Shown here piece after piece: positions 1 through 64,000 of a DNA stretch of 64,000 nucleotides. The notes beneath the pieces were generated by a model, which worked only from the letters and a program-made list of their open reading frames with translations, made no database searches and had not been told where the DNA came from. Origin of the DNA: Acidobacteriota bacterium (lineage in GTDB: Bacteria > Acidobacteriota > CAIWXX01); assembly GCA_040755995.1 (NCBI GenBank), contig JBFMAF010000038.1, forward strand, positions 1,593 through 65,592, read 5' to 3'. Each line of letters begins with the position of its first letter. Position 1 is the stretch's first letter. Made by a program: the position numbers and the translations under genes.

Positions 1-171
1 CCGCCATTCTACCGCGGTGAAGCGCCGCTCGGACTCGGTGCTTCGTCCTGTGTAATCGCCGGTCCAGACGCGGCCGCCCAGCCGTCAAGCGCTCGAAGGC
101 GAGGACGGCGCAGCTGCGGTTGACACGCCGTTCGGCCTGGGGCTAGGATCGCGATCGGAGAGGCTTCCCGA

Positions 172-3100
172 GTGGTCGTGTCGTCGCGAGTCCTGTGCGT
201 GTCATTGTTCGGGGGGCTGCTCATCGGCTCCGTCGCGCAGGCCGCGCGGCTCCCGATCAAGACGTATACGACGGCGGACGGGCTGGCCCGTGACCACGTG
301 AATCACATCCTCTGTGATTCGAAAGGCTACGTGTGGCTCTGCACCACGGAGGGACTCTCCCGATACGACGGGTACGAATTCAGGAACTATGGTATTGCCA
401 ACGGCCTACCACATCCGTCTGTCTCGGACATTGTGGAGGCCGGGGAGGGCCGCTACTGGGTGGCCACCGGAGGCGGACTGTGTCTGTTCGACGCCGTACG
501 AGGCGGGAAGTTCACAGTCTACAGGCCGGAGGAGACTGGAGGCGGCAGGTATGTCGGCACGATCAGACGGAGTCGGTTCGGGTGGCTGTGGTGTGCCACG
601 AGTGCCGGGCTCTTCAAGATGCAGCAGTACGGAGACAGGATGCAGTTCGAGAAGGTGGACTTCGGAATTCCACCACTAGCCTGGGAAGGCCCACGTGTGC
701 TCGACATCGTCGAAGATCGCTCGGGACGCCTGTGGATTGCAGCTGAGGGGGAGCTCCACAGATATGACAGCAAGACTCGCACCGCCGCCCGCATCCCCGG
801 CTTCGCCCCTCCCTCCAACGGCGTCGGTGTCCTCTTCGCGGACCGCGATGGCCGCATCTGGGTGGGGACGACGAACGGAGTCTATGTGCTGGCCCTGGAT
901 GCCGGAGGTGAGGCCCGGCTGGAGCGTTCCTGGGAAGCGGCGCAGCTGCCGCTGATGTCCCACATCACGTCGCTGTTCCAGTCTTCCGACGGCACCATCT
1001 GGGTGGGAGCCTTCCGCGGGCTGACATCGTTCCGTCCGGATGCAGATGCCGGCGGATTCGACCTGCGGTCCTACACGAAAGCCAACGGCCTCAGCGATGT
1101 GGGAATCTCGAGTCTCGCCGAAGATAGAGACGGCAACCTGTGGGTCGGTACGGAGGTCGGCGGGGTGATGAAGATCTCGCAGAGCGGGTTCGTCTCCTAC
1201 GACCAGGCCGACGGGCTGGGAGGCACTCGGATCGATGCGATCTTCGAAGACCTGCAGGGCGATCTCTGTGTCTACACGACACATCTGGACAACATCACAA
1301 TATCGAGGTGGACGGGAAGCGGCTTCCGAGTCACCCGACCGAATCTCCCTCGCGGGATCACGTACACAGGGTGGGGCACTCACCAGCTCGCTCTCCAGGA
1401 CCACACCGGCGAATGGTGGATACCCACCGGGCAGGGGCTGTGTCGCTACCCGCGGGCGTCGAGCCCAGATGCCTTGGCGACGATGCCGCCCAAGGCGGTC
1501 ATGACATCTCGGGATGGACTGCCGGTAGACGAGATCTTCCGGCTCCACGAAGACCCTACCGGGGACATCTGGATTGGAACGATTGGCCCCACCGCGGGCA
1601 ACCTGAGTTGCTGGCACCGGGAGAGCGGGAAGCTCCAGCGCTACGTCGAAGGGGTTCCTCCGGAAGCGCCGACGGCGTTCCGCGAGGATCGCGCGGGCAA
1701 CCTCTGGATCGGCTTCTACCTCAGAGGTCTTGCGCGCCGTCGAGGAGAACGCTTCGACAGGTTCACAGAGAAGGAAGGCGCCCCAGCCGGCTTCATCTTC
1801 GATCTTTTCCTAGACAGCCAGGGCCGGATGTGGGTGGCAAGCCACCGCGGCGGGGTGGCGCGGATCGACGAGCCGGGCGCGCAGCACCCGAGCTTCACGC
1901 GATACACGACGCGCGAGGGTCTCTCGAGCAACGATGTACGCTGCATCACGGAGGACCGATACGGGCGGATCTACGTCGGCACCGGACGCGGCGTCGACCG
2001 GCTGGATCCGCGAACTGGACGAATCCGGCACTACACGACGGCCGACGGCCTGGCCTCCAGCGAGCAGCAGGTCGCATACAGGGATCGCAATGGAGTGCTT
2101 TGGTTCGGTACGATGGCTGGCCTGAGCCGCCTCGACCCGGCTCCCGACCCGCCATGCACTCCACCGCCGATCCTGATCCAGGGGATCCGGATCAGCGGCG
2201 AAGCCCTTCCGATTTCAGAGCTGGGAGAATCGGAAGTAGCGGCACTCGAGCTGGGTCCGACACAAAACCGCATCCAGCTCGACTTCATCGGGCTGGGCTT
2301 CGCAGCAGGAGAAGTCCTCCGCTACCAGTGGAGACTGGATGGGGCCGACCCTGACTGGGGAAGTCCTTCGCCCAGCCGATCGGTCAACTACGCACGACTC
2401 GCACCAGGCCGCTACCGGTTCCTTGTGCGCGCGGTGAGCTCCGACGGATCGACCAGCACCTCCCCCGCGTCCGTCTCCTTCGTGGTCTTGCCACCCATAT
2501 GGCGACGCTGGTGGTTCATCTCAGTCGCCGTCGTGTTCTCCGCTTCAGCATTGCTCACTGCGAATCATCTTCGGGTCAAGCGATTGCTCGAGCTCGAACG
2601 GGTGCGCACCAGGATCGCCACCGACCTCCATGACGACATCGGCGCGAGCCTTTCGCAGATCACCATTCTGAGCGAGGTGCTCCGGAAGAAGACCGGCGAT
2701 CAGGAGATCGAGTTCTCCGGGCCGCTCGATCAGATCGCCAAGACCTCGCGCGAGCTGATGGAGGCCATGAGCGACATCGTCTGGGCGATCAACCCGCGCA
2801 GAGACCGCCTCAGCGACCTCGTCATCAGGATGCGGCGCTTCGCAAGCGACATGCTCGCCTCCCGCGGAATCGCGCTGCGAATGGATGTGCCTGACAGCAG
2901 CCACGGCGACACGGCTCTCGGGGCGGACCTCAGACGGCACGTGCTGCTGATCTTCAAGGAGGGTGTCAACAACATCGTCCGCCACTCGAAGTGCGGAGAG
3001 GTGTCGATAGCGATGAGGATTCACGGCGGGTGGCTCAGCCTGCTGCTACGGGACGACGGCACGGGATTCGATCTTGGTAGCACGACCGGGCACGGACAAG

Positions 3101-3255
3101 GGCTGGCCAGCATGCGCGCGCGAGCGTCGAGCATGGGTGGCTGCCTCGACATCCGCTCGCGACCCGGCGGCGGGACCGAGATCGAGCTGCGGGTCCCTGT
3201 CGCCGGCCGCCCACACAGATGGGACCTCGGCGGGGCGCAGGCCCGGCCACAGTGA
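172..3255 (+). CDS. Sensor histidine kinase with N-terminal signal peptide, a long periplasmic region of two-component-regulator beta-propeller/Y_Y_Y-type repeats (repeated W..GT..GL..Y/F motifs), a TM helix, a HisKA_3-type dimerisation box (RIATDLHDDIGASLSQI) and HATPase_c (GHGQGLASMRARA...GG)
   Basis: 1027-aa ORF. Repeated 'RxWxGTxxGL' propeller motifs. H-box of NarX/DegS (HisKA_3) type. G1/G2 ATP-lid motifs near the C-terminus. Followed by a NarL-type response regulator. Confidence 0.8.
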   Translation: MVVSSRVLCVSLFGGLLIGSVAQAARLPIKTYTTADGLARDHVNHILCDSKGYVWLCTTEGLSRYDGYEFRNYGIANGLPHPSVSDIVEAGEGRYWVATGGGLCLFDAVRGGKFTVYRPEETGGGRYVGTIRRSRFGWLWCATSAGLFKMQQYGDRMQFEKVDFGIPPLAWEGPRVLDIVEDRSGRLWIAAEGELHRYDSKTRTAARIPGFAPPSNGVGVLFADRDGRIWVGTTNGVYVLALDAGGEARLERSWEAAQLPLMSHITSLFQSSDGTIWVGAFRGLTSFRPDADAGGFDLRSYTKANGLSDVGISSLAEDRDGNLWVGTEVGGVMKISQSGFVSYDQADGLGGTRIDAIFEDLQGDLCVYTTHLDNITISRWTGSGFRVTRPNLPRGITYTGWGTHQLALQDHTGEWWIPTGQGLCRYPRASSPDALATMPPKAVMTSRDGLPVDEIFRLHEDPTGDIWIGTIGPTAGNLSCWHRESGKLQRYVEGVPPEAPTAFREDRAGNLWIGFYLRGLARRRGERFDRFTEKEGAPAGFIFDLFLDSQGRMWVASHRGGVARIDEPGAQHPSFTRYTTREGLSSNDVRCITEDRYGRIYVGTGRGVDRLDPRTGRIRHYTTADGLASSEQQVAYRDRNGVLWFGTMAGLSRLDPAPDPPCTPPPILIQGIRISGEALPISELGESEVAALELGPTQNRIQLDFIGLGFAAGEVLRYQWRLDGADPDWGSPSPSRSVNYARLAPGRYRFLVRAVSSDGSTSTSPASVSFVVLPPIWRRWWFISVAVVFSASALLTANHLRVKRLLELERVRTRIATDLHDDIGASLSQITILSEVLRKKTGDQEIEFSGPLDQIAKTSRELMEAMSDIVWAINPRRDRLSDLVIRMRRFASDMLASRGIALRMDVPDSSHGDTALGADLRRHVLLIFKEGVNNIVRHSKCGEVSIAMRIHGGWLSLLLRDDGTGFDLGSTTGHGQGLASMRARASSMGGCLDIRSRPGGGTEIELRVPVAGRPHRWDLGGAQARPQ

Positions 3256-3361
3256 TCGACAACCCCACCTGAACAGGTGGTGACGGGCGAGTGAGTGCGC
3301 ACTATACTGGGAACGTAGAACGGTCGGGGACGGCACTCGCGACAGCAGGAGGAGCCCAGCC

Positions 3362-4045
3362 GTGAGGGAGAGAGCGGGAGTCGGCGGGAGGGAGACGCGG
3401 GAGGACGGGCTCATCCGCGTGACCGTCATCGAGGACCAGCAGCCGATCCGGGACGGGCTCTGCATGCTCATCGCGGGCACACCGGGCTTCGTCTGCGCCG
3501 GCAGCTACGAGTCGATGGAAGCGGCCCTTGCGGGCATCGACCGGGCTGTGCCCGACATCGCCATGGTGGACATCGCGCTCCCAGGAATGACAGGCATCGA
3601 AGGGATCCGGTTGCTCAAGCAGCGACACCCGAACCTGGTCGCGCTCATGCTGACGGTGTACGACGACGATGAGCGCATCTTCGATGCGCTGTGCGCAGGG
3701 GCCTGCGGCTACATGCTCAAGAACACGCCGCCGGCGCGGTTGCTGGAGTCGATCCGTGAGGCCGTCGATGGTGGCGCGCCGATGTCACCCGAGGTCGCGC
3801 GGCGCGTGATCGAGCTGTTCCGCCAGGTGCGGCCGCCTGCGAGCGCCGAGCACGACCTGACTCCGCATGAGCGACGTCTCCTCAAGATGCTCGTCGAAGG
3901 GCACAACTACACGACCGCCGCCCAGGAGCTCGGTGTCAGCATCAACACGATCTCGTTCCACATGCGGCACATCTACGACAAGCTGCACGTGCACTCCAAG
4001 TCGCAGGCCGTGGCGAAGGCTCTCCGCGACGGCCTCGTGAAGTAG
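3362..4045 (+). CDS. Response regulator, NarL/FixJ (LuxR-HTH) family. The true start may be the internal GTG near 3420 (VTVIEDQQ).
   Basis: REC motifs (VIEDQ..., acceptor Asp in MVDIALPGMTG, LTVYDD, K in CGYMLK). C-terminal LuxR HTH (LTPHERRLLKMLVEGHNYTTAAQELGVSINTISFHMRHIYDKLHV). Confidence 0.85.
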   Translation: MRERAGVGGRETREDGLIRVTVIEDQQPIRDGLCMLIAGTPGFVCAGSYESMEAALAGIDRAVPDIAMVDIALPGMTGIEGIRLLKQRHPNLVALMLTVYDDDERIFDALCAGACGYMLKNTPPARLLESIREAVDGGAPMSPEVARRVIELFRQVRPPASAEHDLTPHERRLLKMLVEGHNYTTAAQELGVSINTISFHMRHIYDKLHVHSKSQAVAKALRDGLVK

Positions 4046-4064
4046 CCCGCGATTAGCTCGTGGT

Positions 4065-4080
4065 GACGCCGCGCGGCGTC
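4065..4080. terminator. GC-rich 16-nt perfect palindrome (GACGCCGCGCGGCGTC) just downstream of the response regulator. Possible terminator stem or protein site; no U-tract.
   Basis: Perfect inverted repeat read directly from the sequence, 20 nt after the stop codon. Confidence 0.25.
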
Positions 4081-4149
4081 GCACGCACGTCCGGCTCGGG
4101 CGTCCATCCTCGTCACAAAGCCACCTGTACATGTGGCGACAACGCGCCT

Positions 4150-4218
4150 GAGCCGCGCGATCATTTCAGAGGATATCGACGAGGCAACCGACTCATCGTG
4201 AAGTGAGGAGGAAATACG
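4150..4218 (+). repeat. Conserved about 70-nt 5' leader/promoter-proximal segment shared with 7030-7093 (about 85% identity). It includes the RBS AGGAGG and is followed by the conserved N-terminus MRHKH.
   Basis: Direct comparison of the two upstream regions: tttcaga(g/c)gatatcgacgagg...atcgt(g/c)aagtgaggagga. Confidence 0.7.
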
Positions 4219-5928
4219 ATGCGCCACAAACACTTTCCTATGCCAGAGCACCTTCATGCAATGGCCGGCATGCTCACCGCCGCGTGCGTGGTGCTCGGGC
4301 TCTGCGTGGTGGCTCTGTCCGGAGCGAGCAGCGACTTGCCGGCGCGATCGGCAGCAGACAGCCACATCGTCGGGATCGATCGGGGCGCACGGAATGGCCA
4401 GCCCAATCCGGACTCGCCCTTCGTAGTCGACGGTGAGCTGGTGTGGAACACGTTCCTCGGCAGCGCCGCGTTGGACGGGGCTGAGACCGTCGCCGTCGAC
4501 CCGAGTGGGAACGTGTATGTGGCGGGCATCAGCGGTGCCACCTGGGGCACGCCCGTGAGACCCTTTTCCGGCAGCAGTGATGCCTTCGTGGCCAAGCTGG
4601 ATCCGAACGGGACCGTGCTGTGGAGCACATTCCTGGGTGGAGCTGGATCCGACGGTGCCTCCGGCATCGCTGTGGACGCCTTCGGGATCACCTACGTGGT
4701 GGGTAGAAGCAAGGCCACCTGGGGTACGCCGGTCAGGCCATATGCCTCCGGCGATGACATCTTCGTGGCGAAGCTGGACCCGAGTGGGGCACTCCTCTGG
4801 AACACCTTCCTCGGCGGTGTGAACGAGGACTGGGGCCTTCGCGTAGCCGCGGACGCCTTTGGGAATTCCTGCGTGGCCGGTCAGAGCAGCGGCACGTGGG
4901 GCTCGCCGGTCAGGCCTTACACGGCTGGGTACGACGGCTTCGTGGCGAAGCTCGACGCCGCCGGGTCTCTCCTCTGGAACACCTTCCTCGGCGGCACGGC
5001 AGGGGACGGTGCCACGGGCGTGGCTCTGGATGGTTCCGGCAACACGTACATCTCCGGTTCTAGCTATGCCGGATGGGGCTCCCCGGTCAGGCCATACTCG
5101 GGCACTCCGGATGCTTTCGCGGCCAAGATGGATCCGAACGGACTGCTCGTCTGGAACACCTTCCTGGGTGGAGGAGGGTGGGCCACGGGCGAGGGTATTG
5201 ATGTCGACACCTCAGGCACCGCGTACGTGGTGGGCGACAGCGGCGGCACCTGGGGCTCGCCCGTGAGGCCGTACACGGCTGGGTCGGATTCCTTCGCTGC
5301 CAGGCTGGACGCCAACGGGCTTCTCGTCTGGACCACATTCATGGGCGGCGCCGTCGATGATCGCGGGCGAGCGATCCAACTCGGCGGCACCGGGAGTGTC
5401 TGCGTCGTAGGCAAGAGCGACGGCACATGGGGATCACCTCTGAGGCCGTACACAGCAGACGCCGACGCGATCGCGGTGAAGCTCCATGCCGATGGATCAC
5501 TCATCTGGAACACATTCATCGGCGGCACCGGACGAGACTTCGGCTACGGGATCGCGCTGGACAGCACAGAGGACATGCACCTGGTGGGCTACAGCAAGGC
5601 GAGCTGGGGCACGCCTGTGAGGCCCTATACGGCGGACGCAGACGTGTTCGTCGCAACGCTCGCGCATGCTCCGCCCGGTCCGACCGTCACGCAGATCAAG
5701 TCCAAGAAAGCGACCCGCGGCAGCGCAGCGACGATCATCGGCACGGGCTTCTCGACGAAGAAGACGGACAACGTCGTCTACTTCGGCAAGAAGAAGGCCG
5801 ATGTGAAGAGGGCCACTGCCAAGAGGCTCAGTGTGAAGATTCCGACGAAGTGCAAGAAGGGAAAGAACAGCGTGTACGTCGTCGTGAAGGGCGTCAAGAG
5901 CAACGTCGTGACATTCACGGTGAAGTAG
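4219..5928 (+). CDS. Secreted SBBP beta-propeller-repeat protein (about 10 repeats of 'WNTFLGG..D.G.GIAVD..GN.YV.G.S...WG.PVRPY.G..DAFVAKLD..G') with a C-terminal IPT/TIG-like domain
   Basis: Signal/TM-like N-terminus. Highly regular roughly 50-aa repeats typical of the SBBP (Acidobacteria-type) repeat. C-terminal 85 aa 'PPGPTVTQIKSKKATRGSAATIIGTGF...VVKGVKSNVVTFTVK'. Confidence 0.75.
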   Translation: MRHKHFPMPEHLHAMAGMLTAACVVLGLCVVALSGASSDLPARSAADSHIVGIDRGARNGQPNPDSPFVVDGELVWNTFLGSAALDGAETVAVDPSGNVYVAGISGATWGTPVRPFSGSSDAFVAKLDPNGTVLWSTFLGGAGSDGASGIAVDAFGITYVVGRSKATWGTPVRPYASGDDIFVAKLDPSGALLWNTFLGGVNEDWGLRVAADAFGNSCVAGQSSGTWGSPVRPYTAGYDGFVAKLDAAGSLLWNTFLGGTAGDGATGVALDGSGNTYISGSSYAGWGSPVRPYSGTPDAFAAKMDPNGLLVWNTFLGGGGWATGEGIDVDTSGTAYVVGDSGGTWGSPVRPYTAGSDSFAARLDANGLLVWTTFMGGAVDDRGRAIQLGGTGSVCVVGKSDGTWGSPLRPYTADADAIAVKLHADGSLIWNTFIGGTGRDFGYGIALDSTEDMHLVGYSKASWGTPVRPYTADADVFVATLAHAPPGPTVTQIKSKKATRGSAATIIGTGFSTKKTDNVVYFGKKKADVKRATAKRLSVKIPTKCKKGKNSVYVVVKGVKSNVVTFTVK

Positions 5929-5976
5929 GACCGTGGCGGTGAAGCCAATCCCGATCGTCAAAATGGAGGTCAAGCA

Positions 5977-6888
5977 ATGAAACGATTGAGTCTCGGTGGA
6001 GGAATCGCGGTTGGATTCGTGCTCTCGCTGGCGCTCGGATCGCCGGCCATGGGAGCAGAGGAGAAAGGCGGCGGCTCTGTCCAAAGCCTGAACGGCCTGA
6101 AAGGCAAGCTGAACCTCGCGGGAGGTCTGGGCACATCGATCGCCAAAACCAATCGCAAGACCCTGACCATCACCGGCCTCACCTTCCCGTACTCGGCGCC
6201 GGTGTCCACGACTTTGCCTTCATTCCAGGTCACGAACAACGTCCCCGCCGGGCACTCTAGCATCGCCATCAAAGCCGAGGTCAAAGGCTACGGCACGGCC
6301 ATCGACGCCACCGACAACACGGGCCTGCCCTCCGGCTGCGCATTGCGTGCCTACTCTGGATGCGGTTACGCCCTCGACGCCTGGGGGAACGTTGGCGTCT
6401 ATGGGAACGTTGACCTCAGCGGCACTCTTTCCAAGGGCGCCGGCTCCTTCAAGATCGACCATCCGCTGGATCCGGAGAACAAGTATCTGTACCACTCTTT
6501 CGTCGAGTCGCCGGACATGATGAACATCTACAACGGCAACGCCGTCCTCGACGAGAACGGAGAGGCGACCATCGAGATGCCGGAGTGGTTTGGTGCGCTC
6601 AACCGGGATTTTCGGTATCAGCTCACGTGCATCGGCGGCTTCGCTCCGGTCTACATAGCCGAGAGGATGCATGGGAACCGTTTCAAGATCGCCGGGGGTC
6701 AAGCGGGCTTGGAGGTTTCCTGGCAGGTCACCGGCATCCGCAAGGATCCTTTCGCCAACGCGCACCGCATTCCGGTGGAAGAGGAAAAGCCGGATGAAGA
6801 GCGTGGGTATTACCTGCATCCTCGCGAGGCGGGGCAGCCGGAGGAGCTCGGGATCTTGTGGAGACAGCGATCTGACAGCGTGCGTTGA
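5977..6888 (+). CDS. Secreted protein (signal peptide MKRLSLGGGIAVGFVLSLALGSPAMG) with a conserved C-terminal domain carrying the motif DHPLDPENKYLYHSFVESPDMMNIYNGNAVLDENGEATIEMPEWFGALNRDFRYQLT. Family not resolved (reminiscent of tail-fibre/adhesin-like surface protein C-domains).
   Basis: 303-aa ORF with signal peptide and a good RBS (GGAGGTCAAGCAATG). Inserted between two SBBP paralogs. Confidence 0.55.
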   Translation: MKRLSLGGGIAVGFVLSLALGSPAMGAEEKGGGSVQSLNGLKGKLNLAGGLGTSIAKTNRKTLTITGLTFPYSAPVSTTLPSFQVTNNVPAGHSSIAIKAEVKGYGTAIDATDNTGLPSGCALRAYSGCGYALDAWGNVGVYGNVDLSGTLSKGAGSFKIDHPLDPENKYLYHSFVESPDMMNIYNGNAVLDENGEATIEMPEWFGALNRDFRYQLTCIGGFAPVYIAERMHGNRFKIAGGQAGLEVSWQVTGIRKDPFANAHRIPVEEEKPDEERGYYLHPREAGQPEELGILWRQRSDSVR

Positions 6889-7029
6889 TGACCGCGCAGT
6901 CCATGCAGGCTTGGATAGGGCATGCTCATCGCCGAGAAGCCGGGATTCCCTGCGCCGCTCTTTCCTCTCGCCGCACGGGTCTTCGTGATCACAGCGCGAA
7001 CGGTGCATGCGCCGCAGTGCGATTGAGTC

Positions 7030-7093
7030 TCCCGATCCTTTCAGACGATATCGACGAGGTAGCTGATTGATCGTCAAGTGAGGAGGACATCCG
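7030..7093 (+). repeat. Second copy of the conserved SBBP-gene 5' leader (see 4150-4218)
   Basis: About 85% identity to 4150-4218, including RBS and spacing to ATG. Confidence 0.7.
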
Positions 7094-8782
7094 ATGCGTC
7101 ACAAACACTCTCCCGTCCAAGAGAACGCTTGTGCAATGACCCGCATGGTCACCGCGGCCTGCGTGGTGCTTGGCCTTCTTGTGGCGGCGCCACCCGATGC
7201 GAGAGGCGATCCACCGGCGCGATCCGCTCGGGGCGCAGTGAATGGCCGCGCCAATCCCCACTCGCCCCTCGTGGCCGACGGCGAGCTCGTCTGGAACACC
7301 TTCCTGGGTGGAGCGGACTATGACGAAGTGTGGGCGATCGCAGTGGACAGTGCCGGATGCTCATACGTGGTGGGCAGATGCGGCGCTAGTTGGGGCTCCC
7401 CGGTCAGACCCTACACAGCGAGCCTGGATGGCTTCGTTGCGAAGATTGATGCGCACGGGGCACTGCTGTGGAACACCTTCCTGGGGGGTTCCAGCTATGA
7501 CTCGGTCAACAGGATCGCCCTGGACGGCGCCGGGAACGTATATGTAGTGGGCGACAGCCAGGCGACCTGGGGCCTGCCACTACGGCCATACACAGCCATG
7601 AGTGATGCCTTCGCGGCGAAGCTGACCCCGAGCGGTGCGCTCCTCTGGAGCACGTTCCTCGGCGGCTCCGCAAATGACGGCGGCTACGGGATCGCCGTGG
7701 ACAGTGCCGGGAGTCCCTGCGTGGCCGGCACGAGCGGCGCGGCTTGGGGCTCCCCGGTCAGGCCCTACACGGCGAACCAGGATGGCTTCGTTGCGAGACT
7801 CGATACCAACGGATCGATCTTGTGGAACAGCTTCATGGGCGGGGGCTCCTGGGAATCGTGCAGCCAGGTCGCATTGAATGGGAGTGGAGCTGCGTACGTC
7901 TTGGGCCAGAGCCCGGCGAGCTGGGGATCGCCCGTAAGACCGTACACCGGAGGCGACGACATGTTCGCGGCGGAACTGGATGCGGGCGGGTCACTCGTGT
8001 GGAACACGTTCCTCGGCGGAGGCGGGAGCGATAGAGCCGGCGACATCGCCGTGAACGCGGGCGGGGTGGTATCCCTTGTGGGAACAAGCGATGCCAGCTG
8101 GGGCTCGCCCGTCAGGCCGTACTCTGCGGACAAGGATGCCGTCGCAGTCAGATTGAACGCGGCGACCAGGGCGCTCGTCTGGAGCACGTTCCTCGGCGGA
8201 GGCGGAGATGACCGTGGATGGGGGATCGCACTGGATAGCGACGGGAACGCATACGTTGCCGGTCCCTCGGCAACTGCCTGGGGTACGCCGGTCAGACCAT
8301 ACAGCGGATACTACGACGCTGTCGCGACGAAGCTGGATGTGAACGGAGCGGTAGTGTGGAACTCGTTCCTCGGGAGCGTCGCAGTCGACGCCGGAACCGG
8401 CGTCGCCCTGAACGGCACTGGTGATGTCTACGTGGCAGGTCACAGCGAAGCCACGTGGGGTGCACCTGCCAGCCCCTACACGGGGAACACCGACGGGTTC
8501 GTCGCCAAGCTGGCGCATGTTCCTCCGGGTCCCACGATCACGCAGATCAAGTCCGAGAAAGCAACTCGCGGCAGCGCAGCGACGATCATCGGCACAGGCT
8601 TCTCCACGAAGAAGACCGACAACGTCGTCTACTTCGGCAAGAAGAAGGCCGACGTGAAGCGGGCGCGAACGACCCGGCTCCAGGTGACCATCCCGAACAA
8701 CTGCAAGAAGGGGAAGAACAACGTGTACGTCGTCGTCAAGAGCGTCAAGAGCAACGTCATGACATTCACAGTGAAGAAGTAG
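7094..8782 (+). CDS. Secreted SBBP beta-propeller-repeat protein with C-terminal IPT/TIG-like domain (paralog of 4219-5928)
   Basis: Same N-terminus (MRHKHSP...), same repeat architecture, and a near-identical C-terminal about 250-bp coding segment (8521-8779 vs 5675-5925). Confidence 0.75.
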   Translation: MRHKHSPVQENACAMTRMVTAACVVLGLLVAAPPDARGDPPARSARGAVNGRANPHSPLVADGELVWNTFLGGADYDEVWAIAVDSAGCSYVVGRCGASWGSPVRPYTASLDGFVAKIDAHGALLWNTFLGGSSYDSVNRIALDGAGNVYVVGDSQATWGLPLRPYTAMSDAFAAKLTPSGALLWSTFLGGSANDGGYGIAVDSAGSPCVAGTSGAAWGSPVRPYTANQDGFVARLDTNGSILWNSFMGGGSWESCSQVALNGSGAAYVLGQSPASWGSPVRPYTGGDDMFAAELDAGGSLVWNTFLGGGGSDRAGDIAVNAGGVVSLVGTSDASWGSPVRPYSADKDAVAVRLNAATRALVWSTFLGGGGDDRGWGIALDSDGNAYVAGPSATAWGTPVRPYSGYYDAVATKLDVNGAVVWNSFLGSVAVDAGTGVALNGTGDVYVAGHSEATWGAPASPYTGNTDGFVAKLAHVPPGPTITQIKSEKATRGSAATIIGTGFSTKKTDNVVYFGKKKADVKRARTTRLQVTIPNNCKKGKNNVYVVVKSVKSNVMTFTVKK

Positions 8783-8911
8783 GAGTGTGCCGGTGTGCAG
8801 GCAGCGGGGCTTCTTCGCGATGTGGGGCTCCGAACAGCAGATGGGTTGGATGAGCGCCCCGTGTGCCCGTCTGGTACAGCCGGGGACCTACCAACTCTGG
8901 GAGGAGATCCA

Positions 8912-10636
8912 GTGAGACGGAGACACGATCCCTCGTACCACGGTCTGCATCTAACATCCCGCGCGCTGCTCGGGGTGTGCATTGTGTTCGGGCTTTCGGT
9001 GGCGCCGCCACCCCATGCGAGAGGTGATCCACCGACACGACTCACTGCGGACCGCGACCTGTCCAGTCTAGACAAGGGCGTTCCGATTGAGGAGCAGGCG
9101 CCCGGCTCAGCCTCCGTTGTGGACGGCGAGCTCGTCTGGAAAACCGTCTTCGGCGGATCCGGCCACGGAAGTGCCGCCGCGATAGCGATCGACACTGCCC
9201 AGAACTCCATCGTGGTCGGCCAAAGCGAAGCCGGCTGGGGCTCGCCCGTCAGGCCGTACGTAGGAGACTGGGATGCATTCGTGGTGAAATTCGATGCCAA
9301 CGGGACTCTCGTCTGGAACACGTTCCTCGGTCACGTCATGATGGATACTGGGGAGGGAGTCGCAGTCGATCACGAGGGGAGTATCTATGTGGTGGGTTCG
9401 AGCCATGTCGGCTGGGGCTCTCCGGTCAGGCCCTTCACAGCAACAGACGCCCATTTTGAAGACGCGTTTGTTGCGAAGCTGGACGCCGACGGAAATCTCG
9501 TTTGGAACACCTTCCTAGGCGGTTACGAAAGAGATTATGGCCTGGGGATCGATGTGGACCTCTCGGGGCACGCGTGCGTGGTGGGCTGCAGCTACGGCGC
9601 TTGGGGCTCACCCGTCAGGCCGTTTGCGGTGGGGGCCGATGGATTCGTGGCGAGGCTCGAGGCAAACGGGGCACTGGCCTGGAGCACGTTCCTCGGGGGT
9701 CCGGGTCATACAGAGACTACTGGGATCGGACTGGATTTGGGCGGAGCAGCATACGTGGGAGGGTGGTCAGACTACACCTGGGGCGTGCCAGTCAGGCCAT
9801 TTGCGGACTCGTTCGATGCCTTCGCTGCGAAACTGGATGCCAGCGGGGCCCTCATCTGGAACACGTTTCTAGGTGGCACCAACATGGACACAGCGCGCGG
9901 GATCGCGGTGGGCAGCGGTGGAAATGCATATCTGCTGGGATCCAGCTTGTCTGGCTGGGGGACACCGGTGAGACCCTTCACACCGAATGACCCGAGCTGT
10001 ATGGGCTACCTGGATGCGTTCGCGGCGAAGCTGGATGCAGGTGGGGAGCTTGTGTGGAACACCTTCCTCGGCGGTGGTTGCGAAGATGGCGGGGACGGGA
10101 TCACACTCGACACCAGCCAGAACGCCTACGTTGCGGGCGTTTCCAGCAGCGGCTGGGGCTCGCCCATCAAGCCGTTCGGGGGGGATTACGACGGGTTTGT
10201 TGCGAAAGTGGATGCAGGTGGTGCGCTCGTCTGGAACACGTTCCTGGGCGGCACTTCTCACGACACCGCAAACGGCGTCGGCTCCGACGGCACCGGGGTC
10301 CTCTATGTGACCGGCAACTGTCCTGGCGACTGGGGGGGCCCCGGGGGTGAGATGTATCTCGCCAAGCTCGCGCATGCCCCCCCTGGCCCCACTATCACAC
10401 AGATCAAGTCGAAGAAGGCCGCCAAGGGCAGTCCCGCAACGCTTGTCGGCACGGGCTTCTCCACGACCAAAGCCGACAACGTCGTCTACTTCGGCAAGAA
10501 GAAGGCCGAGGTCAAGACCGCCAGGACGACGAGACTCAAGGTGAAGATCCCGAAGAACTGCAAGAAGGGAAAGAACAACGTGTACGCGGTCGTCAATGGC
10601 GTCAAGAGCAACGTCGTCACGTTCACGGTGAAGTAG
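8912..10636 (+). CDS. Third secreted SBBP-repeat / IPT-TIG paralog. GTG start at 8912 is preferred over the upstream ORF start at 8795.
   Basis: RBS GGGAGGAG 6 nt upstream of GTG. Hydrophobic N-terminus, SBBP repeats, and a C-terminal IPT-like domain that is about 85-90% identical at DNA level to the other two copies (10375-10633). Confidence 0.7.
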   Translation: MRRRHDPSYHGLHLTSRALLGVCIVFGLSVAPPPHARGDPPTRLTADRDLSSLDKGVPIEEQAPGSASVVDGELVWKTVFGGSGHGSAAAIAIDTAQNSIVVGQSEAGWGSPVRPYVGDWDAFVVKFDANGTLVWNTFLGHVMMDTGEGVAVDHEGSIYVVGSSHVGWGSPVRPFTATDAHFEDAFVAKLDADGNLVWNTFLGGYERDYGLGIDVDLSGHACVVGCSYGAWGSPVRPFAVGADGFVARLEANGALAWSTFLGGPGHTETTGIGLDLGGAAYVGGWSDYTWGVPVRPFADSFDAFAAKLDASGALIWNTFLGGTNMDTARGIAVGSGGNAYLLGSSLSGWGTPVRPFTPNDPSCMGYLDAFAAKLDAGGELVWNTFLGGGCEDGGDGITLDTSQNAYVAGVSSSGWGSPIKPFGGDYDGFVAKVDAGGALVWNTFLGGTSHDTANGVGSDGTGVLYVTGNCPGDWGGPGGEMYLAKLAHAPPGPTITQIKSKKAAKGSPATLVGTGFSTTKADNVVYFGKKKAEVKTARTTRLKVKIPKNCKKGKNNVYAVVNGVKSNVVTFTVK

Positions 10637-10679
10637 CTCGGCGCCTCAACTGAATCAACTCAACCAAAGGAGGTCGAGA

Positions 10680-11465
10680 ATGAACAAACGTGCAATCGTG
10701 GCACTCCTGTCGGTTCTCGCCGTGACGGCGTGCCTCTCGTATGCGCAGGAAGCCTCGGAATCGATCGAAGATGTCGCCACGGTTGGTCAGACCGGGTGGA
10801 GATGGTGCAGCAAGTGCGAGGGCATGCATTTCATCACCAACGGTCTTGGCCCGTGTCCCGCGGGCGGGACGCACGACGTGGCTGGCAGCAGCCTGTACAA
10901 GCTGATCAACAACGACTTCACCGCCGACGGGCAACATTGGTGGCGGTATTGCAAGAAGTGCAAAGGCCTTTTCTACGGGGGTCACGAAACCCAGGGCGTC
11001 TGCCCGGCCGGCGGCGCTCACGACAGCTCGTGGAGCGGGGACTACTGCGTCATTCACAACAGCACCGCAGCGCCGGGCCAGCAGAACTGGAGGTGGTGTT
11101 CCAGGTGCGAAGGCCTCTTCTACGGCGGCCATGCATCCCTGGGCACCTGCCCGGCCGGCGGGCAGCATTCGCTGTCGGGCAGTGGCAACTACACACTGCT
11201 CTTCGAGACTAAGGACGCAGTTGTTTGGGGAAGGGTGACAGACTCCAGTGCCGCGCCCGTTGCAAAGGCCAGCGTCAAGATCCAGGGGAAAGCCGGCACC
11301 AAGACGATGAAGAGCGCCACGGATGGGAGCTACGGGTTCGCCGGCTTGAAGCAGGGCAAGTACACGTTCACCGCCAGCAAGAAAAACGTTGGAGATGCGA
11401 AGCGAACCGCCAGGCTGCAGAGCGGCGACGCGAAGAGCGTCGCCCTGGTGCTGAAGAAGAAATAG
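10680..11465 (+). CDS. Secreted protein with three tandem roughly 55-aa Cys-rich modules (WRWCxKCEGLFYGG...G.CPAGG.H...GSG.Y) followed by a carboxypeptidase-regulatory-like (CarboxypepD_reg) beta-sandwich domain
   Basis: Signal peptide MNKRAIVALLSVLAVTACLSYA. Three clear repeats each containing C-x2-C...C...C. C-terminal 'GRVTDSSAAPVAKASVKIQG...GSYGFAGLKQGKYTF'. Confidence 0.65.
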   Translation: MNKRAIVALLSVLAVTACLSYAQEASESIEDVATVGQTGWRWCSKCEGMHFITNGLGPCPAGGTHDVAGSSLYKLINNDFTADGQHWWRYCKKCKGLFYGGHETQGVCPAGGAHDSSWSGDYCVIHNSTAAPGQQNWRWCSRCEGLFYGGHASLGTCPAGGQHSLSGSGNYTLLFETKDAVVWGRVTDSSAAPVAKASVKIQGKAGTKTMKSATDGSYGFAGLKQGKYTFTASKKNVGDAKRTARLQSGDAKSVALVLKKK

Positions 11466-11483
11466 CGCACTGCCCGGCGAAAC

Positions 11484-11501
11484 CCCGCCGCCGGCGGCGG
11501 G
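11484..11501. terminator. 18-nt perfect GC palindrome CCCGCCGCCGGCGGCGGG immediately after the 10680-11465 gene. Terminator-like hairpin without a U-tract.
   Basis: Read directly from the sequence. Confidence 0.3.
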
Positions 11502-11550
11502 AGTGTGAATGAGCATGTGAAACAATGAAACGCCATCGCAGGAGATTATC

Positions 11551-12543
11551 ATGAAACGAATATTGATCATCCATGCCCTTCTGCTCGGATACGTGGCCTC
11601 AGCGCACGCCGCCGAGTACTACTACGTGCCTCTGATCCGGCAAGAGGCAGATGGCACCTGGGATCTCTACTGGATGAAGCTGAATGAGAGCGGCAAGCGG
11701 GTGAAGGGACCCCGATTGATCCGGAACAGCGCAGGCATCGTGGGATCAGCGACGATCACGCCGGAAGGGAATAAGGTGTACTTCAGCGAATCCCCCGCCC
11801 CGTTGGTGGCTCAGCAGCTCTACTCGCTTGAAGTGAATCCCAAGAACGGCAAGGTCGCGAGCGCTCCGGTCGCACTGACGGGCGGATCGTATGTGTACTT
11901 GCACGGCGTGAGCCTCTCAAAAGACGGCAAGAAGCTTGTGTACGCCAGATGGGACTACGACTACACGCCCGCAGCCATCGATGACATCTTACTGCAGAGA
12001 TTCAAGAAGAACGGCTCTTTGTCGACAGTGACGAAAGCGATCGCGACAGTACCTGGTGTCAACGAATGGCTGCCGTTCATAACGGAGGACGGCAGGAGCG
12101 TCTACTATTGCCTGGAGGACGGCGGCAAGAACAGCATCATGCTGCAGCGGGTGAAGCGGCTCGGGGCTCCGGCCGGCCCGCCGATCCCGGTGATCCAGAT
12201 CCCGGGCGAAGACGTGCGCCAGCCGATGGTGGAGGCTGGAGGAACCTGGATGTCATATATCCGATACGCTGCCTGGGACGACAACAACCTCTACGTGACC
12301 CGACTTTCCGGCAACGGTCTCCCAACCGGAGCGCCGATCAAGATCACGTCGCTGGGTGCGGACCAGTGGCCCGCAGGCGGCCTGACGCGAAACTCGAAGC
12401 TGCTCGTCTACTCGGTCCTCAGTCCCGCGCCCACATGCCCGGTCTACTCTCAGAAGCTCGATGCCAACGGCCATCCGGCAGGTGCGCCGAAGCTTCTGAA
12501 CAGCTCGTCCTGCACGCAGTATCCCTGGGTTCTGCCGGACTAG
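11551..12543 (+). CDS. Secreted TolB-like/PD40-type beta-propeller protein (hypothetical)
   Basis: Signal peptide MKRILIIHALLLGYVASAHA. Repeated 'S.DGK.l.Y' propeller-like segments. RBS AGGAGA. Confidence 0.55.
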   Translation: MKRILIIHALLLGYVASAHAAEYYYVPLIRQEADGTWDLYWMKLNESGKRVKGPRLIRNSAGIVGSATITPEGNKVYFSESPAPLVAQQLYSLEVNPKNGKVASAPVALTGGSYVYLHGVSLSKDGKKLVYARWDYDYTPAAIDDILLQRFKKNGSLSTVTKAIATVPGVNEWLPFITEDGRSVYYCLEDGGKNSIMLQRVKRLGAPAGPPIPVIQIPGEDVRQPMVEAGGTWMSYIRYAAWDDNNLYVTRLSGNGLPTGAPIKITSLGADQWPAGGLTRNSKLLVYSVLSPAPTCPVYSQKLDANGHPAGAPKLLNSSSCTQYPWVLPD

Positions 12544-12648
12544 TCCTGCGGCCCGTGGGGCGAACTGCGACGAGCACGTTGGAATGAGCCCGGTGGATGG
12601 CCACCGGGGCGGAAGATGGGCTGAGTGTGACGACTCCGGGCGTGTGCT

Positions 12649-13116
12649 GTGCCGTGTGGGAGAAGGGGCATGAGACTCAGAGCAATGGTGTTCGTGTTAG
12701 TGGCCTTCCTGGGAGTTCCAATGCTCGCTTCCGGTGAACAGAATGCCGGCAAGAACCAGGTGTTCGTATGGGGTGGTGCATGCGACCTGTTCGACGAGAT
12801 GTCGACCGCAATCTATGGAGCCTCCTATGGTCGCTATCTGACGAGATGGCTGATGCTGGAGGCGGGAGTCGAAGGCTACAGCGGCGACGTCTCCGGCACG
12901 TGGTCAAGAATCAACGCGCTCTTTGAGATTCCGACCGGGAGTCGGTTGGCCGCCTATGCGATTGCGGGTACCTCCAGCTTCTATCCCGACCTTGGAGCAG
13001 GGGCGAAGATCAGATTCGCCTCGCGTGTGGGGATACGCCTCGAATACACGCGGGCCTATGACGATGACGAGGGCTGGTACGGCAACATTCGCGGCGGAGT
13101 CACCCTCAGCTTCTGA
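12649..13116 (+). CDS. Small outer-membrane beta-barrel protein (OmpW/OMP_b-brl-like)
   Basis: Signal peptide, alternating amphipathic strands, and a C-terminal ...GGVTLSF aromatic terminus. Confidence 0.6.
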   Translation: MPCGRRGMRLRAMVFVLVAFLGVPMLASGEQNAGKNQVFVWGGACDLFDEMSTAIYGASYGRYLTRWLMLEAGVEGYSGDVSGTWSRINALFEIPTGSRLAAYAIAGTSSFYPDLGAGAKIRFASRVGIRLEYTRAYDDDEGWYGNIRGGVTLSF

Positions 13117-13126
13117 GATCAGAGCG

Positions 13127-13608
13127 TCAAGATCCATCTCGGCATCCTTGACGGGGGGAGTCTCGCCACGAGTCGCCTTCTCCAGTATCTCTCCCATCGT
13201 CAGGCCCTCTGCGTACGGCGGCTGGCCCGTGAGTAGCTCTTGCAGGATGATGCCGAACGACTACATGTCGCTTGCGGCAGTGACCGCCTCGCCACGTGCC
13301 TGCTCGGGGCTCATATAGGTTGCCGTGCCCTTCAGCCCGCCCGCTCGGGTTCCATGCATGTCTGTCATCCGCAGCGACACCCCCCACGCTCCCCTGGCCT
13401 CCGGTGCACTCTTGACCGGAGTCGGCGGGAGGGAGAACTCGCCCGCCCGAACGAGGCCAAAGTCGGCGGTTTCATCCGGCCGGGCCGGCGCGCCAGAACC
13501 GCCCTCCCACTCTGTTCCTGCTGCCGCCATCGCCGATTCCCCAGATCTCACGCTGGTGCAGTGCGGCATCTGCCCGTGCGAGGAGTGTCTGTCGCATACT
13601 CGCGACAT
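13127..13608 (-). pseudogene. Fossil of a Ser/Thr protein kinase (activation-loop-to-C-lobe fragment) interrupted by an in-frame TAG at 13261-13263
   Basis: Minus-strand translation gives ...DFGLVRAG...[38 protein letters not shown]..., so a stop replaces the conserved Tyr of the DxYSxG motif. No HRD/VAIK region upstream. The 3' part overlaps the OMP gene on the other strand. Confidence 0.5.
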
Positions 13609-13773
13609 CCGTCGGCCGGTTCGTCGCGCCCGCGCGACCCCCGTGCTTGCGGCGATGTCTAGGGTCCGTCTCCAAGCGCTTGATCAGAAGCAGCCGCATT
13701 CGAATCGGGCAACCTGCTTCACGGCACCGTCTATGGGCACGCGACTTGCATCCCGAGAGACAGGAGGCAAGCT

Positions 13774-14325
13774 TTGAGCAAGGTTGCGGTCACGCAATGG
13801 CTGGGTCGAGTGGCTCCGGTATTCGACACCGCTCGCCAGGTTCTGGTGGTCAATGTGCAAGACGGCTCGGCGGGCTCGCGTCAGGAAGAGGAGTTGCCGG
13901 ATGGAGGGCCCAGCCGCCGGATCCAGGCGCTCTGCGTCCTCGGGATCGACACGCTGATCTGCGGCGCCATATCGAGGCCACTCGCCGGGATGCTCCGCTC
14001 GTGCGGCATCTCGATCATTCCATTCGTGGCCGGATCGGTCGAGGAGATCCTGAAGGCCTACATCTCCGGGAGACTTCCGTCGCCACGGTTCGCCATGCCG
14101 GGATGTGCACAGGGGATACGACTTGGCGGCCGTGGGCCGGGCGGCCAGTGCGTCTGCCCAAGATGCGGTCACCGGGAGCTGCATCGGAGGGGCAGGCCGT
14201 GCAGTGGAGAGGCCTGTCCGGCGTGTGGGTCACAAATGATCAGAGAGGGAGGCCCCTCTCGCGGGAAAGGAGGAGTACCATGGCAGGACCAGCCAGCGAA
14301 GGGTTCGCGGAATGGGCAAGAATGA
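13774..14325 (+). CDS. NifX/NifB-type dinitrogenase FeMo-cofactor-binding domain (PF02579-like) protein with a fused C-terminal Cys4 zinc ribbon (CVCPRCGHRE...CSGEACPACG). TTG start.
   Basis: 'VAVTQWLGRVAPVFDTAR..LVVNVQDG....ICGAISRPL..GISIIPFVAGSVEEILKAY' matches the NifX/NafY fold signature. Zn ribbon homologous to the separate small protein at 18301-18519. RBS GACAGGAGG. Confidence 0.7.
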   Translation: MSKVAVTQWLGRVAPVFDTARQVLVVNVQDGSAGSRQEEELPDGGPSRRIQALCVLGIDTLICGAISRPLAGMLRSCGISIIPFVAGSVEEILKAYISGRLPSPRFAMPGCAQGIRLGGRGPGGQCVCPRCGHRELHRRGRPCSGEACPACGSQMIREGGPSRGKGGVPWQDQPAKGSRNGQE

Positions 14326-14621
14326 GCGGCCGTGGAGCCGGCTACTGCGGAGGAGCCGGCGCCGGAGGTTCTGCTGGGCGGGGCTCGCGCGTGCGGCACA
14401 CCCCAGGGCACGGCTGGCGCCACGTCTTCCGGACATCCTGGATTCCGGGATGGATGCGGTTCGGGCAGGAGTGGGAACCACTCTCGCCGGCCGGCCGCAC
14501 CGAGCTCACCCATGAGTCGGAGAAGGAGTACCTGCAGCAGGAGATCAGCGCACTCCAGGACCAGCTCGATATCGCCAAGAGACGCCTGGAAGAGCTCTCT
14601 GCTGCCGATCAGAAGAAGTGA
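14280..14621 (+). CDS. DUF5320-family protein (Gly/Arg-rich N-terminus 'MAGP...GRGAGYCGG', W-rich middle 'WRHVFRTSWIPGWMRFG', C-terminal coiled coil)
   Basis: RBS AAGGAGGAG. Paralog of 18550-18924. Lies in the C-terminal part of the longer track ORF 13647-14621, whose N-terminal part is considered spurious. Confidence 0.65.
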   Translation: MAGPASEGFAEWARMSGRGAGYCGGAGAGGSAGRGSRVRHTPGHGWRHVFRTSWIPGWMRFGQEWEPLSPAGRTELTHESEKEYLQQEISALQDQLDIAKRRLEELSAADQKK

Positions 14622-15041
14622 TGAAAGACTGAAGGCGAGGTGCCCGGGCATTCGCGAGTCCATAGGGGTGAGATGCGCCCGCGTCGAGCGGCACGTCCTC
14701 TCGCGAATGTCGATGCCTCACTGCGTCCGGTCTCCCACGAAGGGGGGCGCTGCGCGCAGGAGGCTCGGAGAACCCGAGCGGATCTCTTCATCGCGTCTCC
14801 CTGCCACGACGTATCACTGTCTACTACGATGGGGCGCCGCCACCCCGTCCGCTCCACCCCAACAAGTGGTCGGGGGACCGGGTCGATTGTCGACCCGCGC
14901 GGCGCATCTCGGGGAGGGCCGGTGAGCTGCGCTCCTCCGGTCTCACCGTCCCTCCCCATTCTTTTCGGGCCCTCGGAGCGGGCGTACCGGCTCGCACACC
15001 GCCCGTGCGACCGGCTATAATCGCCGCGAGGTGACGGAGGG

Positions 15042-15980
15042 GTGAGGTCGCGAATCGGAGTCGAAGCGGCGTTGGGCGCTCTCTGGTCAGTCTGGCTCGC
15101 CACCGCGGGATGTTGTGGTGGTGCGCCTCTCATCGTCGACACGGACATGGCCCTGGACGACGTACGGGCCATCGCCCTGCTCTCCAGTTCCAGGACCCTG
15201 GCCATCATTGCCGTCGTCACGTCTGACGGCTCGTCCGGCGCTCGAGCCGGATACGAGAGTGCAGTGAGGGTACTCCGGGCGCTGGGACTCGATCGTGTCC
15301 CGATCGGGATGGGCCCGTCGCTGGACGCGCCTCCACCCCCCTGGCGCGGGCTCTCCGAGGCGCTCGGATGGTCAGCCATCGTGTCATCGGGCCCCGGCAC
15401 ACAGCCTGCACAGCGCGAGCCGCCGGCGGACGCCGTCTCTGTGATTGCCGGCGCATTGCGCGACTCAGCCGCGCCCGTTGACTACGTCTGTCTGGGACCG
15501 TTGACCAACCTCGCACAGCTGATTCATGAGAAGCCGGAGCTGGCGACTCGAATCGCGAGAGTCCTGTATGTCGGATCGACGAGGCCCGATCCGACTCCGG
15601 GTTGGAACACGCTTCGCGACCCGTCCAGCACCGATCGGGTCTTCGGCGCCGACATCGCGATCTGCGCGTTCGACATGGATGATCCGGATGTGCTCAGATT
15701 CGATTCCGGCCTGTGGCAGGAGGTAGGGCACGTCGAATCAGCCGCAGCGCAGCTGATCTATGGCCTGCATCGCGACAGTCGCGTCCAGGCGCTGCTGAGG
15801 GAGCGGCACTTCCGAGCGTGGGATGAGACAGTCCCCCTCTACCTGCACGACCCTGCCATCGCGCATCCTGAACCGTTCCCTGGCCGGCCGCGGGGGATCA
15901 GGATCGGTGCCGTCGACGTCGATGCCGCACGAAACGCCTACTTGGCGATCCTGAAACAGCGTCGATCGGGACGGCCATGA
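15042..15980 (+). CDS. Inosine-uridine-preferring nucleoside hydrolase family protein
   Basis: N-terminal 'LIVDTDMALDDVRAIALL' (DxDxxxDD motif of IU_nuc_hydro). Confidence 0.7.
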   Translation: MRSRIGVEAALGALWSVWLATAGCCGGAPLIVDTDMALDDVRAIALLSSSRTLAIIAVVTSDGSSGARAGYESAVRVLRALGLDRVPIGMGPSLDAPPPPWRGLSEALGWSAIVSSGPGTQPAQREPPADAVSVIAGALRDSAAPVDYVCLGPLTNLAQLIHEKPELATRIARVLYVGSTRPDPTPGWNTLRDPSSTDRVFGADIAICAFDMDDPDVLRFDSGLWQEVGHVESAAAQLIYGLHRDSRVQALLRERHFRAWDETVPLYLHDPAIAHPEPFPGRPRGIRIGAVDVDAARNAYLAILKQRRSGRP

Positions 15981-16137
15981 TCGCCCGAAAGGCTTCGGCC
16001 GAGCCCGCATCGACCAGCACGTGCGACCACAACCGTGCGTCTGACCGGCTTTCCGCGCGTTCGCAGTGCGGCAGCCGGGGTTTCGTTTGAGCCGTTGCTT
16101 CGCACACGACCTGTGCCATTAAGCAAGGAGATACCAC

Positions 16138-17403
16138 ATGGAAGCGTCCAATCGACCTGAGTACTTGAGGAAGCACTTCTATCTGGATTGCGGATTCGCC
16201 ACGCGTGCCCTGCACGCCGGCGAGCACATCGGGCAACCGCATTTCACGAATCACACCAACGCCATCTTTCAAACATCGACATTCACATTCGAGACGGCAA
16301 AGGACGGTGCGGACCTGTTCGCCGCTCGGAAGGAGGGCTTCGTCTACACGCGCATGGGCAACCCGACGGTGCTCGTGCTCGAAGCGAAGCTCGCGGCCCT
16401 CGAAGGCTGCTCGTACAAGCTGGCGCACCCCGAGAAGACCGTGTCGTGCATCGCGTTTTCCTCGGGGATGGCCGCCATCTCCTCCACGATGATGGCCATG
16501 CTGCGCCCCGGCGACACCTTGATCGCCGGGCAGGTTCTCTATGGTGCCACGGAGGATTTCTTCCGGACCGTGCTGCAGCCGCTCGGGATACGCTGGGTGC
16601 CGATCGAGACATCGGACCTGGACCTTGTGGAGGCCGCGTTGCGCGAGCACGAGCGCGCACGTGCCGTCTACTTCGAGACGCCGACCAATCCCTTGATGGG
16701 GGTCACCGACATCCGGGCGCTATCGAATCTCGTGCGCAGCGTCAGGCCCGACTGCCACATTGTCGTGGACAACACGTTCGCTACGCCGTTCCTGCAGAGA
16801 CCGCTGGAGCTCGGCGCAGACGTGGTGCTGCATTCCACGACCAAGTACATCTGCGGGCACGGTACCGTGATCGGTGGAGCCGTCATCACGGTGGACGACC
16901 AGGTGCGCGCGCACCTCTACCACATGATGAAAGACTTCGGCGGCTGCCCGTCGCCGTTTGATGCGTGGCTCGTGAACACGGGCTTGAAGACACTGCCCCT
17001 GCGAATGCGCCAGCATTGCGCCAACGCCCAGGGCATCGCCGAGTTCCTCGAGCGGCACCCGAAGGTGGATCGCGTCTTCTACCCGGGGCTGCCCTCCTCG
17101 CCACAGCACGATCTCGCGAAGAGGCAAATGAGCGGGTTCGGGGGTATTCTGTCCTTTGAACTCAATGGCGGCTACGGGGCTGCCGAGAAGGTCATGAACG
17201 GCGTGCGGCTGTTCACGCTGGCCGTCTCCCTGGGCTGCGTCGATTCGCTGATCCAGCATCCGGCCTCCATGACCCACGCCATGATTCCGCGTGAAGAGCG
17301 AGAGCGCAGCGGCATCTCCGATGGGCTGCTTCGTCTCTCGGTCGGGGCCGAGGATCTGAACGACCTGCTGGGCGACCTCGAGAGCGCGCTCGGCGGCGCG
17401 TAG
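16138..17403 (+). CDS. PLP-dependent Cys/Met-metabolism enzyme, methionine gamma-lyase / O-acetylhomoserine sulfhydrylase family
   Basis: '...[16 protein letters not shown]...' and the PLP-lysine region '[16 protein letters not shown]'. 421 aa, RBS AAGGAGA. Confidence 0.85.
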
Positions 17404-17674
17404 CGAAGACCGGTCAACACCGGGCTCCCATTGATGGGGGAGGCGGCGCGGCATGGAAGGAGGTGACACGATGGCTCTGCGCTATCACCATACCTGATTC
17501 AGTGCGGGCGGAATGCACGGGATGCATTGGCTGTCCGGAGCTGCTGCGCCGTGCGTGCCACCTGCCGGCAGCGTCACCGCCTGTCTTCTCCGTTGTTGAT
17601 CGCCCTCCAGACGCCGCCGAACGAGGCCTCGACGTGCGCAGCCCAAACACCAACCGACAACGAAGGACTGTGGC

Positions 17675-18025
17675 ATGGCTGATCCCTCAAGCGTCGTCTT
17701 CGTCTTCAACTCCTACGGCATGGGCCATACCGAGAATGCCGATCTCAAGCTCGTCCTGGCCAAGAAGGCCCTGACGATTCTGGCGACCATGGAACCGCCG
17801 CCTCGGCGAATCTGCTTCTACGCAGACGGTGTCAAGCTCTGCGTGAGAGGTTCGCCCGTACTGGGCGAGCTCCACGCCCTGATGCGCCTCGGTGTCGAGC
17901 TATTGCTGTGCTCGACCTGCATCGAGGCGCTCGGCCTGAAGGATCACGTGGCCGTCGGGACAGTCGGCGGCATGGACCAGATGATCACGACCATGGTGAG
18001 CGGCAGTCACGTCGTCACACTGTGA
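17675..18025 (+). CDS. DsrE/DsrF(TusD)-like small sulfur-relay-fold protein (tentative)
   Basis: 116 aa. 'VVFVFNSYGMGH', '...LLLCSTCIEALGL...' with conserved Cys, similar to DsrE/DsrF-like proteins. First gene of the long + strand cluster. Confidence 0.45.
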   Translation: MADPSSVVFVFNSYGMGHTENADLKLVLAKKALTILATMEPPPRRICFYADGVKLCVRGSPVLGELHALMRLGVELLLCSTCIEALGLKDHVAVGTVGGMDQMITTMVSGSHVVTL

Positions 18026-18300
18026 CGGCGCGGCATGCAGTAGCGGAAACGCGACCCATCGAGTCGGCATCAGTAGCCTCAGGGCGACAGGGGTCGACCC
18101 TTGTTCGAAGGCCGAATGTCACTAGAACCAGGTTGATCAGACGACTAGCGGTCCTTGGAACCCAGCCCAAAGCCGCTGGCATCGGCTTTGCAAGAGAACG
18201 GGTGGGAGATGAAAGGCGGGCACAGTCGCATGTGTGAGATACGCGATCGTGGCATCAAACGCCGGCGGTGTGCCACGCCGATTCGACAGGAGGAACGATC

Positions 18301-18519
18301 ATGATTGGAAGAAGAGGAAGCAGAGAGGGTGGCCGCCGCGCGGGCGGGCAGGGCCGGGGCGGTCGGGGTCTCGGCCGGATGGGCGGAGCTTTCGCAGCCG
18401 GCCCAGGCGGCAACTGCGTCTGCCAGCAGTGCGGCCATCGCGAGTCACATCAACGCGGAGTGCCCTGCACCGGACGGATGTGTCCCAAGTGCGGCACAGC
18501 CATGACAAGAGAACCATGA
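18301..18519 (+). CDS. Small Gly/Arg-rich protein with a Cys4 zinc ribbon (CVCQQCGHRE...CTGRMCPKCG)
   Basis: RBS CAGGAGG. Zn ribbon homologous to the C-terminal fusion on the 13774-14325 protein. Confidence 0.5.
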   Translation: MIGRRGSREGGRRAGGQGRGGRGLGRMGGAFAAGPGGNCVCQQCGHRESHQRGVPCTGRMCPKCGTAMTREP

Positions 18520-18549
18520 CGACATAGCGATGACAAGGAGAACAACATC

Positions 18550-18924
18550 ATGCCAAGAGGTGACAGAACGGGGCCCGTGGGGATGGGTCCGATGACGGGG
18601 CGCGCTGCAGGGTACTGCGCGGGGCTCGGTGTGCCCGGCTATTCGAATCCCGCTCCCGGACGGATGTTCCGGGCGGGAGTCGGAATGGGCGGAGGAGGAC
18701 TGGGCCGCGGGTTCGGCGGCGGTGGTCGCGGATGGCGACACTGGTTCCACGCCACTGGTCTGCCCGGTTGGATGCGATTCGGTGGGTGGGCGGCACCCTA
18801 CGCGAAGCCTGACCGCGAATCGGAGAGGCGCACACTGCGGAATGAAGCACAGGCCTTGAAGGCCACCCTGGACTCGATCCAGAGTCGACTCTCCGAGCTG
18901 GAGGCCGGTCCAGACAAGCCGTGA
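18550..18924 (+). CDS. DUF5320-family protein (MPRGDRTGPVGMGPMTGRAAGYCAG..., WRHWFHATGLPGWMRFGG, coiled-coil C-terminus)
   Basis: RBS AAGGAGAA. The N-terminal 'MPRGD.TGP.GMGPMTGR..GYC' is the hallmark of DUF5320. Paralog of 14280-14621. Confidence 0.7.
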   Translation: MPRGDRTGPVGMGPMTGRAAGYCAGLGVPGYSNPAPGRMFRAGVGMGGGGLGRGFGGGGRGWRHWFHATGLPGWMRFGGWAAPYAKPDRESERRTLRNEAQALKATLDSIQSRLSELEAGPDKP

Positions 18925-18995
18925 ACCCGTGGAGAGGAATCCGTACCGGTGACTCTGACCACCAGTCCGAAGCAAGACGCTGCGGGGAGGATACG

Positions 18996-19358
18996 ATGAA
19001 GATTGCCTTCAGTACGTCGGGGCAGACCCTCGATGCCCCTCTGGACGGGCGTTTCGGCCGGGCGCCGAGGTTCCTCGTGTACGACGTCGAGCGTGCCGAT
19101 TTCAAGATCGTCGACAACACACAGGCATTCGATGCGATGCAAGGAGCAGGCGTCCAGGCGGCGGAGACAGTCACACGTGCAGGGGCGGGCTGCGTTGTGA
19201 CGGGGCACTGCGGGCCGAAGGCCTTCCGGGTCCTCTCTGCTGCCGGCATCGAGGTCTACACGACCGGCGCAGCCAGCGTGGCCGAGGCCCTGGAGCTCTT
19301 CCGCTCTGGGAAGCTCGTGCCCGCCACGGGTCCGGACGTGGATGGGCACTGGGCATGA
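18996..19358 (+). CDS. NifX/NifB-type dinitrogenase FeMo-cofactor-binding domain protein
   Basis: 'MKIAFSTSG..LDAPLDGRFGRAPRFLVYDVE...GAGCVVTGHCGPKAFRVLSAAGIEVYT' is a textbook NifX-like signature. Start chosen at the internal ATG with RBS GGGGAGG. Confidence 0.8.
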   Translation: MKIAFSTSGQTLDAPLDGRFGRAPRFLVYDVERADFKIVDNTQAFDAMQGAGVQAAETVTRAGAGCVVTGHCGPKAFRVLSAAGIEVYTTGAASVAEALELFRSGKLVPATGPDVDGHWA

Positions 19359-19882
19359 GGGCGACCGACCGAACTCTTCGGAGCGTCACTTACAAGCCGA
19401 TCGGCACAGTGCGGAGCGAGCATCGAGATCCCGAGCGGACGCCGATCCAGCCGACCCATGCGAGAGGTTGCAGGGGCCGCCTGCAGATTCGCCCGGAGGT
19501 GGCCGCAGGACTGAAGGACCTGGACGGTTTCTCTCACATCCTGCTGATCTACCACCTTCACAAGGCAGGCGGGCCGATGCTGACGGTGAGGCCGTTCATG
19601 GACGAGGCTGAAAGAGGTGTCTTTGCGACGAGGCATCCACGGCGCCCGAACGCCATCGGCATCAGCGTCGTGCGGCTTGTTCGGATCGAAGGTGAGACTT
19701 TGTACGTCGACGATCTGGACATTCTCGACGGCACGCCACTGCTCGACATCAAACCCTTCGTCCGCAGGTTCGACACGGTCGGGACCTCCCGTGACGGATG
19801 GGCGGGGCGGGTGGATGAGAGGACGGCCAGGCTGAGGGGTCGCAGAGGTTGTCGAAGGAGCCGGTCATCGGACCGGCGTTGA
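19355..19882 (+). CDS. TsaA/TrmO (YaeB, UPF0066) family tRNA-methyltransferase-like protein
   Basis: 'GFSHILLIYHLHK', 'GVFATRHPRRPNAIGISVVRLVRIEGETLYVDDLDILDGTPLLDIKPF'. ATG overlaps the upstream stop (ATGA). Confidence 0.75.
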   Translation: MRATDRTLRSVTYKPIGTVRSEHRDPERTPIQPTHARGCRGRLQIRPEVAAGLKDLDGFSHILLIYHLHKAGGPMLTVRPFMDEAERGVFATRHPRRPNAIGISVVRLVRIEGETLYVDDLDILDGTPLLDIKPFVRRFDTVGTSRDGWAGRVDERTARLRGRRGCRRSRSSDRR

Positions 19883-19887
19883 CGACG

Positions 19888-20766
19888 ATGAGCAAGAAAT
19901 TCGTCATCGCGGTTGCCTCGGGAAAGGGCGGGACGGGCAAGACGACCGTGGCTGTCAATCTTGCCCGTGTGCTGCCGGACCCGGTGCAGCTGATGGACTG
20001 CGACGTCGAGGAGCCGAACTGCCATCTGTTCCTGGACGGGGCGACCAGGGGCCAGGAGGAGGTCCATATCCCAGTGCCCGCAGTTGACGAGTCGCTCTGC
20101 GATGCCTGCGGCGAATGCAGCCGGATTTGCCAGTACCATGCCATCGTGTCGCTCAAGACCAAGCCTCTCCTGTTCCACGACCTCTGCCACGGATGTGGCG
20201 GATGTGCACGGGTCTGCCCTCCAGGTGCGATCCGCGAAGTGGGCCACCGCATCGGGGTCATCGAGACGTCGACGTCGGATCGCATCACCCTGATCCAGGG
20301 GCGGCTGGACGTCGGTGTCCCAACTGCCCCGCCGTTGATCCGCGCCGTGAGGGACCGTCGCCGGGACGACATGCCTGCCATTCTGGATGCGCCGCCCGGA
20401 ACCTCGTGCCCGGTCATCACGACCGTCAGAGACTCGGACTTCGTGCTGCTTGTCGCCGAGCCGACCCCGTTCGGATTGCACGACCTGGAGCTGGCGATCG
20501 AGCTTGTGCGGCAGCTGCGGATACCGTTCGGAGTCATGGTCAATCGTGCGGGGTCTGGAGACGAACGCGTTCGCACGCTCTGCCAAGACGAAGGAATCGA
20601 GATACTGCTGGAAGTGCCGGAAGATCGTAGAGTCGCCGAGAGCTGCTCGAGAGGCGAGATCCTGGTGGATGTGCTGCCGGAGTACCGGCGGCTCTTCGTG
20701 CGGCTGCTGGAGACGGTCCTGGAGCGGTGCAACCGGGCAGAAGGAGCCAGACATGCCCACGTATGA
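19888..20766 (+). CDS. MinD/ParA-superfamily P-loop ATPase with inserted 4Fe-4S dicluster ferredoxin domain
   Basis: Deviant Walker A 'SGKGGTGKTT'. Two CxxCxxCxxxCP motifs (CDACGECSRICQYHAI; CHGCGGCARVCPPGAI). Confidence 0.8.
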   Translation: MSKKFVIAVASGKGGTGKTTVAVNLARVLPDPVQLMDCDVEEPNCHLFLDGATRGQEEVHIPVPAVDESLCDACGECSRICQYHAIVSLKTKPLLFHDLCHGCGGCARVCPPGAIREVGHRIGVIETSTSDRITLIQGRLDVGVPTAPPLIRAVRDRRRDDMPAILDAPPGTSCPVITTVRDSDFVLLVAEPTPFGLHDLELAIELVRQLRIPFGVMVNRAGSGDERVRTLCQDEGIEILLEVPEDRRVAESCSRGEILVDVLPEYRRLFVRLLETVLERCNRAEGARHAHV

Positions 20767-21016
20767 GTATGAGTGCGGGAGATGCGGTCACAGGTTCGAG
20801 CGCATGCAGTCAATCACCGATGCGCCTCTCGAACGATGCCCCGAGTGCGACGGAGAGATCCGGCGCCTGGTGAGCGGCGGGGCCGGGTTCATCATCAAGG
20901 GGGGCGAGGCGGGTCGCCCCGGTTCTCACGCAGGCGACTGCGCTATCGAGCAGCGCGGGCAGACCTGCTGCGGCCGTGAGGAGCGGTGCGACAAGCCGCC
21001 GTGCGGGGGCAGATGA
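20753..21016 (+). CDS. FmdB-family zinc-ribbon small protein with Cys-rich C-terminal tail
   Basis: 'MPTYEYECGRCGHRFE...CPECDG' is the FmdB (CxxC..CxxC) signature. Tail '...GDCAIEQRGQTCCGREERCDKPPCGG'. RBS GAAGGAG. Confidence 0.7.
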   Translation: MPTYEYECGRCGHRFERMQSITDAPLERCPECDGEIRRLVSGGAGFIIKGGEAGRPGSHAGDCAIEQRGQTCCGREERCDKPPCGGR

Positions 21017-21969
21017 TCACACAGCATGCGGCCGGGCACGTCTACGGTCCCGTCTCTTCACGACGTCTGGGCAGATCCCTTGGCGTGGACCTGGTCCCCT
21101 TCAAGACCTGCACGTATGATTGTGTCTACTGCCAGTTGGGCCGCACCACAGACAAGACGACGGTTCGTACCGAATACGTGCCGGCCGATATGGTGTTCGA
21201 TGAGCTGCAGGCAAAATTGGCGACCACGAAGGCTGTCGACCATGTGACAATCGCCGGTTCCGGCGAGCCGACATTGAACTCCCGGGTGGGCGATCTCGTC
21301 ACAAGGATCAAGGCCCTCACGAGCATCCCGCTGGCCGTCCTGACAAACGGATCGCTCCTGTGGATCCGCGACGTGCAAGACGCACTCATGGACGCAGACC
21401 TGGTCCTCCCCTCGCTCGACGCCGGCGACGAGAACCTCTTCAGGTACGTGAACCGACCGCACAGCGACATTCGCTTCGCGACGATGGTCGATGGCCTCGT
21501 GCAATTCAGGGAGCGCTTCTCCGGACGTCTCTGGCTCGAGGTGTTCCTGCTCGGAGGGGTCACGGGAATCCGCCCGGAGGTCGAGAGGATCGCGGCGCTT
21601 GTGCAGCGGATTCGACCTGAGCGAGTCCAGCTCAACTCCGTCTCTCGGCCTCCATGCGAGGATTTCGCCTTCCCCGTGCCTGCAAGACAGATGGAGGGGT
21701 TCGCAGATCTGTTCGAAGTAGGTGCTGAAGTCGTCTGCGTCGAAAGAGGCGAAGGGGAAGGTGAGATTGTGGAGGCGAGTTCGGTGACCGACGAGGCGAT
21801 CCTGGCCCTGCTGAAGAGACGGCCGTGCACCGCCAGAGGGGTCGCTAGGGGGCTCGGCATCCATCTCAGCGATGCGACCAAACGATTGCACCGGCTGGCG
21901 CAGCAGACCGAGGTCAGACTGCTCCGCAGGCACAGGAGACTCTTCTACTGGGTCGACAACACACCATGA
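21013..21969 (+). CDS. Radical SAM protein (CTYDCVYC). ATG at 21013 overlapping the FmdB stop is preferred; the track ORF starts at 20986.
   Basis: 'YGPVSSRRLGRSLGVDLVPFKTCTYDCVYCQLG' is a CxxxCxxC core with the upstream GPV.SRRLG motif seen in small COG0731-type radical SAM enzymes. Confidence 0.8.
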   Translation: MITQHAAGHVYGPVSSRRLGRSLGVDLVPFKTCTYDCVYCQLGRTTDKTTVRTEYVPADMVFDELQAKLATTKAVDHVTIAGSGEPTLNSRVGDLVTRIKALTSIPLAVLTNGSLLWIRDVQDALMDADLVLPSLDAGDENLFRYVNRPHSDIRFATMVDGLVQFRERFSGRLWLEVFLLGGVTGIRPEVERIAALVQRIRPERVQLNSVSRPPCEDFAFPVPARQMEGFADLFEVGAEVVCVERGEGEGEIVEASSVTDEAILALLKRRPCTARGVARGLGIHLSDATKRLHRLAQQTEVRLLRRHRRLFYWVDNTP

Positions 21970-22898
21970 CCAGAGAGCTTGTCGTCGTGAGCGGCAAAGG
22001 CGGAACAGGGAAGACGAGCCTCGCCGCGTCCTTCGCGGCCCTGGCGCGCCGTCCGGTGATCGCGGACTGCGATGTCGATGCGGCGGACCTGCATCTGGTT
22101 CTGACACCGCGAGTCGTCGAACGGCACGAGTTCTGGAGCGGCCACGAGGCCGTGGTCCGAACGGCGGACTGCACACTCTGCGGTGCCTGTCTCGGGGACT
22201 GCGGCTATGGAGCGATCAGGATGGAAAACCAGCAGGACGGCAGGGCGACCTTCTCGGTGGATCCTCTGTCGTGCGAGGGGTGCGGTGTCTGCGTGCGATT
22301 CTGCCCGGCACAGGCGATGGATTTCCGCGAGAGATTGTGCGGCGAGTGGATGGTGTCGGAAACCCGCTGCGGACCGATGGTCCACGCACAGTTGGGGATC
22401 GCCGCCGAGAACTCCGGCAAGCTCGTCTCGACCGTCCGGCGCGCGGCGCGCCGCATCGCCGAGGACAACGGTCATCCCCTGGTCATCGTCGATGGGCCGC
22501 CGGGGATCGGATGCCCGGTCATTGCGTCGATCACCGGCGCGGATGCCGTGCTGGTGGTCACCGAGCCCACACGGTCCGGAGAACACGATCTTCGACGAGT
22601 AATCGAGCTGTCTCGTCACTTTCAGATCCCCTCGTGGGTGTGCGTGAACAAGAGCGACATCAATCCTGAGCTGACGGTGCGAATCGAGGCGGAGGCACGG
22701 AGCATGGGATGTGAGGTCGCCGGGCGGATTCCCTGGGATCCGTCCGTCACCGGCGCCCAGCTCGCAGGCGCCTCCGTGGTCGAGTACGGCAACGGACCCG
22801 CCGCCAGCGGCATCCGGAGCATCTGGGAGAGGCTGGAGCATGTCGTTCTGCTCGGAGCCCCTGGTGAAAGGAAACTCGCTGCGGCGGCGGAATCTTGA
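21966..22898 (+). CDS. Second MinD/ParA-type P-loop ATPase with 4Fe-4S dicluster domain
   Basis: 'SGKGGTGKTS'. 'CTLCGACLGDCGYGAI' and 'CEGCGVCVRFCPAQAM'. ATG overlaps the radical-SAM stop. Confidence 0.8.
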   Translation: MTRELVVVSGKGGTGKTSLAASFAALARRPVIADCDVDAADLHLVLTPRVVERHEFWSGHEAVVRTADCTLCGACLGDCGYGAIRMENQQDGRATFSVDPLSCEGCGVCVRFCPAQAMDFRERLCGEWMVSETRCGPMVHAQLGIAAENSGKLVSTVRRAARRIAEDNGHPLVIVDGPPGIGCPVIASITGADAVLVVTEPTRSGEHDLRRVIELSRHFQIPSWVCVNKSDINPELTVRIEAEARSMGCEVAGRIPWDPSVTGAQLAGASVVEYGNGPAASGIRSIWERLEHVVLLGAPGERKLAAAAES

Positions 22899-24069
22899 TG
22901 CCGTCGAGGAGGATGTGCGACGCTGCCTTCACCGGGACCTGCGCCATTTCTGGTTCATCTGCTCGGAGCTGAACAACCTCGGCCGCGAATTCGCCCTCGT
23001 CCTGGCGGAGCGGATGCTGCGGATGAACGAGCAACGCGGCTCCGACCGGTTCACGTGGAAGTCGTACATGTTGCCGCGCTCGTTCTCGCAGAGCGATTTC
23101 GATCTCCTCTACAGATCGGGGTTCGTCACGACGTGGAATCCGGTCGAGTCGTTCGATGACGCCCAGCTCGCCCTGTCGCGCTCGCCCTACAGCGCGCGCG
23201 ACGCGTCGCTCTTCCTGGGGCGCGACTTTCGCGCGAGAAGGAAGCACGGTCGCTTGCCGCCATTGCCTGTGTCTATCTTCCTGGGCGACCAGCACCTGAC
23301 CCCGGAGTCGCTCTCGCGTTGCGTCCAGCGCTTCAACCGCGAGCGCCTCTGGAGAGTCTGCGGCGGCGCAGTGGCAGTCCACGCCCTTCGCGTCTGGGAC
23401 TTCGAATCCCAGGGCGTACCGGAAGGGGAGGCGGTCACGTTCGCTCCCGAGGGGACTGGACGCCTCGATCTCGCCCACCCAACGTATCACTTTCCGGCGG
23501 AACTGCTGCGCGACTTCGGCAGCCGCGAGGCCGTGATGGTCCTCCACGATCGTCTCCTCTCGACGTTCTTCTCGCATGGGCACCGGAATCGGCCGGAGTG
23601 GTGCCGGTTCCTGGCTCGACACGCATCGCCCACCACACTGCATCGGGAATTGCTGCGCATCGGAAGCGAGGCCGTGCTCAAGGATCCTTCCGTCGAAACG
23701 CTTCGCGATCTCATGACGCCGTCACGCGACAACGAGGCGAGCTGCGAGGCCGTGGCAGAGCGCCTGCTCGGACTGCTCCGGCGGGCGTATCGACGGGACC
23801 TCGAGCGGATCTACCGGTTCCTGGAGATTCCCTCCGACCGGCGGGGGAGGATTGCGATCGACGAGTACGACCTGCACGAAATTCTTTATCGGAAGTTCGA
23901 GACCACGGAAGGGCTCCTAGCCGCCGTGAAACGGCGGTTCCGCCAGCGAACCGGCTCGACGCTCCTCCTGCTGTTTCGTTCAGAGCTCCATCGCCGAAAC
24001 GTCCTGCTGGACCCGCTGCACAGGAAATGGATCTTCCGGCATCTCGACCGACCAGGTTCATCGATATGA
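22840..24069 (+). CDS. Hypothetical protein resembling the post-Cys-motif half of a B12-binding radical SAM enzyme, but lacking the B12 domain and the CxxxCxxC triad
   Basis: 'SLRRRNLDAVEEDVRRCLHRDLRHFWFICSELNN' aligns by eye with 'RKTRYHSVERVLDEIEYVSRKGLRRFWFADPSF' of the bona fide B12-rSAM at 46048-47352. The start overlaps the MinD gene end. Weak call. Confidence 0.35.
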   Translation: MSFCSEPLVKGNSLRRRNLDAVEEDVRRCLHRDLRHFWFICSELNNLGREFALVLAERMLRMNEQRGSDRFTWKSYMLPRSFSQSDFDLLYRSGFVTTWNPVESFDDAQLALSRSPYSARDASLFLGRDFRARRKHGRLPPLPVSIFLGDQHLTPESLSRCVQRFNRERLWRVCGGAVAVHALRVWDFESQGVPEGEAVTFAPEGTGRLDLAHPTYHFPAELLRDFGSREAVMVLHDRLLSTFFSHGHRNRPEWCRFLARHASPTTLHRELLRIGSEAVLKDPSVETLRDLMTPSRDNEASCEAVAERLLGLLRRAYRRDLERIYRFLEIPSDRRGRIAIDEYDLHEILYRKFETTEGLLAAVKRRFRQRTGSTLLLLFRSELHRRNVLLDPLHRKWIFRHLDRPGSSI

Positions 24070-24752
24070 CGACACACGCCATCATCGGAGGAATGGGGCC
24101 GCTCGCCTCGGCCGCGTTCCTACAAACCATCTACGAAAATCACGGCTGGGATCGCGAGCAGGAGCTGCCGGATATCCTGCTCCATTCGCTTTCCTCGGTC
24201 CCCGACCGCACTTCCACCTTGCTGTCCGGGCGGGACGATCTCCTCCTCGAACGCCTGCGGTGCGCGCTGCGGCAGGTCAACCTGCTTGATCCCGCATCGA
24301 TCGTGATCTGCTGCGTGACGTCTCATCATCTCCTCGACCGCCTGCCGGAGGAGATTCTGCCGAAGATCATCTCGCTCACCGACACGGCGCTGAAGACCGT
24401 TGCGGCGAAAGGCGAGCGCGCACTTCTCCTGGCCACCCGCGCCACCTATGAGCTGCGCGTCTTCGAACGGAGCCGGCACTACGCGGCGGCCGCGCCGCTG
24501 ATCGTGACACCCGAGCCGGCGGATCAGGAGCGCGTGCACGCGATGATCTATGACGATCTCAAGAAAGGCCGGCGGATCGCAGAAACAGCCGACGCACTTG
24601 CGGCCATGACCGCGCGGTACGGAGTCGGCGCGTTCATCGCCGGCTGCACCGAATTCCATCTGGTGACGCGTCATCTCCGGAAGAACCGCGTGGCGACGCC
24701 TTCCTTTATCGATCCGCTGATGACGATCGCTGACAAGGAGATGAGGGCATGA
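24066..24752 (+). CDS. Asp/Glu/hydantoin racemase family protein (aspartate racemase-like)
   Basis: 'IGGMGPLASAAF', 'CCVTSHH', 'AGCTEFHL' are the two catalytic-Cys motifs of the family. ATG in frame inside the long track ORF. Confidence 0.7.
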   Translation: MTTHAIIGGMGPLASAAFLQTIYENHGWDREQELPDILLHSLSSVPDRTSTLLSGRDDLLLERLRCALRQVNLLDPASIVICCVTSHHLLDRLPEEILPKIISLTDTALKTVAAKGERALLLATRATYELRVFERSRHYAAAAPLIVTPEPADQERVHAMIYDDLKKGRRIAETADALAAMTARYGVGAFIAGCTEFHLVTRHLRKNRVATPSFIDPLMTIADKEMRA

Positions 24753-26605
24753 GTCCGGCTTACTCGAACGCCACTCTGCGGGAGAGGATCGTCGAGCTCG
24801 TCGGGGACGTCTCGGGGCTCAGTCCCTCCTCGATCGATCCAAACGCCAACTTCTTCAGCCTCGGACTGAACTCCCTGATGTTCATGCAAATCCGGGACCG
24901 GATCGAGAGGGAGCTCGGCGTCGAGCTTGCGGTGAGCCAGTTCACTAACGATGTCTCAACGCTGGTGAAGCTGACCGGATACCTGGAGGAGCGGCTCGCA
25001 CTCGTTCCTTCCTCCGAATCTCAGCCGCCGCCAGTTCCGGATCGCTCCGATCAGACCGGACGGACTGGGGAGACTTCCCTCGACCTTTCATCACTCTCGG
25101 GGCTCGATACGCTCTTTCGCCGCCAGCTCGATGTACTGGAGCGGCAGAACGAGATCCTGCTCTCCGCCTTCCTCAACGGCGGCGGTGCGGCCCCCGCTCC
25201 GTCCCGCCCCGCGCCGGCTCCCCCCGGGAAGGCCTACGTTCCCTTCAAGGCGATCGTGACGTCGCGTTCCTCCGGCGTTGCCCAGGAGCATGTCGAAGCA
25301 CTCGCGCGGCTCCTGGGCGAGAAGTGCAAGTCGACGAAGGACCTTACCCAGAAGCATCGTCGCGTCTTCGGCAATAATCGCGCCATCGCCGGGTTCCGGC
25401 CAGATTGGAAGGAGATGGTCTATCCGCTCATCGCCGCCCGTGCGGACGGCTCGCGGATCTGGGATCCTGACGGGAACGAATACATCGACCTCACTATGGG
25501 CTTCGGCGTGGCGCTCTTCGGCCACAACCCCGCGTTCGTGATGGAGGCGATCCGGGCGGAGCTCGCAAACGGCATGCCACTCGGCCCGCTCTCGCCGCTG
25601 GCGGGGGAGGTTGCGGAGCTCATCGCCGAGCTTACCGGAGTCGAGCGCGTGGCCTTCTTCAACTCGGGTACCGAGGCCGTGATGGTGGCACTCAGGCTCG
25701 CCCGGACTGTGACTGGCCGCGCCAGGGTCGCGATCTTCTCGGGTTCCTTTCATGGAAGCTTCGACGGCATACTTGCGATCCGCGGCGCGGGCGGCAGGAC
25801 GCTGCCCATGCTGCCGGGCAGTCCCGCGGGCATCGTCGCCGATGTCATCGTTCTCGACTACGACGATCCGGCCTCGCTGGATTACGTGGCGGCGCACGGC
25901 GGGGAGCTGGCAGCGGTCCTCGTCGAACCGGTGCAGAGCCGTCATGTCGAGATCCAGCCGCGCGACTTCCTGCACCGGCTCAGGGAGCTGACCGCCGCGT
26001 CCGGAACCGCGCTGATCTTCGACGAGGTCATCACTGGCTTCCGGATCCATCCGGGCGGCGCGCAGGCCAGGTTCGACGTGCGCGCTGACATCGTAACCTA
26101 CGGCAAGATCATCGGCGGCGGGCTTCCGATTGGGATCGTGGCCGGTCGCGCCGAATTCATCGACGCGGTGGACGGAGGGATGTGGCAATACGGCGACGAA
26201 TCCTATCCCGCGAAGAAGAACACCTTCGTGTCTGGGACCTTCTGCCACCATCCCCTCGCGATGGCCGCCGCGCGCGCCGTGCTTCTTCACCTCAGGAGAG
26301 AGGGCCCGAAGCTCCAGGAGGACCTGAATCAGCGCACCGCGGCGTTCGTGACCCGCATGGCCGATCTGTTCAGGGACAGGAGCTGGCCGATCCGCATCGC
26401 CTGCTTCGGCTCGCTCTTCAGGATGGATCTCATGCCGGATCACGAGCTCCTCTACTACCACCTGCTTGACAAGGGCGTCTATGTCTGGGAGGGCCGCAAC
26501 TGCTTCCTCTCGACCGCGCATTCAGACGGCGACATCGAAGCGATCGAAACGGCGATCCGCGCATCCGCGGAGGCCATCGAGCGGGCCGGGCTCTTCCACC
26601 ACTGA
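24749..26605 (+). CDS. Fusion of an N-terminal acyl/peptidyl carrier protein domain to a class-III (glutamate-1-semialdehyde aminomutase-like) PLP aminotransferase
   Basis: N-terminus 'FFSLGLNSLMFMQIRDRIE' (PP-binding, Asn instead of the usual Asp before the Ser). Body 'FNSGTEAVMVALRLAR', 'FDEVITGFR', 'YGKIIGGGLPIG' (PLP-Lys region). ATG overlaps the racemase stop. Confidence 0.8.
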   Translation: MSPAYSNATLRERIVELVGDVSGLSPSSIDPNANFFSLGLNSLMFMQIRDRIERELGVELAVSQFTNDVSTLVKLTGYLEERLALVPSSESQPPPVPDRSDQTGRTGETSLDLSSLSGLDTLFRRQLDVLERQNEILLSAFLNGGGAAPAPSRPAPAPPGKAYVPFKAIVTSRSSGVAQEHVEALARLLGEKCKSTKDLTQKHRRVFGNNRAIAGFRPDWKEMVYPLIAARADGSRIWDPDGNEYIDLTMGFGVALFGHNPAFVMEAIRAELANGMPLGPLSPLAGEVAELIAELTGVERVAFFNSGTEAVMVALRLARTVTGRARVAIFSGSFHGSFDGILAIRGAGGRTLPMLPGSPAGIVADVIVLDYDDPASLDYVAAHGGELAAVLVEPVQSRHVEIQPRDFLHRLRELTAASGTALIFDEVITGFRIHPGGAQARFDVRADIVTYGKIIGGGLPIGIVAGRAEFIDAVDGGMWQYGDESYPAKKNTFVSGTFCHHPLAMAAARAVLLHLRREGPKLQEDLNQRTAAFVTRMADLFRDRSWPIRIACFGSLFRMDLMPDHELLYYHLLDKGVYVWEGRNCFLSTAHSDGDIEAIETAIRASAEAIERAGLFHH

Positions 26606-26649
26606 GAGCTACCGAGGCCACGCCCTCCACGTCAACGCCCGTTTCCGTC

Positions 26650-26668
26650 GTCAACAACGGTTGACATC
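26650..26668. promoter_or_regulatory. Motif GTCAAC-N4-GTTGACATC (contains -35-like TTGACA). Recurs at 62541-62559, with a wider-spaced variant at 62388-62434.
   Basis: Exact recurrence read from the sequence in two intergenic regions. Confidence 0.3.
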
Positions 26669-26707
26669 CTGAAGGGCCGGCCCGTTCCAAGGTTCCAAGA
26701 CCAAGGC

Positions 26708-26736
26708 TTGACGTCCGAGGCGATTTGTCCTAGATT
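26708..26736 (+). promoter_or_regulatory. Candidate sigma70-type promoter for the ABC exporter: TTGACG, 17-nt spacer, TAGATT
   Basis: -35/-10-like hexamers with canonical spacing about 65 nt upstream of the 26800 start, in a 190-nt intergenic gap after a long coupled operon. Confidence 0.35.
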
Positions 26737-26799
26737 CGTCAAATGTTCACGACCGAAATCGAAGTCATTGGATTATTCTAGCGCTGGCGTGGCCGTCCA

Positions 26800-28446
26800 T
26801 TGAGAGCCCTCGGACCGATCTCGCGACTTTATCAATTCGTGGTGAAGGAGTCGCCGGAGTCTTGGAAACTCGTTCTCTACATGGCGCTCCTATCCGGAAT
26901 CGCCAATGGGGTGCTTCTGGGCGTCATCAATGCCGGAGCATTGGCGGCCTCCTCGGACTCGACGAGCTTGCGCCTGCTGCTGCTTTTCGCCATTGCAATG
27001 ACGGTCTTCGTGATGGCGAAGAAGATGGCTCTCGTCCGCTCCACAATCACCGTCGAGCGGCTGGTGAAGCGGCTTCGGATAAGGGTCTCTGACAAGATCC
27101 GGAAGTGCAAGTACGTCCTGTTGGAATCGCTCGGTCGCGGAGATCTCTATACGAAGATCTCGCAGGACACCAACTTCATCTCCCAGGCCTCCCACGTCAT
27201 CATCAACGCTGCTCAAGAGGCGGTCGTCGTGGTGTTCTGCCTGGTGTACATTGCCACACTATCGTTTGCGGCCTGCTTCGTCACAGTCATCTCCATCTTG
27301 CTCGCTGTCTACATCTATTACTACCATCAGAGGGCGCTCCTGGCTGACCTCAAGGAGTGGACGAGACGTGAAGCCGTCATGTTGGATTCGCTGGGGCACC
27401 TCGTCGACGGATTCAAAGAGGTCAAGGTTAACCGGAAGCGGAGCGACTCCTTGTTCGACTCGATCAAGTTCATCGCTGCGGATGCTGAGACCCTGAGGAG
27501 CAAGACCGGCATTCGGTTCGTGACCGATGTCATGTTCGCCCAGGTGTTCTTCTACCTCCTGATCGCCACGATCATCTTTCTTCTGCCTCGACTCGTGCCG
27601 ACTTACGCCGATGTGGTGATCAGGACGACTGCGGCGATCCTCTTCATCATCGGTCCGCTGGAGGCGGTGGTGAGCGCCGCCCCGATCCTTTCGCGAGCGA
27701 ACGTTGCCCTCGATAACCTGTACAAGCTCGAGGATCTTCTCGACACGGCCCAGGAAGATGGGGAACCGGTGATGGCGGAGGGCTTTTCGGGATTCCGGGA
27801 GATTCACGTCCGAAGCCTCGTTTTCAGCTATCTCGATCCGGCCGGCGTGCCCACGTTCACGATCGGGCCGATCACGTTTTCTCTCCCTCGCGGCCAGATG
27901 CTGTTCATTGTCGGAGGGAATGGGACGGGCAAGTCGACCTTTCTCAAGCTGCTCACCGGTCTCTATTATCCGAGGCAGGGGCTGATCAGAGTCGACGATC
28001 AGGAGATCCACCCGGGCAACCTGGCGGCCTATCGGGATCTCTTCTCGCCCATTTACTCGGACTTTCATCTCTTCGACCGTCTCTATGGATTGGAAGATAT
28101 CGAAGAGAGCAAGGTCACGGCGTTGCTCAGCGAGATGGAACTAGAGGGGAAGACGGAGTACCTCCATGGCAAGTTCTCGACGCAAAACCTTTCCTCCGGC
28201 CAGCGCCGTCGCCTCGCGCTCATCGTCTCGCTCCTCGAAGACAAAGACGTCTACGTCTTCGATGAGTGGGCCGCGGACCAGGATCAACGTTTCCGGAGGC
28301 ATTTTTACGAAGTCATCCTGCGGGATCTCAAATCGAGGGGCAAAACGGTCGTCGTCATCACCCACGATGATCGGTACTGGAGCACGGCCGATCGACTCAT
28401 CAAGATGGATTACGGAGAGATGGTCGAACAGGACGGCCTCGGCTAG
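26800..28446 (+). CDS. Fused permease-ATPase ABC exporter of the cyclic-peptide/siderophore-peptide transporter type (SyrD/PvdE-like, TIGR01194-like)
   Basis: N-terminal 6-TM domain. Walker A 'GGNGTGKST', signature 'LSSGQRRRL', Walker B 'VYVFDEWAADQD'. 548 aa. Confidence 0.8.
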   Translation: MRALGPISRLYQFVVKESPESWKLVLYMALLSGIANGVLLGVINAGALAASSDSTSLRLLLLFAIAMTVFVMAKKMALVRSTITVERLVKRLRIRVSDKIRKCKYVLLESLGRGDLYTKISQDTNFISQASHVIINAAQEAVVVVFCLVYIATLSFAACFVTVISILLAVYIYYYHQRALLADLKEWTRREAVMLDSLGHLVDGFKEVKVNRKRSDSLFDSIKFIAADAETLRSKTGIRFVTDVMFAQVFFYLLIATIIFLLPRLVPTYADVVIRTTAAILFIIGPLEAVVSAAPILSRANVALDNLYKLEDLLDTAQEDGEPVMAEGFSGFREIHVRSLVFSYLDPAGVPTFTIGPITFSLPRGQMLFIVGGNGTGKSTFLKLLTGLYYPRQGLIRVDDQEIHPGNLAAYRDLFSPIYSDFHLFDRLYGLEDIEESKVTALLSEMELEGKTEYLHGKFSTQNLSSGQRRRLALIVSLLEDKDVYVFDEWAADQDQRFRRHFYEVILRDLKSRGKTVVVITHDDRYWSTADRLIKMDYGEMVEQDGLG

Positions 28447-28527
28447 CGCGACCACGCCTCAAACCATCGAGTCGTGGCCTGGCGCTGAGAGTCAAAAGTT
28501 GATCGTCGTTAGAGGAGTAACTTCGAA

Positions 28528-29370
28528 ATGAAGTGGAGAGATATTCGCGCCTGGATTGGCCATAGCCTTCCGTACCTGATCATGACAGCTCTCATCTTGC
28601 TCTTCGCCATCGTGTTCTTTGCGCCCCGGATATTCATCGTCGTTCACTCGGGCGAGGCCGGCGTCTTCTATCGTATGTTCCTCGGCGGCACCGTCACGGA
28701 CAGGGTGTATGGCGAGGGGCTCCACATCATATTCCCCTGGAATAAGATGTACGTGTACAACGTCCGGCTGCAGGAACGGGGCGATGAGCTCGATGTTCTG
28801 ACCAAGAACGGTCTCCGATTGCACCTCAAACTTTCAATCCGATTCTACCCGGAAAGAGACGTGATCGCAGTCCTCCATCAGAGGATCGGCCCTGACTACG
28901 TCGACAAGATCATCATCCCCAGCGTGGAATCGATCGTCCGGCAACGAGCGGGCGAGATGAGTGAGCAGGACGTCTACACGACACAGCACGCCTTCGTCCA
29001 GAGCCTCCTCGCGGAATCGTATGCGGATGTCGGCCAGAGCTATCTCAAGATACATGCCGTGATAGTCCGCGAGGTACGACTGCCGGAGCCGATCCAGAAG
29101 GCGATCGAGCAGAAGCTCGAACAGGAGCAGCTGGCGGCCGCGTATGTCTACAGGCTCGATCGTGAGTTGCAGGAAGCCAAGCGGAAAGCCATTGAAGCAG
29201 ACGGCTACAAGATGTACAACGATACCGTCAACTTGTCGTTGACGCCGGCGCTTCTCAAGTGGAAGGGCATCGAAGCCACCAAGGAGCTCGCTCAATCACC
29301 CAACACAAAGGTCATTGTCGTGGGGAATGGGGATCAAGGTTTGCCGGTTCTCCTCTCCGGCGAGAAGTAG
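28528..29370 (+). CDS. SPFH/band-7 (prohibitin/HflC-like) membrane protein
   Basis: N-terminal TM then 'VHSGEAGVFYRMFLGG...' SPFH core. Coiled-coil C-terminus. Confidence 0.8.
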   Translation: MKWRDIRAWIGHSLPYLIMTALILLFAIVFFAPRIFIVVHSGEAGVFYRMFLGGTVTDRVYGEGLHIIFPWNKMYVYNVRLQERGDELDVLTKNGLRLHLKLSIRFYPERDVIAVLHQRIGPDYVDKIIIPSVESIVRQRAGEMSEQDVYTTQHAFVQSLLAESYADVGQSYLKIHAVIVREVRLPEPIQKAIEQKLEQEQLAAAYVYRLDRELQEAKRKAIEADGYKMYNDTVNLSLTPALLKWKGIEATKELAQSPNTKVIVVGNGDQGLPVLLSGEK

Positions 29371-29634
29371 GCGCCGGGAGCGCGAACAAGCGCTTCGGTT
29401 TCTGGGGTCCTTCTTCGCCTCACTGCTCTTGTCGCCGGTCATCGGAGTCCCGCTTCTGCTTGCGGCCAGGGGCCCCCAATCCGAGCGTGAGCGGATCTCC
29501 CGGTCCACGGCCTCCCTTTGCCCCCGAAGTTGTTGCGCACCCGGCGTGAGCAACCGACTTGACTCTGTCCAGTCTCAGAGAATAGAGTCGAACTTGTCGG
29601 TGACTCATAATCCTCAGCCAATGGAGGTAACTCT

Positions 29635-30183
29635 ATGAGGAAGGAAGCAGCAAGACCTGTGGAGGGGGCCCCGGGGGAACCGAAACCCGAAACGCCAGCC
29701 GGGAGCAAGGCAACGGCATCGAGGGAAGCGCAGGCGCAACCGATCATCAACAAGTACATGATCGGATCGCTCGTAGCAGGGATCATCCCGGTCCCAATCG
29801 TGGACATCGCTGCCGTCACGGGCATCCAATTGAAGATGCTCCACTCGCTGTCGCGGCTCTACGAGCTCGAATTCAGGGAGAACGCCGGGAAGTTCGTCAT
29901 CGGATCTCTCGTTGGCGGCATCGGTTCGAGTGCGCTGGCGTGGGGGATGTTCGGCAGCCTGGTGAAGGCCATTCCCATCATCGGCCCTCTGGCGAGCCGC
30001 ATGACGATGCCCGTGCTGGCCGGCGCAAGCACCTACGCGCTCGGCAAGGTGTTCGTACAGCACTTCGAGATGGGAGGGACCTTCCTCAATTTCGACCCGT
30101 CGGCTGTTCGCGAACACTACGAGAAGCTCTTCAAGGAAGGGCAGCAGGTCGCCTCCGAGATGGCCAAGGAAGCCTCCGCCTAG
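29635..30183 (+). CDS. DUF697-like (YcjF-type core) membrane-associated protein
   Basis: 'IGSLVAGIIPVPIVDIAAVTGIQLKMLHSLSRLYELEF' and Gly-rich amphipathic segments. About 78% aa identity to the inverted paralog 36900-37487. Confidence 0.55.
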   Translation: MRKEAARPVEGAPGEPKPETPAGSKATASREAQAQPIINKYMIGSLVAGIIPVPIVDIAAVTGIQLKMLHSLSRLYELEFRENAGKFVIGSLVGGIGSSALAWGMFGSLVKAIPIIGPLASRMTMPVLAGASTYALGKVFVQHFEMGGTFLNFDPSAVREHYEKLFKEGQQVASEMAKEASA

Positions 30184-30261
30184 CTCACGGTTGACCCGCC
30201 GCGGGCCCATTGCCGGGGTCCGCCTTGACCCGAGGGGGTCGCAGTGACTAGGCGGTAAGAT

Positions 30262-30275
30262 CCTAATCGATTAGG
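30262..30275. promoter_or_regulatory. Perfect 14-bp palindrome CCTAATCGATTAGG. Identical core recurs at 36809-36822.
   Basis: Read from sequence. Sits about 80 nt after the DUF697-like gene and about 33 nt beyond the 3' end of the RND operon. Confidence 0.4.
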
Positions 30276-30306
30276 GCCATGAGGACTCCCGCCCTCAGCG
30301 ATCGGG

Positions 30307-31764
30307 TCATGATGACGACTCTTGAGTCTGTGCACTCGCGGGCTGCGGCGTCCATCCGCCACCAAGGGCCTTGTAAAGTTGGACCACTGACTGAAGCTGC
30401 GCCAGCTTCCCCTGCGCGAGGCCGATTTCCGCTGCGTAGAGCTGACGCTGGGCGTCGAGCACCTCCAGGTAGCTCGAAACGCCCCCTCGATAGCGCTTGT
30501 CAGTCAGGCGCAGATACGTCTGGCCGGCTTCAACCTGCCTCGTCTGCGCCTCGATCTGCGATTGCAGAGTCTGGTAGGTAACGAGCGAATCGGCCACTTC
30601 GGCAAGCGCGGTGAGCACCGTGCTGCGATAGCTCAGGGCCGCCTGCTCCATCTGCCACTTCGCAGCGCGCACGTTGTACCGCCCCGGCACGTCGAGCAAC
30701 GGCCAGCCGACGCCCGGTCCCCACGAGAAGATGCCGTCAGTCTTCCCACGGAACAGGTCCGCCAGAACCGTGCTCATCGTGCCCGCGAATCCTGTCAGCG
30801 AAAGCAGCGGGAACGGGAAGGTCGAAGCCTTGGCTACTCCGACCCGAGCCGTCGCGGCGATGAGATCCTGCTCGGCTTGCCTCACATCAGGACGCCTTTC
30901 GAGCAGCTGCGAAGGGAGCCCGGCAGGGATCACCGGCGGGAGCGGCATGCCCCGCGCCTCATCGGGAAGAGCAATTGCCTCGGGCGCACGCCCCCTCAAC
31001 CCGCTCAACTCGTTTTCCACCTCCGCGATCTGGCGGATGATTGCCGGTAACTGCGCCTGCACCGAAGCGAGCTGCCCAAGCGCCTGCGCCTCTTCGGTAC
31101 CGGAGGCGACTCCGCCACGACCGAGCTCGCGCACCAGATCCAACGACTTCTGGTCAGCCTGGATCGTTCGCTCGGTAATCACCTTCTGCTCGAGCAGAGA
31201 CCGCAGCTGGAAATAGTCGGATGCCACCTGCGCGACGAGCGCCGAAACCGCTGCGCGCCGCGCCTCCTCGGTCGATAGCAGGTCGGCAAGCGCCGCCTGT
31301 GACGATCGTCGAATGCGCCCGAACAGATCGATTTCCCAAGATACCGTCAACCCGCCGGTGTAGGTGCTTCCCGACCCGGCCTTGTAAGACACGAGTCGGC
31401 CGGTGCCCGGATCGAGGGCCAGCCCCTCGGACGCCGGCCGGGCCGACGTGTCGAGCACCCCTTCGACCACGGGCGCAATGCCGGCCAGGGCAGCGCCGTG
31501 GCGTGCACGCGCCTCTTCGACCCGTGCAACGGCAATCCGCAAGTCGAGGTTGTTTGAAAGCGTCTCCTTGATGAGGCCGGTCAGAACCGGATCCTGGTAG
31601 AGCTCCCACCAGCCCATGTCGGCGAGCGACTTCGGTTCCGTCTGCGGCACCTCGCTGCGATAAGCTTCGGGGGCGTTCGTTTCGGGCCGCCGGTACTTAG
31701 GCCCCACGGCACAGGCGGTTGAAAGAAGGAGGCACCCAATGACGGTTCTCGACGCCAGACTCAT
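30307..31764 (-). CDS. RND efflux outer-membrane factor lipoprotein (NodT/OprM family)
   Basis: Lipobox 'LLLSTAC', two-repeat OEP architecture, overlaps the upstream RND permease stop. Confidence 0.85.
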   Translation of the reverse strand: MSLASRTVIGCLLLSTACAVGPKYRRPETNAPEAYRSEVPQTEPKSLADMGWWELYQDPVLTGLIKETLSNNLDLRIAVARVEEARARHGAALAGIAPVVEGVLDTSARPASEGLALDPGTGRLVSYKAGSGSTYTGGLTVSWEIDLFGRIRRSSQAALADLLSTEEARRAAVSALVAQVASDYFQLRSLLEQKVITERTIQADQKSLDLVRELGRGGVASGTEEAQALGQLASVQAQLPAIIRQIAEVENELSGLRGRAPEAIALPDEARGMPLPPVIPAGLPSQLLERRPDVRQAEQDLIAATARVGVAKASTFPFPLLSLTGFAGTMSTVLADLFRGKTDGIFSWGPGVGWPLLDVPGRYNVRAAKWQMEQAALSYRSTVLTALAEVADSLVTYQTLQSQIEAQTRQVEAGQTYLRLTDKRYRGGVSSYLEVLDAQRQLYAAEIGLAQGKLAQLQSVVQLYKALGGGWTPQPASAQTQESSS

Positions 31765-34700
31765 CGGAGATCGCCTCCTTTCCCGACATATTCGGGCGGG
31801 GAGGCCGGCACGCGCTGCCGTCCCACCCGTTCAGAGATCTTCGTGATGGCAGCGAACAGCACTGGGACGATGAAGATGGCCAAGCCGGTGGCTGCGACCA
31901 TTCCGCCGAAGACGGACGTCCCGAGCGCGTGGCGGGCGCCCGCCCCGGCCCCGGCGGCAATCACGAGCGGCACGACCCCGAGGATGAACGCAAGCGAGGT
32001 CATGAGGATCGGGCGCAGCCGGACCTTCGCGGCTTCGGCCGCGGCCTCCGGGATCGACATCCCCTTCTCGCGATTCGCCTTCGCAAACTCGACAATCAGG
32101 ATCGCGTTCTTGGCCGAGAGGCCGACGAGCAGGATCAGCCCTATTTGCGCATAGATGTTGTTCTGGAGCCCGCGCAGCAACTGGGCCGACATGGCGCCGA
32201 AGACCCCGAGGGGCACGGCAAGAAGCACGGCGAACGGCACGGACCAGCTTTCGTACAGCGCCGCCAGGAAGAGGAAGACGAATACCAACGCGAGCCCGAA
32301 GACGACGGGCGCCTGCCCGGCCGACTCCTTCTCCTGCCGGCTCATCCCGGCCCACTCGTAACCATAGGTCGCAGGCAGGACTTCGGCTGCGAGCTGCTCC
32401 ATGGCCTTCATCGCATCCCCGGAGCTGAACCCGAGTGAGGGGCGGAAGCCGATCTGCGCGGTCCGGTACACGTTGTACCGCTCGATATTGGGCGGGCCGC
32501 TGGTCGGCTGCGGCCGCAGGAGCGTCGTCAGCGGCACCATGTTCCCGCGTTCACTACGTACGTAGAAGAAACCCAGCGCGCTGATGTCGCCGCGAAACTG
32601 CGGCTCGGCCTGCATGATCACCTTGTAGGTCCGCCCGAATCGGGTAAAGTCGTTGATCTGGTATCCGCCGAGGAGGCTCTGGAGCGACATGAAGATGTCG
32701 GTCACCTGGACCCCGAGCTTCTTGGCCTTTTCGCGGTCGACTTCGAGCTGATACGAGGGCGTCCGGTTGCTGAACACGCTGTAGACTTGCGACAGCTCCG
32801 GCCGCTTCCCGGCTTCGGCGACGAGCCGCCCAGCGACATTTTCCAGCTCTGCAGGCGAGCCGCCTCCGCGGTCCTGCACCATGAACTGAAATCCCGTACC
32901 GCTGAATCCAGGAATTGGAGGCGGCGGGAACACGATAGCCACGGCGTCAGAGATCGAGCTCGCGGCGGCCATGATTCGTTGGATGATGACTCCGACCTGT
33001 TCTTCGTCGGCCTTGCGGTCATCCCACGGTTTCATCGCAACGACAAACAGCCCCGTGTTGGGTTTGTTCGTCCCGCTGAGCATGTCGTATCCTATGATGT
33101 CCAGCGTTCCCTGGACGCCGGCGATCCCCGGCAGCAATTTGTCCAGCTGGTCGAAGGCGGCAATCGTTCGGTCCAGCGCAGCCGCATCGGGCAGGGTGAG
33201 ACAGCCGAACAGGTATCCCTGGTCCTCTTCCGGAACGAATCCCGTCGGCACAGCCTTCGTGATCGGCACGGTGGCGAATGAGAGGATGACGAGTGCGAGG
33301 AGCATTACGGCGGCGCGCCGGAGCGCGGCGCGCACGGCTCGGCCATAGCGTTCGGTGATTCGATCGAACCACGCGTTGAAGCCCCCGAAGAGCTTCGACC
33401 TGAGCCCCCGCCTGGAGGTGTCGTGGGGTCTCATCATGAGGGCGCAGAGGGCCGGGGTGAGCGAGAGGGCGATGGTCGCCGAGAGCGCCGTCGAGACGGC
33501 GACCGTGACCGCGAACTGCTTGTACAGCTGCCCCGCGATCCCTCCGAGGAACGCGACAGGGACGAAGACCGAGCACAGGACCAGGGCGATCGCGACGACC
33601 GGCCCGGAGACATCGTCCATCGCCTTCCTGGTGGCCTCGCGCGCGTTCAGCCCGTACTCGCGCATATGGTGCTCGACCGCCTCCACCACGACGATCGCAT
33701 CGTCGACGACGATGCCGATCGCGAGCACCATGGCCAGCAGGGTCAGTGTATTTATGGAAAAGCCGAGTAGTATGAAGGACGCAAATGTGCCGACGAGGGC
33801 CACCGGGACGGCCAGCATGGGGATCAGTGTCGCGCGCCACGTCTGCAGAAAGAGGAAGACGACGATGAACACAAGAAGCAGCGCCTCGAAGAAGGTCTTG
33901 ACGACTTCGGCCAGCGACGTTTTGACGAACACGGTGTTGTCGATGAACACGCTGTACTCGACGTCCGGGGGGAAGCGGGGCGCCAGGCGCTTGAGCTCCG
34001 CCCTCACCAGGTCCGACGTCTCGACGGCGCTCGCATCCGGCGTCAGGTTGACGGCGAGCACGGCCGCCGGCTTGCCGTTCATCCTCCCGATGAAGGAGTA
34101 GCCCTGCGCCGCGAGCTCCACGCGGGCGATGTCTCTGATCCGCACGAACGATCCATCCGGCTGCGACCGCACGATGATGTTCTGGAATTCCTCGGGTTCG
34201 ACCAATCGCCCCTGGACACGCAACGTGTACTGGAAGGCCTGCCCCTTCGGGGCCGGATACTGCCCAATCTGGCCCGCGGGGGCCTGCACGTTCTGCTCGG
34301 AGACCGCGTGGACGACGTCGGTCGGAGTGAGCCCCAGGCGGGCCATCTTGTCGGGGTGTAGCCAGATGCGCATCCCGAAGTCGGACCCGAATGCCTGAAC
34401 GTTGCCGACGCCCTTGACCCGCTTGATCACGTCGACGATGTTGATCGTGCCGTAGTTGTTGAGCCAGAGGTCGTCGTAGGTGCCCTTTGGGGAATAGAGC
34501 GAGATGTACATCAGCGTGTCAGGGGACTGTTTCGTGACGACGACACCGGCGCTCTTGACTTCGGAGGGCAGCGAGCCCTCGGCCTGGGACACGCGATTCT
34601 GGACGAGCACCGTCGCGATGTCGGGGTCCGTCTCCAAGGCGAACGTGACCTGCAGCGCGTACGAGCCGTCGCCTCCGCACTGCGAGTCCATGTATATCAT

Positions 34701-34922
34701 CCCTTCCACACCGTTCACCTGCTGCTCGATCGGTTGCGCCACGGCCTCCTCGACCACGTCCGGGCTAGCGCCGAGATAGATCGACGAGACGTTTATGACG
34801 GGCAACGTGATGTGGGGATACTGGGCCACAGGGAGATTGACGAGCGAGATCACGCCCGCAATGGTGATGATCAGAGCGACGACGATGGCGAACACCGGCC
34901 GGTCGATGAAGAACCTCGCCAT
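31761..34922 (-). CDS. RND efflux permease (AcrB/HAE1 family)
   Basis: 1053 aa, 12-TM/two large periplasmic loop architecture. Motifs such as 'FIDRPVFA', 'AIGIVVDDAIVVVE'. Confidence 0.9.
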   Translation of the reverse strand: MARFFIDRPVFAIVVALIITIAGVISLVNLPVAQYPHITLPVINVSSIYLGASPDVVEEAVAQPIEQQVNGVEGMIYMDSQCGGDGSYALQVTFALETDPDIATVLVQNRVSQAEGSLPSEVKSAGVVVTKQSPDTLMYISLYSPKGTYDDLWLNNYGTINIVDVIKRVKGVGNVQAFGSDFGMRIWLHPDKMARLGLTPTDVVHAVSEQNVQAPAGQIGQYPAPKGQAFQYTLRVQGRLVEPEEFQNIIVRSQPDGSFVRIRDIARVELAAQGYSFIGRMNGKPAAVLAVNLTPDASAVETSDLVRAELKRLAPRFPPDVEYSVFIDNTVFVKTSLAEVVKTFFEALLLVFIVVFLFLQTWRATLIPMLAVPVALVGTFASFILLGFSINTLTLLAMVLAIGIVVDDAIVVVEAVEHHMREYGLNAREATRKAMDDVSGPVVAIALVLCSVFVPVAFLGGIAGQLYKQFAVTVAVSTALSATIALSLTPALCALMMRPHDTSRRGLRSKLFGGFNAWFDRITERYGRAVRAALRRAAVMLLALVILSFATVPITKAVPTGFVPEEDQGYLFGCLTLPDAAALDRTIAAFDQLDKLLPGIAGVQGTLDIIGYDMLSGTNKPNTGLFVVAMKPWDDRKADEEQVGVIIQRIMAAASSISDAVAIVFPPPPIPGFSGTGFQFMVQDRGGGSPAELENVAGRLVAEAGKRPELSQVYSVFSNRTPSYQLEVDREKAKKLGVQVTDIFMSLQSLLGGYQINDFTRFGRTYKVIMQAEPQFRGDISALGFFYVRSERGNMVPLTTLLRPQPTSGPPNIERYNVYRTAQIGFRPSLGFSSGDAMKAMEQLAAEVLPATYGYEWAGMSRQEKESAGQAPVVFGLALVFVFLFLAALYESWSVPFAVLLAVPLGVFGAMSAQLLRGLQNNIYAQIGLILLVGLSAKNAILIVEFAKANREKGMSIPEAAAEAAKVRLRPILMTSLAFILGVVPLVIAAGAGAGARHALGTSVFGGMVAATGLAIFIVPVLFAAITKISERVGRQRVPASPPEYVGKGGDLR

Positions 34923-34931
34923 AGCGCGCTC

Positions 34932-36107
34932 CTATGTCCCCGCGAGATCCGACTCGGTCACGGTTGTTATCTTCAGCCTGGTGCCAGGTTGGGCCTTCAA
35001 CTGGCCCTCGACGACGACCCGCTCACCGGGCTTGAGCCCTTCCAGTACGACCCACAAGTTGTCGATGCGAGGCCCGACGCGGACCGGGCGCATCTCGGCA
35101 ACGTCGCCTTCTGCAACTACGGTCACGAAGTACTTGCCGAGCACCTGCGAGACGGCCTCTTGCGGGACGAGCAGAGCGTCAGGCAGAGTCGTGTACGTCA
35201 CGCGCACCCTGGCGAACATGCCGGGACGGAGCACGAGATCCGGGTTCGAGAACTGGGCCCTGAACATCAGCGTTCCCGTGTCCTCAGAGATCGCGCGATC
35301 GGCGAAATCGATCTTCCCCTCATACGGGAATGGCGATCCGTCGACGAGGAACAGATGCGTGCGTGCCCGGCTGGCCGCCTCGTCCAGCGCCTTCGTCCCC
35401 TCCCGCTTCCATCGCTCCACGATGTCCAGGTAGTCTGTTTCGCTGATTGCGAAGTAGACATAGGCCGGGTCGTTCTGCGAGACCTTCGCCAGCACAGTCT
35501 GGCCGGCGGTTGCCAACCCGCCTTCCTCGATCATCTGCAGGCCGACCTGCCCGTTGACCGGAGACCGAATCAAAGAGTCGTCCAGATTGAGCTCGGCCTG
35601 GCGCACCGATGCCTGCCGCGCCTCTACCTCGGCTTTCGCCTGTTCGAGTGTAGCGATGGCGTTGTCGAGCGTCTCCTTCGGAATGGCGTTCTCGGCCTGC
35701 AGAGGGCGATAGCGATCGACATCCTGCTGGGCCTTGATCAGTCCCGCCTGGGACTGCGCGAGCAGCGCCTTGGCGTCGTCGAGCGCCGCAGCGTAAGGGC
35801 GCGGATCGATTTCGAAGAGAACCTCGTTCATCTGCACGACGGCCCCCGGCTGGAACGCCCTGCGCTTCAGGATCCCGCTCACTTTGGAACGCAGCTCCAC
35901 TTCAAGATACGCGGCGACCTGGCCTACAAACTCGGCGTGGATCGGCGTCGTACGCTGGATGACGGCCATTGCCTTGACCTCCGGGGCCTGTGGTGGCGCC
36001 GCCGCCTTCTGGCAACTGATCCCGCTCACCGCGGCGGCGAGAGAAGCGGCCAGCACGCAGAATGTGGGTCGGCAGAGTTTACGTTCCAGGCTCTCGATGG
36101 ATTTCAT
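34932..36107 (-). CDS. RND efflux periplasmic adaptor (membrane fusion protein, HlyD/AcrA family)
   Basis: Lipoprotein-like N-terminus, coiled-coil hairpin, beta-barrel segments. Precedes the permease. Confidence 0.85.
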   Translation of the reverse strand: MKSIESLERKLCRPTFCVLAASLAAAVSGISCQKAAAPPQAPEVKAMAVIQRTTPIHAEFVGQVAAYLEVELRSKVSGILKRRAFQPGAVVQMNEVLFEIDPRPYAAALDDAKALLAQSQAGLIKAQQDVDRYRPLQAENAIPKETLDNAIATLEQAKAEVEARQASVRQAELNLDDSLIRSPVNGQVGLQMIEEGGLATAGQTVLAKVSQNDPAYVYFAISETDYLDIVERWKREGTKALDEAASRARTHLFLVDGSPFPYEGKIDFADRAISEDTGTLMFRAQFSNPDLVLRPGMFARVRVTYTTLPDALLVPQEAVSQVLGKYFVTVVAEGDVAEMRPVRVGPRIDNLWVVLEGLKPGERVVVEGQLKAQPGTRLKITTVTESDLAGT

Positions 36108-36784
36108 GGTGAACCCCTCCTCTTGAGGCTCTTGACCTCGGGCGGTTCATGCTCCAATATGTTCCTCGACTCCTTGGTCTCCGTGATGCGCGATGGCATG
36201 ATGGCGAATGTCACCGTGAAGGGGACTGTCTTTCGGCTCGACCCTTTCTGGTGCTTTTCGAAGAGTCTCATGCAGCGCTTCTGGAGATCGCGCTTGAATT
36301 CGACTGCCGCGGACGGCGGCAGATGCACCACGTAACTTCCGGCAAGGAAAGGGAAGGCGAATCCCTCGGATCTCAGGGTCTCTACTCCTTCACGATGTCG
36401 TTCGTGGATCCAGGCAAGCGTGTACTGCAGGTAGAAGTTCACCTCGTTTGTCGGTTCGGCAAGGGCCGCCTGCCATTCATTCTGATCGGTGGCATAGAGC
36501 TTCTCGGTGATTCCGTTGGGGCCCGGGCGCGTGCCCTGGAGCTTGACGAGATGAACGGCGAGGAGCGTCTGCAGGTGATGGTGGACAGCGGCATTCGAGA
36601 GGAAGAGGCTCTTGCCGAGCTCCCGCTGCGTCATGGCATCGCTGCCTCGGAGGATTTCGATTATCCGCACGCGGATGGGATGAAGGAGGGCCTGCCGTAG
36701 GGCCCTTCGTCGCCGGTCCTCGGCCGCCGCGCCCGTCCGATCGAGCGGCCGGACGTCAGCCGGGGTCAGAGTGATGTGACCCAT
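36104..36784 (-). CDS. ArsR/SmtB-type winged-helix transcriptional regulator (first gene of the RND operon)
   Basis: 'HPIRVRIIEILRGSDAMTQRELGKSLFLSNAAVHHHLQTL'. RBS GGAGG. Confidence 0.65.
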   Translation of the reverse strand: MGHITLTPADVRPLDRTGAAAEDRRRRALRQALLHPIRVRIIEILRGSDAMTQRELGKSLFLSNAAVHHHLQTLLAVHLVKLQGTRPGPNGITEKLYATDQNEWQAALAEPTNEVNFYLQYTLAWIHERHREGVETLRSEGFAFPFLAGSYVVHLPPSAAVEFKRDLQKRCMRLFEKHQKGSSRKTVPFTVTFAIMPSRITETKESRNILEHEPPEVKSLKRRGSP

Positions 36785-36808
36785 TGCATTCCTCCTCTGG
36801 CTCAGGGC

Positions 36809-36822
36809 GCTAATCGATTAGG
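36809..36822. promoter_or_regulatory. Second copy of the palindrome (GCTAATCGATTAGG) about 25 nt upstream of the ArsR start codon. Candidate operator.
   Basis: Identical 12-bp core CTAATCGATTAG to 30263-30274. Shared flanking GGTAAG on the same relative side. Confidence 0.45.
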
Positions 36823-36899
36823 CCCTTACCATGGAGTGGCGAGATTCATTTCGTGTCGAAGCGGGCCGAGGAAACCGGCCCGCGCACTGCGGCAATGAG

Positions 36900-37487
36900 C
36901 TAAGCCGTCGTGTCCTTGCTCATTTCGGAAGCGACCTGTTGTCCTTCCTTGAACATCTTCGCGTAGTGTTCGCGGACAGCAGCCGGGTCGAAATTGAGGA
37001 ACGTGCCTCCCGCCTCGAAGTGTTGAACGAACACCTTCCCGAGAGCATAGGTGCTGGCCGCGGCCATGACGGGCATCGTCAGCGAGCCAGCCAGGGGGCC
37101 CAGGATTGGAATGGCCTTCACGAGGCTGCCGAATGTCCCCCACGCGAGCGTGCTTGATCCGAAACCGCAGACGAGAGATCCGATGATGGACTTCCCGAGG
37201 TTGTCCTTGAATTCGAAACCGTAGAGGCGCGAAAGCGAATGGAGCAACTTTAGCTGAACGCCGGTGATTGCGGCCACATCGACGAGTGGGGCCGGGATGA
37301 TCCCAGCTACCAGTGACCCCACCATGAACTTGTTAACGATTCTCTGGGCCTGCAACTCCTTTGTTTCCATGGCGCTTGGGCCGGTTGGCGTCTCCTGCTT
37401 CTGTTCCTCCGGGGCTCCCTCCAGTGGTTTCGTGGCTTCTTTCCTCATAGAGCTACCTCCAGTGGTTGAGGACAGCGAGATCTTCAT
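36900..37487 (-). CDS. DUF697-like protein, inverted paralog of 29635-30183 (start possibly at internal MRKEATKPLEG)
   Basis: About 78% identity over 150 aa to the + strand copy. Confidence 0.55.
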   Translation of the reverse strand: MKISLSSTTGGSSMRKEATKPLEGAPEEQKQETPTGPSAMETKELQAQRIVNKFMVGSLVAGIIPAPLVDVAAITGVQLKLLHSLSRLYGFEFKDNLGKSIIGSLVCGFGSSTLAWGTFGSLVKAIPILGPLAGSLTMPVMAAASTYALGKVFVQHFEAGGTFLNFDPAAVREHYAKMFKEGQQVASEMSKDTTA

Positions 37488-37731
37488 AGTTTCGAGTCTA
37501 ATCCCGGTGCATAAGGACTGTCAATCGTTTTCGTGGCGTTCCGACGCCTGCTCACCGTCGATCCTGCCCGCGCTCGAAGGAAGGCGGGCCGGCGGCGAGG
37601 AGGAGCAGGAGCCCGATGATCGGCGTGAGGAAAATTGAGGCAAAGAAATAACCCCAAAATCCGAATCGCTTGTTCATGCCCAACACCGCAATGGCGATGC
37701 TCGCTATGAGATACATGAGATAGAACATGCT

Positions 37732-38982
37732 TCAATCCCCTTCGTCGGGCTGCGTTGAATCGCGAAGGACGGCCGATTGAGTCTGGCTCTCGGGCTCCCA
37801 GGGCACTGTCCGGGTCTCGGAGCCGGGCACGATCTCGAAGTGCCCGCGTTTCACCACCTTGACGAAGATCTCCCGCCCGACGGGATCGCCATACGCGGTA
37901 AAGGACATGTCTTCGCCGACCCCATGGAAAGGGCCCTCGTGGTAGAGAGTCGTGGCCACGACGAGCGGCATCGTGGAGTGAGTCCTCTCGACAGCCTGTG
38001 CATATACCGAAACGGCCTCGTACCCGAGAGACGCGGCCAGGTCCGGGTAGTGTCCGAACCTCGTTCGGAATCGCCTGCTGAATCCCATTTCGAGGTCGCT
38101 GCCGCCCGCCGTCGGATCGAAGATCGTCGGAACGTATGTCCCATCCGCCGCTGCTCCGGCGAGCCGCCAGAGGTTGGGCGAATCAATTTCGTGGCCACCC
38201 ATCAACGGCTGCGTGATTCCCATCTGGCGCGCCTGCTTGATGACCTTGGCGGCGAGGGGAAGGCTGTCCAGGACGAGCATGGCGTCCATGTCGGTGCTGC
38301 GCGCATCCGCCAGGAGCGGGCGGAAGTCCCGGCACTCGGAACCATAGGAGCTGACGAACGAGGCCTTGATGCCTTCAGGATCCCCGAAGTAGAGGAACAT
38401 GGCTGCGTAAAGGCCCTTGTAGCCGTCTCGATTGAACAGAATCCCCACCTTCTTGAACCCTGCACGGGCGGCGAACAGCGCGAGGCACCTGCAGGATTCC
38501 TGGGCAGGCGGGATCACTCTGAGCACGTGTTGGAACCTGTGTGATGTGAGGCTGGGATCGGAAGCAAAGGGAGCGATGAACAGAATTCCAAAGTACTCGT
38601 ATGTCACGGACGCAGAGATCGCGGTCTCAGAGGCTACGTGCCCGATGACGGCCATGAACCGGGGCGTCCTGCCGATCTTTTCGGCGACGTCTGCGGAGGT
38701 ATCGGGGTTCTCCTCATTGAAGTAGGTCGGGACCAGCCGGCGCCCGCCGAAAATGCCCTTCACATTGACATCGTCTACGGCGAATTGAACCCCATCGAGA
38801 AAGTGAGTTTTGTCGGCGAACGGCCAGACGATCGCAATGTCGATCGGTCCGTCAGAGGTCTCTGCCCAATCGACGCGCATTTCCGCATAGCGCTGGTACA
38901 GATTGTTCTGGCCGTAGGAGTAGTAGCCGATGGCGGCGGCCACTGCGGCAAGGATCGCGAGCATCGGGGCCGTCCTTTTCAT
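37732..38982 (-). CDS. Periplasmic substrate-binding protein, Leu/Ile/Val-binding (Peripla_BP_6) family, without adjacent permease genes
   Basis: Signal peptide. 'IAVIGHVASETAISASVTYEYFGILFIAPFASDPSLT'. Confidence 0.65.
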   Translation of the reverse strand: MKRTAPMLAILAAVAAAIGYYSYGQNNLYQRYAEMRVDWAETSDGPIDIAIVWPFADKTHFLDGVQFAVDDVNVKGIFGGRRLVPTYFNEENPDTSADVAEKIGRTPRFMAVIGHVASETAISASVTYEYFGILFIAPFASDPSLTSHRFQHVLRVIPPAQESCRCLALFAARAGFKKVGILFNRDGYKGLYAAMFLYFGDPEGIKASFVSSYGSECRDFRPLLADARSTDMDAMLVLDSLPLAAKVIKQARQMGITQPLMGGHEIDSPNLWRLAGAAADGTYVPTIFDPTAGGSDLEMGFSRRFRTRFGHYPDLAASLGYEAVSVYAQAVERTHSTMPLVVATTLYHEGPFHGVGEDMSFTAYGDPVGREIFVKVVKRGHFEIVPGSETRTVPWEPESQTQSAVLRDSTQPDEGD

Positions 38983-39211
38983 TCTCCGCGCTCCCGTCGC
39001 CTACTTCTCGCCGGAGAGGAGAACCGGCAAGGCGTAGCACGCGAGATCATTTCGATTCATTTCACCAGATGGCCACCCCGATGTCAAGAGGAACGGAGAT
39101 TGATTCAGAGCGTCATTCGGATCAAGGGCTCCTGAGGATTGTGCCATCTCGAGCTCGACCCGGGTGGTGTTCCCGTGATCGAGCCCGAGATCGGCTACCT
39201 GACGCCCCGTC

Positions 39212-40261
39212 CTACCGATCCTTCTTGGGATCGTGCTTCCGATTCTCGGCGCCTTTGGGCGCGGCCTTCTGCTTCTTCACGGCCGGTTTCGAGGCCACGT
39301 TCGAAGGCTTGCCTCCGTGCTTCGCCTCTATCTTCGTCTGAGTCGGCGCCTGGGCCCGCTGTGGCTGCGTGGGCGTCCGCACTACGCCTTCGTGACCGCC
39401 GCCACGAGAGTCCACCCGAGGCTTGGCCGTCGCGGGGGCCGACTGGTGCATCGGTCGATGCTCAGGCTCGTCCTTGCGAGGCGCGGCTGACTTCTGCACC
39501 TTGTCGTGGTCGTCGGTTCGCCGTACGACCGGAGCCGATGCGGGCTTCCGCGCAATCATGGAAGCCTGCTTCAGCACGACCGCCTCGTGGGCCTGCGGAA
39601 CGACCATCTTGACACGACGGCCGTCGACCGCCATCTCACGCTGTTTGACGGACTGAACCGGAATCGATCGGCGGGTCACGCGTTCCATCACGTCTCGCCT
39701 CGGCGCCGACGAGGTGAACTGGACCGTCTTCCGCACCAACAGGTTCTGAACGACGGCCGGCTGGGCGCTGTACGCGCCGTAGTCGTTGTATGTGAACCGG
39801 TCCGCACCGACGAACACCCAGAGGCTCGCCCGAGCTGGGCTGTAGCCGTAGGCTCGTGCGACGTGGCTGGGGCACCAACCGACGTAGCCGTCGCCATACG
39901 ACCAGACTACATCGGCGGGCTGCCATTCATAGCCCGGAACCCAGACCCACCCAAACGCATCGGTGAAGACCCAGTCACCGTAGTGGTAGACGGACCAGCC
40001 CCACGGCTCGTTGGAAACCCAGGTAGGTCCGTACGAAGTGTACACCCAGTGGCCGTAGAGATACGGTCGCCATCCAACGCGCGTCGCCGCATACGGCCGC
40101 CAGCACCTTCCACGGGACGCCACTTCGAGCCAGGTGCCGTAAGGAGCCAGCGTCTCGTGGTAGCCGAACGAGAAACTGAAGGAGACGCCGGCTGGAGCCA
40201 GGCTCCCGCTGCCGAACAGCAGAGTCGACAGCGTCAGTAGAGTTGCGATCTTGAGTTTCAT
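39212..40261 (-). CDS. Secreted hypothetical protein with Trp/Tyr/Gly-rich repeats (WxPYxxGxWVxT...) and a Lys/Ala/Pro-rich basic tail
   Basis: Signal peptide MKLKIATLLTLSTLLFGSGSLA (start moved to this Met). Repetitive aromatic-rich core. Confidence 0.45.
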   Translation of the reverse strand: MKLKIATLLTLSTLLFGSGSLAPAGVSFSFSFGYHETLAPYGTWLEVASRGRCWRPYAATRVGWRPYLYGHWVYTSYGPTWVSNEPWGWSVYHYGDWVFTDAFGWVWVPGYEWQPADVVWSYGDGYVGWCPSHVARAYGYSPARASLWVFVGADRFTYNDYGAYSAQPAVVQNLLVRKTVQFTSSAPRRDVMERVTRRSIPVQSVKQREMAVDGRRVKMVVPQAHEAVVLKQASMIARKPASAPVVRRTDDHDKVQKSAAPRKDEPEHRPMHQSAPATAKPRVDSRGGGHEGVVRTPTQPQRAQAPTQTKIEAKHGGKPSNVASKPAVKKQKAAPKGAENRKHDPKKDR

Positions 40262-40554
40262 GTCTAAAACCTCCTCGTACACCGTTCAGTCATCAGGATG
40301 TGCAAGCGAGGTGCCAGGTCGACGGTGAGCGGCTTCAAGCACTTACCCGCCGCTCGCCACTTGACGCGGCGTCCTCTGTGAAGGACAGCAGCGGCTCGGG
40401 CCCATCTAACGGACAGAGAACACAGGCCGAGCCCCCGTCCAACGGTGGGGACAGTCGCTGCTGGATTTGCCACATCCTGCGTCGTGTCGCCGTACGTCCC
40501 GGCTCATGCCGGGGCGTCGCTGTGGGCCACATCACCGCTTCGATGCGCTGCGAA

Positions 40555-40587
40555 GTGAGCAGGGTCACAGCTGCGAGGGTTGAGCCT
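40555..40587 (+). repeat. 33-bp direct repeat GTGAGCAGGGTCACAGCTGCGAGGGTTGAGCCT (copy 1)
   Basis: 32/33 identical to 42295-42327. Confidence 0.85.
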
Positions 40588-41100
40588 CAAATCCGGGAGT
40601 CATTCATGCGCTCCAGGAATCTCACGAACGGTCCAAAACACTGCGGGCATCGTTCAATGACGACTGGATACTGACCTACATGCAGTATCAACGGTGCGTC
40701 CACCGTGTCTTTGTAGCGGTCCCCATGCGCTCCGAAGAGGTCCTCGACGACGCGTTTGGGAGGTTGATTGTGATCCTGGTCTTCGACTGGGACGGTCCAT
40801 GTGATCTTGAGCTGGTTCGTCTTTAGCCGCGTCTTCAGCGACTCATGTGCTGCCAAAACGAGCGCTTCAAGATCGTGCTTGAAGCAGAACACGCGGAATC
40901 GGCTTCTGAGTCGTTCATGAGGTTGAACGCTTTTCGATGACAAGGCTTCGTCGAACAGCCGCAGCACTCCTTCTCTATAATTCCTCGGGTGTGACGTGCG
41001 GGAACACCTTGTCGCGAGGGTAGAGATCAGGCAGCGCCACCACGACGGAATCCGGATCGTTCCTTAGGATGTTAACCGCCTTCACCGGGATTTTCTTTAG
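40587..41100 (-). pseudogene. Reading-frame-discontinuous remnant downstream of the ATPase. Ends 'VVIERCPQCFGPFVRFLE'. Tentatively DUF4276-like, as known partners of AAA_21 ATPases.
   Basis: Coding continuity 'FPHVTPEEL|YREGVLRLFDEAL' needs a 1-nt frame change near 40975. Family assignment is from memory only. Confidence 0.3.
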
Positions 41101-41810
41101 GAGATCTCGCTTGTTGTCTCCCCGACTGCGCATCGGGAAGAATTCGATCGCAACGCCCTCGGCTCTCTTGCGCGCGAGGAGATCGCTGAGTACAGGGTGA
41201 TCAGCTCCGGGTTGGTCACAGTGCTCAGTGCCAGTTGGTTTGGGCGCTTGAGGGCGATCTCCTGCTTCGTGAGTTTCTTCGACTTCGCATCCTGGATGAG
41301 CCCTTTTCGTTCTCCGATGTTCAGGAAGAGGTAAGGATTCTGATCACGAGGCCGAGCAGTCTGCACGCGTTCGAACGAGACATGGGTCCGACCGACCGGT
41401 CCCATGAGCTCCCCCTGATATCTCAGCGGGTACTGCTGATGGAAGTCCATGTCGAGACTCCACCAGAATCGCTCTGCGCCGGGAACGTGAAAGATCTGCT
41501 GCCCGATGGACCCGGCAACGATCTCGGGAGGGATATCCTGGTAGATACTGTCGCGGAGGAATTTCAGAAATTCGAAGAGACTGGATTTCCCCGAGCCGTT
41601 TGCCCCCACGAGGATCTCGAGCGGTGTGAGCTCAGCCTGGAAATCCCGGAAGGGTCGATACCCCTTGATCTTCAGGGACTTGATAGTCGGCTTGCTGCTC
41701 ATGTCTGTGCTCCCTGGGCGATCATGCCTCAAAATGCCGACTGATCGGCTGACCTTCGCTATCGCCAGCTGCGTCGGAATCGAGGACCACTCGAACTTCC
41801 CTTTCGTCAA
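41097..41810 (-). pseudogene. P-loop ATPase of the AAA_21/ABC-like (AbiEii/OLD/RecF-like) kind. N-terminal half only. C-terminal half displaced into another frame.
   Basis: 'IKSLKIKGYRPFRDFQAELTPLEILVGANGSGKSSLFEFL'. No Walker B/D-loop in frame. An 'HPVL'-containing continuation appears in the -1 frame. Confidence 0.45.
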
Positions 41811-42294
41811 CGCTTCCCAGTGCCCCCTGGCCTCCCTCGGTTGCCGTTCAACCAGCGCGCTCCAGGCAGTACGCCGCGGTCTCTACCATGGCAGTGTCCA
41901 GAACTCTGGATCGGCTCGGCAAGCCGAGAGGATTGGTTTCCACGAGACACGTGGCCACGGCTGGATCGTCCGACGACAGGGTCGTGATTTGTCGCGTCTC
42001 ATTCAGCAACGCTCCCCCTTCTGGAGACGAGTTGTGCACTTGAATGAAGTGGAGACAGCATCCATGATTGCACCTAACGGCGTTCTAGACCGCATCGAGA
42101 AGAATCACCAGCAACCGAGATCTTACTCTGAACGCCGCGAAGAGTCCACCGGGTTAGGTGGTCAGGCGGTCAGTTGAGCGCCTAAGCCGCGTCATCGCCA
42201 AGCGCCTCGGAGGTCCGCCAATCACGTATCGACGCGCTTGCGGTTGGCTACAGGATCGCGCCAATTGTAGCCGAAAAGGTCCGCTACAGCGGCT

Positions 42295-42327
42295 GTGAGC
42301 AGGGTCAGAGCTGCGAGGGTTGAGCCT
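42295..42327 (+). repeat. 33-bp direct repeat (copy 2) GTGAGCAGGGTCAGAGCTGCGAGGGTTGAGCCT
   Basis: See 40555-40587. Confidence 0.85.
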
Positions 42328-42469
42328 TGACGTCGGCAACTCGGGGCACTACCTTCGAGATTGCGAGAATGTTGGAGGCAACTCTCGCAGAGAAGAGGGA
42401 ACGTTGAGGTGATCGGCAGATGGACCCGCGGGCGTTATCGGGGTCAGGTGCCTCACGCTCCAGGTTACG

Positions 42470-44109
42470 ATGGAAAGGAGAAAGACGATGAGACGAGTTA
42501 GCACGATCGGTTCGATTCTTGCCGCGCTCGTACTGGCGGCAGGGGTCGTTGCCCAAGCTGCAACCCAGGAGCCCAGCAAGGGTACGCCGCTGGAGTCTGG
42601 GAACATCGTTGCGGTCAGCTACCTGTCCAAGACGAATACCACTCTTGATCTGGTAGGGACGGCACTCTCGCCGCGGTCGAGGGGCAAGGTGGAAGTGAAG
42701 ACACACGACGACAAGCCCACGGAGGTCAAGGGGGGAAATCGAGGGGTTGCAGAGTCCCTCTCGGTTCGGTCCAGAGTACCTCACGTATGTACTGTGGGCC
42801 GTCACGCCCAACGGACAAGCGAAGAACCTAGGCGAGCTGCGGCTCGACGGCGATGAAGCCGACATCGACACTTCACTCGAATTCCAATCGTTCGGGATCG
42901 TGGTAACGCCGGAGCCCTACTTCGCCGTGATGCTTCCCAGCGGCACTGTCGTCGCTGAGAACGTCCTCCGTCCGGATACGAAGGGCAAGGTGACAGCGGT
43001 TCGTTCAACCTATGAGCTGATGCCGCGTGGCAGCTACGCAGCTGCGACCCCGGCCGAAGGCTCGGCCGGGCCCGTAGGGAACCCGAAGGATCCGTTGGAC
43101 CTCAGACAGGCTCGCAACGCCCTGCACGTTGCGCAGCTGGCCCATGCCGACCGCTACGCTTCGGAGATCTATGCGAGGGCAAAGGAGCAGCTCAACACTG
43201 CCGAGACCTACTACTCGAAGGACGTCGACAAGAAGGCCATCAGCCAGCAAGCCCGCACCGCAGTCCAGACTGCGGAGGAGGCGCGGATGGTATCGACACG
43301 CCGCATGGCCGAGGAAAAGGAGGAGATGGCCAAGCAGGCGGCAATTCAGGCGGAGGCAAGACGGCGGCAGGTTGCCGAACAGGCCAGGCTGACGGCCGAG
43401 GAACAGAAGGTGGCCGCCCAGCGGAAGCAGGCAGCCGCGGAGGTCGCGAAGGCGGATGCCGAGATGCAGGCCAGGAAGGCGCAGCAGGAGCGTGAGGCGG
43501 CAGACAGGGCCAACCAAGGACGAGGCCCTCAGGGCCGAACGCGAGGCCCAGCTCCAGAAGCTTCAGGCTGAAACCGAGGCCGTCAGGGCCAAAGCGGCCG
43601 CAGACGAAGAGGCCCGCCAGCGCTTGAAGGCCGAAACAGAACGAGCTGAGCTGCGCGCGAAGCTGCTCAGACAATTCAATGAGATCCTGCCTACGCGCGA
43701 GACCGAGCGCAGCCTGGTCGTCAACATCGGTGACGTGCTCTTCGATTTCGACCGGCACTCGCTACGCGACGAGGCCCGAGAAAAGCTCGCGCGTTTCGCG
43801 GGGATACTGCTCAACTACCCCGATTTGAAGATCCGGTGCGAGGGGCACACGGACAGCATCGGAACGGCTGAGTACAACCAGGACCTATCGGAGAAGCGAG
43901 CTCAAGCCGCTGCCGACTACCTGAACACGCTCGGCGTGGACAGATCACGCCTCTACTATGAAGGCCTCGGAGAGAACGCGCCGATCGCGAGCAACGACAG
44001 CCGATTCGGCCGGCAGAAGAACCGCCGGGTCGAGATGATCGTCTCAGGAGAAGTCATCGGCGTACCGGTGTCGAGCTCCGGCAGCGCAGCCGGCGGGGCC
44101 ATGAGGTAG
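42470..44109 (+). pseudogene. OmpA-family protein (signal peptide, Ala/Glu/Gln/Arg-rich coiled coil, C-terminal OmpA peptidoglycan-binding domain) split over three frames
   Basis: Frames join as ...PTEVKG|EIEGLQSPSRFGPEYLTYVLWAV... across a GGGGGG run at 42730-42735, and again near 43505-43520. C-terminal 'LVVNIGDVLFDFDRHSL...EGHTDSIGTAEYNQDLSEKRAQAAADYL' is OmpA_C. Could be sequencing error or a real frameshift. Confidence 0.6.
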
Positions 44110-44182
44110 GCACGGGCCCTTCGGGCTGGCCGGTCGAATTACTACGGATGTAGTAACTCGACTATCGACACGGAGCCACAAT

Positions 44183-44217
44183 CCCATCCTCCGTCCCCTC
44201 GGGGGACGGAGGATGGG
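44183..44217. terminator. Strong hairpin: 16-bp perfect stem CCCATCCTCCGTCCCC / GGGGACGGAGGATGGG with 3-nt loop, between convergent genes
   Basis: Read from sequence. Located between the OmpA-like gene end (44109) and the TPR gene end (44366). Confidence 0.5.
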
Positions 44218-44365
44218 CGCCTCCGACGTCGCGCACCCGATCAGGCCCTGACGGGCGAGCCCTCTGAGGCGATCACGGAGGCGGGATCTCGTGCAGGTTG
44301 GCAGTCGCCTCAGGCCACGGGCCTCGTGCACCCGGCGGGACTAGTCACAGAACTTCACAACCGCC

Positions 44366-46051
44366 TCATCCGCTCCTGCCTTCCAGACGCCTGAGGCTGT
44401 CGCGCGCGAAGTCGATCGAGGGGTCGATAGAGAGCGCCCGGCGGTACATTCTGACTGCCCCGTCCCTGTCACCCTTGTCGCGCATGCAGCTGCCCATGTT
44501 CGCCCAGTCGATGGCGGAGCGAGGATCGATCTCGATGGCCCTTTCGAAGCAGGCGATCGCGAGGTCATACTCCCCTCGTTTGAAGTGGCAAAACCCCGTG
44601 CAATTGTGCAGCTCTTTGCACCTGGGGTCGAGAGCGAGCGCCCTGGCGGAATACTCCAGCGCCTGCTCGAATTCCCCCAAGCTCTTATGACACTCGGCGA
44701 TGTAGAAAAGAACATGGAACAGGTCCTCCTCGGCAGGGCCGCGATCGAGTGCGGAGATCAGGTACTCCAGGCCCCTCCGTGGCTCCCCCTTCCCCATCCA
44801 GCTGAGGCCGCTGAAGAAGTCAAGCGGGCTGTCCTCCATACCGGCTGACGCCGCATCGTCGAGAGCACGCAAGGCGTCATCGAATTCCTCGATGCGATAG
44901 TGGCAGACGCCGCGATGGAACTGGGCGTCGGCTGCCATCGGGCCGGCGAGTCCGAGCTGAACGGCCTCGCTGAACCGATCCGCAGCTTCTATGTAGTCGC
45001 GCCACGCGAATTCGCAGCGCCCCATCTGATAGCGGATTTCGGCGGCCTCCGGGTCCTTCTCCCGCGCCGCCCTGAGCCATCTCATGCTCCCTTCGAGGTC
45101 CCCTTTCTCGTACGCCGCGATGCCGAGCTGGAGCAGCACCGGCGGAGAGAGACGGTCGACTGTGAAGCGGTCTGACCGCGCGGCCAGGGTCGCGATTGTT
45201 TCCGCGAGTCTTTCGCAACTCGTGGCTCCGGCCAGCAGATGTGTCTGCAGTTCATCGAGGGCGTCGCTCCGCCGGTTCAGCTCAATGGCCCGCTCGATCG
45301 TCTGCCAGGATTTCACAACGCAGTCCACACAGGCGTCTTGTGCGTCGCCCCTCCCCTCCATGACGCAATGCTCGATTCTCCCGCCCGAGTCGATAATCGT
45401 GAATCCGTCGCATGGGGGCCCGTTGGATCCGCAGGACTCCAACCAGCGATCGACAATCGCGTTCACATAGAGCGCATCGAGCGCTGATCGCGGCTGAAAG
45501 GCGCTCGACTCCATCAGGTAGACTCTCTCCCAGGGCCGCACACCCTGATCCGCGATCGGAAACTGACTGCTGATCAGGAGAGACGGCAGAAAGAAACGCT
45601 GCTGCAGGAACGTTGCGAGCCGGGCCGCGTCGCTGATGGAGGCGGGGTCGTCCACGAACAGGATCGGGAAGATGCGGAGGCGCGCGACGATGTGATGCCT
45701 GTATGCTTCCTCCTGGAACGGTGCACAGTGTGCGTGCAGCCTGGCGTACGCCTCCCGGCACGCCCTCAATGTATCCGCCCCGAAAACATGAACGGGGCGG
45801 GCGGTGATTTGAAGGAACTGCTGATCGGCCAGCATCTCTGAGACCTTCCGAATGACCTCGCGGCTCGTGCTGCCGTCGACCGGACCCGCCGGCTCGATGA
45901 GGTAGCAGGTAGCAGAGAGGTTCATGCGGTTGAGGAGTTGCGGGAGCGCATCCAGGAGCCCGTCGCGTGCCTGGTCATCGCAAAGGCAAAACAGATCGGT
46001 GATGCACTCGTTGACCCTCCCTGCGCCCACCTCTTCTGCCGGTCCGCTCAC
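44366..46051 (-). CDS. Protein with uncharacterised about 300-aa N-terminal domain and C-terminal TPR repeats
   Basis: Multiple canonical TPR motifs in the C-terminal half. Start overlaps the B12-rSAM stop by 4 nt. Confidence 0.7.
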   Translation of the reverse strand: MSGPAEEVGAGRVNECITDLFCLCDDQARDGLLDALPQLLNRMNLSATCYLIEPAGPVDGSTSREVIRKVSEMLADQQFLQITARPVHVFGADTLRACREAYARLHAHCAPFQEEAYRHHIVARLRIFPILFVDDPASISDAARLATFLQQRFFLPSLLISSQFPIADQGVRPWERVYLMESSAFQPRSALDALYVNAIVDRWLESCGSNGPPCDGFTIIDSGGRIEHCVMEGRGDAQDACVDCVVKSWQTIERAIELNRRSDALDELQTHLLAGATSCERLAETIATLAARSDRFTVDRLSPPVLLQLGIAAYEKGDLEGSMRWLRAAREKDPEAAEIRYQMGRCEFAWRDYIEAADRFSEAVQLGLAGPMAADAQFHRGVCHYRIEEFDDALRALDDAASAGMEDSPLDFFSGLSWMGKGEPRRGLEYLISALDRGPAEEDLFHVLFYIAECHKSLGEFEQALEYSARALALDPRCKELHNCTGFCHFKRGEYDLAIACFERAIEIDPRSAIDWANMGSCMRDKGDRDGAVRMYRRALSIDPSIDFARDSLRRLEGRSG

Positions 46052-47352
46052 GACACGATCCTCTTGCCGCCGTCGATCGAGGCAGCCGCCCAGAGGCTCC
46101 GGACCCTCTTGATCTCCGACTCGCTCATGCAGTCCGTGTGGTAGCGTCCCCCGGCGGAAATGTAGAGCGGTGGGGACTCCGGAGCCACGCAGATACCGAA
46201 CCGCGCAGGCTCGCGCTGCACTTCCGTGCCGAAGTACAGCTGCATCTGCTGCGCATTCGTATTCCCGCGAATCGGGACTTCGAGACTCTCAACGAAACGG
46301 AGCGTCGCCACCGCGTCCTCGAAACTTTCGCCCGGCAGGCCGTATTGGGAAAAGACCTCGACGCCGATGCCGGCGTCCTGCGTCAGCCGGACCGCCCTCT
46401 CGAACTCGCCCGAATCGATCGGCTTGCGAATCCGCTGCAGCACGTCTGGCGATGCCGATTCAAGACCATACGCTATAGTATGGACTCCCGCGTGCTTCAT
46501 CTTGTTGAGGAGGTCCGAATCGACGAGGTCGGCACGGGTCTCCAGCCAGAATTCACTATCGAGGCCTCGCCGTAGGAGACCATCCAGAAGGCCGTGGATG
46601 CGAGTTCGATCGAGGGTGAAGCTCGGATCGGCGAACCAGAAACGCCGCAGGCCCTTACGCGAGACGTACTCGATCTCGTCGAGCACGCGCTCGACGGAGT
46701 GGTACCGCGTCTTGCGGCCGAAGGCCTGGGGAGTGTAGCAGAACGCGCATCGATAGGGGCATCCCCGCGACGCCAGCAGAATCGCCTCGTCCATCCGATC
46801 GATCTCCAGGGCACCAGTGAGATAGGGCGACGGGTAGTCGTCGAGCTCCTCTTTCGAATCGACTGCGGGGCCTTCCCACGCTCCCCCGCTCGGACGCCGC
46901 CCCATCATGCATGGCGTTCCATCGATTGACTCCCCAGCACGCATCCGTTCGGCCAGCCCCATCATGGCAACCTCGCCCTCACCCCGGCAGACGAGGTCTA
47001 TGGACGGCAGTTGCCGGAGCGCCTCCGGCGGCAGAAACGTCGCCTGCGGGCCTCCGATCACAGTCGTGCAGTCCGGCAGCAGGGACTTGCAGAGGCGCCC
47101 GAGCGCCTGGACGAAGAAGATGTTTCTCTGGTAGGCGGAGAACCCCACGATGGCCGGGCGGAAGTCCAGGAGCAGCCGCCCGATCAGATTGAGGGACAGG
47201 CGCGTGTCGCTACCGATCTGGAGAATCTTCACGGAGTACCCCTGCTCCGCGAGGTAGGCCGCGATGTAGCCGAGCGAAATGGGAGTCTGTACCGGCAGGA
47301 AGGGGCTGCACTCGATGAGCAGCACCCTCGGGTGGATTGGACTGCCCATCAA
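46048..47352 (-). CDS. B12-binding-domain radical SAM protein (class B)
   Basis: N-terminal B12-binding fold ('RPAIVGFSAY..IGGPQATF'), 'ASRGCPYRCAFCYT' CxxxCxxC. Confidence 0.8.
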   Translation of the reverse strand: MMGSPIHPRVLLIECSPFLPVQTPISLGYIAAYLAEQGYSVKILQIGSDTRLSLNLIGRLLLDFRPAIVGFSAYQRNIFFVQALGRLCKSLLPDCTTVIGGPQATFLPPEALRQLPSIDLVCRGEGEVAMMGLAERMRAGESIDGTPCMMGRRPSGGAWEGPAVDSKEELDDYPSPYLTGALEIDRMDEAILLASRGCPYRCAFCYTPQAFGRKTRYHSVERVLDEIEYVSRKGLRRFWFADPSFTLDRTRIHGLLDGLLRRGLDSEFWLETRADLVDSDLLNKMKHAGVHTIAYGLESASPDVLQRIRKPIDSGEFERAVRLTQDAGIGVEVFSQYGLPGESFEDAVATLRFVESLEVPIRGNTNAQQMQLYFGTEVQREPARFGICVAPESPPLYISAGGRYHTDCMSESEIKRVRSLWAAASIDGGKRIVS

Positions 47353-47400
47353 GTCGCCCGAATCCCCGGCCCTTCTGTTTCGGCCCGCGCGAATCCCCGC

Positions 47401-48981
47401 CTATGGCCGTTGGAATTCGCAATCCTCGTTCCAGCGGATCTCTCCCTTGCGCTCGGCGATCCGCTCCACGATCCTGACAACCAGCTCGGCGACCTGCACC
47501 TGGCCGCTCAGGTCCCATGTGTCATCCACCTCGTCCGACGGCTGGTGGTACTGCGTGCGGATGTACTCCACTGCGACGCTCTCGCCCCAGCCGGCGGGGC
47601 GGCCCTCGTACTCGAGCCCCGAGCTGAGGGTGAAACCGGGAACGCCGGCGCGCGCGAATGAGAAGTGGTCGCTGCGGAAGTAGTAGCCCTTCTCAGGGAA
47701 CGGATCCGGCGAGATCTTCATGCCGGCCGATTTCGCCGCTTCCGCGACGATCGCATCGAGATCGCTCTTCTCGGCTCCCTGGGCTCGGGCGTCGAGCGTG
47801 CGGCCGCGCGAGTTGCCTCCGTCGACGTTGACCACCGCGATCGTCCGATCGAGCGGCACCACCGGGTGATGAACGTAGTACTCCGATCCCAGCAGGTTCT
47901 GCTCCTCCCCCGTGTACGTCAGGAACAGGACGCTGTCCTTGGGGTGCACGATGGCGAGGGCGCGCGCACAGGCCAGGAGGGTTGCAACGCCGACCGCATT
48001 GTCGTGCGCGCCGTTGTATATGGCGTCGCCGGTAGCGTCCGGCTTCCCGATGCCGAAATGGTCATGATGAGCGCTGACGACGACGTACCGTTCCTTGGTG
48101 ACAGCCCCTGGAAGCATGCCGATGGCATTCGGCGCGCTGAGGTGCCTGATCTGATTCTCGAACGTTGCCTTCACCGTGACATGCAGCGGCACTGGCTTGA
48201 AGTCAGGTGAGGCCGCGGAGGCCACGAGAGTCTGGAGGTCCTTGCCTGCCATCCCGACGACCCGTTCTGCCACGTCTCCGCGAAGCCAGGCGCGGAGCTT
48301 GAGCGGGTCCTGTTCCTGCTCCGGCAGGAACCGTTCGCCCGACCACGATTGCTGCGGTACCTGCCAGGGGTAGCCCGCCGTGTCCTCGATGTGGATCAGG
48401 ATCGCGCCGGCCGCGCCCTTGCGTCCTGCCTCTTCGTACTTGTAAGTCCATCTGCCGTAATAGGTCATCGCGCGCCCGCCGAAGAACTTCTCGTCTGTCG
48501 ACGGCGGGTCGTTCACGAGCATCAGCAGCACCTTGCCGCGGACGTCCACGTCCTTGTAGTCGTCCCACTTCTGTTCTGGTGCGGAAATCCCGTAGCCGAC
48601 GAACACCAGTTCGCCATCCAGGTTGACGGACGGGCTGACCACACCGCTCCCGCCGACGATCTCGTCGTAGTACCTGGCGGTGATGACCTCGGAGCCCTTC
48701 TGGAACGCGACGGTCATCGACTGATCCGCAGTCATACCGATCAGCGGGACCCCTTGAATGTAGCTTCCTGAGTTGCCCGGGAGCAACCCGATGGCCTTGA
48801 ATTGCTCCGCGATGTAGTCCGCCGCCAGCCGCTCCCCCTTTGACCCTGTTCCGCGACCTTCCATCTTGTCATCCGCTAGAATGGCCGTATGCTTCATGAT
48901 TTCTTCGCCCGTGATGGGCTGAGCGTCTGCGCGCACGATGGCGATCAACGCAGCCGCTGCAATGATGATTCCCCTGTTCAT
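47401..48981 (-). CDS. Secreted M28-family metallopeptidase with PA domain
   Basis: Signal peptide. 'SAHHDHFG', 'VNVDGG', 'SDHFSFARAGVP' Zn-ligand regions typical of M28. Confidence 0.75.
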   Translation of the reverse strand: MNRGIIIAAAALIAIVRADAQPITGEEIMKHTAILADDKMEGRGTGSKGERLAADYIAEQFKAIGLLPGNSGSYIQGVPLIGMTADQSMTVAFQKGSEVITARYYDEIVGGSGVVSPSVNLDGELVFVGYGISAPEQKWDDYKDVDVRGKVLLMLVNDPPSTDEKFFGGRAMTYYGRWTYKYEEAGRKGAAGAILIHIEDTAGYPWQVPQQSWSGERFLPEQEQDPLKLRAWLRGDVAERVVGMAGKDLQTLVASAASPDFKPVPLHVTVKATFENQIRHLSAPNAIGMLPGAVTKERYVVVSAHHDHFGIGKPDATGDAIYNGAHDNAVGVATLLACARALAIVHPKDSVLFLTYTGEEQNLLGSEYYVHHPVVPLDRTIAVVNVDGGNSRGRTLDARAQGAEKSDLDAIVAEAAKSAGMKISPDPFPEKGYYFRSDHFSFARAGVPGFTLSSGLEYEGRPAGWGESVAVEYIRTQYHQPSDEVDDTWDLSGQVQVAELVVRIVERIAERKGEIRWNEDCEFQRP

Positions 48982-49168
48982 GATGCTCCTTCCATGTCGC
49001 CGACAAGCGCGACTCCACCATTATAGCGCGTCTTGTTCGGCTCGAGATCCTCGACATCCGGCACACTCGGGAAACCCGTCTGGGAGGCTGTCTACAAGCT
49101 GTTTGCCCCGGGCGCTGACCTCGCAACAACTCCACGACATATTCCGTACTTGAAAAACGGGAGGACAG

Positions 49169-50026
49169 ATGGCCAGAGAAAGAAGTGGGATATCGTCGAT
49201 GGGAACAGTGGGGACCTTTCTCAGAGTCGGGTCATGTTCTGAGACGCTTTTCAATGTTCTCGACCGCGCATTCGAACACCCGTTGAAGCAGGAAGAGCGC
49301 GCATCCATGCCCTTTGTGGGCGGATTGATGCGGCATGGATACCAGTGCGGCATGATCTGGGGCGCCACGCTCGCCGCAGGGGCACGGGCATATCGACTTC
49401 TTGGCCCCGGCCCGCAGGCTGAAGCTGCAGCAGTTGTCACGGCGCAGAGGCTTGTCGAGTCCTTCCGTGCTCGCAACAAGCATATCAATTGCCTCGAGAT
49501 AACTGAGTTGGACAAATCGTCATCGACTATGCAGATGATCATGTTTTTCCTCATAAAGGGCGGGACCATAGGCTGCTTTCGCATGGCCGCAGGGTATGCA
49601 CGGGAGGCATTCAGCGAGATAAGTACAGCTCTCTCCGAAAAGCGTATCGAAGCGCCCTCCCCTCCCGTAAGCTGCTCGGCAATGCTGGCACGAAAGACGG
49701 GTGCAGCCGACATGCATACGGTGATGGCGGCTGGACTTGCGGGCGGTATCGGCTTGAGCGGAGGAGCCTGTGGAGCATTGGGAGCCGCAATATGGCTTCT
49801 CGGATTGGACTGCCTCCACCAAGGTACCGATGACAATGTCTGGAAATCAAGTGTATTTCAATCGAGGGCCGCTGAGACGATTGATAGATTCTTGAAATGC
49901 ACCGATCATACATTCGAGTGCTCCGAAATAGTCGGTCGGAGGTTTGAGGACGTAGAGGACCATGCGGGTTACTTACGCGAGGGAGGCTGCTCGAAGATTG
50001 TCGAAGTATTGACCACTCACAGGTAG
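49169..50026 (+). CDS. C_GCAxxG_C_C-family putative redox protein
   Basis: N-terminal 'GSCSETLFNVLDRAF' and 'GIGLSGGACGALGAAIW' motif region. Confidence 0.55.
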   Translation: MARERSGISSMGTVGTFLRVGSCSETLFNVLDRAFEHPLKQEERASMPFVGGLMRHGYQCGMIWGATLAAGARAYRLLGPGPQAEAAAVVTAQRLVESFRARNKHINCLEITELDKSSSTMQMIMFFLIKGGTIGCFRMAAGYAREAFSEISTALSEKRIEAPSPPVSCSAMLARKTGAADMHTVMAAGLAGGIGLSGGACGALGAAIWLLGLDCLHQGTDDNVWKSSVFQSRAAETIDRFLKCTDHTFECSEIVGRRFEDVEDHAGYLREGGCSKIVEVLTTHR

Positions 50027-50034
50027 GATAGTAG

Positions 50035-50250
50035 TTAATCCAGTGCGGTGCATAGGTACCGTCTCGGATCTCGTCCAGCATCCGTTTCATCTTCTCCCGC
50101 GTTGCGTCGTTGACCACCCGCTGTCCGCCGGGGTAGTCCCCGTGCTCGGCCGTGTCGCCCACCGAGTCTCATGTAGTTGAGCCCGCCGGGGAACATCAGG
50201 TCGACGATCAGCTTCAGCTCGCGCAGAACCGCAGTGATGCATGTGCCATC
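50035..50250 (-). pseudogene. ilvC: Fossil of the C-terminal part of ketol-acid reductoisomerase (ilvC) with a 1-nt deletion
   Basis: Minus-strand frames give 'VLRELKLIVDLMFPGGLNYMRL' + 'GDTAEHGDYPGGQRVVNDATREKMKRMLDEIRDGTYAPHWI', matching the conserved IlvC '...GGL..MRYSISDTAEYGDY..GPRVI.....MK..L..IQ.G.FA..W'. Restoring one base gives MRLSVGDTAEHGDY. No N-terminal part present. Confidence 0.6.
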
Positions 50251-50304
50251 CTCTCTCGTGGCTCGGGGCGGTGCACGGGCTGAGTTTCGCGCCGCCCGAC
50301 ACGC

Positions 50305-53004
50305 TCACCGCGCTCCCTCGACGAGGAAGAGGTGTGAGATCGCTCTCTCGCAGACGTAGGCGTAGCTCTTCTCGTCGGCCGCGACGGCGACGTGGGCAAG
50401 CTGGATCACACCTCCGAGGTCGGCCGGCGCAAGTGTCCACACGAGCTCCCGCCGTCCGCTCTCGACGTCGACGCGCTCGACTCGGAGCGGGATCTCGCCC
50501 GACCGGTAGGCGAGCACCGAACGCCCGTTACGGGACCAGCGGATGGCCTTGTCCTCTGGCCCTGTGCCGGGAACAGAGCGCCCCTCCCCACCCGCCACGG
50601 GGTAGACCACGAATCCGCCCCCGATCGCGCTCACGAGGATCGAGCGTGCGTCCGGGGAGACGATGCCGTTCGTCATTCCGTCGGGCGTGACTTGTCGAGG
50701 CGTGTCCCCGGCGAAATGCTGCACGTAGCACCGTGTCGTGCCCCCCGCCTCGTGGCCACAGACAAGGGCGGCTCTCCCGTCCGGAAAGAACTTCGCCGAA
50801 TCGAACACGTCTATTCCGCCCCTGTCGAGCTGCCGCGCCTCCCCCGCTCCGGCCGGATAGAGCACGAGCTGCTGCGGCGAGGTCGGCACGACGGCGAGGA
50901 CCGACGTCCCGTCGGGAGAGAGGTCGAAGGAACTTCCGTCGCCAAGCCGGACGACGGGCGATCCGTCGGTGCCGCGGAGACACAAGGCGTACTGGGGCCC
51001 CACGCTCCCGTTCTGCTCGGTGAAGACGATCGTCTTGCCGTCTGTCGAGAGCGCGGGGAAGTACGAGGAATCGAGCCATTCGAGGCCGCGCTCGACTGAC
51101 TGGCCGGCACCCAGCACCGGCATCTCGGCCTGGATCTGATCGCGCGTCACGAGCCAACGGCCGTCGCGAGACGTGTCGCGGATCGTGAGGCTGCCGGCGG
51201 TCTCGATCGCGACGCGGACCCGGCCCGAGAGCGAGACGGCGTTCACGGCGAAGTCCGCGAACGAAGTGCCGCGCGAGAAGAGCACTTCTCCGCCGCCCGG
51301 CGTCCACGCCAGGCCTTCCACGCCCCAGTAGACCGGGGTCAAGATAGTCTTCCGGCCGGAGAGGTCCAGGACGGCGACGTTCCCCTGGTCGTCCCACTTG
51401 GCGCCGTGCTCGACGAAGGCGATGCGATCTCCGTGCGGGGAGAACCGAACGTCGCTGAAGTAGCCTCCCGTCTCGCACAAGACCTTGCCAATCGGGAACT
51501 CCAGCCGGTCCTTCCCACCGGCCTCGCGGATCACCGCCAGCCCGCCGCCGTCCGGCGACCAGTCCGCCTCGCGCACGTTCTCGAGCACGTCCCGCGGAGC
51601 GCCGCCTTCGAGCGGCATGCGCGCGAGTGTCCCGTGAAAGAGGTTGTGGCCAATGAACCGCGCCCGCGTCAGCACCGCCAGCTCACCCTTCGACGAGACG
51701 GCGAGCAGCTGCGCGCCGCGGAGCCCGATCGGCTTCGGGTCGGGGAAATCGGCGCGGACGGTGAAGAGCTCCGGCGTGTTTCCCTGCAAGGCCGCGCTGA
51801 AAACGATCGTGCGCCCGTCCGGAGTGGCGCGCGCGGCGAAGATCGCCTGCCGCCGCAGCGTGAGCTGCCTGTAAGAGACGGCGTGTGGCGCCCGCACCGC
51901 CCGCACCGTCGCGTAGACGGCTGCGGCCGCCACGGCCAGGAGCGCGACGACCGCGACCCGGAGCGCCCGGCGAGCCTGTGGTCTCCCGCTGGCCCTCGCG
52001 CTTCCCGCCGCGGACGACGAGACCGGCGAGAGCGCCTCCAGGTCGAAGGCCAGGTCGCGCGCTGACTGGAAGCGCTGCTCCGGCTGCTTCTCCAGGCAGT
52101 GGCGCACCACCCGATCGAGGCCCGGCGCGATCCCAGGGTTGGTGATGGAGAGGTCCGGCGGATCCTGTAGCAGGATCGCCGAGAGGCTGTCAGCGGCCGT
52201 CGCTCCGCGGAACGCCCTCCGGCCCGAAAGCATCTCGTAGAGCATCGCGCCGAAGGAGAAGATGTCGGTGCGGTGGTCCACGGTCTGGCCGCGCACCTGC
52301 TCGGGAGACATGTACCCCACGGTGCCCATCACCGTTCCCGGCTCGGTGGCCAGCCGTTCCGTGGGCGCGCTCGTTTCCTCCTCGCCGTGACGGCGCGCCG
52401 TCTTCGCGAGCCCGAAATCGAGGATTTTGACGTGCCCCTCCCGGGTGACTACGACGTTCTCGGGCTTCAGGTCGCGGTGGACTATCCCCTTCTCGTGCGC
52501 GGCCGCGAGGCCCTCGGCGATCTCGCACCCGTAGGCGAGGCACTTGCGTTGCGGAATCGGCCCGGCAGCCAGCGTCTCACGCAGCGTCTCGCCTTCCAGC
52601 AGCTCCGTGACCGCGTACGCGGTGCCGTCGTGTGTCCCGAAGTCGAAGATCGAAAGGATGTTCGGGTGCGAGAGCGCGGCCACCGCGCGCGCCTCGCGCT
52701 CGAAGCGGGCGAGGGCACCGGCGTCCTCGGCGAGCGATGCCGGCAGGACCTTGATCGCGACCTCGCGTTCCAGCTTCGTGTCGCGCGCTCTGTAGACCTC
52801 GCCCATCCCGCCCGCGCCGAGAGGGGCGACGATCTCGTAAGGCCCCAGTCGTGTACCTGGCTCGAGGCTCACCGCGCCCGCTCCGCCGGCAAGAGGTGCG
52901 AGATCGCTCTCGTGAAGGCGTAGAAGGGGCGCGTTCGCAGCGATTGGCTGTGGATCATCGCTAGTACGGCTTGAGGCGAAAAACACGTTGCGATTGAGTC
53001 GCAT
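50305..53004 (-). CDS. Ser/Thr protein kinase with TM segment and C-terminal TolB-like (PD40/WD40-like) beta-propeller
   Basis: '[14 protein letters not shown]', 'VAIKVL', 'HRDLKPENV', 'DFGLAK', '[10 protein letters not shown]'. Long C-terminal propeller repeats. Confidence 0.85.
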
Positions 53005-53294
53005 TCTTGGGGCGGTGCCTCATTGGCCCTCAATTCCCACGGTTCTGACTTTCGACCTTCGACTCTCGACGCGAGGCTCCGCCGCACCAGCCGCGACATG
53101 CCTCGTCTGTCTGAGGCGGAGCCTCGCTAAAGGGTAAGGCTGAGGTGTCTTGATGTCAAGTGTTCCTGGGAGCCCCGAGACCGCCATCACATGCTATTTG
53201 CGCGCAATCGATCCAATACAGATATGGGTAAACTGGCTTCGGAGATGTTGGAACGGACGCCTGTCCCGGAGGCGGCAGTCTAGGGCGCGCCGGG

Positions 53295-54767
53295 ATGCTG
53301 GTCTTCAGGAATTTGCCCACTGTGATGATCGGAATCCCCCGCCGTTCACCCGGCGTGACCATCGCCGGTCAGACATCGCCGGGCGGGATCATCGTCCGGG
53401 GATTCCATACGACCGAAGAGCCGTTCATCGATCAGGAGGTCGGCCGGATCAACGATCCGGACGTGCGCCACGCGGAGAACTGGATCTTGCGGCACATTCG
53501 ATCCAGACCCGCCGGAAGCGGGCTGGATGACGGCCTTCGCATCCGCTACACGAAGAACGCAATCGTCGATCATTGCTCTATTGCGAACGCCGACGATGAG
53601 ACCGTCGAGATCTCATTCGCGAGTAACATCACGGTGCAGAACTGCATCTTCGCTGAGAACATCAGCGAGCACTACATTTACGGTGGCATGCTGATCAACT
53701 ACACGAACCCGGCGGACGGGTTTCCGCTGGACCGGCTGAGCATTCATCACAACACGTGGAACCGGATCGAGGGACGGATGCCGGAGCTGTCCCGCGGCTC
53801 GCCGGCGGCCGGCGGGACATACATGGACATCGAGCTCGCGAACAACCTGCTCTGGGACCCGGGCTACTTCATAGACGTCAACCAGACGACCATTTCCGGC
53901 ACGGGCGACGGCGATCCGGTCTACTACCACCTGAACTGGATCGGCAACTATGCGTATGCCCGGGGAGACTTCCCGTACGGGATGATATGGTTCCCCGTGA
54001 ACGATCCGAATCACAGCACGATATACTTCGGCGACAACCGCATGAACCTCTACGGCGATCGGTATGACTACGGATTGATCTACTGCTGCAACGATTACCC
54101 ATCGGCAAGTGTTGAGAACGATCCGCCCTCCTATGCGCGACAGGCGCGCCACCCGTTCCCGCCGATCACCTACCAGCCGAGCTCGGGCCTGCGCGCGTAC
54201 ATGCAGGCGAGCGCCGGAGCTTTCCCGCGGGATCCGATGGACAGGAGGCTGATGGGGCCGGTCGGAACCGGTGTGATCGATCCGGCGCCGCGCAACCGGA
54301 ATCAGCATCACGATGCCTTCGCCGTGGACTGGACGACACCGCCCCCCGCGCCTCAGGATAGCGACTCGGACGGAATGCCGGATAGCTGGGAGACCGCCCA
54401 CGGGCTCGATCCGACCCGCCAGGACCACAACGGAACCGTGCTTTCGCCGCTCGGGTACACCAACCTCGAGGTCTATCTGAACGAGCTGGCGGGGACACCG
54501 GTGGGTGATCCGGCGCTGCGCATAACGCGCGTCACGAGCAGGAAAGGCGCGCCTGGAAGCTCTGCGAGCATCCTTGGCTCCGGATTCGGAGCTGACAGGA
54601 GTGTCGTCGGCGCGTGGTTCGGATCGACCGGCGCAAGAGTGAAGGGTGTCACACCGGCGAAGATCCAGGTCACTGTCCCACGATCTCTACGCCGGGGCCA
54701 GACGGTCGGAGTCCACGTCAGCGTCGCTGGAGTTCCCAGCAACACGGTGCGGTTCCGAGTGAGATAG
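53295..54767 (+). CDS. Right-handed beta-helix polysaccharide (pectate)-lyase-like protein with Ca-binding DxDxDG segment and C-terminal IPT/TIG-like domain. No signal peptide; possibly 5'-truncated.
   Basis: 'IVDHCSIANADDETVEISFASNITVQNCIF' style parallel beta-helix repeats. 'DSDSDGMPDSWETAHGLDP'. C-terminal domain similar to the SBBP paralog tails. Confidence 0.5.
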   Translation: MLVFRNLPTVMIGIPRRSPGVTIAGQTSPGGIIVRGFHTTEEPFIDQEVGRINDPDVRHAENWILRHIRSRPAGSGLDDGLRIRYTKNAIVDHCSIANADDETVEISFASNITVQNCIFAENISEHYIYGGMLINYTNPADGFPLDRLSIHHNTWNRIEGRMPELSRGSPAAGGTYMDIELANNLLWDPGYFIDVNQTTISGTGDGDPVYYHLNWIGNYAYARGDFPYGMIWFPVNDPNHSTIYFGDNRMNLYGDRYDYGLIYCCNDYPSASVENDPPSYARQARHPFPPITYQPSSGLRAYMQASAGAFPRDPMDRRLMGPVGTGVIDPAPRNRNQHHDAFAVDWTTPPPAPQDSDSDGMPDSWETAHGLDPTRQDHNGTVLSPLGYTNLEVYLNELAGTPVGDPALRITRVTSRKGAPGSSASILGSGFGADRSVVGAWFGSTGARVKGVTPAKIQVTVPRSLRRGQTVGVHVSVAGVPSNTVRFRVR

Positions 54768-54827
54768 CGGTCGGCGGGCGCGGCCGCCGCGCCTTCGCAT
54801 GCTTCATCGGTCCGAGACAGCTCCTCG

Positions 54828-55160
54828 CTAGTCGCCGTGGTCTACGACGAACTCCCACGCGTGGCCCGAGAGCTTCAGCGCCTTGTACACCGAGGTGGTC
54901 ATGTGGCGCAAGACCAGCTTCAGGTTCCGCTTCTCGGCGGTTTCGCGCAGCTCGAGGAGTCCCCGCAGGCCGTCGCCATCCAGGTGATCGACGTCGGCGA
55001 AGCTAAGAACAAGGCGCTCCACCTCCTTCGGGATCATCTCCATCACCCGCGTCTCGATGAAGTCGATCACGTCGCGATCGAAGGTGGCCGAAGGGATGCT
55101 CAGGAGAACGGAGTCTTTACCGGTCGGCTTCAGGACCTCGTTGGCATCTATCTCAATCAT
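54828..55160 (-). CDS. STAS-domain anti-sigma-factor antagonist (SpoIIAA-like)
   Basis: 110 aa. 'VLSFADVDHLDGDGLRGLLEL' STAS core. Confidence 0.75.
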   Translation of the reverse strand: MIEIDANEVLKPTGKDSVLLSIPSATFDRDVIDFIETRVMEMIPKEVERLVLSFADVDHLDGDGLRGLLELRETAEKRNLKLVLRHMTTSVYKALKLSGHAWEFVVDHGD

Positions 55161-55178
55161 CTCTGGCTCTCCTTCCGA

Positions 55179-57791
55179 TCAGATTCCCTTGCCGTGGTAC
55201 GCGTCGCGGAAGAGGTTCATGAGCTCCTTGGCCAACGGGAACCGCGGGTTGCTGCGGCCGCTCGGGTCGTCCGCAGCGATCTTCACCATCTCGCTGAGAT
55301 TGTCCTCGAGCTTCTCCTCGCTGACCCCAAGCCCCGCAATCGTGCTCGGTACGTCGACCTCCTTCATCAACCACAAGATCTTGTCGATGAGCTTGTCGAC
55401 CTTCTGCGGGACGGTCTTCCCGCCGAGCCCGAGGAAGTCCGAGATCGCCGCGTATTTCTTGTCGGCGATGTATGACTTCACGTTCGGGAACGGCATGAAC
55501 TTGGTTGGAATGGCGGCGTTGTAGCGGATCGTGTACGGCAGGAACACAGCGTTCGCCCGGCCGTGAGAGATCTTGAACCGCGCTCCGAGCGCGTGAGCGA
55601 GGCTGTGGTTGATCCCCACGAACGCCGAGGAGATCGCGATGCCCGCCATGCACGCCGCGTTGGCCATCTTCGCACGCGCTTCTTCGTCCTTCCCGTTCTT
55701 GTAGGCCGTCGGGAGGTACTCGAAGACGAGCCGCAACGCCTGCAGCGCGAGCGCGTCCGTGTACTCAGACCAGAAGATCGACACGTACGACTCGATCGCG
55801 TGTGTCAGGCAGTCGAGACCGGTGTCGGCCGTCATGCCGGGAGGCATCGACATCGTCATCTCGGGATCGATGATTGCGATGTCGGGCGACAGCGAGTAGT
55901 CGCCCAGCGTCACCTTGAGGTTGTCCTTCGACGTATCCGAGATCACGGCGAACGGCGTGACTTCCGACCCGGTGCCGCTGCTCGTCGGAATCGCGATGAG
56001 GCGCGCCTTGTTGCCGCCGGTCGGGTACTCGGCCACCCGCTTCCGCGGATCCAGGAACGGAACGCTCAGCGACTCGAACTTGAGATCCGGGTGCTCGTGG
56101 AACAGCCGCATCGCCTTGGCGGCGTCGATCACCGACCCGCCGCCGATCGCGATGATCACGTCGGGCTGGTAGCGCTGGAGCACCCGAACTCCCAATGCGA
56201 TCGTCTCGTAGGTGGGCTCGACCTCGACCCCCGTGAACGAATGCACGTGCATATTGGTCTTCAGGTGCTTGCGCACGCGGTCGACCAGCCCGAGGCGTTC
56301 CAGCACGCTCTGCGTCACGATGATCGCCGTCTTGCCCTCGATCGTCCGCAGGTTCTCGATGGAGTTCTTGTTGAAGTAGATCTGGTTCGGCACGCGGAAC
56401 CACTGGTGAGCCGGCGTGCGCGACGCGACTCTCTTGATGTTCATAAGGTGATGGACGTTGACGTTCTCGATCGTGATGTTGCCGCCTCCGGTCCCGCACC
56501 CGAATGAGAACGTCGGCACCAGGTCATTGTACACACCACCCAGCGCGCCGATCGAGGCGGGCGAGTTGACGATGATGCGACCGGCGTTGATCGCCTTCGC
56601 GAATTCTTCGATCACCGGCTCGTTCTCGGAGAAAATGCTGGCGGTATGCCCCAGCCCGCCGAAGTGGCTCACGTCAAGCGACAGGTTGATCGCCTCGCGC
56701 GGCGACTTCACCGGGATCACTCCCAGCACCGGGCAGAGCTTCTCGACCGACAGCGGGTGTTCGCGCCCGACGCCGCACAGCGGCGCAATGAGCAGCTTCG
56801 TCTCGGGCGGCACCCTCAGGCCGATGAAGCTCGCGATCTCCGTGGCCTTCTTGCCGACGGCCAGCGGCTGGCACATCAGCTTCTCGCGGTCCACCAGCGT
56901 CCCTTCGAGCTGCTCGACCTCCTCCGGCGAACAGATGTACGCGCCGAGGTTCTTGAACTTGTCCAGCACCGCGGGGTAGATCTCTTCGTCCACCATGACG
57001 GTCTGCTCGGATGCGCAGATCGTCCCGTTGTCGAACGTCTTGGAAACGATGATGTCTACGACCGCCATGTCGATGTTGGCGGATTTCTCGATGTAGACGG
57101 GGGTGTTGCCGGAGCCGACGCCGAGCGCCGGCTTGCCGGAGCTGTAGGCCGCCCTGACCAGGCTCGGGCCTCCCGTCCCCCAGATCAGCGACACGTGCTT
57201 GTGGCGCATCATGTACTGCGTGTCCTGGATTGACGGAGAATCTATCCACTGGATCGTCCCCTTTGGCGCACCGTTTCTCTCGGTAGCCTCCGCCATGACG
57301 CGCGCGGCCTCGTTCGAGCATGCGCAGGCGCGGAAATGAGGGTTCACGATTACCGCGTTGCGCGTCTTGAGAGAGAGGATCGACTTGAACAACACGGTGG
57401 AGGTCGGGTTCGTGATCGGCGTGACGGCGAGTATGACGCCGATGGGCTCGGCCACTTCCTTCAGGTTCCGGTCCGGGTACTCCCGTATGACGCCCACCGT
57501 CTTCACGTCCTTGATGTAGTTCCAGACGAATTCGGTGGCCACCATGTTCTTGATGACCTTGTCCTCGATGAGGCCTATGCCGGTCTCGAGAACGGCCAGG
57601 CCTGCCAGGTTCTGTGCCTCCTCCAGGCCCGCCAGCACCATCTCCCTGGCAATCCGGTCGACCTGCTCCTGCGAAAACTGCGACAGGATCGCCGCGGCCA
57701 CGCGCGCATTCTCGACGAGCGAATCCAAATGCTCGCGTCGCCGCCGTGTCTCCTCCTCGATCAAATTCGCGTCAATTGGCTCAGTAGCCAT
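55179..57791 (-). CDS. adhE: Bifunctional acetaldehyde-CoA/alcohol dehydrogenase
   Basis: N-terminal ALDH domain, C-terminal Fe-ADH domain, about 870 aa. Start taken at MATEPID with upstream RBS, not the longer ORF start at 57893. Confidence 0.9.
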   Translation of the reverse strand: MATEPIDANLIEEETRRRREHLDSLVENARVAAAILSQFSQEQVDRIAREMVLAGLEEAQNLAGLAVLETGIGLIEDKVIKNMVATEFVWNYIKDVKTVGVIREYPDRNLKEVAEPIGVILAVTPITNPTSTVLFKSILSLKTRNAVIVNPHFRACACSNEAARVMAEATERNGAPKGTIQWIDSPSIQDTQYMMRHKHVSLIWGTGGPSLVRAAYSSGKPALGVGSGNTPVYIEKSANIDMAVVDIIVSKTFDNGTICASEQTVMVDEEIYPAVLDKFKNLGAYICSPEEVEQLEGTLVDREKLMCQPLAVGKKATEIASFIGLRVPPETKLLIAPLCGVGREHPLSVEKLCPVLGVIPVKSPREAINLSLDVSHFGGLGHTASIFSENEPVIEEFAKAINAGRIIVNSPASIGALGGVYNDLVPTFSFGCGTGGGNITIENVNVHHLMNIKRVASRTPAHQWFRVPNQIYFNKNSIENLRTIEGKTAIIVTQSVLERLGLVDRVRKHLKTNMHVHSFTGVEVEPTYETIALGVRVLQRYQPDVIIAIGGGSVIDAAKAMRLFHEHPDLKFESLSVPFLDPRKRVAEYPTGGNKARLIAIPTSSGTGSEVTPFAVISDTSKDNLKVTLGDYSLSPDIAIIDPEMTMSMPPGMTADTGLDCLTHAIESYVSIFWSEYTDALALQALRLVFEYLPTAYKNGKDEEARAKMANAACMAGIAISSAFVGINHSLAHALGARFKISHGRANAVFLPYTIRYNAAIPTKFMPFPNVKSYIADKKYAAISDFLGLGGKTVPQKVDKLIDKILWLMKEVDVPSTIAGLGVSEEKLEDNLSEMVKIAADDPSGRSNPRFPLAKELMNLFRDAYHGKGI

Positions 57792-57989
57792 GTAACACCT
57801 CTCATCCTGAAGTTCGCCAAGTTCAGCAGATAACGTAGCACATGATCTCGAACCTTTCAAAGGGAAACTGTGCGTCGTGCGCGCCCAACGCACTGCGTCA
57901 GAATCGCAGCACGCTGCGAAACTCGGATTGGGGGCAGTCCATCCACGGGCAGTTGAAATCCCGCAGCCCGGCGAATATGCTCTGACTAG

Positions 57990-58637
57990 GTGAATGGAGC
58001 GGAGTTCATGAGCACAGAGGTCTCATTCGAAGACATAAAGCAGATGTTCCGGGAGACTGACCGGAAGTTCCAGGAGACCGACCGGAAGTTCCAGGAGACT
58101 GACCGGAAGTTTGAGCAGACTGACCGGAAGTTTAAGGAGACTGACCGGAAGTTTAAGGAGACTGACCGGAAGTTCCAGGAGACGGCGCAGAGGCTGCGCG
58201 AGGTCGGCGAACAGGTGGGCGGGCTGGGCAATCGTCTGGGCGAATTCGTCGAGGGGGTAGTGCGGCCGGGACTGGTTAGAATCTTCCGCGAACGCGGTAT
58301 CGATGTCATGGAGACGCACCGTGATCTGGAGGCCACGCGCCGAGGTCTGTCCGCGCAGATAGATATTCTTGTCGTGAACGACGCGGACGTGGTCGCGGTG
58401 GAAGTGAAGTCGAAGCTGCGGACCGAAGACGTGGACGAGCACATCGAGCGGCTGGGGAAGTTCCGTGCGCTCTTTCCGCGTTATGCGGATGCGAGATTGC
58501 TCGGAGCGCTGGCCGCGATGGTCGTAAGCGACGAGGCGCTCGCCTACGCGAGCCGGAAGGGCATGTTCGTGATAGGGCAGCGCGGAGATGCGGCTGCGAT
58601 TCTGAATCCGGAGGGATTCAAGCCGGCCGAATGGTGA
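57990..58637 (+). CDS. DUF3782-like PD-(D/E)xK-fold protein with an N-terminal array of ETDRKFQ heptads
   Basis: C-terminal 'DILVVNDADVVAVEVKS' (D...E.K). N-terminal repeats encoded by a 21-bp tandem array. Confidence 0.5.
   Translation: MNGAEFMSTEVSFEDIKQMFRETDRKFQETDRKFQETDRKFEQTDRKFKETDRKFKETDRKFQETAQRLREVGEQVGGLGNRLGEFVEGVVRPGLVRIFRERGIDVMETHRDLEATRRGLSAQIDILVVNDADVVAVEVKSKLRTEDVDEHIERLGKFRALFPRYADARLLGALAAMVVSDEALAYASRKGMFVIGQRGDAAAILNPEGFKPAEW
58054..58179 (+). repeat. Six tandem copies of a 21-bp unit GAGACTGACCGGAAGTTCCAG (0-4 mismatches), in frame, encoding (E/Q)TDRKF(Q/E/K)
   Basis: Counted directly in the sequence. Inside a CDS, so not a CRISPR array. Confidence 0.9.
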
Positions 58638-58854
58638 GTGTCCAGCGAGTCCGCCCCCGGCGAGTGGACTCGCGTGTCGAATTCGATCCCCCTGTAGCCC
58701 ACGCCGAACGGGCAGCGCCCTCCGGGACCGGTGGAGATCCCGCCCAATCAGCGGCCGCGCCGCACACCCTTGGCGCCGGATCGGCGGCCGGCTGCTTTGA
58801 CAGCTCTGGAACTTGGCCATAGAATGAGTGCTGAACTTAGCTGGTGAGGTGTAT

Positions 58855-59424
58855 ATGAAGAGGATGAGTCTCATCCCGATACTCGTGCTGGCCGTATGCG
58901 CGCTGACGGCGTCGGCAGCGGTTTCGCAGACCCTTGCAGAGGTCGCGAAGCAGGAGAGAGAGAAGAGAAAAGACCAGAAGGGCAAGCCGGCCAAGACCTA
59001 TACGAATGCCGACCTGGCCAAGCTAACGGGCGGCGCTGTAACGACCGTCTACGCCGACACCACCTCCGACGATCTGACGGCCGGCGCCGGCGACGAATCA
59101 GCACAACCTGCGGCCGAGGACGAGAAGAAGGACGACAGGGGCGAGACCTATTGGCGGGCGCGGGCCGAACAGGCACGCGAGGAAGAAGCGCGGGCGAAGG
59201 AGCGACTGGAGTTGCTCATAGTGAAGCAGCAGAGTCTCAACGCCGATTTCCTCAACATCTCGGACCTGGCTCAACGAGACCTGGCCAGCGCCGAACTGCT
59301 CCGGCTGAGCGACAAGATCGAGGATGCGCGCGAGGAGGTCGAACGAACGACCCAGGTGAGGACCGACATCGAGGAAGAAGCGCGGAGGGCCGGTGCCTTG
59401 CCGGGCTGGCTACGGGGCGAGTAG
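58855..59424 (+). CDS. Secreted hypothetical protein, Ala/Glu/Arg-rich coiled-coil
   Basis: Signal peptide MKRMSLIPILVLAVCALTASA. ORF with start moved to the Met after an RBS-like GGTGAGG. Confidence 0.45.
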   Translation: MKRMSLIPILVLAVCALTASAAVSQTLAEVAKQEREKRKDQKGKPAKTYTNADLAKLTGGAVTTVYADTTSDDLTAGAGDESAQPAAEDEKKDDRGETYWRARAEQAREEEARAKERLELLIVKQQSLNADFLNISDLAQRDLASAELLRLSDKIEDAREEVERTTQVRTDIEEEARRAGALPGWLRGE

Positions 59425-59520
59425 CGCTCTGATCCTGCGACAGGACGACATCTGCTGAAGACACCCAGGAATGCGGCGCGGCGCAAGCCGTAACGAATCT
59501 CCCCGTCACTTGGTTCGTCG

Positions 59521-60453
59521 TCACGTATCTTCATGCCCTGGCTCACCGACGGCCCCTCTGTCCATGTGCAGCGCCCGGAAATCAGCGGCGCTGTATTGAG
59601 CGACGGCTGCGTTCGTCTTGATGCCCTTCCCCGCGGATTCATTGCCCTGCGGTTCTTTCGTGATCTCGGGTGACCAGAGCACTTCGGGGAATCCCGGCTC
59701 GGAGGCTCTGGCAATCAAGACCTTCATTCCGTACTTCGCGCCGAGAGACCGGACAATGCGACCATAGAGAGGATAGGAGACCATTGGCGTATGCCCTGAC
59801 CCTACCTGTTCATGTAACTCTTCAAGGGTCAACGGCGGCTTGTCTGTCTCGAATTGACCGGCGCAGGTCACCGCGAGGCCTTCAAAGAACCACGTCGGCC
59901 CCATGGCCTCTGCCGATCCATACCACGCTATTGCCACTTGTTCATGTGCCCTGTGAGCCAGTTCGTGGAGTATGAGCTGATGATAGTTCTGTTCGGCCCA
60001 CGGCCATTCGGGATAGAGCTCCTGCCAGATGTCCTGGTACGTTCCGCGAGAAACCAGAAAGAGCTTTGCCCCTTCGACAGTGCCGGAGAATGTTTCGGGG
60101 ATGCTCTCAGCGGGCGCAGCATACGCTTTCGCCAAATACTCTCGTGCCTTCGATGAACTCTCAAATATCATGACTGAGTCGATGATCTTCGGGTCAGGCA
60201 ATCTGAACCCCGAGGACAGGAAAAAGGCGGAGACTTCACCCAACGCCATTGCTACATCCTTCTCGTACATGCTGCGTTCATGCTCAAGTGACGCGGGCAC
60301 CTCAAATCGTAAGGGTTGAGCGCCGACTTCTGGAGTAGTGCGGCCGCGAAGGGGTGCGTTGCAGGCTGCCAAGAGGAACATGGCTGGGACCAGGCGGTGG
60401 GCAAGAGTGTTTCGGATTAGGGGCACGTATGACTCCTTTCGCTTTGCAGGCAT
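59521..60453 (-). CDS. Putative zincin-like metallopeptidase (HExxH: ILHELAHRAHE), lipoprotein-like N-terminus
   Basis: HExxH + downstream E. 'MFLLAAC' lipobox-like. Confidence 0.45.
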   Translation of the reverse strand: MPAKRKESYVPLIRNTLAHRLVPAMFLLAACNAPLRGRTTPEVGAQPLRFEVPASLEHERSMYEKDVAMALGEVSAFFLSSGFRLPDPKIIDSVMIFESSSKAREYLAKAYAAPAESIPETFSGTVEGAKLFLVSRGTYQDIWQELYPEWPWAEQNYHQLILHELAHRAHEQVAIAWYGSAEAMGPTWFFEGLAVTCAGQFETDKPPLTLEELHEQVGSGHTPMVSYPLYGRIVRSLGAKYGMKVLIARASEPGFPEVLWSPEITKEPQGNESAGKGIKTNAAVAQYSAADFRALHMDRGAVGEPGHEDT

Positions 60454-60510
60454 CTAATTGTCCGGCCAGGCTGCCGCTCACTCAACCGAAGACTATCTCT
60501 GAGGTTGATT

Positions 60511-60708
60511 TCAATTCGACTGTCCCGCGCCCAGCTCCCGGATCCAATCCTCTATGACCTGGGCGGCATGTTTGCTGTAGTTGCTATGACCGTCTCGGGC
60601 CAGAATCACTCGGTATCCCAGCTTCTTCGCACCCATACAGGTGGCTCTGACGCACGCATAGGTGACCAGACCCGTGACCACCAGACTTCCTATGCCCCTT
60701 GAGTCCAA
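60511..60708 (-). pseudogene. C-terminal fragment of an isochorismatase/cysteine-hydrolase family protein
   Basis: 'LVVTGLVTYACVRATCMGAKKLGYRVILARDGH' is the conserved catalytic-Cys region. No N-terminal half in frame. Confidence 0.5.
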
Positions 60709-60805
60709 TTCCTTTTCCTTCGTGGCATCGGCTCAGTTCAACCACGACTTGCAGGCAGCCCTGCCGCTCCGCTGTGAAGTCCCATTGGTTAGACCGCTCC
60801 GGCAT

Positions 60806-61519
60806 TCATCCGGAACATCTCCATGATCGGCACCGCCCCGCGGCTGCGCTGGGCGACACCAGGGCCATCGGCTGAGAGGGGGGATAGATGTTGAGGGCCT
60901 GATCGCCACCGATTCGGGCCACTTCAGCCTCCCAGTCTGGCCAACGCCAGGTCTCGTAGAACAGGTCGACGTTGCCTGTAAAGCACCAGCATAGGAAATC
61001 ACTGTATCCGCACTCCATGTCCTCCCACCGAAGTGAGTCGGGTGCGAAATACCACACCGTGTGCTTGCTGCCCCCGAAGCGACCACCGTCGAGAGCGAAG
61101 AACCCACCCACGACATCATCGGCGACTAGCACCCAAGCGGGAGGCGTATCGCTTTCCTGCATACCACACGCGAAGTTCCAGTCAGGCAAGGAGCGGGGCA
61201 AACGAGGATGGCCTGAGCCGAGAATCCTCATCCATCCATGATCTACCAGAAGGCCACCCGTATGAAAGATCACGGCACCCATCGGAGACCGCGTCGTCAC
61301 CTGCACTGAGACGAGAGCCTGGCCCGCGTGGACGGAGGGTGGTAGAACCTCGACCGGCCTGACAGCCTTGCTGATCCACCCTTGCACCAGTGGCCACGCC
61401 GGCTCGTCTCGATTCACCAGTTGGTCGAGATCCTTCTTCACGTAGCCCATCTCTGTGTCGGTCCAGCGGCGGAGTTCACCCTCGATGGCCCGCGCCACTC
61501 GGGTGGAACCACGTGTCAC
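60806..61519 (-). CDS. Conserved hypothetical protein (Trp-rich; possibly DUF2625-like)
   Basis: 237-aa ORF with plausible codon usage. No recognisable catalytic motif. Confidence 0.4.
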   Translation of the reverse strand: MTRGSTRVARAIEGELRRWTDTEMGYVKKDLDQLVNRDEPAWPLVQGWISKAVRPVEVLPPSVHAGQALVSVQVTTRSPMGAVIFHTGGLLVDHGWMRILGSGHPRLPRSLPDWNFACGMQESDTPPAWVLVADDVVGGFFALDGGRFGGSKHTVWYFAPDSLRWEDMECGYSDFLCWCFTGNVDLFYETWRWPDWEAEVARIGGDQALNIYPPSQPMALVSPSAAAGRCRSWRCSG

Positions 61520-61636
61520 ACCCCTTTGATATCGGACTCATGGACACTCTGGAGACCTCACGGTGCCTCGTCACGCCGTTCTGCGCCTGTCACCCCTGTC
61601 GTGCACGCCTTCCTGCTGTCGGTCAAACGGCAACGG

Positions 61637-61933
61637 TCACGGGCGGCGGTTGAGCACAGCGGAACTGCGGTCCGGTGCAGCGCCTTGCTGCGCGGCCTTG
61701 ACGATTTCGCACTTTGCATAGACGAATTCAGGGTCAAGATCAATTCCAGAGTCCCATTCGATAGTGTCGAAGGCAACTCGCACCCGCTTGAAAGCCTCCT
61801 GGTCCTTGAGCCGTTGGAACACGCCGAACCCCAGAATCTGCTTCATGTCCAGCGTACCAGTCTCGCCGTTGTCAAAGACGATAGAAAGCATGTAGTCTTC
61901 ACCGGGCACTACTTCTCTCACTGATGGATACAT
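61637..61933 (-). CDS. DUF2442-family small protein
   Basis: 'YMLSIVFDNGETGTLDM...FDTIEWDSGIDLDPEFVY' is the DUF2442 signature. Confidence 0.6.
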   Translation of the reverse strand: MYPSVREVVPGEDYMLSIVFDNGETGTLDMKQILGFGVFQRLKDQEAFKRVRVAFDTIEWDSGIDLDPEFVYAKCEIVKAAQQGAAPDRSSAVLNRRP

Positions 61934-61944
61934 CAGCCTGCTCC

Positions 61945-62172
61945 TTACTGAAGAGGTTGGATCTTGAATGTCTCTTCCCCATTCATCACCAGGTTCCAGT
62001 CGGCCATGAGTTCGTTCTGGTGCAGTTCAGCCCATGCCAGCACCAGTTTCGTTTGCTTAGTGGGAAGATCTCCTTCTGTCACTTCGCACGTACGAATCCC
62101 CAGTGTGGCTTTGTGTTCTACATAGTACACATGGAAATGGTCGGCATGCTTCTTCCCTCTTCGGTGAATCAT
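61945..62172 (-). CDS. DUF4160-family small protein (partner of DUF2442)
   Basis: 'HFHVYYVEHKATLGIRT...GDLPTKQTKLVLAWAELHQNELMADW'. Confidence 0.6.
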   Translation of the reverse strand: MIHRRGKKHADHFHVYYVEHKATLGIRTCEVTEGDLPTKQTKLVLAWAELHQNELMADWNLVMNGEETFKIQPLQ

Positions 62173-62650
62173 ACGCCTTATCTTCTGTCGGCGAACCGAT
62201 GTTCAGACGGTTTTCGCCTGGACCCTGTCTCTCGCCTCTCCCTCCAGATGCTACGCCGCGCGGAAAACGGCGTCAAGATGGTCGCCATCAATGATTTGCC
62301 GAACTCCCGAGGCCTTCGCCGCTTCTTCGTGGCTACCGCATGACACGCCCCGCATCTCTCCTCACAACGTGTCCACCGGGCCCTGGCCGTCAACGAATGT
62401 AGACACGTAAACCACGGTTGACATCGACGGTATGTCGGCTCAGATACCCCGGCGCGTCCTCGCCCGAAGCACGCCTGCGCCGTTCTGCGGGACTTCGAGA
62501 CCGGCCCGTCTCTCTCAACGTCTGTCCCCGCCCGCGCGCCGTCAACTGGCGTTGACATCGGGGCCGCGCACGACCCTTCTCTTTCAACAGCTTGCGGTTC
62601 CGGCCGGTTGGCATCGAGCACGCACTCCTCCGCTTGCCAGGAGGTGCAAC

Positions 62651-62989
62651 ATGGGACTCAATCTACTGGAAGCGTTGGTCGCATCGAGCGTATTCCTGTT
62701 CGGCGCCATGGCGGTTGCGCCGCTTCTGACCGAGGCAGCGTCAGCCGCCAGGCGAGCGGATAGCCTGCTTGAGGCTACCACCGTCGCTCAGAACAGCCTG
62801 GACAGCCTCCGCGACGCGATTCAACGGGGAGAACCCGTGGAATCGTACGAGTGCGACCAGGCCGGGTTCCACGTCGTTCAATCGGTCGGCAGCCTGGACG
62901 CGGACTTCTACTGCTTGAGCGTTGCCGTCTCGGAGATGAGAGGGCGGCGCAATCTTGTGGAGCTCATCTCCTTTGTGGAGAAGCCATGA
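62651..62989 (+). CDS. Type IV pilin-like/pseudopilin (minor pilin) with degenerate prepilin N-terminus (G-LNLLEALVASSVFLFG)
   Basis: RBS CAGGAGGTG. Hydrophobic N-terminal helix after a Gly-X-X-L-X-E-like motif. Confidence 0.45.
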   Translation: MGLNLLEALVASSVFLFGAMAVAPLLTEAASAARRADSLLEATTVAQNSLDSLRDAIQRGEPVESYECDQAGFHVVQSVGSLDADFYCLSVAVSEMRGRRNLVELISFVEKP

Positions 62990-63810
62990 GGCGCACGCGG
63001 AGGAGACCATCCATCGCGTGGGCTGTCGATCATGCCGGCCACACTCTTGCCGAGGCCGCCGTGTCTCTCATGCTGATCTCGCTGTTCGTGCTGGCCGCCT
63101 TCCGGTGCTTCTCCGCGGCCAGGGACACCGCCGCGCGGATCACATCGCGCGCCTTCGGTGTCGACTCGCTGCGACTCGCAGCTGACGCGATGACCCATGA
63201 CCTGTTCTGCGCTGGGTCGGGACTGGTCTCCGACGACAGCGGGTTCGCTCCGCTGGTCACCGGTCCGCCTTTGCCTGGCGGGCCCTGGACGGACTCGGCG
63301 ACAGTCTACGCGAACAATGCCGGCCAAGTGGTGGTACTCGCGGCGCCGGTCTTGCGCGGCGACAGGCAGTTGCGCGCCATCAGTGCGAGTGTGGAGGATG
63401 GCGACCGGGTGTTGCTGCGCGCAAGCGGAGCGTGGGAGGCCGCCCGTGTCGACGACGTCCGCCGCCACGGCCCGGAGACGCACATCACGCTGCAGAGCCC
63501 GTGCGCCCACGACTACACTTCTGCAGCCGGCGTCACCATCGTCCAGTACAGTTACGATCGGCGATCTCGGCGCCTGTACCGCTCCGTTAACGGCGGCACG
63601 CGCCAGCCGTTACTGGAGGAGTGCACTGGCCTGAGACTCTGCGTGATCACGAGGCAAGATGGGCGGCCCGTCTTCGGACCCGTCGACTTCGACAGTCTTC
63701 TGCGGGCCGACTGCAACTACGATCTCTCCGTCGCTGGCAAGACCGTCTCTCGACGGGTTCCTTTCCTGGTCGGCCACCTGGAGTCGGGGTTCTTTGGGAG
63801 GAGTCTATGA
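62986..63810 (+). CDS. Pseudopilin/minor pilin-like protein (prepilin motif G-HTLAEAAVSLMLISLFV)
   Basis: Start overlaps upstream stop (ATGA). Class-III signal-peptide-like N-terminus. Confidence 0.5.
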   Translation: MRRTRRRPSIAWAVDHAGHTLAEAAVSLMLISLFVLAAFRCFSAARDTAARITSRAFGVDSLRLAADAMTHDLFCAGSGLVSDDSGFAPLVTGPPLPGGPWTDSATVYANNAGQVVVLAAPVLRGDRQLRAISASVEDGDRVLLRASGAWEAARVDDVRRHGPETHITLQSPCAHDYTSAAGVTIVQYSYDRRSRRLYRSVNGGTRQPLLEECTGLRLCVITRQDGRPVFGPVDFDSLLRADCNYDLSVAGKTVSRRVPFLVGHLESGFFGRSL

Positions 63811-64000
63811 AGAGACATGAAGCGGCGGTCCTGGAAGAGCGCGGAAGCGCACTGCTTCTGGCCGTCATTCTGGTGAGTGTGTTGTTGGCCGTCGGGGCGG
63901 CGGTAGCGGTCGGCTCGCGAGGATCGGTCATGGCCTCGACCCAGCGATTGAGGTCGCTGGAAGCCGAGAATGCCGCCCGATCCGCGGTCCGCCTGCTATC
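63807..64000 (+). CDS. Third pilin-like protein (PilX-like N-terminus), 3'-partial at window end
   Basis: 'MKRHEAAVLEERGSALLLAVILVSVLLAV'. Start overlaps upstream stop. Confidence 0.4.
   Translation, partial: MKRHEAAVLEERGSALLLAVILVSVLLAVGAAVAVGSRGSVMASTQRLRSLEAENAARSAVRLL

Follow-up and report, generated by a model that had tools for sequence, protein, structure and literature searches.

A tandem family of three SBBP-propeller/IPT genes with conserved ends and a diverged middle in an uncultured Acidobacteriota bacterium

Introduction

When tandem paralogues are alike at their ends and diverged in between, does the pattern record recombination among the copies, or the different constraints that act on the parts of one protein? 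This question is raised by an array of three + strand open reading frames (ORFs), here termed A, B and C, within a 64-kb stretch of DNA (the window) from an uncultured Acidobacteriota bacterium. An initial, sequence-only reading described them as a tandem family of secreted SBBP-propeller/IPT proteins, attributed their mosaic conservation to gene conversion or recombination, and proposed that the array is a surface-protein diversification locus. Our analysis favors a plainer account, which we consider probable: A, B and C would be old paralogues in tandem, whose exported products act as binding proteins in the periplasm or at the cell surface, with a conserved-end mosaic arising mainly from differing protein constraint, a C-terminal tail serving as a putative shared attachment module, a leader representing a duplicated promoter, operator or 5'UTR, and gene conversion playing a secondary part.

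Organization of the locus

Each of the three genes encodes an N-terminal hydrophobic segment, a beta-propeller of seven 59-aa SBBP repeats and a C-terminal IPT/TIG domain. The Pfam scores of A, B and C all lie above the gathering thresholds, both for SBBP (PF06739; 42.6, 46.1 and 35.2 bits against 20.5) and for TIG (PF01833; 28.2, 28.3 and 24.7 bits against 20.9), and together with the ORFs themselves they uphold the description of a tandem family of three SBBP-propeller/IPT proteins, for which export is predicted. Gene A (4219..5928, + strand; 569 aa) was characterized by Pfam, an AF2 model and a Foldseek match to CylK. Gene B (7094..8782, + strand; 562 aa) has the same architecture by ORF and Pfam analysis, and its product is identical to a deposited protein from an Acidobacteriota MAG, P0006, annotated as 'SBBP repeat-containing protein'. 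Gene C (8912..10636, + strand; 574 aa) starts 129 nt after the stop codon of B and has its own GGAGGAG ribosome-binding site (RBS); its start was placed at the GTG at 8912 (MRRRHD...) and not at the ORF-maximal GTG at 8795, in agreement with the deposited 574-aa protein P0037. A fourth gene, orfX (5977..6888, + strand; NCBI tag AB1714_23855, hypothetical), lies between A and B, 48 nt 3' of A, and encodes an exported, unrelated protein of 303 aa whose C-terminal half consists of a domain that is very widespread and has no family model.

Upstream of the array and on the same strand are a sensor histidine kinase (172..3255, +; Pfam matches to Reg_prop, 166 bits, Y_Y_Y, 45 bits, HisKA_3, 37.5 bits, and HATPase_c, 49 bits) and a NarL/LuxR-type response regulator with Response_reg and GerE domains (3362..4045, +; Pfam), whose stop codon precedes the start of gene A by 173 nt. 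The array does, as first proposed, sit directly downstream of a propeller-sensing two-component system, and this adjacency is the basis on which the two are possibly linked in function. In other MAGs the two-component system was not seen linked to genes bearing the same tail; one such locus (L002) instead has an ECF sigma/anti-sigma pair and a CHAT-TPR gene. On the other side of the array, within 10680..13116, Pfam identified three further + strand genes separated by short gaps, which encode an exported protein with a Cys-rich repeat and a CarboxypepD_reg domain (10680-11465), an exported PD40 propeller protein (11551-12543) and an exported protein with a weak OMP beta-barrel match (12649-13116).

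Propeller domains and their relatives

In the AF2 model of A (pLDDT 85 overall and >90 in the folded parts), a predicted helix (residues 11-30) and a low-confidence linker (31-72) are followed by a propeller of 28 strands (~74-481) and the IPT tail (489-568). All three genes carry seven W-N-T-F-L-G anchors at 59-aa spacing, as expected of a closed seven-bladed propeller, and their blades are the same ~59-aa units as in other SBBP proteins (PF06739), with the framework W-N-T-F-L-G-G ... W-G-S-P-V-R-P-Y ... D-A-F-V-A-K-L. No clear lipobox was found in A, B or C. The three proteins are predicted to be exported; their hydrophobic N-terminal segment, followed by a presumably flexible linker, would serve for export or as an anchor and may be cleaved, and the tail may act in sorting or anchoring.

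Proteins of the SBBP family, including the LipL53 lipoproteins of Leptospira, are exported and either of unknown function or adhesin-like. A, B and C fall outside the LipL53 family itself (NF047494, an equivalog model; 156, 125 and 126 bits against a curated cutoff of 400), and LipL53-type proteins lack the C-terminal cationic IPT domain that A, B and C possess. The only solved relative is CylK (PDB 7FH6/7RON), whose seven-bladed propeller is homologous (phmmer E 4.5e-34; Foldseek E 3e-25, TM 0.64), and this likeness raises the alternative that the propellers are enzymes catalyzing Friedel-Crafts alkylation or related small-molecule chemistry, not binding proteins. In CylK, however, the essential Arg105 comes from an N-terminal Ca-binding domain, and the active site is formed at the interface between domains (PMC8916777). 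No such domain is present in A, B or C: the match spans only CylK residues 246-546, and what precedes the propeller of A, which begins at ~residue 74, is a signal segment and a linker. The biosynthetic context of CylK is missing as well, with no adjacent halogenase or PKS gene among the ORFs scanned with Pfam, and we therefore regard CylK-like catalysis as very unlikely.

The propellers of A, B and C share 50-54% amino acid identity with one another and 47-57% with homologues in other MAGs. Blades at the same position in different genes are 50.8% identical, compared with 49.1% for different positions between genes and 49.3% for blades within a gene, and the ~50% identity among the three propellers is only the floor set by the blade consensus. 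Nucleotide identity of the propellers is 63, 59 and 60% among the pairs (59-63% for the gene bodies). By class of site, dN is 0.36-0.45 for the whole propeller, 0.12-0.15 for its framework and 0.95-1.29 for the inter-strand loops, which constitute ~37% of propeller positions and in which both dN and dS are saturated, with omega at 0.54-0.74 and hence below 1. With framework residues kept and loops diverged, the paralogues would presumably bind different ligands.

Hypervariable loops on a conserved scaffold, present in tandem copies, are also consistent with programmed diversification by a DGR, a shufflon, phase-variable cassettes or silent-cassette recombination. Yet inverted repeats do not exceed 27 nt in length or rise above chance-like quality, and there are neither cassettes nor near-identical repeats that might act as templates, the blade repeats all being 60-76% identical to one another. 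Further, no reverse transcriptase or recombinase was detected among the 18 ORFs scanned (the neighbors of the array and ORFs up to 28.4 kb), and the saturation and omega of the loops likewise argue against such a system. Programmed diversification is accordingly the least probable of the alternatives that we weighed, and the proposed diversification locus finds no support here.

The shared leader of A and B

A leader precedes both A and B: the 75 non-coding nt of copy 1 (4144..4218, + strand) and copy 2 (7019..7093, + strand) are 80% identical, and identity reaches 84.9% over 73 nt when 4158-4230 is aligned with 7033-7105 (blastn E 2.7e-11). The leader contains a 21-nt core, TTTCAGANGATATCGACGAGG, that is found only at these two sites in the 64 kb (0.01 expected by chance). 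Both genes have a GAGGAGG RBS, with which copy 1 ends, and both proteins start with MRHKH. These observations confirm the duplicated leader that had been noticed before A and B, and limit it to those two genes, as C has no leader copy. Upstream of copy 1, at 4110-4125, lies an imperfect palindrome, CCACCTGTACATGTGG; a sigma-70-like promoter was not detected in either leader.

The leader is most simply read as a duplicated promoter, operator or 5'UTR. Its duplication would have created two co-regulated units, one consisting of A and orfX and the other of B, C and the genes downstream, possibly under the control of the adjacent histidine kinase/NarL pair. An alternative, which the sequence-only reading suggested testing in the form of an sRNA or riboswitch-like element, is that the leader acts in cis as a structured regulatory RNA (riboswitch, thermometer or sRNA). 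It is a non-coding element of ~75 nt conserved above the synonymous level (80% identity against 0.56 at neighboring four-fold sites), and both copies allow a short ACGA...TCGT hairpin to be drawn. The remaining evidence points the other way: with E values up to 1 admitted, Rfam 15 has no match in 3000-12000 (including 4046-4218 and 6889-7093); folding z-scores are -1.17 and -0.35; the MFE structures differ between the copies, of which there are only two; and C works without the leader. We consequently give little credence to an RNA element and retain the duplicated promoter, operator or 5'UTR.

Selection and gene conversion in the 3' block

A repeat search of the window identified a 3' family at 5651-5928, 8502-8779 (85%) and 10359-10636 (81%), in which 278 nt are 81-86% identical, compared with 59-63% in the gene bodies. 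The conserved block of A (5651..5928, + strand) comprises the end of blade 7, an AHAPPGP linker and the cationic IPT/TIG domain (charge +19, pI 10.7); those of B (8502..8782, + strand) and C (10359..10636, + strand) encode tails with net charges of +16 and +17. The repeat is indeed present in all three copies, although the initial figure of 85-90%, or 'near-identical', was slightly high, the segments first delimited being 85.7% (A-B), 80.9% (A-C) and 80.5% (B-C) identical. Overall, the genes are more alike at their two ends, in the leader of A and B and in the 3' 250 bp, than in their bodies.

What maintains the likeness of the tails? It begins at the boundary between blade 7 and the linker and stops exactly at the stop codon. 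The tail is uniformly constrained, with a dN of 0.09-0.13 that is well below the value for the whole propeller, and the propeller framework is constrained equally. Among the copies in the window, the tail proteins share 77-86% identity; with the tails of P0017, P0024 and P0034 in other MAGs, the figure is 65-77%. In the MAG bin-3382, moreover, tails on unlinked genes (with FGE-sulfatase-like and RCC1 passengers) are 83-89% identical in protein, and an identity of 85% persists there while as few as 15/41 four-fold sites are identical. As low tail dN, identity across MAGs, the boundary at the stop codon and the saturated sites of bin-3382 can all be accommodated by selection on the protein, such selection suffices, and we attribute tail conservation mainly to purifying selection, as judged from these sequence comparisons.

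The alternative is concerted evolution, in which recurrent gene conversion or unequal recombination keeps the copies of the 5' leader and of the 3' IPT module uniform and leaves the propeller free to diversify. Several observations are in its favor. NG dS in the tail (0.47-0.76) is about half that in the propeller (1.25-1.64); four-fold identity in the tail, at 0.59-0.64, is above saturation and exceeds the 0.37-0.41 of the propeller (Fisher p 0.004-0.045), a comparison confounded by stronger codon bias in the tail, where GC3 is 0.87-0.89 against 0.71-0.79 and Lys is AAG in 48/51 codons. Identical codons are in excess of the expectation from pooled codon usage (z 4.0-5.2), and the tails are 3-21 points (~9 on average) closer within the window than to those of other MAGs. 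Informative sites differ in their pattern from one part of the genes to another (chi-square p 0.0009), and at the 5' end the first 70 codons form a patchwork: sites that group A with B prevail at codons 0-20 (23:6:3) and 45-70 (18:7:1), and a B-C tract covers codons 30-42 (36/39 nt identical).

On the other hand, tail dS still amounts to 0.5-0.75, and there are no long identical tracts between A, B and C, the longest being 35-37 nt, with one 35-nt run common to all three. The codon excess falls to z 1.6-2.8, the level of the propeller, under tail-specific codon usage. The boundary at the stop codon, the tail identity across MAGs and the likeness retained in bin-3382 despite saturated four-fold sites also count against homogenization. 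We therefore judge concerted evolution unlikely as the principal cause. Of the original proposal, a residual synonymous signal and the 5' patchwork remain, while conversion is not needed for most of the tail conservation: short-tract gene conversion probably contributed the 5' patchwork and may have made the synonymous sites of the tail diverge more slowly, as a secondary effect. Given the four-fold identity of the tail and the shared 35-nt run, conversion or nucleotide-level constraint could nonetheless carry more weight than we have assumed.

The cationic IPT/TIG tail

The tail is predicted with high confidence (pLDDT 92) to be an Ig-like seven-strand sandwich of ~82 aa, and its fold matches (TM 0.74-0.84) are generic IPT domains, namely the IPT/TIG (E-set) domains of CGTase domain D, plexin and Met, which have the same Ig-like fold. 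The combination of IPT and beta-propeller in an exported protein is already known from the Bacteroides PUL lipoproteins with NHL propellers (PDB 3HRP, 3TC9). There, however, the IPT domain lies at the N-terminus as a spacer, whereas A, B and C have a single IPT domain at the extreme C-terminus with a net charge of +16 to +19, attached to acidic passengers.

The same tail recurs in several Acidobacteriota MAGs, where it is lysine-rich, ends in F-x-V-K/R and occupies the extreme C-terminus in every example. Its passengers are unrelated to one another (SBBP, FGE-sulfatase-like, RCC1, another propeller and beta-helix), and all 16 of the 16 tail-bearing proteins display a charge dipole, with tails of +7 to +19 (pI 9.7-12.0) and remainders of -11 to -31. 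Tails need not be alike within a genome: in the MAG JACPPM01, the adjacent tails L001a and L001b are only ~50% identical. The window itself contains a second class on an unlinked gene for a right-handed beta-helix passenger (53295..54767, + strand; TIG 26.7 bits), whose Arg-rich tail (54510-54764, charge +13) is 35% identical to that of A.

A shared attachment module, tethering the acidic passenger either to some anionic component of the envelope or to a partner protein common to all, would fit these features. This role may be proposed by analogy with homologues in which a T9SS CTD (P0084, Por_Secre_tail at 480-555 of 559) or SLH (P0022, P0049) stands behind the propeller: their layout of signal, propeller and one small C-terminal module is that of A, B and C, and their propellers are 45-51% identical to that of A. 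Taken further, an Acidobacteriota clade might use this domain, with its net charge of ~+12 to +19 and its constant place in the final ~82 residues, as a hitherto undescribed tag for attachment or sorting, grafted onto unrelated acidic passengers. Selection would then keep copies more alike within than between genomes, since every copy would have to fit the one partner particular to its genome, whether a polymer of the envelope or a protein of secretion or anchoring; we offer this extension only tentatively.

A similarly doubtful variant holds that the cationic IPT domain is a dedicated sorting signal for a specific secretion or attachment machinery, comparable to the T9SS CTD and co-evolving with it in each genome. 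Its terminal position and compact sandwich fold, the diversity of its passengers, the presence of T9SS CTD or SLH at the same place in homologues, and protein likeness that is greater within than between genomes even at saturated synonymous sites all speak for such a signal. The tail nevertheless has no detectable sequence relation to Por_Secre_tail: it has no Pfam or NCBIfam match to PF18962/TIGR04183, and its profile aligns with the T9SS CTD of P0084 at an hhalign probability of 0.07%. Nor were secretion-system genes found among the 18 window ORFs scanned with Pfam, where no T9SS component (PorU/PorV and others) scored above cutoff within the 64-kb window. The fold matches are to generic IPT domains only, and two divergent tail classes coexist in one genome, which weakens the case for one common partner.

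Discussion

We conclude that A, B and C are a paralogue family of the ordinary kind, in which selection on the protein sequence of the tail has been the main influence, and not a special diversification device. The mosaic would arise as the tail cannot change while the loops can, with propeller identity held at the repeat-consensus floor. The locus is ordinary in another respect, adding three more members to an uncharacterized SBBP propeller family with >7,700 relatives in one search. It also serves as a worked example that gene conversion need not be invoked when tandem paralogues of repeat proteins have conserved ends and differ in the middle. If the tail is an anchoring tag, it would help to predict which proteins are displayed at the surface in a phylum that is ecologically abundant and poorly cultured.

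A tandem array of putatively exported propeller/IPT proteins

Four plus-strand genes occupy the region from 4.1 to 10.7 kb. Three of them, A (4219-5928; 569 aa), B (7094-8782; 562 aa) and C (574 aa), encode putatively exported proteins with an SBBP beta-propeller and a C-terminal IPT/TIG domain, hereafter the tail, while the fourth, orfX (5977-6888; 303 aa; NCBI tag AB1714_23855, hypothetical), lies between A and B and is unrelated to them. The longest open reading frame of C opens at 8795, yet GGAGGAG followed by a GTG at 8912 can be read in the sequence, and the protein that starts there begins MRRRHD..., the counterpart of the MRHKH of A and B. An Acidobacteriota MAG has, on a contig of 76,351 nt, deposited proteins identical to B (P0006) and C (P0037; 574 aa), and these bear out the starts of both genes. 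A search with protein A returned both of these without a 100% self-hit for A, whose deposited annotation may use a different start or be marked otherwise.

Upstream of A, Pfam identifies a Reg_prop/Y_Y_Y/HisKA_3 histidine kinase (172-3255, plus strand) and a NarL-type response regulator (3362-4045, plus strand); downstream of C are three further plus-strand genes for exported proteins (10680-13116). The gap between A and orfX is 48 nt, and those from B through C into the downstream genes are 129, 43 and 85 nt, a spacing that suggests two transcription units, A-orfX and B-C-downstream. The first downstream protein (10680-11465, plus strand) has three Cys-rich repeats of ~49 aa (W-R-W-C-x-K-C-x-G-L-F-Y-G-G ... 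C-P-A-G-G-x-H) without a Pfam match, followed by a CarboxypepD_reg domain (Pfam); repeat copies 2 and 3 (10941-11014 and 11088-11161) share 76% DNA identity.

The C-terminal ~155 residues of orfX (KIDHPLDPENKYLYHSFVESPDMMNIYNG...FRYQLTCIGG) recur at 60-77% identity in at least 8,000 proteins from Acidobacteria, Bacteroidetes, Phycisphaerae, Calditrichaeota, Ignavibacteriae and Acetothermia, preceded by N-termini as varied as collagen repeats, SLH and 'trimeric autotransporter adhesin'. This very widespread domain is without a family model, neither a Pfam or NCBIfam model nor a PDB relative having been found; the one PHROG match is weak and has no function assigned.

A, B and C all score above the Pfam thresholds for both SBBP and TIG. 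Each has seven blades of 59 aa, to which C adds two small insertions. In the AlphaFold model of A (pLDDT 85; folded parts above 90), an N-terminal helix (residues 11-30) is followed by a low-confidence linker (residues 31-72), seven blades made from 28 strands and a seven-strand sandwich (residues 489-568). Modelled by itself, the tail reaches a pLDDT of 92, and its fold matches are classical IPT domains: domain D of CGTase, plexin, Met and the IPT of Bacteroides IPT+NHL lipoproteins. A cysteine lies within the hydrophobic N-terminal segment (LTAAC in A and B, with more hydrophobic residues after it; LGVC in C), which makes an unconvincing case, from sequence, for lipoproteins.

Among solved structures the propeller has a single relative, CylK (phmmer E 4.5e-34; Foldseek E 3e-25), whose chemistry depends on an N-terminal Ca-binding domain, the source of Arg105 (PMC8916777). 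Because this catalytic domain is missing from A, B and C, a CylK-like enzyme was ruled out. Membership of the LipL53 family was also rejected, as was, by every test run, the possibility that the proteins are T9SS substrates. The three proteins join, as new members, a known family that is functionally uncharacterised and very large, with more than 7,700 relatives retrieved in one search; in NCBI, B and C already carry SBBP and IPT/TIG names.

A shared leader upstream of A and B

The leader noticed in the sequence-only reading is real: positions 4158-4230 and 7033-7105 are 84.9% identical (E 2.7e-11), the 75 purely non-coding nucleotides upstream of A and B are 80% identical, and a 21-nt core was found at only these two sites in the 64 kb. 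No leader of this type stands upstream of C. The accompanying suggestion of a small RNA or riboswitch did not hold, as the leader has no Rfam match, and its two copies differ in MFE structure and fold no better than shuffled sequence (z -1.17 and -0.35). A promoter and terminator scan gave nothing beyond shuffled expectation, with no consensus sigma-70 promoter or terminator. The leader's 80% identity exceeds that of nearby four-fold sites (0.56), which makes a function as DNA or as a 5'UTR probable; a promoter/operator duplicated together with an RBS would be the simplest explanation. Further upstream, at an equal relative position in both copies, imperfect palindromes can be read (CCACCTGTACATGTGG for A, GGTGCATGCGCC for B), which are candidate sites for a dimeric regulator.

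Conservation of the 3' ends

The 3' ends of the three genes form a repeat family, D7 (5651-5928, 8502-8779 and 10359-10636; 85% and 81% identity). Over the intervals originally proposed as near-identical repeats, identity is 85.7, 80.9 and 80.5%, compared to 59-63% in the propeller, so that the repeat stands and its description was somewhat overstated. The DNA similarity runs from the blade 7/linker boundary to the stop codon and halts exactly there; such domain-edge boundaries are predicted by protein constraint and not by a DNA repeat. All three tails share a 35-nt run, GACAACGTCGTCTACTTCGGCAAGAAGAAGGCCGA (5771-5805, 8622-8656 and 10479-10513), and codon bias alone is an unlikely cause of the three-way identity at its Val, Gly and Ala codons. 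A local hairpin can be drawn in the run (columns 121-154 of the alignment); covariation is uninformative on it because the run is invariant. A structured RNA in the tail DNA was rejected, with no Rfam match, no significant folding and a positive (unfavourable) covariation term.

Blades are 50.8% identical at the same position between genes, 49.1% at different positions between genes and 49.3% within a gene, and the propellers of A, B and C are 50-54% identical to one another and 47-57% to homologues in other MAGs. Identity among the three propellers is thus at a floor at which only the repeat consensus remains. The divergence is located in the loops (~150 codons; dN 0.95-1.29, omega 0.54-0.74); dN is 0.12-0.15 at framework positions of the propeller and 0.09-0.13 in the tail. 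Between tails, identity is 77-86% within the window, falling to 65-77% against P0017, P0024 and P0034, homologues in other MAGs. Three tails in Acidobacteria MAG bin-3382, carried by unlinked genes with different passengers, have 83-89% protein identity with four-fold sites identical at down to 15/41, which indicates that protein-level selection alone can hold the tail.

The mosaic of conserved ends and diverged middles had been taken to suggest gene conversion or recombination at a diversification locus, a reading that gains only partial support. Some conversion signal is present: dS is 0.47-0.76 in the tail versus 1.25-1.64 in the propeller, four-fold identity is 0.59-0.64 versus 0.37-0.41 (p 0.004-0.045), the 35-nt run is shared by all three copies, and informative-site patterns vary along the genes (chi-square p 0.0009). 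The A-B pattern dominates at codons 0-20 and 45-70, with a B-C tract at codons 30-42 (36/39 nt identical), and within the tail it dominates in the first third only. Three results oppose a major role: the codon bias of the tail is stronger (GC3 0.88-0.89 versus 0.71-0.79; Lys is AAG in 48/51 codons), the excess of identical codons drops to z 1.6-2.8, equal to the propeller, under tail-specific codon usage, and no identical tracts longer than 37 nt were found between A, B and C. Diversification machinery was not found in the array or among the 18 ORFs scanned, and an inverted-repeat/shufflon search was negative. In our reading, the 5' end likely contains old, short conversion tracts and the tail may contain some too, but they are secondary to selection.

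A cationic tail with multiple passengers

The tail has a net charge of +16 to +19 (pI 10.6-10.7), while the remainder of A, B and C is at -18 to -30 (pI 4.2), and this dipole of basic tail and acidic rest is present in 16/16 tail-bearing proteins examined. The tail is always the last ~82 residues and ends F-x-V-K/R. In two further Acidobacteria MAGs its passengers are FGE-sulfatase-like, RCC1 and other propeller proteins, and several fragments also bear such a tail. A right-handed beta-helix (pectate-lyase-like) protein (53295-54767, plus strand; DSDSDGMPDSWE motif) carries at its C-terminus an Arg-rich IPT domain (net +13, pI 12) that shares just 35% identity with the Lys-rich tails; with it, this genome has two classes of cationic C-terminal IPT.

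At two bin-3382 loci (L002, 2773-10252; L003, 190-5326), FGE-sulfatase-like/IPT-tail genes adjoin a divergently oriented gene for a CHAT-TPR protein (~1,100-1,180 aa), with an ECF sigma/anti-sigma pair in between at L002. This recurring neighbourhood differs from that of the window, where a two-component system is found.

A scan of GTDB genomes with the tail profile gave only five loci, the source of the multi-passenger evidence, and no close relatives. A metagenome scan gave 29 loci, all at most 50% identical (all but three at most 40%), which were set aside as generic IPT domains, and a word-indexed profile search returned only seven short fragments. An exhaustive HMM search gave 13,512 matches, which are dominated by multi-IPT giant proteins and do not measure the frequency of a single C-terminal cationic IPT.

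In SBBP homologues of like layout, the C-terminal place of the tail is taken by a T9SS sorting domain or by SLH repeats, and this shared position suggests, by analogy, that the tail may serve in attachment or sorting. Against such a role are the coexistence of two divergent tail classes in one genome and the lack of any sequence relation found between the tail and T9SS CTDs. The array offers one lead of note, namely that its cationic C-terminal IPT domain may be an anchoring tag of Acidobacteriota.

Follow-up and report, generated by a model that had tools for sequence, protein, structure and literature searches.

Gene content of the locus

The 64-kb window, i.e. the whole stretch of DNA that was analysed, carries at 13774-22898 the genes listed in Table 1 together with their promoter motifs. 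Profile searches, which an earlier sequence-only reading of this DNA had proposed as a check, were run with Pfam and NCBIfam; the domains named in that reading, from A to M, are all confirmed, each at its position, and the general picture of a recurring, co-transcribed gene set related to metal clusters, with no assigned physiological function, is supported.

Table 1 Genes and promoter motifs of the cluster and the neighbouring genes (positions in the window)
Feature	Positions	Strand	Description	Profile match or remark
Sigma-54-type -24/-12 motif GGGCACGCGACTTGCA	13735..13750	+	promoter motif	24 nt before gene A, then AGGAGG Shine-Dalgarno
Gene A	13774..14325	+	NifX fold, 'GRVxPVFD...LICGAIS' class; Gly/Arg linker; C-terminal Cys6-His ribbon	Nitro_FeMo-Co PF02579, 37.8 bits
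Gene B	14280..14621	+	DUF5320 paralog	PF17253, 52 bits; overlaps 3' end of A
Two genes	14622-17674		IU-nucleoside-hydrolase-like and methionine gamma-lyase-like	not conserved cluster members
Gene E	17675-18025	+	DsrE-like	DsrE, 28.3 bits
Sigma-54-type -24/-12 motif TGGCATCGGCTTTGCA	18177..18192	+	second promoter motif	109 nt before F ATG, downstream of DsrE-like gene
Gene F	18301..18519	+	Gly/Arg-rich N-terminal part (pI 12); C-terminal ribbon	no Pfam or NCBIfam match
Gene G	18550..18924	+	DUF5320	PF17253, 85.9 bits
Gene H	18996..19358	+	single-domain NifX fold, ORP/MTH1175 class, Orp8 equivalent	Nitro_FeMo-Co PF02579, 81.8 bits
Gene I	19355..19882	+	TrmO_N/TsaA-type beta-barrel SAM-binding protein, archaeal type	PF01980, 133.5 bits; TIGR00104, 112.7 bits
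Gene J	19888..20766	+	MinD/ParA-type ATPase with inserted 2x[4Fe-4S] ferredoxin domain, Orp3/Orp4-type	CbiA/ParA; 2x CxxCxxCxxxC
Gene K	20753..21016	+	FmdB-type zinc ribbon	Zn_ribbon_8/FmdB PF09723, 62.4 bits
Gene L	21013..21969	+	compact radical SAM enzyme (CTYDCVYC) with C-terminal winged-helix domain	Radical_SAM PF04055, 52.3 bits
Gene M	21966..22898	+	second MinD/ParA-type ATPase with inserted 2x[4Fe-4S] ferredoxin domain	CbiA/ParA; 2x CxxCxxCxxxC

The ribbons of A and F share 62% identity, and the combination of a NifX domain with a ribbon is found in 30 genes of related loci, the pair formed by such a gene and a following DUF5320 gene being recurrent; an alternative start of B at 14322 would create an ATGA overlap with A. 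The two ribbons had been described as Cys4 zinc ribbons, but they contain six conserved cysteines plus a histidine, the motif in F—C-x-C-x2-C-G-x4-H-x2-G-x-P-C-x4-C-P-x-C-G—being conserved in related loci. The start of F is most likely 18301 rather than 18268, with a good Shine-Dalgarno sequence at the former. As for G, its residues 1-88, a conserved cationic segment of Gly, Arg and aromatic residues with one invariant Cys, are predicted to be disordered in the AF2 model, in which residues 89-118 form a single helix. The N-terminal part of DUF5320 contains 32% Gly, 11% Arg+Lys and 13% aromatic residues (pI 11.7), G retains 60-72% identity across phyla, and in some lineages DUF5320 is fused to ORP-type NifX domains, these fusions being judged real.

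The best PDB match of H is 2WFB, the ORP from D. gigas (E 1.8e-19, ~39% identity, full length). H and I overlap by an ATGA at the start of I, and the same NifX-TsaA gene overlap is seen again in related loci; I keeps the SAM-contact residues Q32, R93, D122 and K133. The start of J agrees with the NCBI start, and both J and M possess the deviant Walker A motif GKGGTGKT. Concerning L, its orthologs number in the thousands at ~60% identity, and no specific NCBIfam model exceeded its cut-off; the fold of its AF2 model matched in Foldseek pyruvate formate-lyase activase, viperin, MoaA, TYW1 and NifB, all at ~17% identity, its C-terminal part yielding a wHTH match. The best of these structural matches is the activase, an enzyme with a protein as its substrate.

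The ATGA overlaps noticed earlier at 19355, 21013 and 21966 are real, those of L involving both K and M. The genes of 17675-22898 had been described as mostly coupled. From F to M no gap exceeds 71 nt, but E is uncoupled from the others, lying ~275 nt before F and upstream of the sigma-54-like site preceding F. The DsrE-like gene had also been counted among the members of the set; it is present in 0/81 syntenic loci, and among 74 loci with E homologs just one MinD-ferredoxin gene and one TsaA-like gene were found nearby. The apparent local duplication is better described as the presence of old paralogs, B and G being 33% and J and M 32% identical, with the two NifX domains barely alignable; both classes co-occur in other genomes.

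Conservation of the cluster and its promoters

Synteny was examined in 81 loci from ~15 phyla, with the radical SAM gene L as the anchor in every one. Their common order is NifX+ribbon / ribbon / DUF5320 / NifX / TsaA-like / MinD-ferredoxin / FmdB / radical SAM / MinD-ferredoxin, often with MrpORP next after the second MinD-ferredoxin gene; the F family occurs in 45/81 and the J family in 68/81 loci. For 38 loci the 10-kb flanks were complete, and among these MinD-ferredoxin genes were present in 34, NifX in 33, DUF5320 in 29, the ribbon in 27, FmdB in 24 and TsaA in 18. The set had been thought unusual for an Acidobacteria-like high-GC genome, but the same order is found in Vicinamibacteria, Bryobacteraceae and other Acidobacteriota MAGs, as well as in ~15 other phyla. 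All ten Mrp+NifX fusions from related loci (10/10) scored above the NCBIfam MrpORP cut-off (497-534 bits vs 450).

The motif preceding A is one of only three sites with at most one mismatch in the 64 kb, and a sigma-54 site lies upstream of 18 of the 30 orthologous NifX+ribbon genes of related loci (P ~1e-26). In the related loci as a whole, 35 of 61 sigma-54 motifs are located upstream of cluster genes (P 3e-21), and PAS-sigma-54 activators of the OrpR-like type are encoded inside ten of the related clusters. In Desulforhabdus amnigena an OrpR-like PAS-sigma-54 activator stands ahead of a stand-alone NifX+ribbon/DUF5320 unit of the A-B type. It should be pointed out that the domain identities, the conservation of gene order, the promoter motifs and the fusions are direct observations of this analysis.

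Relatedness to the ORP complex and other systems

The ORP system, specific to anaerobes, was first described in Desulfovibrio; the purified orange protein contains a Mo-Cu cluster that may be non-physiological. Judged from its sequence, the gene set at 13774-22898 is an ordinary copy of the ORP (orange protein) gene cluster, which is widespread among anaerobic microbes and probably handles iron-sulfur or other metal-sulfur clusters. The assignment is based on the D. gigas ORP as the best solved relative of H, on the Mrp-NifX fusions passing the MrpORP cut-off, on the sigma-54 motifs before both modules and on the OrpR-like activators in related loci. The system is thus not undescribed, as had been supposed, its core being the ORP complex cluster already studied in Desulfovibrio (PMC6345978, PMC8359166), where Orp3 and Orp4 are MinD-ferredoxin ATPases described in the same terms as J and M (likened by description to DVU2103/DVU2104), Orp8 is the orange protein, Orp9 is MrpORP and OrpR is a sigma-54 activator, the orp operons of D. 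vulgaris Hildenborough and D. gigas also comprising Orp5 and Orp7. Orp3 and Orp4 receive Fe-S from MrpORP and co-purify with Orp8 (PMC6345978), and expression of the orp operons is restricted to low redox potential (PMC8359166). For homologs, the literature shows that a complex forms, that clusters are bound, that control is exerted by redox and sigma-54, and that MrpORP passes on Fe-S.

The locus shares with Desulfovibrio ORP the ORP-type NifX protein, the two paralogous MinD-type 2x[4Fe-4S] ATPases, the sigma-54-type promoters and the occurrence in anaerobes, whereas its genes are all co-directional and make up two units instead of two divergent operons. Additional conserved members—the NifX+ribbon protein, the ribbon protein, two DUF5320 proteins, the TsaA-like protein, FmdB and the radical SAM enzyme—are unmentioned in the cited ORP papers. 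Syntenic clusters elsewhere contain, like Desulfovibrio, bona fide MrpORP and PAS-sigma-54 activators, but no MrpORP, OrpR, Orp5-type or NifU-type gene is present in the 64-kb window, so the ORP set at this locus is incomplete or split across the genome.

IssA, the iron-sulfur/thioferrate storage protein of Pyrococcus furiosus, also combines a NifX fold (IPR003731) with a cationic Gly-/aromatic-rich unstructured segment, and its tail as described matches the composition of the DUF5320 N-terminal part (PMC5524996). This likeness is drawn from composition and from the fusions, which give an IssA-like architecture in some lineages, rather than from sequence homology; the cationic segment at the present locus, unlike that of IssA, is encoded by its own gene and comes with a helix and an invariant Cys. 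I has the beta-barrel TrmO_N fold in common with TrmO (YaeB/TsaA), a class VIII SAM-dependent tRNA m6t6A methyltransferase, and keeps each of the four SAM-contact residues, but differs in being of archaeal type, translationally coupled to a NifX-fold gene and without the DPRxxY motif and C-terminal domain, which TrmO needs for m6t6A formation; no m6t6A is known for archaeal-type proteins (PMC4132733).

Proposed mechanism and alternative explanations

We infer the functional steps in the source organism, as well as the roles of I, K and L, as follows. Both units would be switched on by an OrpR-like activator, whose gene would lie outside the window, when conditions are strongly reducing. J and M, with two [4Fe-4S] clusters each, may form a nucleotide-dependent heterodimer docking the ORP-type NifX-fold carrier H. 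Both H and A would carry an inorganic anionic metal-sulfur species; candidates are a whole or partial Fe-S cluster, a polymer of the thioferrate kind and a cluster of the thiomolybdate type. G, B and F, as cationic proteins of the Gly/Arg/aromatic kind, might stabilise this species electrostatically, as proposed for the IssA tail, and would probably oligomerise via their C-terminal helix or ribbon. ATP hydrolysis and electron transfer by J/M would power cluster loading, remodelling or hand-over. The radical SAM enzyme L, together with the Cys-rich FmdB protein K as its partner and I as a SAM-binding beta-barrel protein, would serve as conserved accessory enzymes that modify either the bound cluster or one of the Cys-rich small proteins. 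That A-B and F-M, as two transcription units of the sigma-54 type, make up one extended ORP cluster working in this manner is, on balance, considered probable.

A cell-division or positioning role of J and M in anaerobes, in which these ATPases would localise to poles or membrane and, with their partners, control septum placement or morphology, the Fe-S clusters being only redox sensors, would agree with the published physiological hint for ORP, as opposed to cofactor handling: in PMC6345978 the complex is called 'putatively involved in cell division', a polar location is given for MrpORP, and Orp3/Orp4 are credited with a C-terminal amphipathic helix like that of MinD. Matches of J and M to MinD models do exist, but they are weak, with equivalog scores of 50-57 bits far under the cut-off of 202, and instead of proteins of the MinC/MinE/FtsZ type the conserved partners comprise carriers with the NifX fold, Fe-S carriers of the Mrp/NifU kind, radical SAM and Cys-rich small proteins; such a role is considered quite improbable. 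Somewhat less doubtful, although still unlikely, is the view of K as the substrate or obligate Cys-rich partner of L in a peptide/protein maturation module, with a logic like that of SCIFF and its maturase or of protein-acting activases, whose product would serve the ORP proteins; it is compatible with the main explanation. Its basis is the ATGA coupling of K to L, the position of K immediately upstream of L in 39/81 loci, the C-terminal Cys-rich motif C-x7/8-TCCGRxERC-x4-C of K, conserved across phyla in an alignment of 46 orthologs, and the compact core of L with the activase as best structural match. These matches are, however, generic, and neither a SPASM nor a twitch auxiliary-cluster domain is present in L, which has a single additional invariant Cys; no conserved protease or exporter accompanies the cluster in related loci.

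It is very unlikely that I and L are ordinary tRNA-modification enzymes—TrmO for m6t6A and a TYW1-like 'wyosine synthetase', as JGI labels the L orthologs—merely located among ORP genes: the score of I does exceed the TIGR00104 (TrmO) cut-off of 93.25 bits, but the archaeal-type architecture of I, the 27.7 bits of L against a TYW1 cut-off of 318, and the translational coupling of both to ORP genes, in positions kept across phyla, argue against it. A pathway of the NifB-co/FeMo-co type, serving a nitrogenase, or an enzyme resembling one, with genes at another site of the genome, is hardly to be expected at all, even if the logic of NifB, NifX/NafY and NifH is in principle mirrored by a radical SAM enzyme, carriers with the NifX fold and SIMIBI ATPases that are related to NifH and contain Fe-S clusters, and NifB structures are among the fold matches of L. 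In agreement with the sequence-only reading, which had noted no nifHDK, neither nifHDK nor nifEN was detected among the window ORFs of at least 250 aa scanned with Pfam; no NifB model matches L, whose best fold match is the activase rather than NifB, H reaches 22 bits with the NifX equivalog (cut-off 112), all equivalog scores in this comparison being far under their cut-offs, J and M have ferredoxin inserts instead of the bridging cluster of the nitrogenase cofactor system, and no nif family occurs among the 25 most frequent accessory families of related clusters.

With the extended ORP cluster as the preferred explanation, what is new here is the description of DUF5320 with its NifX fusions, the Cys-rich tail of the FmdB protein together with its coupling to a radical SAM enzyme, and a TsaA protein without the domain needed for tRNA.

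Genes of the cluster and their counterparts in the orange protein system

The genes A, B and E–M of the window, called from a six-frame ORF listing combined with profile searches (Pfam, NCBIfam), include two modules, A–B and F–M, of the orange protein (ORP) type. The cluster is a further member of this known and widespread system, described from Desulfovibrio; the sequence-only reading had put it forward as undescribed.

Features of the ORP-type cluster and its surroundings (window positions)
Feature	Position	Strand	Assignment
Sigma-54 -24/-12 motif	13735-13750	+	directly upstream of A
A	13774-14325	+	NifX fold PF02579, 37.8 bits; C-terminal Cys-rich ribbon
B	14280-14621	+	DUF5320, 52 bits
IU-nucleoside-hydrolase-like and methionine gamma-lyase-like genes	15042-17403	+	between B and E, i.e. 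between the two ORP-type modules
E	17675-18025	+	DsrE-like, Pfam DsrE 28.3 bits (cut-off 22.7)
Sigma-54 -24/-12 motif	18177-18192	+	upstream of F, downstream of E
F	18301-18519	+	Gly/Arg-rich, ends in A-type ribbon; no Pfam or NCBIfam match
G	18550-18924	+	DUF5320, 85.9 bits
H	18996-19358	+	single-domain NifX fold PF02579, 81.8 bits
I	19355-19882	+	TrmO_N PF01980, 133.5 bits; 175 aa
J	19888-20766	+	ParA/MinD-type ATPase, GKGGTGKT (deviant Walker A) and 2x CxxCxxCxxxC
K	20753-21016	+	FmdB-type zinc ribbon, 62.4 bits
L	21013-21969	+	radical SAM, CTYDCVYC
M	21966-22898	+	ParA/MinD-type ATPase, GKGGTGKT (deviant Walker A) and 2x CxxCxxCxxxC
409-aa ORF	22840-24069	+	overlaps 3' end of M; weak partial TIGR04072 match, positions 194-284

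Every domain named in the sequence-only reading was recovered by the profile searches, and the ATGA overlaps it had listed at 19355, 21013 and 21966 are seen in the sequence; its observations stood, its interpretation only in part. The largest intergenic gap within F–M is 71 nt. The proteins J and M share 32% identity, B and G 33%, and the ribbons of A and F 62% over 34 residues, the NifX domains of A and H exhibiting no significant similarity in the pairwise comparison; judged from their sequences, all these pairs are old paralogs. No further copies of any cluster family were found in the window. Proteins identical to those of the window are named by NCBI as originating from an Acidobacteriota MAG.

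The top PDB match of H is the orange protein from D. gigas (2WFB; E 1.8e-19), aligned over residues 2–114 of 120 with about 39% identity and ranking ahead of MTH1175 and TM1290. In D. vulgaris Hildenborough (DvH), expression of the orp operons depends on sigma-54, is under the control of OrpR, an activator with a PAS domain (PMC8359166, PMC3897727), and takes place at low redox potential only (PMC6345978, PMC8359166). The homologs Orp3 and Orp4 (MinD-ferredoxin ATPases) and Orp8 (orange protein) co-purify, and MrpORP (Orp9)—a fusion of Mrp/NBP35 with a NifX fold—passes Fe-S clusters to them (PMC6345978). The promoter feature has its counterpart here in the motifs preceding A and F, whereas MrpORP was not found in the 64-kb window and an OrpR-type PAS activator is also missing, with no Sigma54_activat protein among the window ORFs of at least 250 aa. 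Within the syntenic loci, MrpORP follows the second MinD-ferredoxin gene, and all ten Mrp+NifX fusions tested pass the NF041136 MrpORP cut-off (497–534 bits vs 450); PAS-sigma-54 activators are located inside 10 related clusters. No paper giving the bacterial ORP system a function was found in the literature searched.

Gene order, promoters and neighbouring genes

Relatives of the radical SAM protein L number in the thousands across anaerobic lineages, with identities of about 60%. From 18 of these an alignment was made, which led to 80 genome loci representing about 15 phyla; together with one complete genome they form the set L001–L081, all ORFs of these 81 loci having been scored with HMMs made from the window proteins. 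The recurring order—clearest in L034, L045, L031, L018, L043, L064 and L073—is NifX+ribbon, ribbon, DUF5320, NifX, TsaA-like, MinD-ferredoxin, FmdB, radical SAM, MinD-ferredoxin and Mrp+NifX. Among the 38 loci with complete 10-kb flanks, MinD-ferredoxin was present in 34, NifX in 33, DUF5320 in 29, ribbon in 27, FmdB in 24 and TsaA-like in 18. With proteins 60–70% identical between phyla, the ORP system is among the most conserved anaerobe-specific gene sets; no literature on this gene order was found among the papers searched. Since the syntenic loci include several from Acidobacteriota (L009, L013, L015, L021, L044, L057 and L076), the cluster is not unusual in the phylum, contrary to what had been supposed from the window sequence.

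Several accessory genes recur in the related clusters, i.e. class I SAM methyltransferase (19), ARMT1-like/DUF89 phosphatase (15), pyruvoyl-dependent arginine decarboxylase (14), NifU_N (8) and metallo-beta-lactamase (8), and DUF134-like proteins precede the first NifX gene. In the cultured sulfate reducer Desulforhabdus amnigena (L157, 7802–11858), a PAS-containing, OrpR-like sigma-54 activator lies directly 5' of a unit of NifX+ribbon, DUF5320, ARMT1-like and DUF5320 genes; this unit stands apart from the rest and adjoins V-type ATPase genes, so that an A–B-type module is able to stand alone.

Concerning the promoters, a scan for TGGCAC-N5-TTGCW with at most one mismatch gave three sites in the window vs 1.3 expected, a count not significant by itself. 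The support for sigma-54 control comes from the positions of the sites and from the related loci, in which 35 of 61 sites are found no more than 400 nt 5' of a cluster gene and in its orientation, vs 9.1% of the strand space (P 3e-21), and 18 sites precede the 30 NifX+ribbon genes (P 1e-26). A perfect consensus, TGGCACCTCGCTTGCA, occurs at 40301–40316 (-), immediately upstream of a DUF6600 gene (39212–40282, -). It should also be mentioned that the 9-mer TTGATCAGA is found at 13680–13688 and 18133–18141, 44–55 nt upstream of both -24 elements and roughly where the DvH orp promoters have their IHF sites; with about 0.6 such matches expected by chance, it was dropped as regulatory evidence. The Rfam scan of the whole window revealed no riboswitch or other RNA family, and a scan of 13–25 kb for sigma-70 promoters and terminators nothing above background.

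The DsrE-like gene E, positioned 5' of the second sigma-54 motif and counted as a cassette member in the sequence-only reading, does not belong to the set, being present in none of the 81 syntenic loci. It encodes a stand-alone protein with a CSTC motif, the best match of which is to YedF, a selenium-associated family, in the C-terminal half (TIGR03527, 69 bits, under the cut-off of 110). Its homologs (34–62% identity) in 74 metagenome loci have no consistent neighbours and no ORP context, one MinD-ferredoxin and one TsaA-like gene being the only ORP-type genes nearby. The nucleoside hydrolase-like gene is likewise found in 0 of 81 related loci. In only 5 of the 81 does a methionine gamma-lyase-like gene lie 10 kb or less from the radical SAM ortholog, which still seems more than chance would give and hints at a possible link to sulfide or SAM salvage. 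The 409-aa ORF is also seen in none of the 81 loci; TIGR04072, which it matches in part, is a family of B12-binding radical SAM proteins, but the ORF has neither a B12 domain nor a CxxxCxxC motif and probably represents a truncated remnant.

Further downstream (24030–28446, +), an amino-acid racemase, a fusion of PCP with a class-III aminotransferase of the glutamate-1-semialdehyde aminomutase-like type, and an ABC exporter look like a small carrier-protein-dependent biosynthetic set that is not related to the ORP genes. Elsewhere in the window, jointly at 4219–10636 (+), 46048–47352 (-) and 55179–57893 (-), are three SBBP beta-propeller paralogs, of which two also carry a TIG domain, as well as a radical SAM enzyme of the B12-binding type and an AdhE-type bifunctional aldehyde/alcohol dehydrogenase; these two enzymes fit an anaerobic or fermentative lifestyle of the Acidobacteriota MAG.

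SAM-dependent genes and alternative roles

ORP-type metal-sulfur handling is the best-supported reading of the cluster; J and M correspond exactly to the published description of the architecture of Orp3 and Orp4 (PMC6345978). Among the alternatives, a role in cell division would draw on the MinD-type ATPases. Ordinary tRNA modification would be in keeping with the TrmO_N domain of I, in which Q32, R93, D122 and K133 align with the SAM contacts Q22, R82, D111 and K122 of AF0241. The protein I shares with TrmO the beta-barrel domain and these residues but is missing the C-terminal domain with the DPRxxY motif, which was not found in its 175 residues and is required for m6t6A formation; the archaeal homologs are likewise without it and are not known to form m6t6A (PMC4132733). 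This makes TrmO, the name assigned automatically to I, doubtful. The label TYW1 (wyosine synthesis), given by JGI to orthologs of L, was rejected, TIGR03972 scoring 27.7 bits vs a cut-off of 317.95.

As to a peptide-maturation sub-module, L was considered as a SPASM/twitch (SCIFF-like) maturase, an assignment set aside in view of its winged-helix C-terminus and the absence of Cys-rich SPASM motifs. A nitrogenase-type cofactor pathway would be in line with the NifX folds and with a radical SAM enzyme; there is no NifB model among the NCBIfam matches of L, which has a single further invariant Cys beyond the SAM-cluster triad in the 18-relative alignment, and no nif genes were found among the window ORFs scanned, the absence of nifHDK having already been noted from the sequence. 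L reaches no specific NCBIfam cut-off, and among PDB sequences its profile search picked up no more than a wHTH domain and a radical SAM protein of marginal score. The fold search with its AF2 model (pLDDT 77) ranked PFL-activase first, followed by viperin, MoaA, TYW1 and NifB; identity was about 17% throughout and, these being generic compact radical SAM cores, no subfamily was assigned. With regard to K, the FmdB proteins adjoining the radical SAM gene have in common, across phyla, the C-terminal motif C-x7/8-TCCGRxERC-x4-C.

DUF5320, ribbon proteins and a possible mechanism

The DUF5320 protein G is 60–72% identical to proteins of many phyla and has an invariant Cys as well as the conserved motifs MPRGDRTGP...GRAAGYCAG and GGGGRGWRHWFYATGLPGWMRFG. 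In its mostly low-confidence AF2 model (pLDDT 57), residues 1–88 are predicted as disordered and 89–118 as a confident helix, the N-terminal part containing 32% Gly, 11% Arg+Lys and 13% aromatic residues (pI 11.7). The ribbon motif, C-x-C-x2-C-G-x4-H-x2-G-x-P-C-x4-C-P-x-C-G, is always C-terminal and always follows a Gly/Arg-rich stretch. In its chemical character, the N-terminal part of G is like the tail described for IssA, a protein with a NifX fold that stores thioferrate (PMC5524996). The IPR003731/NifX-fold domain is shared (PF02579 in A and H), whereas the cationic Gly-/aromatic-rich tail, in IssA on the same chain, is missing from H and reduced in A to a short Gly/Arg linker before the ribbon, the tail-like segments occurring here in proteins of their own, i.e. 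G, B and F. True fusions of an ORP-type NifX domain with a (GMGRG)n segment and the DUF5320 helix exist in L081 (confirmed by Pfam at 38.8 bits), L006, L014 and L039. In L039 (1515–2438), one ORF encodes ORP-type NifX, a Gly/Arg segment that resembles DUF5320 and includes the helix, and a 2x[4Fe-4S] ferredoxin. The literature search on DUF5320 gave nothing relevant. By analogy with IssA, DUF5320 may be a cationic partner of the NifX-fold carriers, which is a testable idea.

Under ORP-type metal-sulfur handling, the sigma-54 promoters would allow expression under reducing conditions. A J/M heterodimer of Fe-S-containing MinD-type ATPases, driven by ATP, would act on NifX-fold carriers holding anionic inorganic metal-sulfur species, the cationic small proteins (DUF5320 and ribbon proteins) would stabilise these species, and the SAM-dependent trio I, K and L would modify either the cluster itself or one of these proteins. 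All steps particular to the Acidobacteriota host are inferred, co-purification, Fe-S transfer and redox control being taken from homologs. A more elaborate scheme is conceivable, if rather unlikely: the extended ORP cluster would be a nitrogenase-independent assembly and storage line of strict anaerobes for complex or polymeric metal-sulfur species, in which the radical SAM enzyme, the Cys-rich FmdB protein and the SAM-binding beta-barrel modify the cluster or the scaffold that carries it, the MinD-ferredoxin heterodimer acts in a NifH-like manner, driven by ATP and electrons, and the DUF5320 and ribbon proteins serve as IssA-type polycationic wrappers in trans.

The window itself offers nothing categorically new and is not more tractable than the many other cluster-bearing genomes. 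The comparison nevertheless yields a fuller parts list of the ORP system, covering the NifX+ribbon protein, the ribbon protein, DUF5320, an archaeal-type TrmO-fold protein, FmdB with its conserved Cys motif and a compact radical SAM enzyme. If the idea concerning DUF5320 holds, bacterial storage and trafficking of Fe-S or thiometallate species would be linked to the archaeal IssA system.

Follow-up and report, generated by a model that had tools for sequence, protein, structure and literature searches.

In the 64-kb stretch of DNA analyzed here (the window), two gene groups, modules 1 and 2, combine NifX-like, ribbon and DUF5320 parts, and these three very probably work as one unit, because they are repeatedly fused to one another across the genomes that we surveyed. 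We lean slightly towards reading the region as two sigma54-driven metal-sulfur units of the ORP (orange protein) type, in which the ribbon and DUF5320 would be accessory to NifX-like cluster carriers.

Two modules and their NifX-like paralogs

The original prediction described a module in which the ribbon is fused to a NifX-like domain and a second in which it is a separate gene, and took the two as the fused and split forms of one system. Both gene groups are real, with all six ORFs present on the + strand at the predicted coordinates and a Shine-Dalgarno sequence 5-10 nt upstream of each start codon (Table 1). Module 2 begins 4 kb downstream of module 1. The fusion is not an artefact either: it recurs among most of the best homolog clusters (below), and its ORF reads without a stop from the PF02579 domain (Pfam; residues 12-97; E 2.5e-9; 37.8 bits, cut-off 26.3) into the ribbon (C126-x-C128-xx-C131-G-x4-H137-xx-G-x-P-C143-x4-C148-P-x-C151-G). 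It continues for 25 codons after the point where ribbons usually end (..MIRE), so that 46 nt are shared with the following DUF5320 gene; as this tail recurs in a 75%-identical relative (P0122), the extension is no sequencing slip.

Table 1. Features of the two modules and of the downstream operon, in window coordinates.
Feature	Position	Strand	Details
sigma54-type -24/-12 promoter-like site, module 1	13735..13750	+	GGGCACGCGACTTGCA
NifXA-ribbon fusion gene	13774..14325	+	183 aa; TTG start preceded by AGGAGG; NifX-like domain, 14-aa Gly/Arg linker, Cys6His ribbon, 25-aa extension
Ribbon core, module 1	14149..14229	+	CVCPRCGHRELHRRGRPCSGEACPACG
DUF5320 gene, module 1	14280..14621	+	divergent; N-terminal motif decayed; AAGGAGG before ATG
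sigma54-type promoter-like site, module 2	18177..18192	+	TGGCATCGGCTTTGCA; 109 nt upstream of free ribbon gene
Free ribbon gene, module 2	18301..18519	+	72 aa; disordered Gly/Arg arm, then core 18415-18495
DUF5320 gene, module 2	18550..18924	+	canonical: MPRGDRTGP motif, Gly/Arg/Trp-rich middle, C-terminal helix
NifXB, orange-protein (ORP/Orp8) homolog	18996..19358	+	120 aa
TrmO_N-domain protein	19355..19882	+	PF01980 E 5e-39; same position in loci L011, L036
MinD/ParA-type ATPase, 2x[4Fe-4S] ferredoxin insert (Orp3/Orp4-like)	19849..20766	+	CbiA/ParA + Fer4
FmdB-type Zn_ribbon_8 protein	20753..21016	+	PF09723 E 3.9e-17
Radical SAM protein	20986..21969	+	PF04055 E 1.1e-13; weak matches to metal-cofactor maturases
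Second MinD/ParA-type ATPase, ferredoxin insert (Orp3/Orp4-like)	21966..22898	+	CbiA/ParA + Fer4

Pairwise alignment bears out the homology of the two ribbons (64% identity over 33 residues, gapless, E 2e-14) and of the two DUF5320 proteins (33% identity, E 1e-12). Both of the latter match PF17253 (cut-off 27), with 52.0 bits (E 1.7e-13) in module 1 and 85.9 bits (E 4.5e-24) in module 2; no other DUF5320 found shares more than 41% identity with the module-1 protein, and the module-2 protein is 63-67% identical to orthologs from other phyla. The NifX-like domains of the two modules are barely alignable (E 0.033) and are different paralogs, for which we coined the names NifXA (module 1) and NifXB (module 2). 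NifXB matches PF02579 with 81.8 bits (E 4.6e-23; cut-off 26.3), and its best sequence match in the PDB, over its full length, is the ORP of Desulfovibrio gigas (2wfb, E 1.8e-19). The homologies and the genuine fusion stand, but module 2 as a split form of module 1 is not supported: the gene at 18996 is the other paralog, an ORP homolog, and in other genomes NifXB and a NifXA-ribbon fusion share one operon. Module 2 is the canonical operon without NifXA, whereas module 1 duplicates, in diverged form, only the first two genes of that operon.

AlphaFold predicts the N-terminal domain of the fusion (residues 1-105) with pLDDT of 95+ and the ribbon with 80-94; how the ribbon sits relative to the NifX domain is not confidently predicted in this model (linker pLDDT <50, pTM 0.60). 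The N-terminal domain has the ribonuclease-H-like alpha/beta fold of NifX-type domains, with a Foldseek match to 2yx6 at E 3.4e-9 and others to 1o13, 2qtd, 1rdu, 9ian, 1p90, 2wfb and 1eo1, the proteins matched including PH0822, TM1816, MJ0327, NifX, NafY and ORP. In NifXA, C63 and C111 are invariant and the domain ends in FAMPGC.

A Cys6His ribbon and its fusion partners

Sequence comparison defines the ribbon as a previously undescribed domain with a double CPxCG knuckle, always 33 residues long. Across 224 sequences, conservation is 99-100% at C0, C2, C5, H11, C17, C22 and C25, whose spacing is fixed, and the core is 60-75% identical across phyla; clustering at 50% identity gives the family at least 2,245 clusters, and the window contains two copies only, one per module. 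The six Cys and one His are putative metal ligands, three more than a plain zinc ribbon would need. No Pfam or NCBIfam model reaches threshold on the ribbon, the Pfam zinc-ribbon models being sub-threshold. The predicted structure shows two short hairpins (pLDDT 80-94), both knuckles are CPxCG in sequence, and its top Foldseek neighbors are all zinc-ribbon or rubredoxin-type knuckles, none of them significant (best E 0.34). In the free ribbon protein, residues 1-35 are predicted to be disordered and the ribbon has pLDDT 82-89. An N-terminal MPRGDGTGP motif is common to ribbon and DUF5320 proteins: the sequence MPxGDxTG opens 66 of 120 free ribbon proteins, and positions 1-44 of the DUF5320 profile match the ribbon N terminus.

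The NifX-ribbon fusion recurs well beyond the window, in 103 of the best 120 homolog clusters and in many phyla. In our genome survey, 26 of 87 ribbon copies are fused to NifXA, and DUF5320 lies immediately 3' of 25 of these 26. The NifXA-ribbon linkers (median 55 aa; 35% Gly, 17% Arg) are predicted to be disordered, and in most fusion genes with long linkers the ribbon still has an internal ribosome-binding site and ATG of its own, which suggests that these genes arose via stop-codon loss. By internal initiation, the fusion genes may encode two products. The Rosetta-stone logic holds, since some free ribbons adjoin an unfused NifXA (L006/L007); it extends to the third part through abundant, Pfam-supported NifXB-DUF5320 fusions, found in all of the best 120 clusters in that search. 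There are also large proteins with PDZ domains, one to four NifX domains and two to five ribbons, and unrelated ribbon partners, namely DUF134 (a sigma70 region 4-like HTH; P0095, P0113) and a phage XkdF protease. With reciprocal fusions, a shared motif and PDZ-NifX-ribbon arrays, comparison across genomes supports functional coupling more strongly than the original prediction knew, and the gene fusions and gene order suggest that the three parts interact physically.

A probable ORP-type operon and sigma54-type promoter-like sites

An ORP system would be marked by a physical complex of the Orp proteins and by a putative Mo/Cu-sulfide cluster on ORP. Known since 2011 and common among anaerobes, the complex is needed when conditions are strongly reducing; its role in the literature is a putative involvement in cell division and nothing firmer. 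Two hallmarks of an ORP cluster occur in module 2 and its downstream genes: a single-domain ORP/Orp8 homolog, NifXB, and two MinD/Fer4 ATPases, beyond which a model search found no further copy in the window. Orp3 and Orp4 are paralogous MinD-like ATPases with two [4Fe-4S] ferredoxin motifs (PMC6345978). MrpORP (Orp9, an Mrp/NBP35 domain plus a NifX-like domain) was not found in the window, where NF041136 has only partial matches of no more than 48 bits, far below its cut-off of 450.

The usual operon elsewhere comprises, in this order, a sigma54 activator, NifXA-ribbon, DUF5320, NifXB and the MinD/ferredoxin ATPases. Unit 2 (18301-22898), from the ribbon to the second Orp3/Orp4-like ATPase, would be this widespread operon in an anaerobic Acidobacteriota host, its first gene having apparently lost the NifXA domain present in most other genomes; unit 1 (13774-14621) would be the fused form, with a very short linker. 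Only three sigma54-type sites with at most one mismatch occur in the whole window, and in 23 of 37 loci the 260 nt preceding the NifXA gene include this motif, as against 1.9% of random windows. The orp operons of D. vulgaris are controlled by sigma54 and OrpR (PMC3897727, PMC8359166), and this is matched by the OrpR-like PAS-sigma54 activators that adjoin most related loci; an OrpR-like activator of the GAFT[GD]A type was not found in the 64-kb window.

Proposed roles and relation to known systems

In the arrangement that we favor, the ribbon would sit on a cationic, disordered Gly/Arg arm, which is joined either in cis to a NifX-like domain bearing two invariant Cys or in trans to an N-terminal MPRGDGTGP peptide that DUF5320 also carries. 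The ribbon and DUF5320 would be accessory subunits of the NifX-like cluster carriers: much as the IssA tail has been proposed to do (PMC5524996), the cationic arms would neutralize anionic metal-sulfur species on the NifX-like domain, the surplus Cys, His and Cys of the ribbon may help to ligate these species, and the DUF5320 helix may oligomerize the assembly. The MinD/ferredoxin ATPases would then act on the cluster or receive it. The sequence analysis establishes domain identities, fusions, gene order and promoter motifs; we infer metal binding, physical contacts, direction of transfer and biochemical function.

The main competitor, appreciably less probable than this but a serious one, is that the ribbon is just a structural zinc ribbon of the usual kind, with DUF5320 as a coiled-coil adaptor, the two gluing the ORP complex together by contacts between proteins with no binding of metal-sulfur species. 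One structural Zn needs only the two CPxCG knuckles, the structural neighbors are generic zinc ribbons (Rpb12, MCM, adenylate kinase lid), and the DUF134 and XkdF fusions fit a docking module. However, C0, H11 and C17 are 99-100% invariant in more than 220 sequences, PDZ-NifX arrays included, so a purely structural C4 site is insufficient, and the fusion partner NifXA has an invariant Cys pair of its own. Our preferred explanation has against it the low-confidence ribbon placement, the absence of OrpR-like and MrpORP genes from the window and the departure from the IssA definition. Nucleic-acid binders, too, typically have Gly/Arg-rich arms and zinc ribbons, which, with the DUF134-ribbon fusions, we also count against it. 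Those features, together with a weak similarity of the ribbon to ribosomal protein eL37 (E 0.13-0.2), would suit small nucleic-acid-binding or regulatory proteins with RGG-like arms that control expression of the cluster and do not handle metal. We think this improbable: the eL37 similarity is non-significant, the main fusion partners are NifX-like cluster-binding domains and not DNA-binding domains, and OrpR and sigma54 already account for regulation of the orp operons.

The fusion is very unlikely to have come about as an artefact of frameshifting or read-through, or to be a neutral and functionally meaningless accident of neighboring genes. Such an origin would be in line with the start signals of a once-separate ribbon gene retained in long-linker fusions and with a frameshift within NifXA in one metagenome-assembled genome (MAG; L027), yet the frame is open in the 103 clusters and in P0122, the same domains are joined in independent architectures, and the window ORF lacks a stop and yields a well-folded two-domain prediction. 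Small size, a conserved N-terminal motif, a Cys-rich C terminus and a radical SAM gene in the operon might also recall ribosomal peptide precursors modified by the neighboring enzyme, an idea to which we give almost no credence, as the identity of the core across phyla and its fixed length are unlike such precursors, the ribbon has folded domains as fusion partners, and of 87 ribbon copies only 4 have a radical SAM gene directly upstream.

A more speculative proposal, which we regard as doubtful, goes further than the accessory-subunit reading. The MPRGDGTGP-marked cationic micro-proteins, a largely disordered and previously unrecognized family made up of the ribbon, DUF5320 and their short paralogs, would form with NifX-like domains a split bacterial counterpart of the archaeal iron-sulfur store IssA, or a carrier of some other anionic metal-sulfide species; the Cys6His ribbon would be its ligating cap, and most fusions would deliberately give two products, a tethered and a free ribbon, via the internal start. 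More broadly, reciprocal gene fusions in at least 10 phyla tie the ORP complex to a Cys-bearing NifX paralog, the Cys6His ribbon and DUF5320, three candidates for missing ORP subunits and ligands; DUF5320 gains a functional context, and C126, H137 and C143 of the ribbon and C63 and C111 of NifXA become targets for mutation.

Among known folds, the ribbon resembles the small zinc-ribbon and rubredoxin-knuckle proteins that top its structural-neighbor list, which have two short beta hairpins as in the ribbon model, and CPxCG zinc-finger or rubredoxin-like proteins (HVO_2753, Rpb12, the HypA Zn domain, desulforedoxin) share its two knuckles in ~35 residues; unlike the small CPxCG proteins, it has three extra invariant, putative ligands and a strictly fixed length. 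NifXA belongs to the same Pfam family as NifX, NafY and the NifB C-terminal domain, carriers of FeMo-co and NifB-co, and shares the fold of NifX (9ian) and NafY (1p90; Foldseek E 7e-6 to 2e-5), but differs from NifX and NafY in its invariant Cys63 and Cys111 and FAMPGC end. Neither NifX-like protein is NifX proper (TIGR02663), for which NifXB scores 22 bits against a cut-off of 112 and the fusion has no match, and there are no nitrogenase genes near the modules.

IssA, which forms nanoparticles, resembles the fusion in its high pI and in having, after a PF02579/IPR003731 domain, a C-terminal region that is cationic, rich in Gly and disordered. In Pyrococcus furiosus it consists of a PF02579-type domain and a cationic Gly-rich tail and binds thioferrate (PMC5524996). 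The IssA tail is rich in Pro, aromatics and Gly with one Cys, whereas the window arm ends in a ribbon predicted to be folded, and, unlike in IssA, the cationic parts of the ribbon/DUF5320 system are often separate proteins. The definitions of IssA (IPR003731 domain plus C-terminal tail, pI >=9, <5 Cys, >=20% Gly in the last 40 residues) and IssX (pI >=8, <10 Cys, >=10% Gly in the last 40 residues; PMC5524996 supplement) place the window fusion outside both clades, as it has 10 Cys despite a pI of 9.4.

Among the closest parallels is the ORP complex of D. vulgaris Hildenborough (Orp3, Orp4, Orp5, Orp8, Orp9; OrpR), with which the window shares the ORP homolog and the MinD/ferredoxin ATPases and, likewise, sigma54 promoter-like motifs and confinement to anaerobes. 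Unlike the D. vulgaris operons, the window has neither OrpR nor MrpORP, and we found no description of the ribbon, DUF5320 or the NifXA-ribbon fusion in the ORP papers that we read. To the ORP-type gene set, the window operon adds a radical SAM protein, an FmdB ribbon and a TrmO-like protein.

Two modules with distinct NifX-like partners

The six ORFs named in the original prediction are all present as described, and a Shine-Dalgarno sequence precedes every start (table). The predicted homologies also held: the two ribbons, small Cys-rich domains, align without gaps over 33 residues (64% identity, E 2e-14), the DUF5320 proteins are 33% identical (E 1e-12), and a six-frame motif scan of the window found no ribbon beyond those two. 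What did not survive is the notion that one module occurs twice, as the NifX-like domain of the fusion (NifXA, a Cys-bearing paralog) can scarcely be aligned with the product of the gene at 18996 (NifXB; E 0.033). Since NifXA and NifXB are distinct and are found together in single operons of other genomes, module 2 corresponds to the canonical operon minus the NifXA part of its first gene, a layout repeated in two other loci (L036 and L043). A recent tandem duplication is ruled out, with the DUF5320 copies 33-38% identical to each other versus 63-67% between the second copy and its orthologs in other phyla. Overall, module-2 DUF5320 and NifXB share 63-69% identity with orthologs in other phyla, and module-1 DUF5320, from which the MPRGDGTGP motif has been lost, shares at most 41% with any sequence recovered. 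Between the modules, the Cys/Met-metabolism PLP enzyme and the DsrE-like protein suggest a link with sulfur metabolism.

Features of the two modules, the genes between them, and internal start sites in fusion genes of other loci
Feature	Position	Strand	Shine-Dalgarno/start	Remark
Module 1, NifXA-ribbon fusion: PF02579 domain, residues 12-97 of 183-aa product	13774-14325	+	AGGAGG/TTG 13774	Pfam E 2.5e-9
Module 1, PF17253/DUF5320	14280-14621	+	AAGGAGG/ATG 14280	Pfam E 1.7e-13
Inosine-uridine nucleoside hydrolase	15042-15980	+		between modules, unrelated to them
Cys/Met-metabolism PLP enzyme	16138-17403	+		between modules, unrelated to them
DsrE-like protein	17675-18025	+		between modules, unrelated to them
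Module 2, free ribbon	18301-18519	+	AGGAGG/ATG 18301	
Module 2, PF17253/DUF5320	18550-18924	+	AAGGAG/ATG 18550	Pfam E 4.5e-24
Module 2, NifXB: PF02579	18996-19358	+	GGGAGGA/ATG 18996	Pfam E 4.6e-23
Internal Shine-Dalgarno and ATG	L008 4903-4925			example
Internal Shine-Dalgarno and ATG	L031 4840-4862			example
Internal Shine-Dalgarno and ATG	L034 4867-4889			example
Internal Shine-Dalgarno and ATG	L052 2198-2220			example

The fusion is a single open frame from the PF02579 domain into the ribbon, and it recurs in other genomes, the ribbon lying on the same polypeptide in 103 of the 120 best homolog clusters; the continuous ORF and the conserved architecture rule out a frameshift or hidden stop. 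Fused homologs are typically about 200 aa long. An invariant FAMPGC(C) closes the NifX-like part, a linker follows (median 55 aa, 35% Gly, 17% Arg), and the polypeptide ends directly after the ribbon at ..M-x-R-E. AlphaFold modeling of the window fusion from a 58-sequence alignment put the NifX-like domain at pLDDT 95+ and the ribbon at 80-94, with the linker at <50, and a Foldseek search with the N-terminal domain matched PH0822, TM1816, MJ0327, TM1290, NifX, NafY, ORP (orange protein) and MTH1175. A metagenome scan for close relatives of the fusion, meant to test conservation of the two-module layout, gave a best match of 49% identity. In one Terriglobia MAG, the fusion gene has its NifXA part split across two frames (L027 4440-4830), which is a frameshift or assembly error.

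At 14 aa, the linker of the window fusion is among the shortest, and the ribbon is followed by an unusual extension. In this stretch (14230-14325, + strand), the usual stop after ..MIRE is absent and 25 further codons follow, giving a 46-nt overlap with the start of DUF5320; the N-terminus encoded there by DUF5320 is the one without the MPRGDGTGP motif. The same 25-residue tail is found in a 75% identical homolog (P0122), and Holophagales relatives with short linkers have the normal stop after the ribbon. A 171-aa database protein, P0121, is 99% identical to the window fusion, which places the window in an Acidobacteriota MAG, and its public NCBI start lies 12 codons downstream of the TTG (13774-13809, + strand). 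Starting at TTG 13774, which has a good ribosome-binding site, regains the conserved family N-terminus (K3, A5, W9).

The ribbon and its associations with DUF5320 and NifX-like domains

Searching with the free ribbon protein gave 648 cluster matches at 90% identity, and a profile search returned 2,245 representatives at 50% identity (E up to 1e-3); no Pfam or NCBIfam model matched the ribbon at threshold. Across 224 sequences, the spacing C0-x-C2-xx-C5-G-x4-H11-xx-G14-x-P16-C17-x4-C22-P-x-C25-G-xx-M-x-R (numbered from the first ribbon Cys) is constant, and conservation reaches 99-100% at C0, C2, C5, H11, C17, C22 and C25, compared with only 58% for the His at position 7 of the predicted motif. 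As the two CPxCG knuckles use four of these seven ligands, three more are invariant. Foldseek of the free ribbon gave nothing significant (best E 0.34), and the structural neighbors of the modeled domain are zinc-ribbon/rubredoxin-type knuckles throughout (Rpb12, the HypA Zn domain, desulforedoxin, MCM and the adenylate kinase lid). In two further proteins, P0278 and P0284, a ribbon-like domain comes after a prohead protease domain of the phage XkdF type (PF14550).

The three parts are joined in other combinations as well. In the product of one gene (L020 4256-4852), NifXB precedes a stretch of GRGM repeats and a coiled coil, and Pfam matches it to positions 18-99 of PF17253 (E 1.7e-4) as well as to PF02579 (E 1.2e-19); next on the 3' side comes a free ribbon gene, with a NifU_N gene beyond it. 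The best 120 clusters for this protein all measure 180-240 aa, and about 100 of them have both Pfam domains. The DUF5320 N-terminal motif, MPxGDxTG, also opens 66 of 120 free ribbons, and Pfam aligns the free ribbons that have it to DUF5320 positions 1-44. Aminicenantes operons (L019 5131-5307 and 7504-7650; L037, L044, L057) contain up to four small paralogs with an MPxxDGTGP..G.C N-terminal motif and differing C-termini, among them a Gln/Gly/Arg-rich 60-mer and coiled-coil variants. DUF134-ribbon fusions occur, and in array proteins an N-terminal membrane anchor and two PDZ domains are joined to 1-4 PF02579 domains together with 2-5 ribbons; the array ribbons inspected (P0241, P0248, P0249) keep the full set of seven ligands. 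These proteins (also P0247, P0252 and P0273) are 600-1516 aa long, with Pro/Gly-rich repeats between the ribbons.

Operon context and expression

Module 2 lies in an ORP-type gene cluster. The closest solved relative of NifXB is the Desulfovibrio gigas orange protein (2wfb, E 1.8e-19). The first gene downstream of NifXB codes for a TrmO_N protein; two MinD/ParA ATPases follow, each with a 2x[4Fe-4S] insert, and between their genes lie one for an FmdB-type Zn_ribbon_8 protein and then one for a radical SAM protein. In the ORP cluster of D. vulgaris, Orp3 and Orp4 are described as MinD-type ATPases with 2x[4Fe-4S], matching both window ATPases, and Orp8 is the ORP homolog (PMC6345978), whose counterpart is NifXB. 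Immediately past the window operon (23160-26605, + strand), one ORF has an Asp/Glu racemase domain and another joins a phosphopantetheine-binding domain to a class-III aminotransferase.

We surveyed 80 loci from a genome scan, restricted to that number and to ribbons containing CPKCGTAM, and 7 from contig look-up, annotating them with HMMs built for this analysis. The recurrent operon runs PAS-sigma54 activator, NifXA-ribbon, DUF5320, NifXB, (TrmO or ARMT1-like), MinD/Fer4, (FmdB, radical SAM), MinD/Fer4, in Desulfobacterota, Planctomycetota, Acidobacteriota, Chloroflexota, Firmicutes, Actinomycetota, Bacteroidota, Nitrospirota, KSB1 and WOR-3. NifXA is fused upstream of 26 of the 87 ribbon copies, DUF5320 being immediately next in 25 of these 26. 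Other copies have separate NifXA (4/87), NifXB (11/87), MinD/Fer4 (7/87) or DUF5320 (7/87) directly upstream; among all 87 copies, the gene directly downstream is DUF5320 in 36 and MinD/Fer4 in 14. NCBIfam scoring and the annotation of neighboring genes led us to reject a nif cluster, and the neighbor survey of ribbon copies a reading of the small Cys-rich proteins as ribosomal peptide precursors. In related loci (L106 6395-15858; L020 5158-5616; L001 11839-12240), the module is adjoined by genes for DUF134, Zip and ZnuA/ABC-3 metal transporters, a peroxiredoxin and a NifU_N scaffold.

The sigma54 motif TGGCAC-N5-TTGCW (<=1 mismatch) has three sites in the window versus 1.3 expected, two of them on the + strand: one is 24 nt 5' of the first gene of module 1, the other 109 nt 5' of that of module 2. 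The exact consensus, TGGCACCTCGCTTGCA, matches the window only at 40301-40316 (- strand), just 5' of a DUF6600 gene (39212-40285, - strand). Of 37 loci, 23 have the motif (<=1 mismatch) no more than 260 nt 5' of NifXA, usually about 54 nt from the start codon; among random windows the share is 1.9%. The orp operons of D. vulgaris are under sigma54/OrpR/IHF control, with OrpR sensing redox (PMC3897727, PMC8359166), and by analogy the motifs here are consistent with such control. No OrpR-like sigma54 activator gene was found in the 64-kb window, and a scan for sigma70 promoters and intrinsic terminators gave nothing useful.

Most long-linker fusion genes have a putative second start site, placed where a free ribbon gene would begin. 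In 20 of 23, the first ribbon Cys is preceded at 32-56 codons by an ATG in the same frame, with a canonical AAGGAGG or CAGGAGG 5-10 nt ahead of it, against a background of 2.9% for internal ATGs in other genes of the same loci; the protein-level pattern is seen in 76 of 84 long linkers. Over the internal Shine-Dalgarno site, nucleotides are kept and the encoded residues vary (K/Q-E-E/G/V/A). The internal Met stands about as far from the ribbon as the N-arm of free ribbons is long (36.5 versus 38 residues). On this evidence, the fusions arose through stop-codon loss. Judging from the gene sequences, one long-linker gene may yield two products, with the free ribbon made by internal initiation. 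The window fusion has lost the internal start site, and a separate ribbon gene is present in the window. A rule that short-linker fusions are always paired with a nearby free ribbon is contradicted by three loci (L106, L107, L028) with none within 5-10 kb, so we draw no rule on pairing.

A putative role and its precedents

Taking the domain identities, NifX-like fold, conserved ligands, fusions, gene order and promoter motifs as established, we lean toward a role for ribbon and DUF5320 as accessory subunits of NifX-like cluster carriers, supplying cationic arms and extra ligands. NifXA would contribute its two invariant Cys and the ribbon three ligands more than a structural C4 site needs, and the cationic arms would be delivered either tethered or as separate proteins. 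The main rival, in which the role of these parts is purely one of structural docking, we consider rather unlikely; it has to be set against the same seven invariant ligands, of which the knuckles use four. Nucleic-acid binding, the third-ranked reading, seems improbable.

The cluster type is already known, and the fused proteins appear in databases as generic "NifB/NifX family". Our literature search returned no description of the ribbon domain or its tie to the ORP cluster, nor of the reciprocal fusions, the N-terminal motif common to ribbons and DUF5320, or the internal start; DUF5320 received a single passing mention in each of two papers, and searches for DUF134/COG1433 and Orp7 likewise gave nothing useful.

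The accessory-subunit role we favor has precedents. ORP binds an anionic Mo/Cu-sulfide cluster non-covalently (PMC6345978), and in IssA of Pyrococcus furiosus a domain of the NifX-like kind builds an anionic iron-sulfur polymer, around which a cationic, Gly-rich tail is proposed to wrap itself (PMC5524996).
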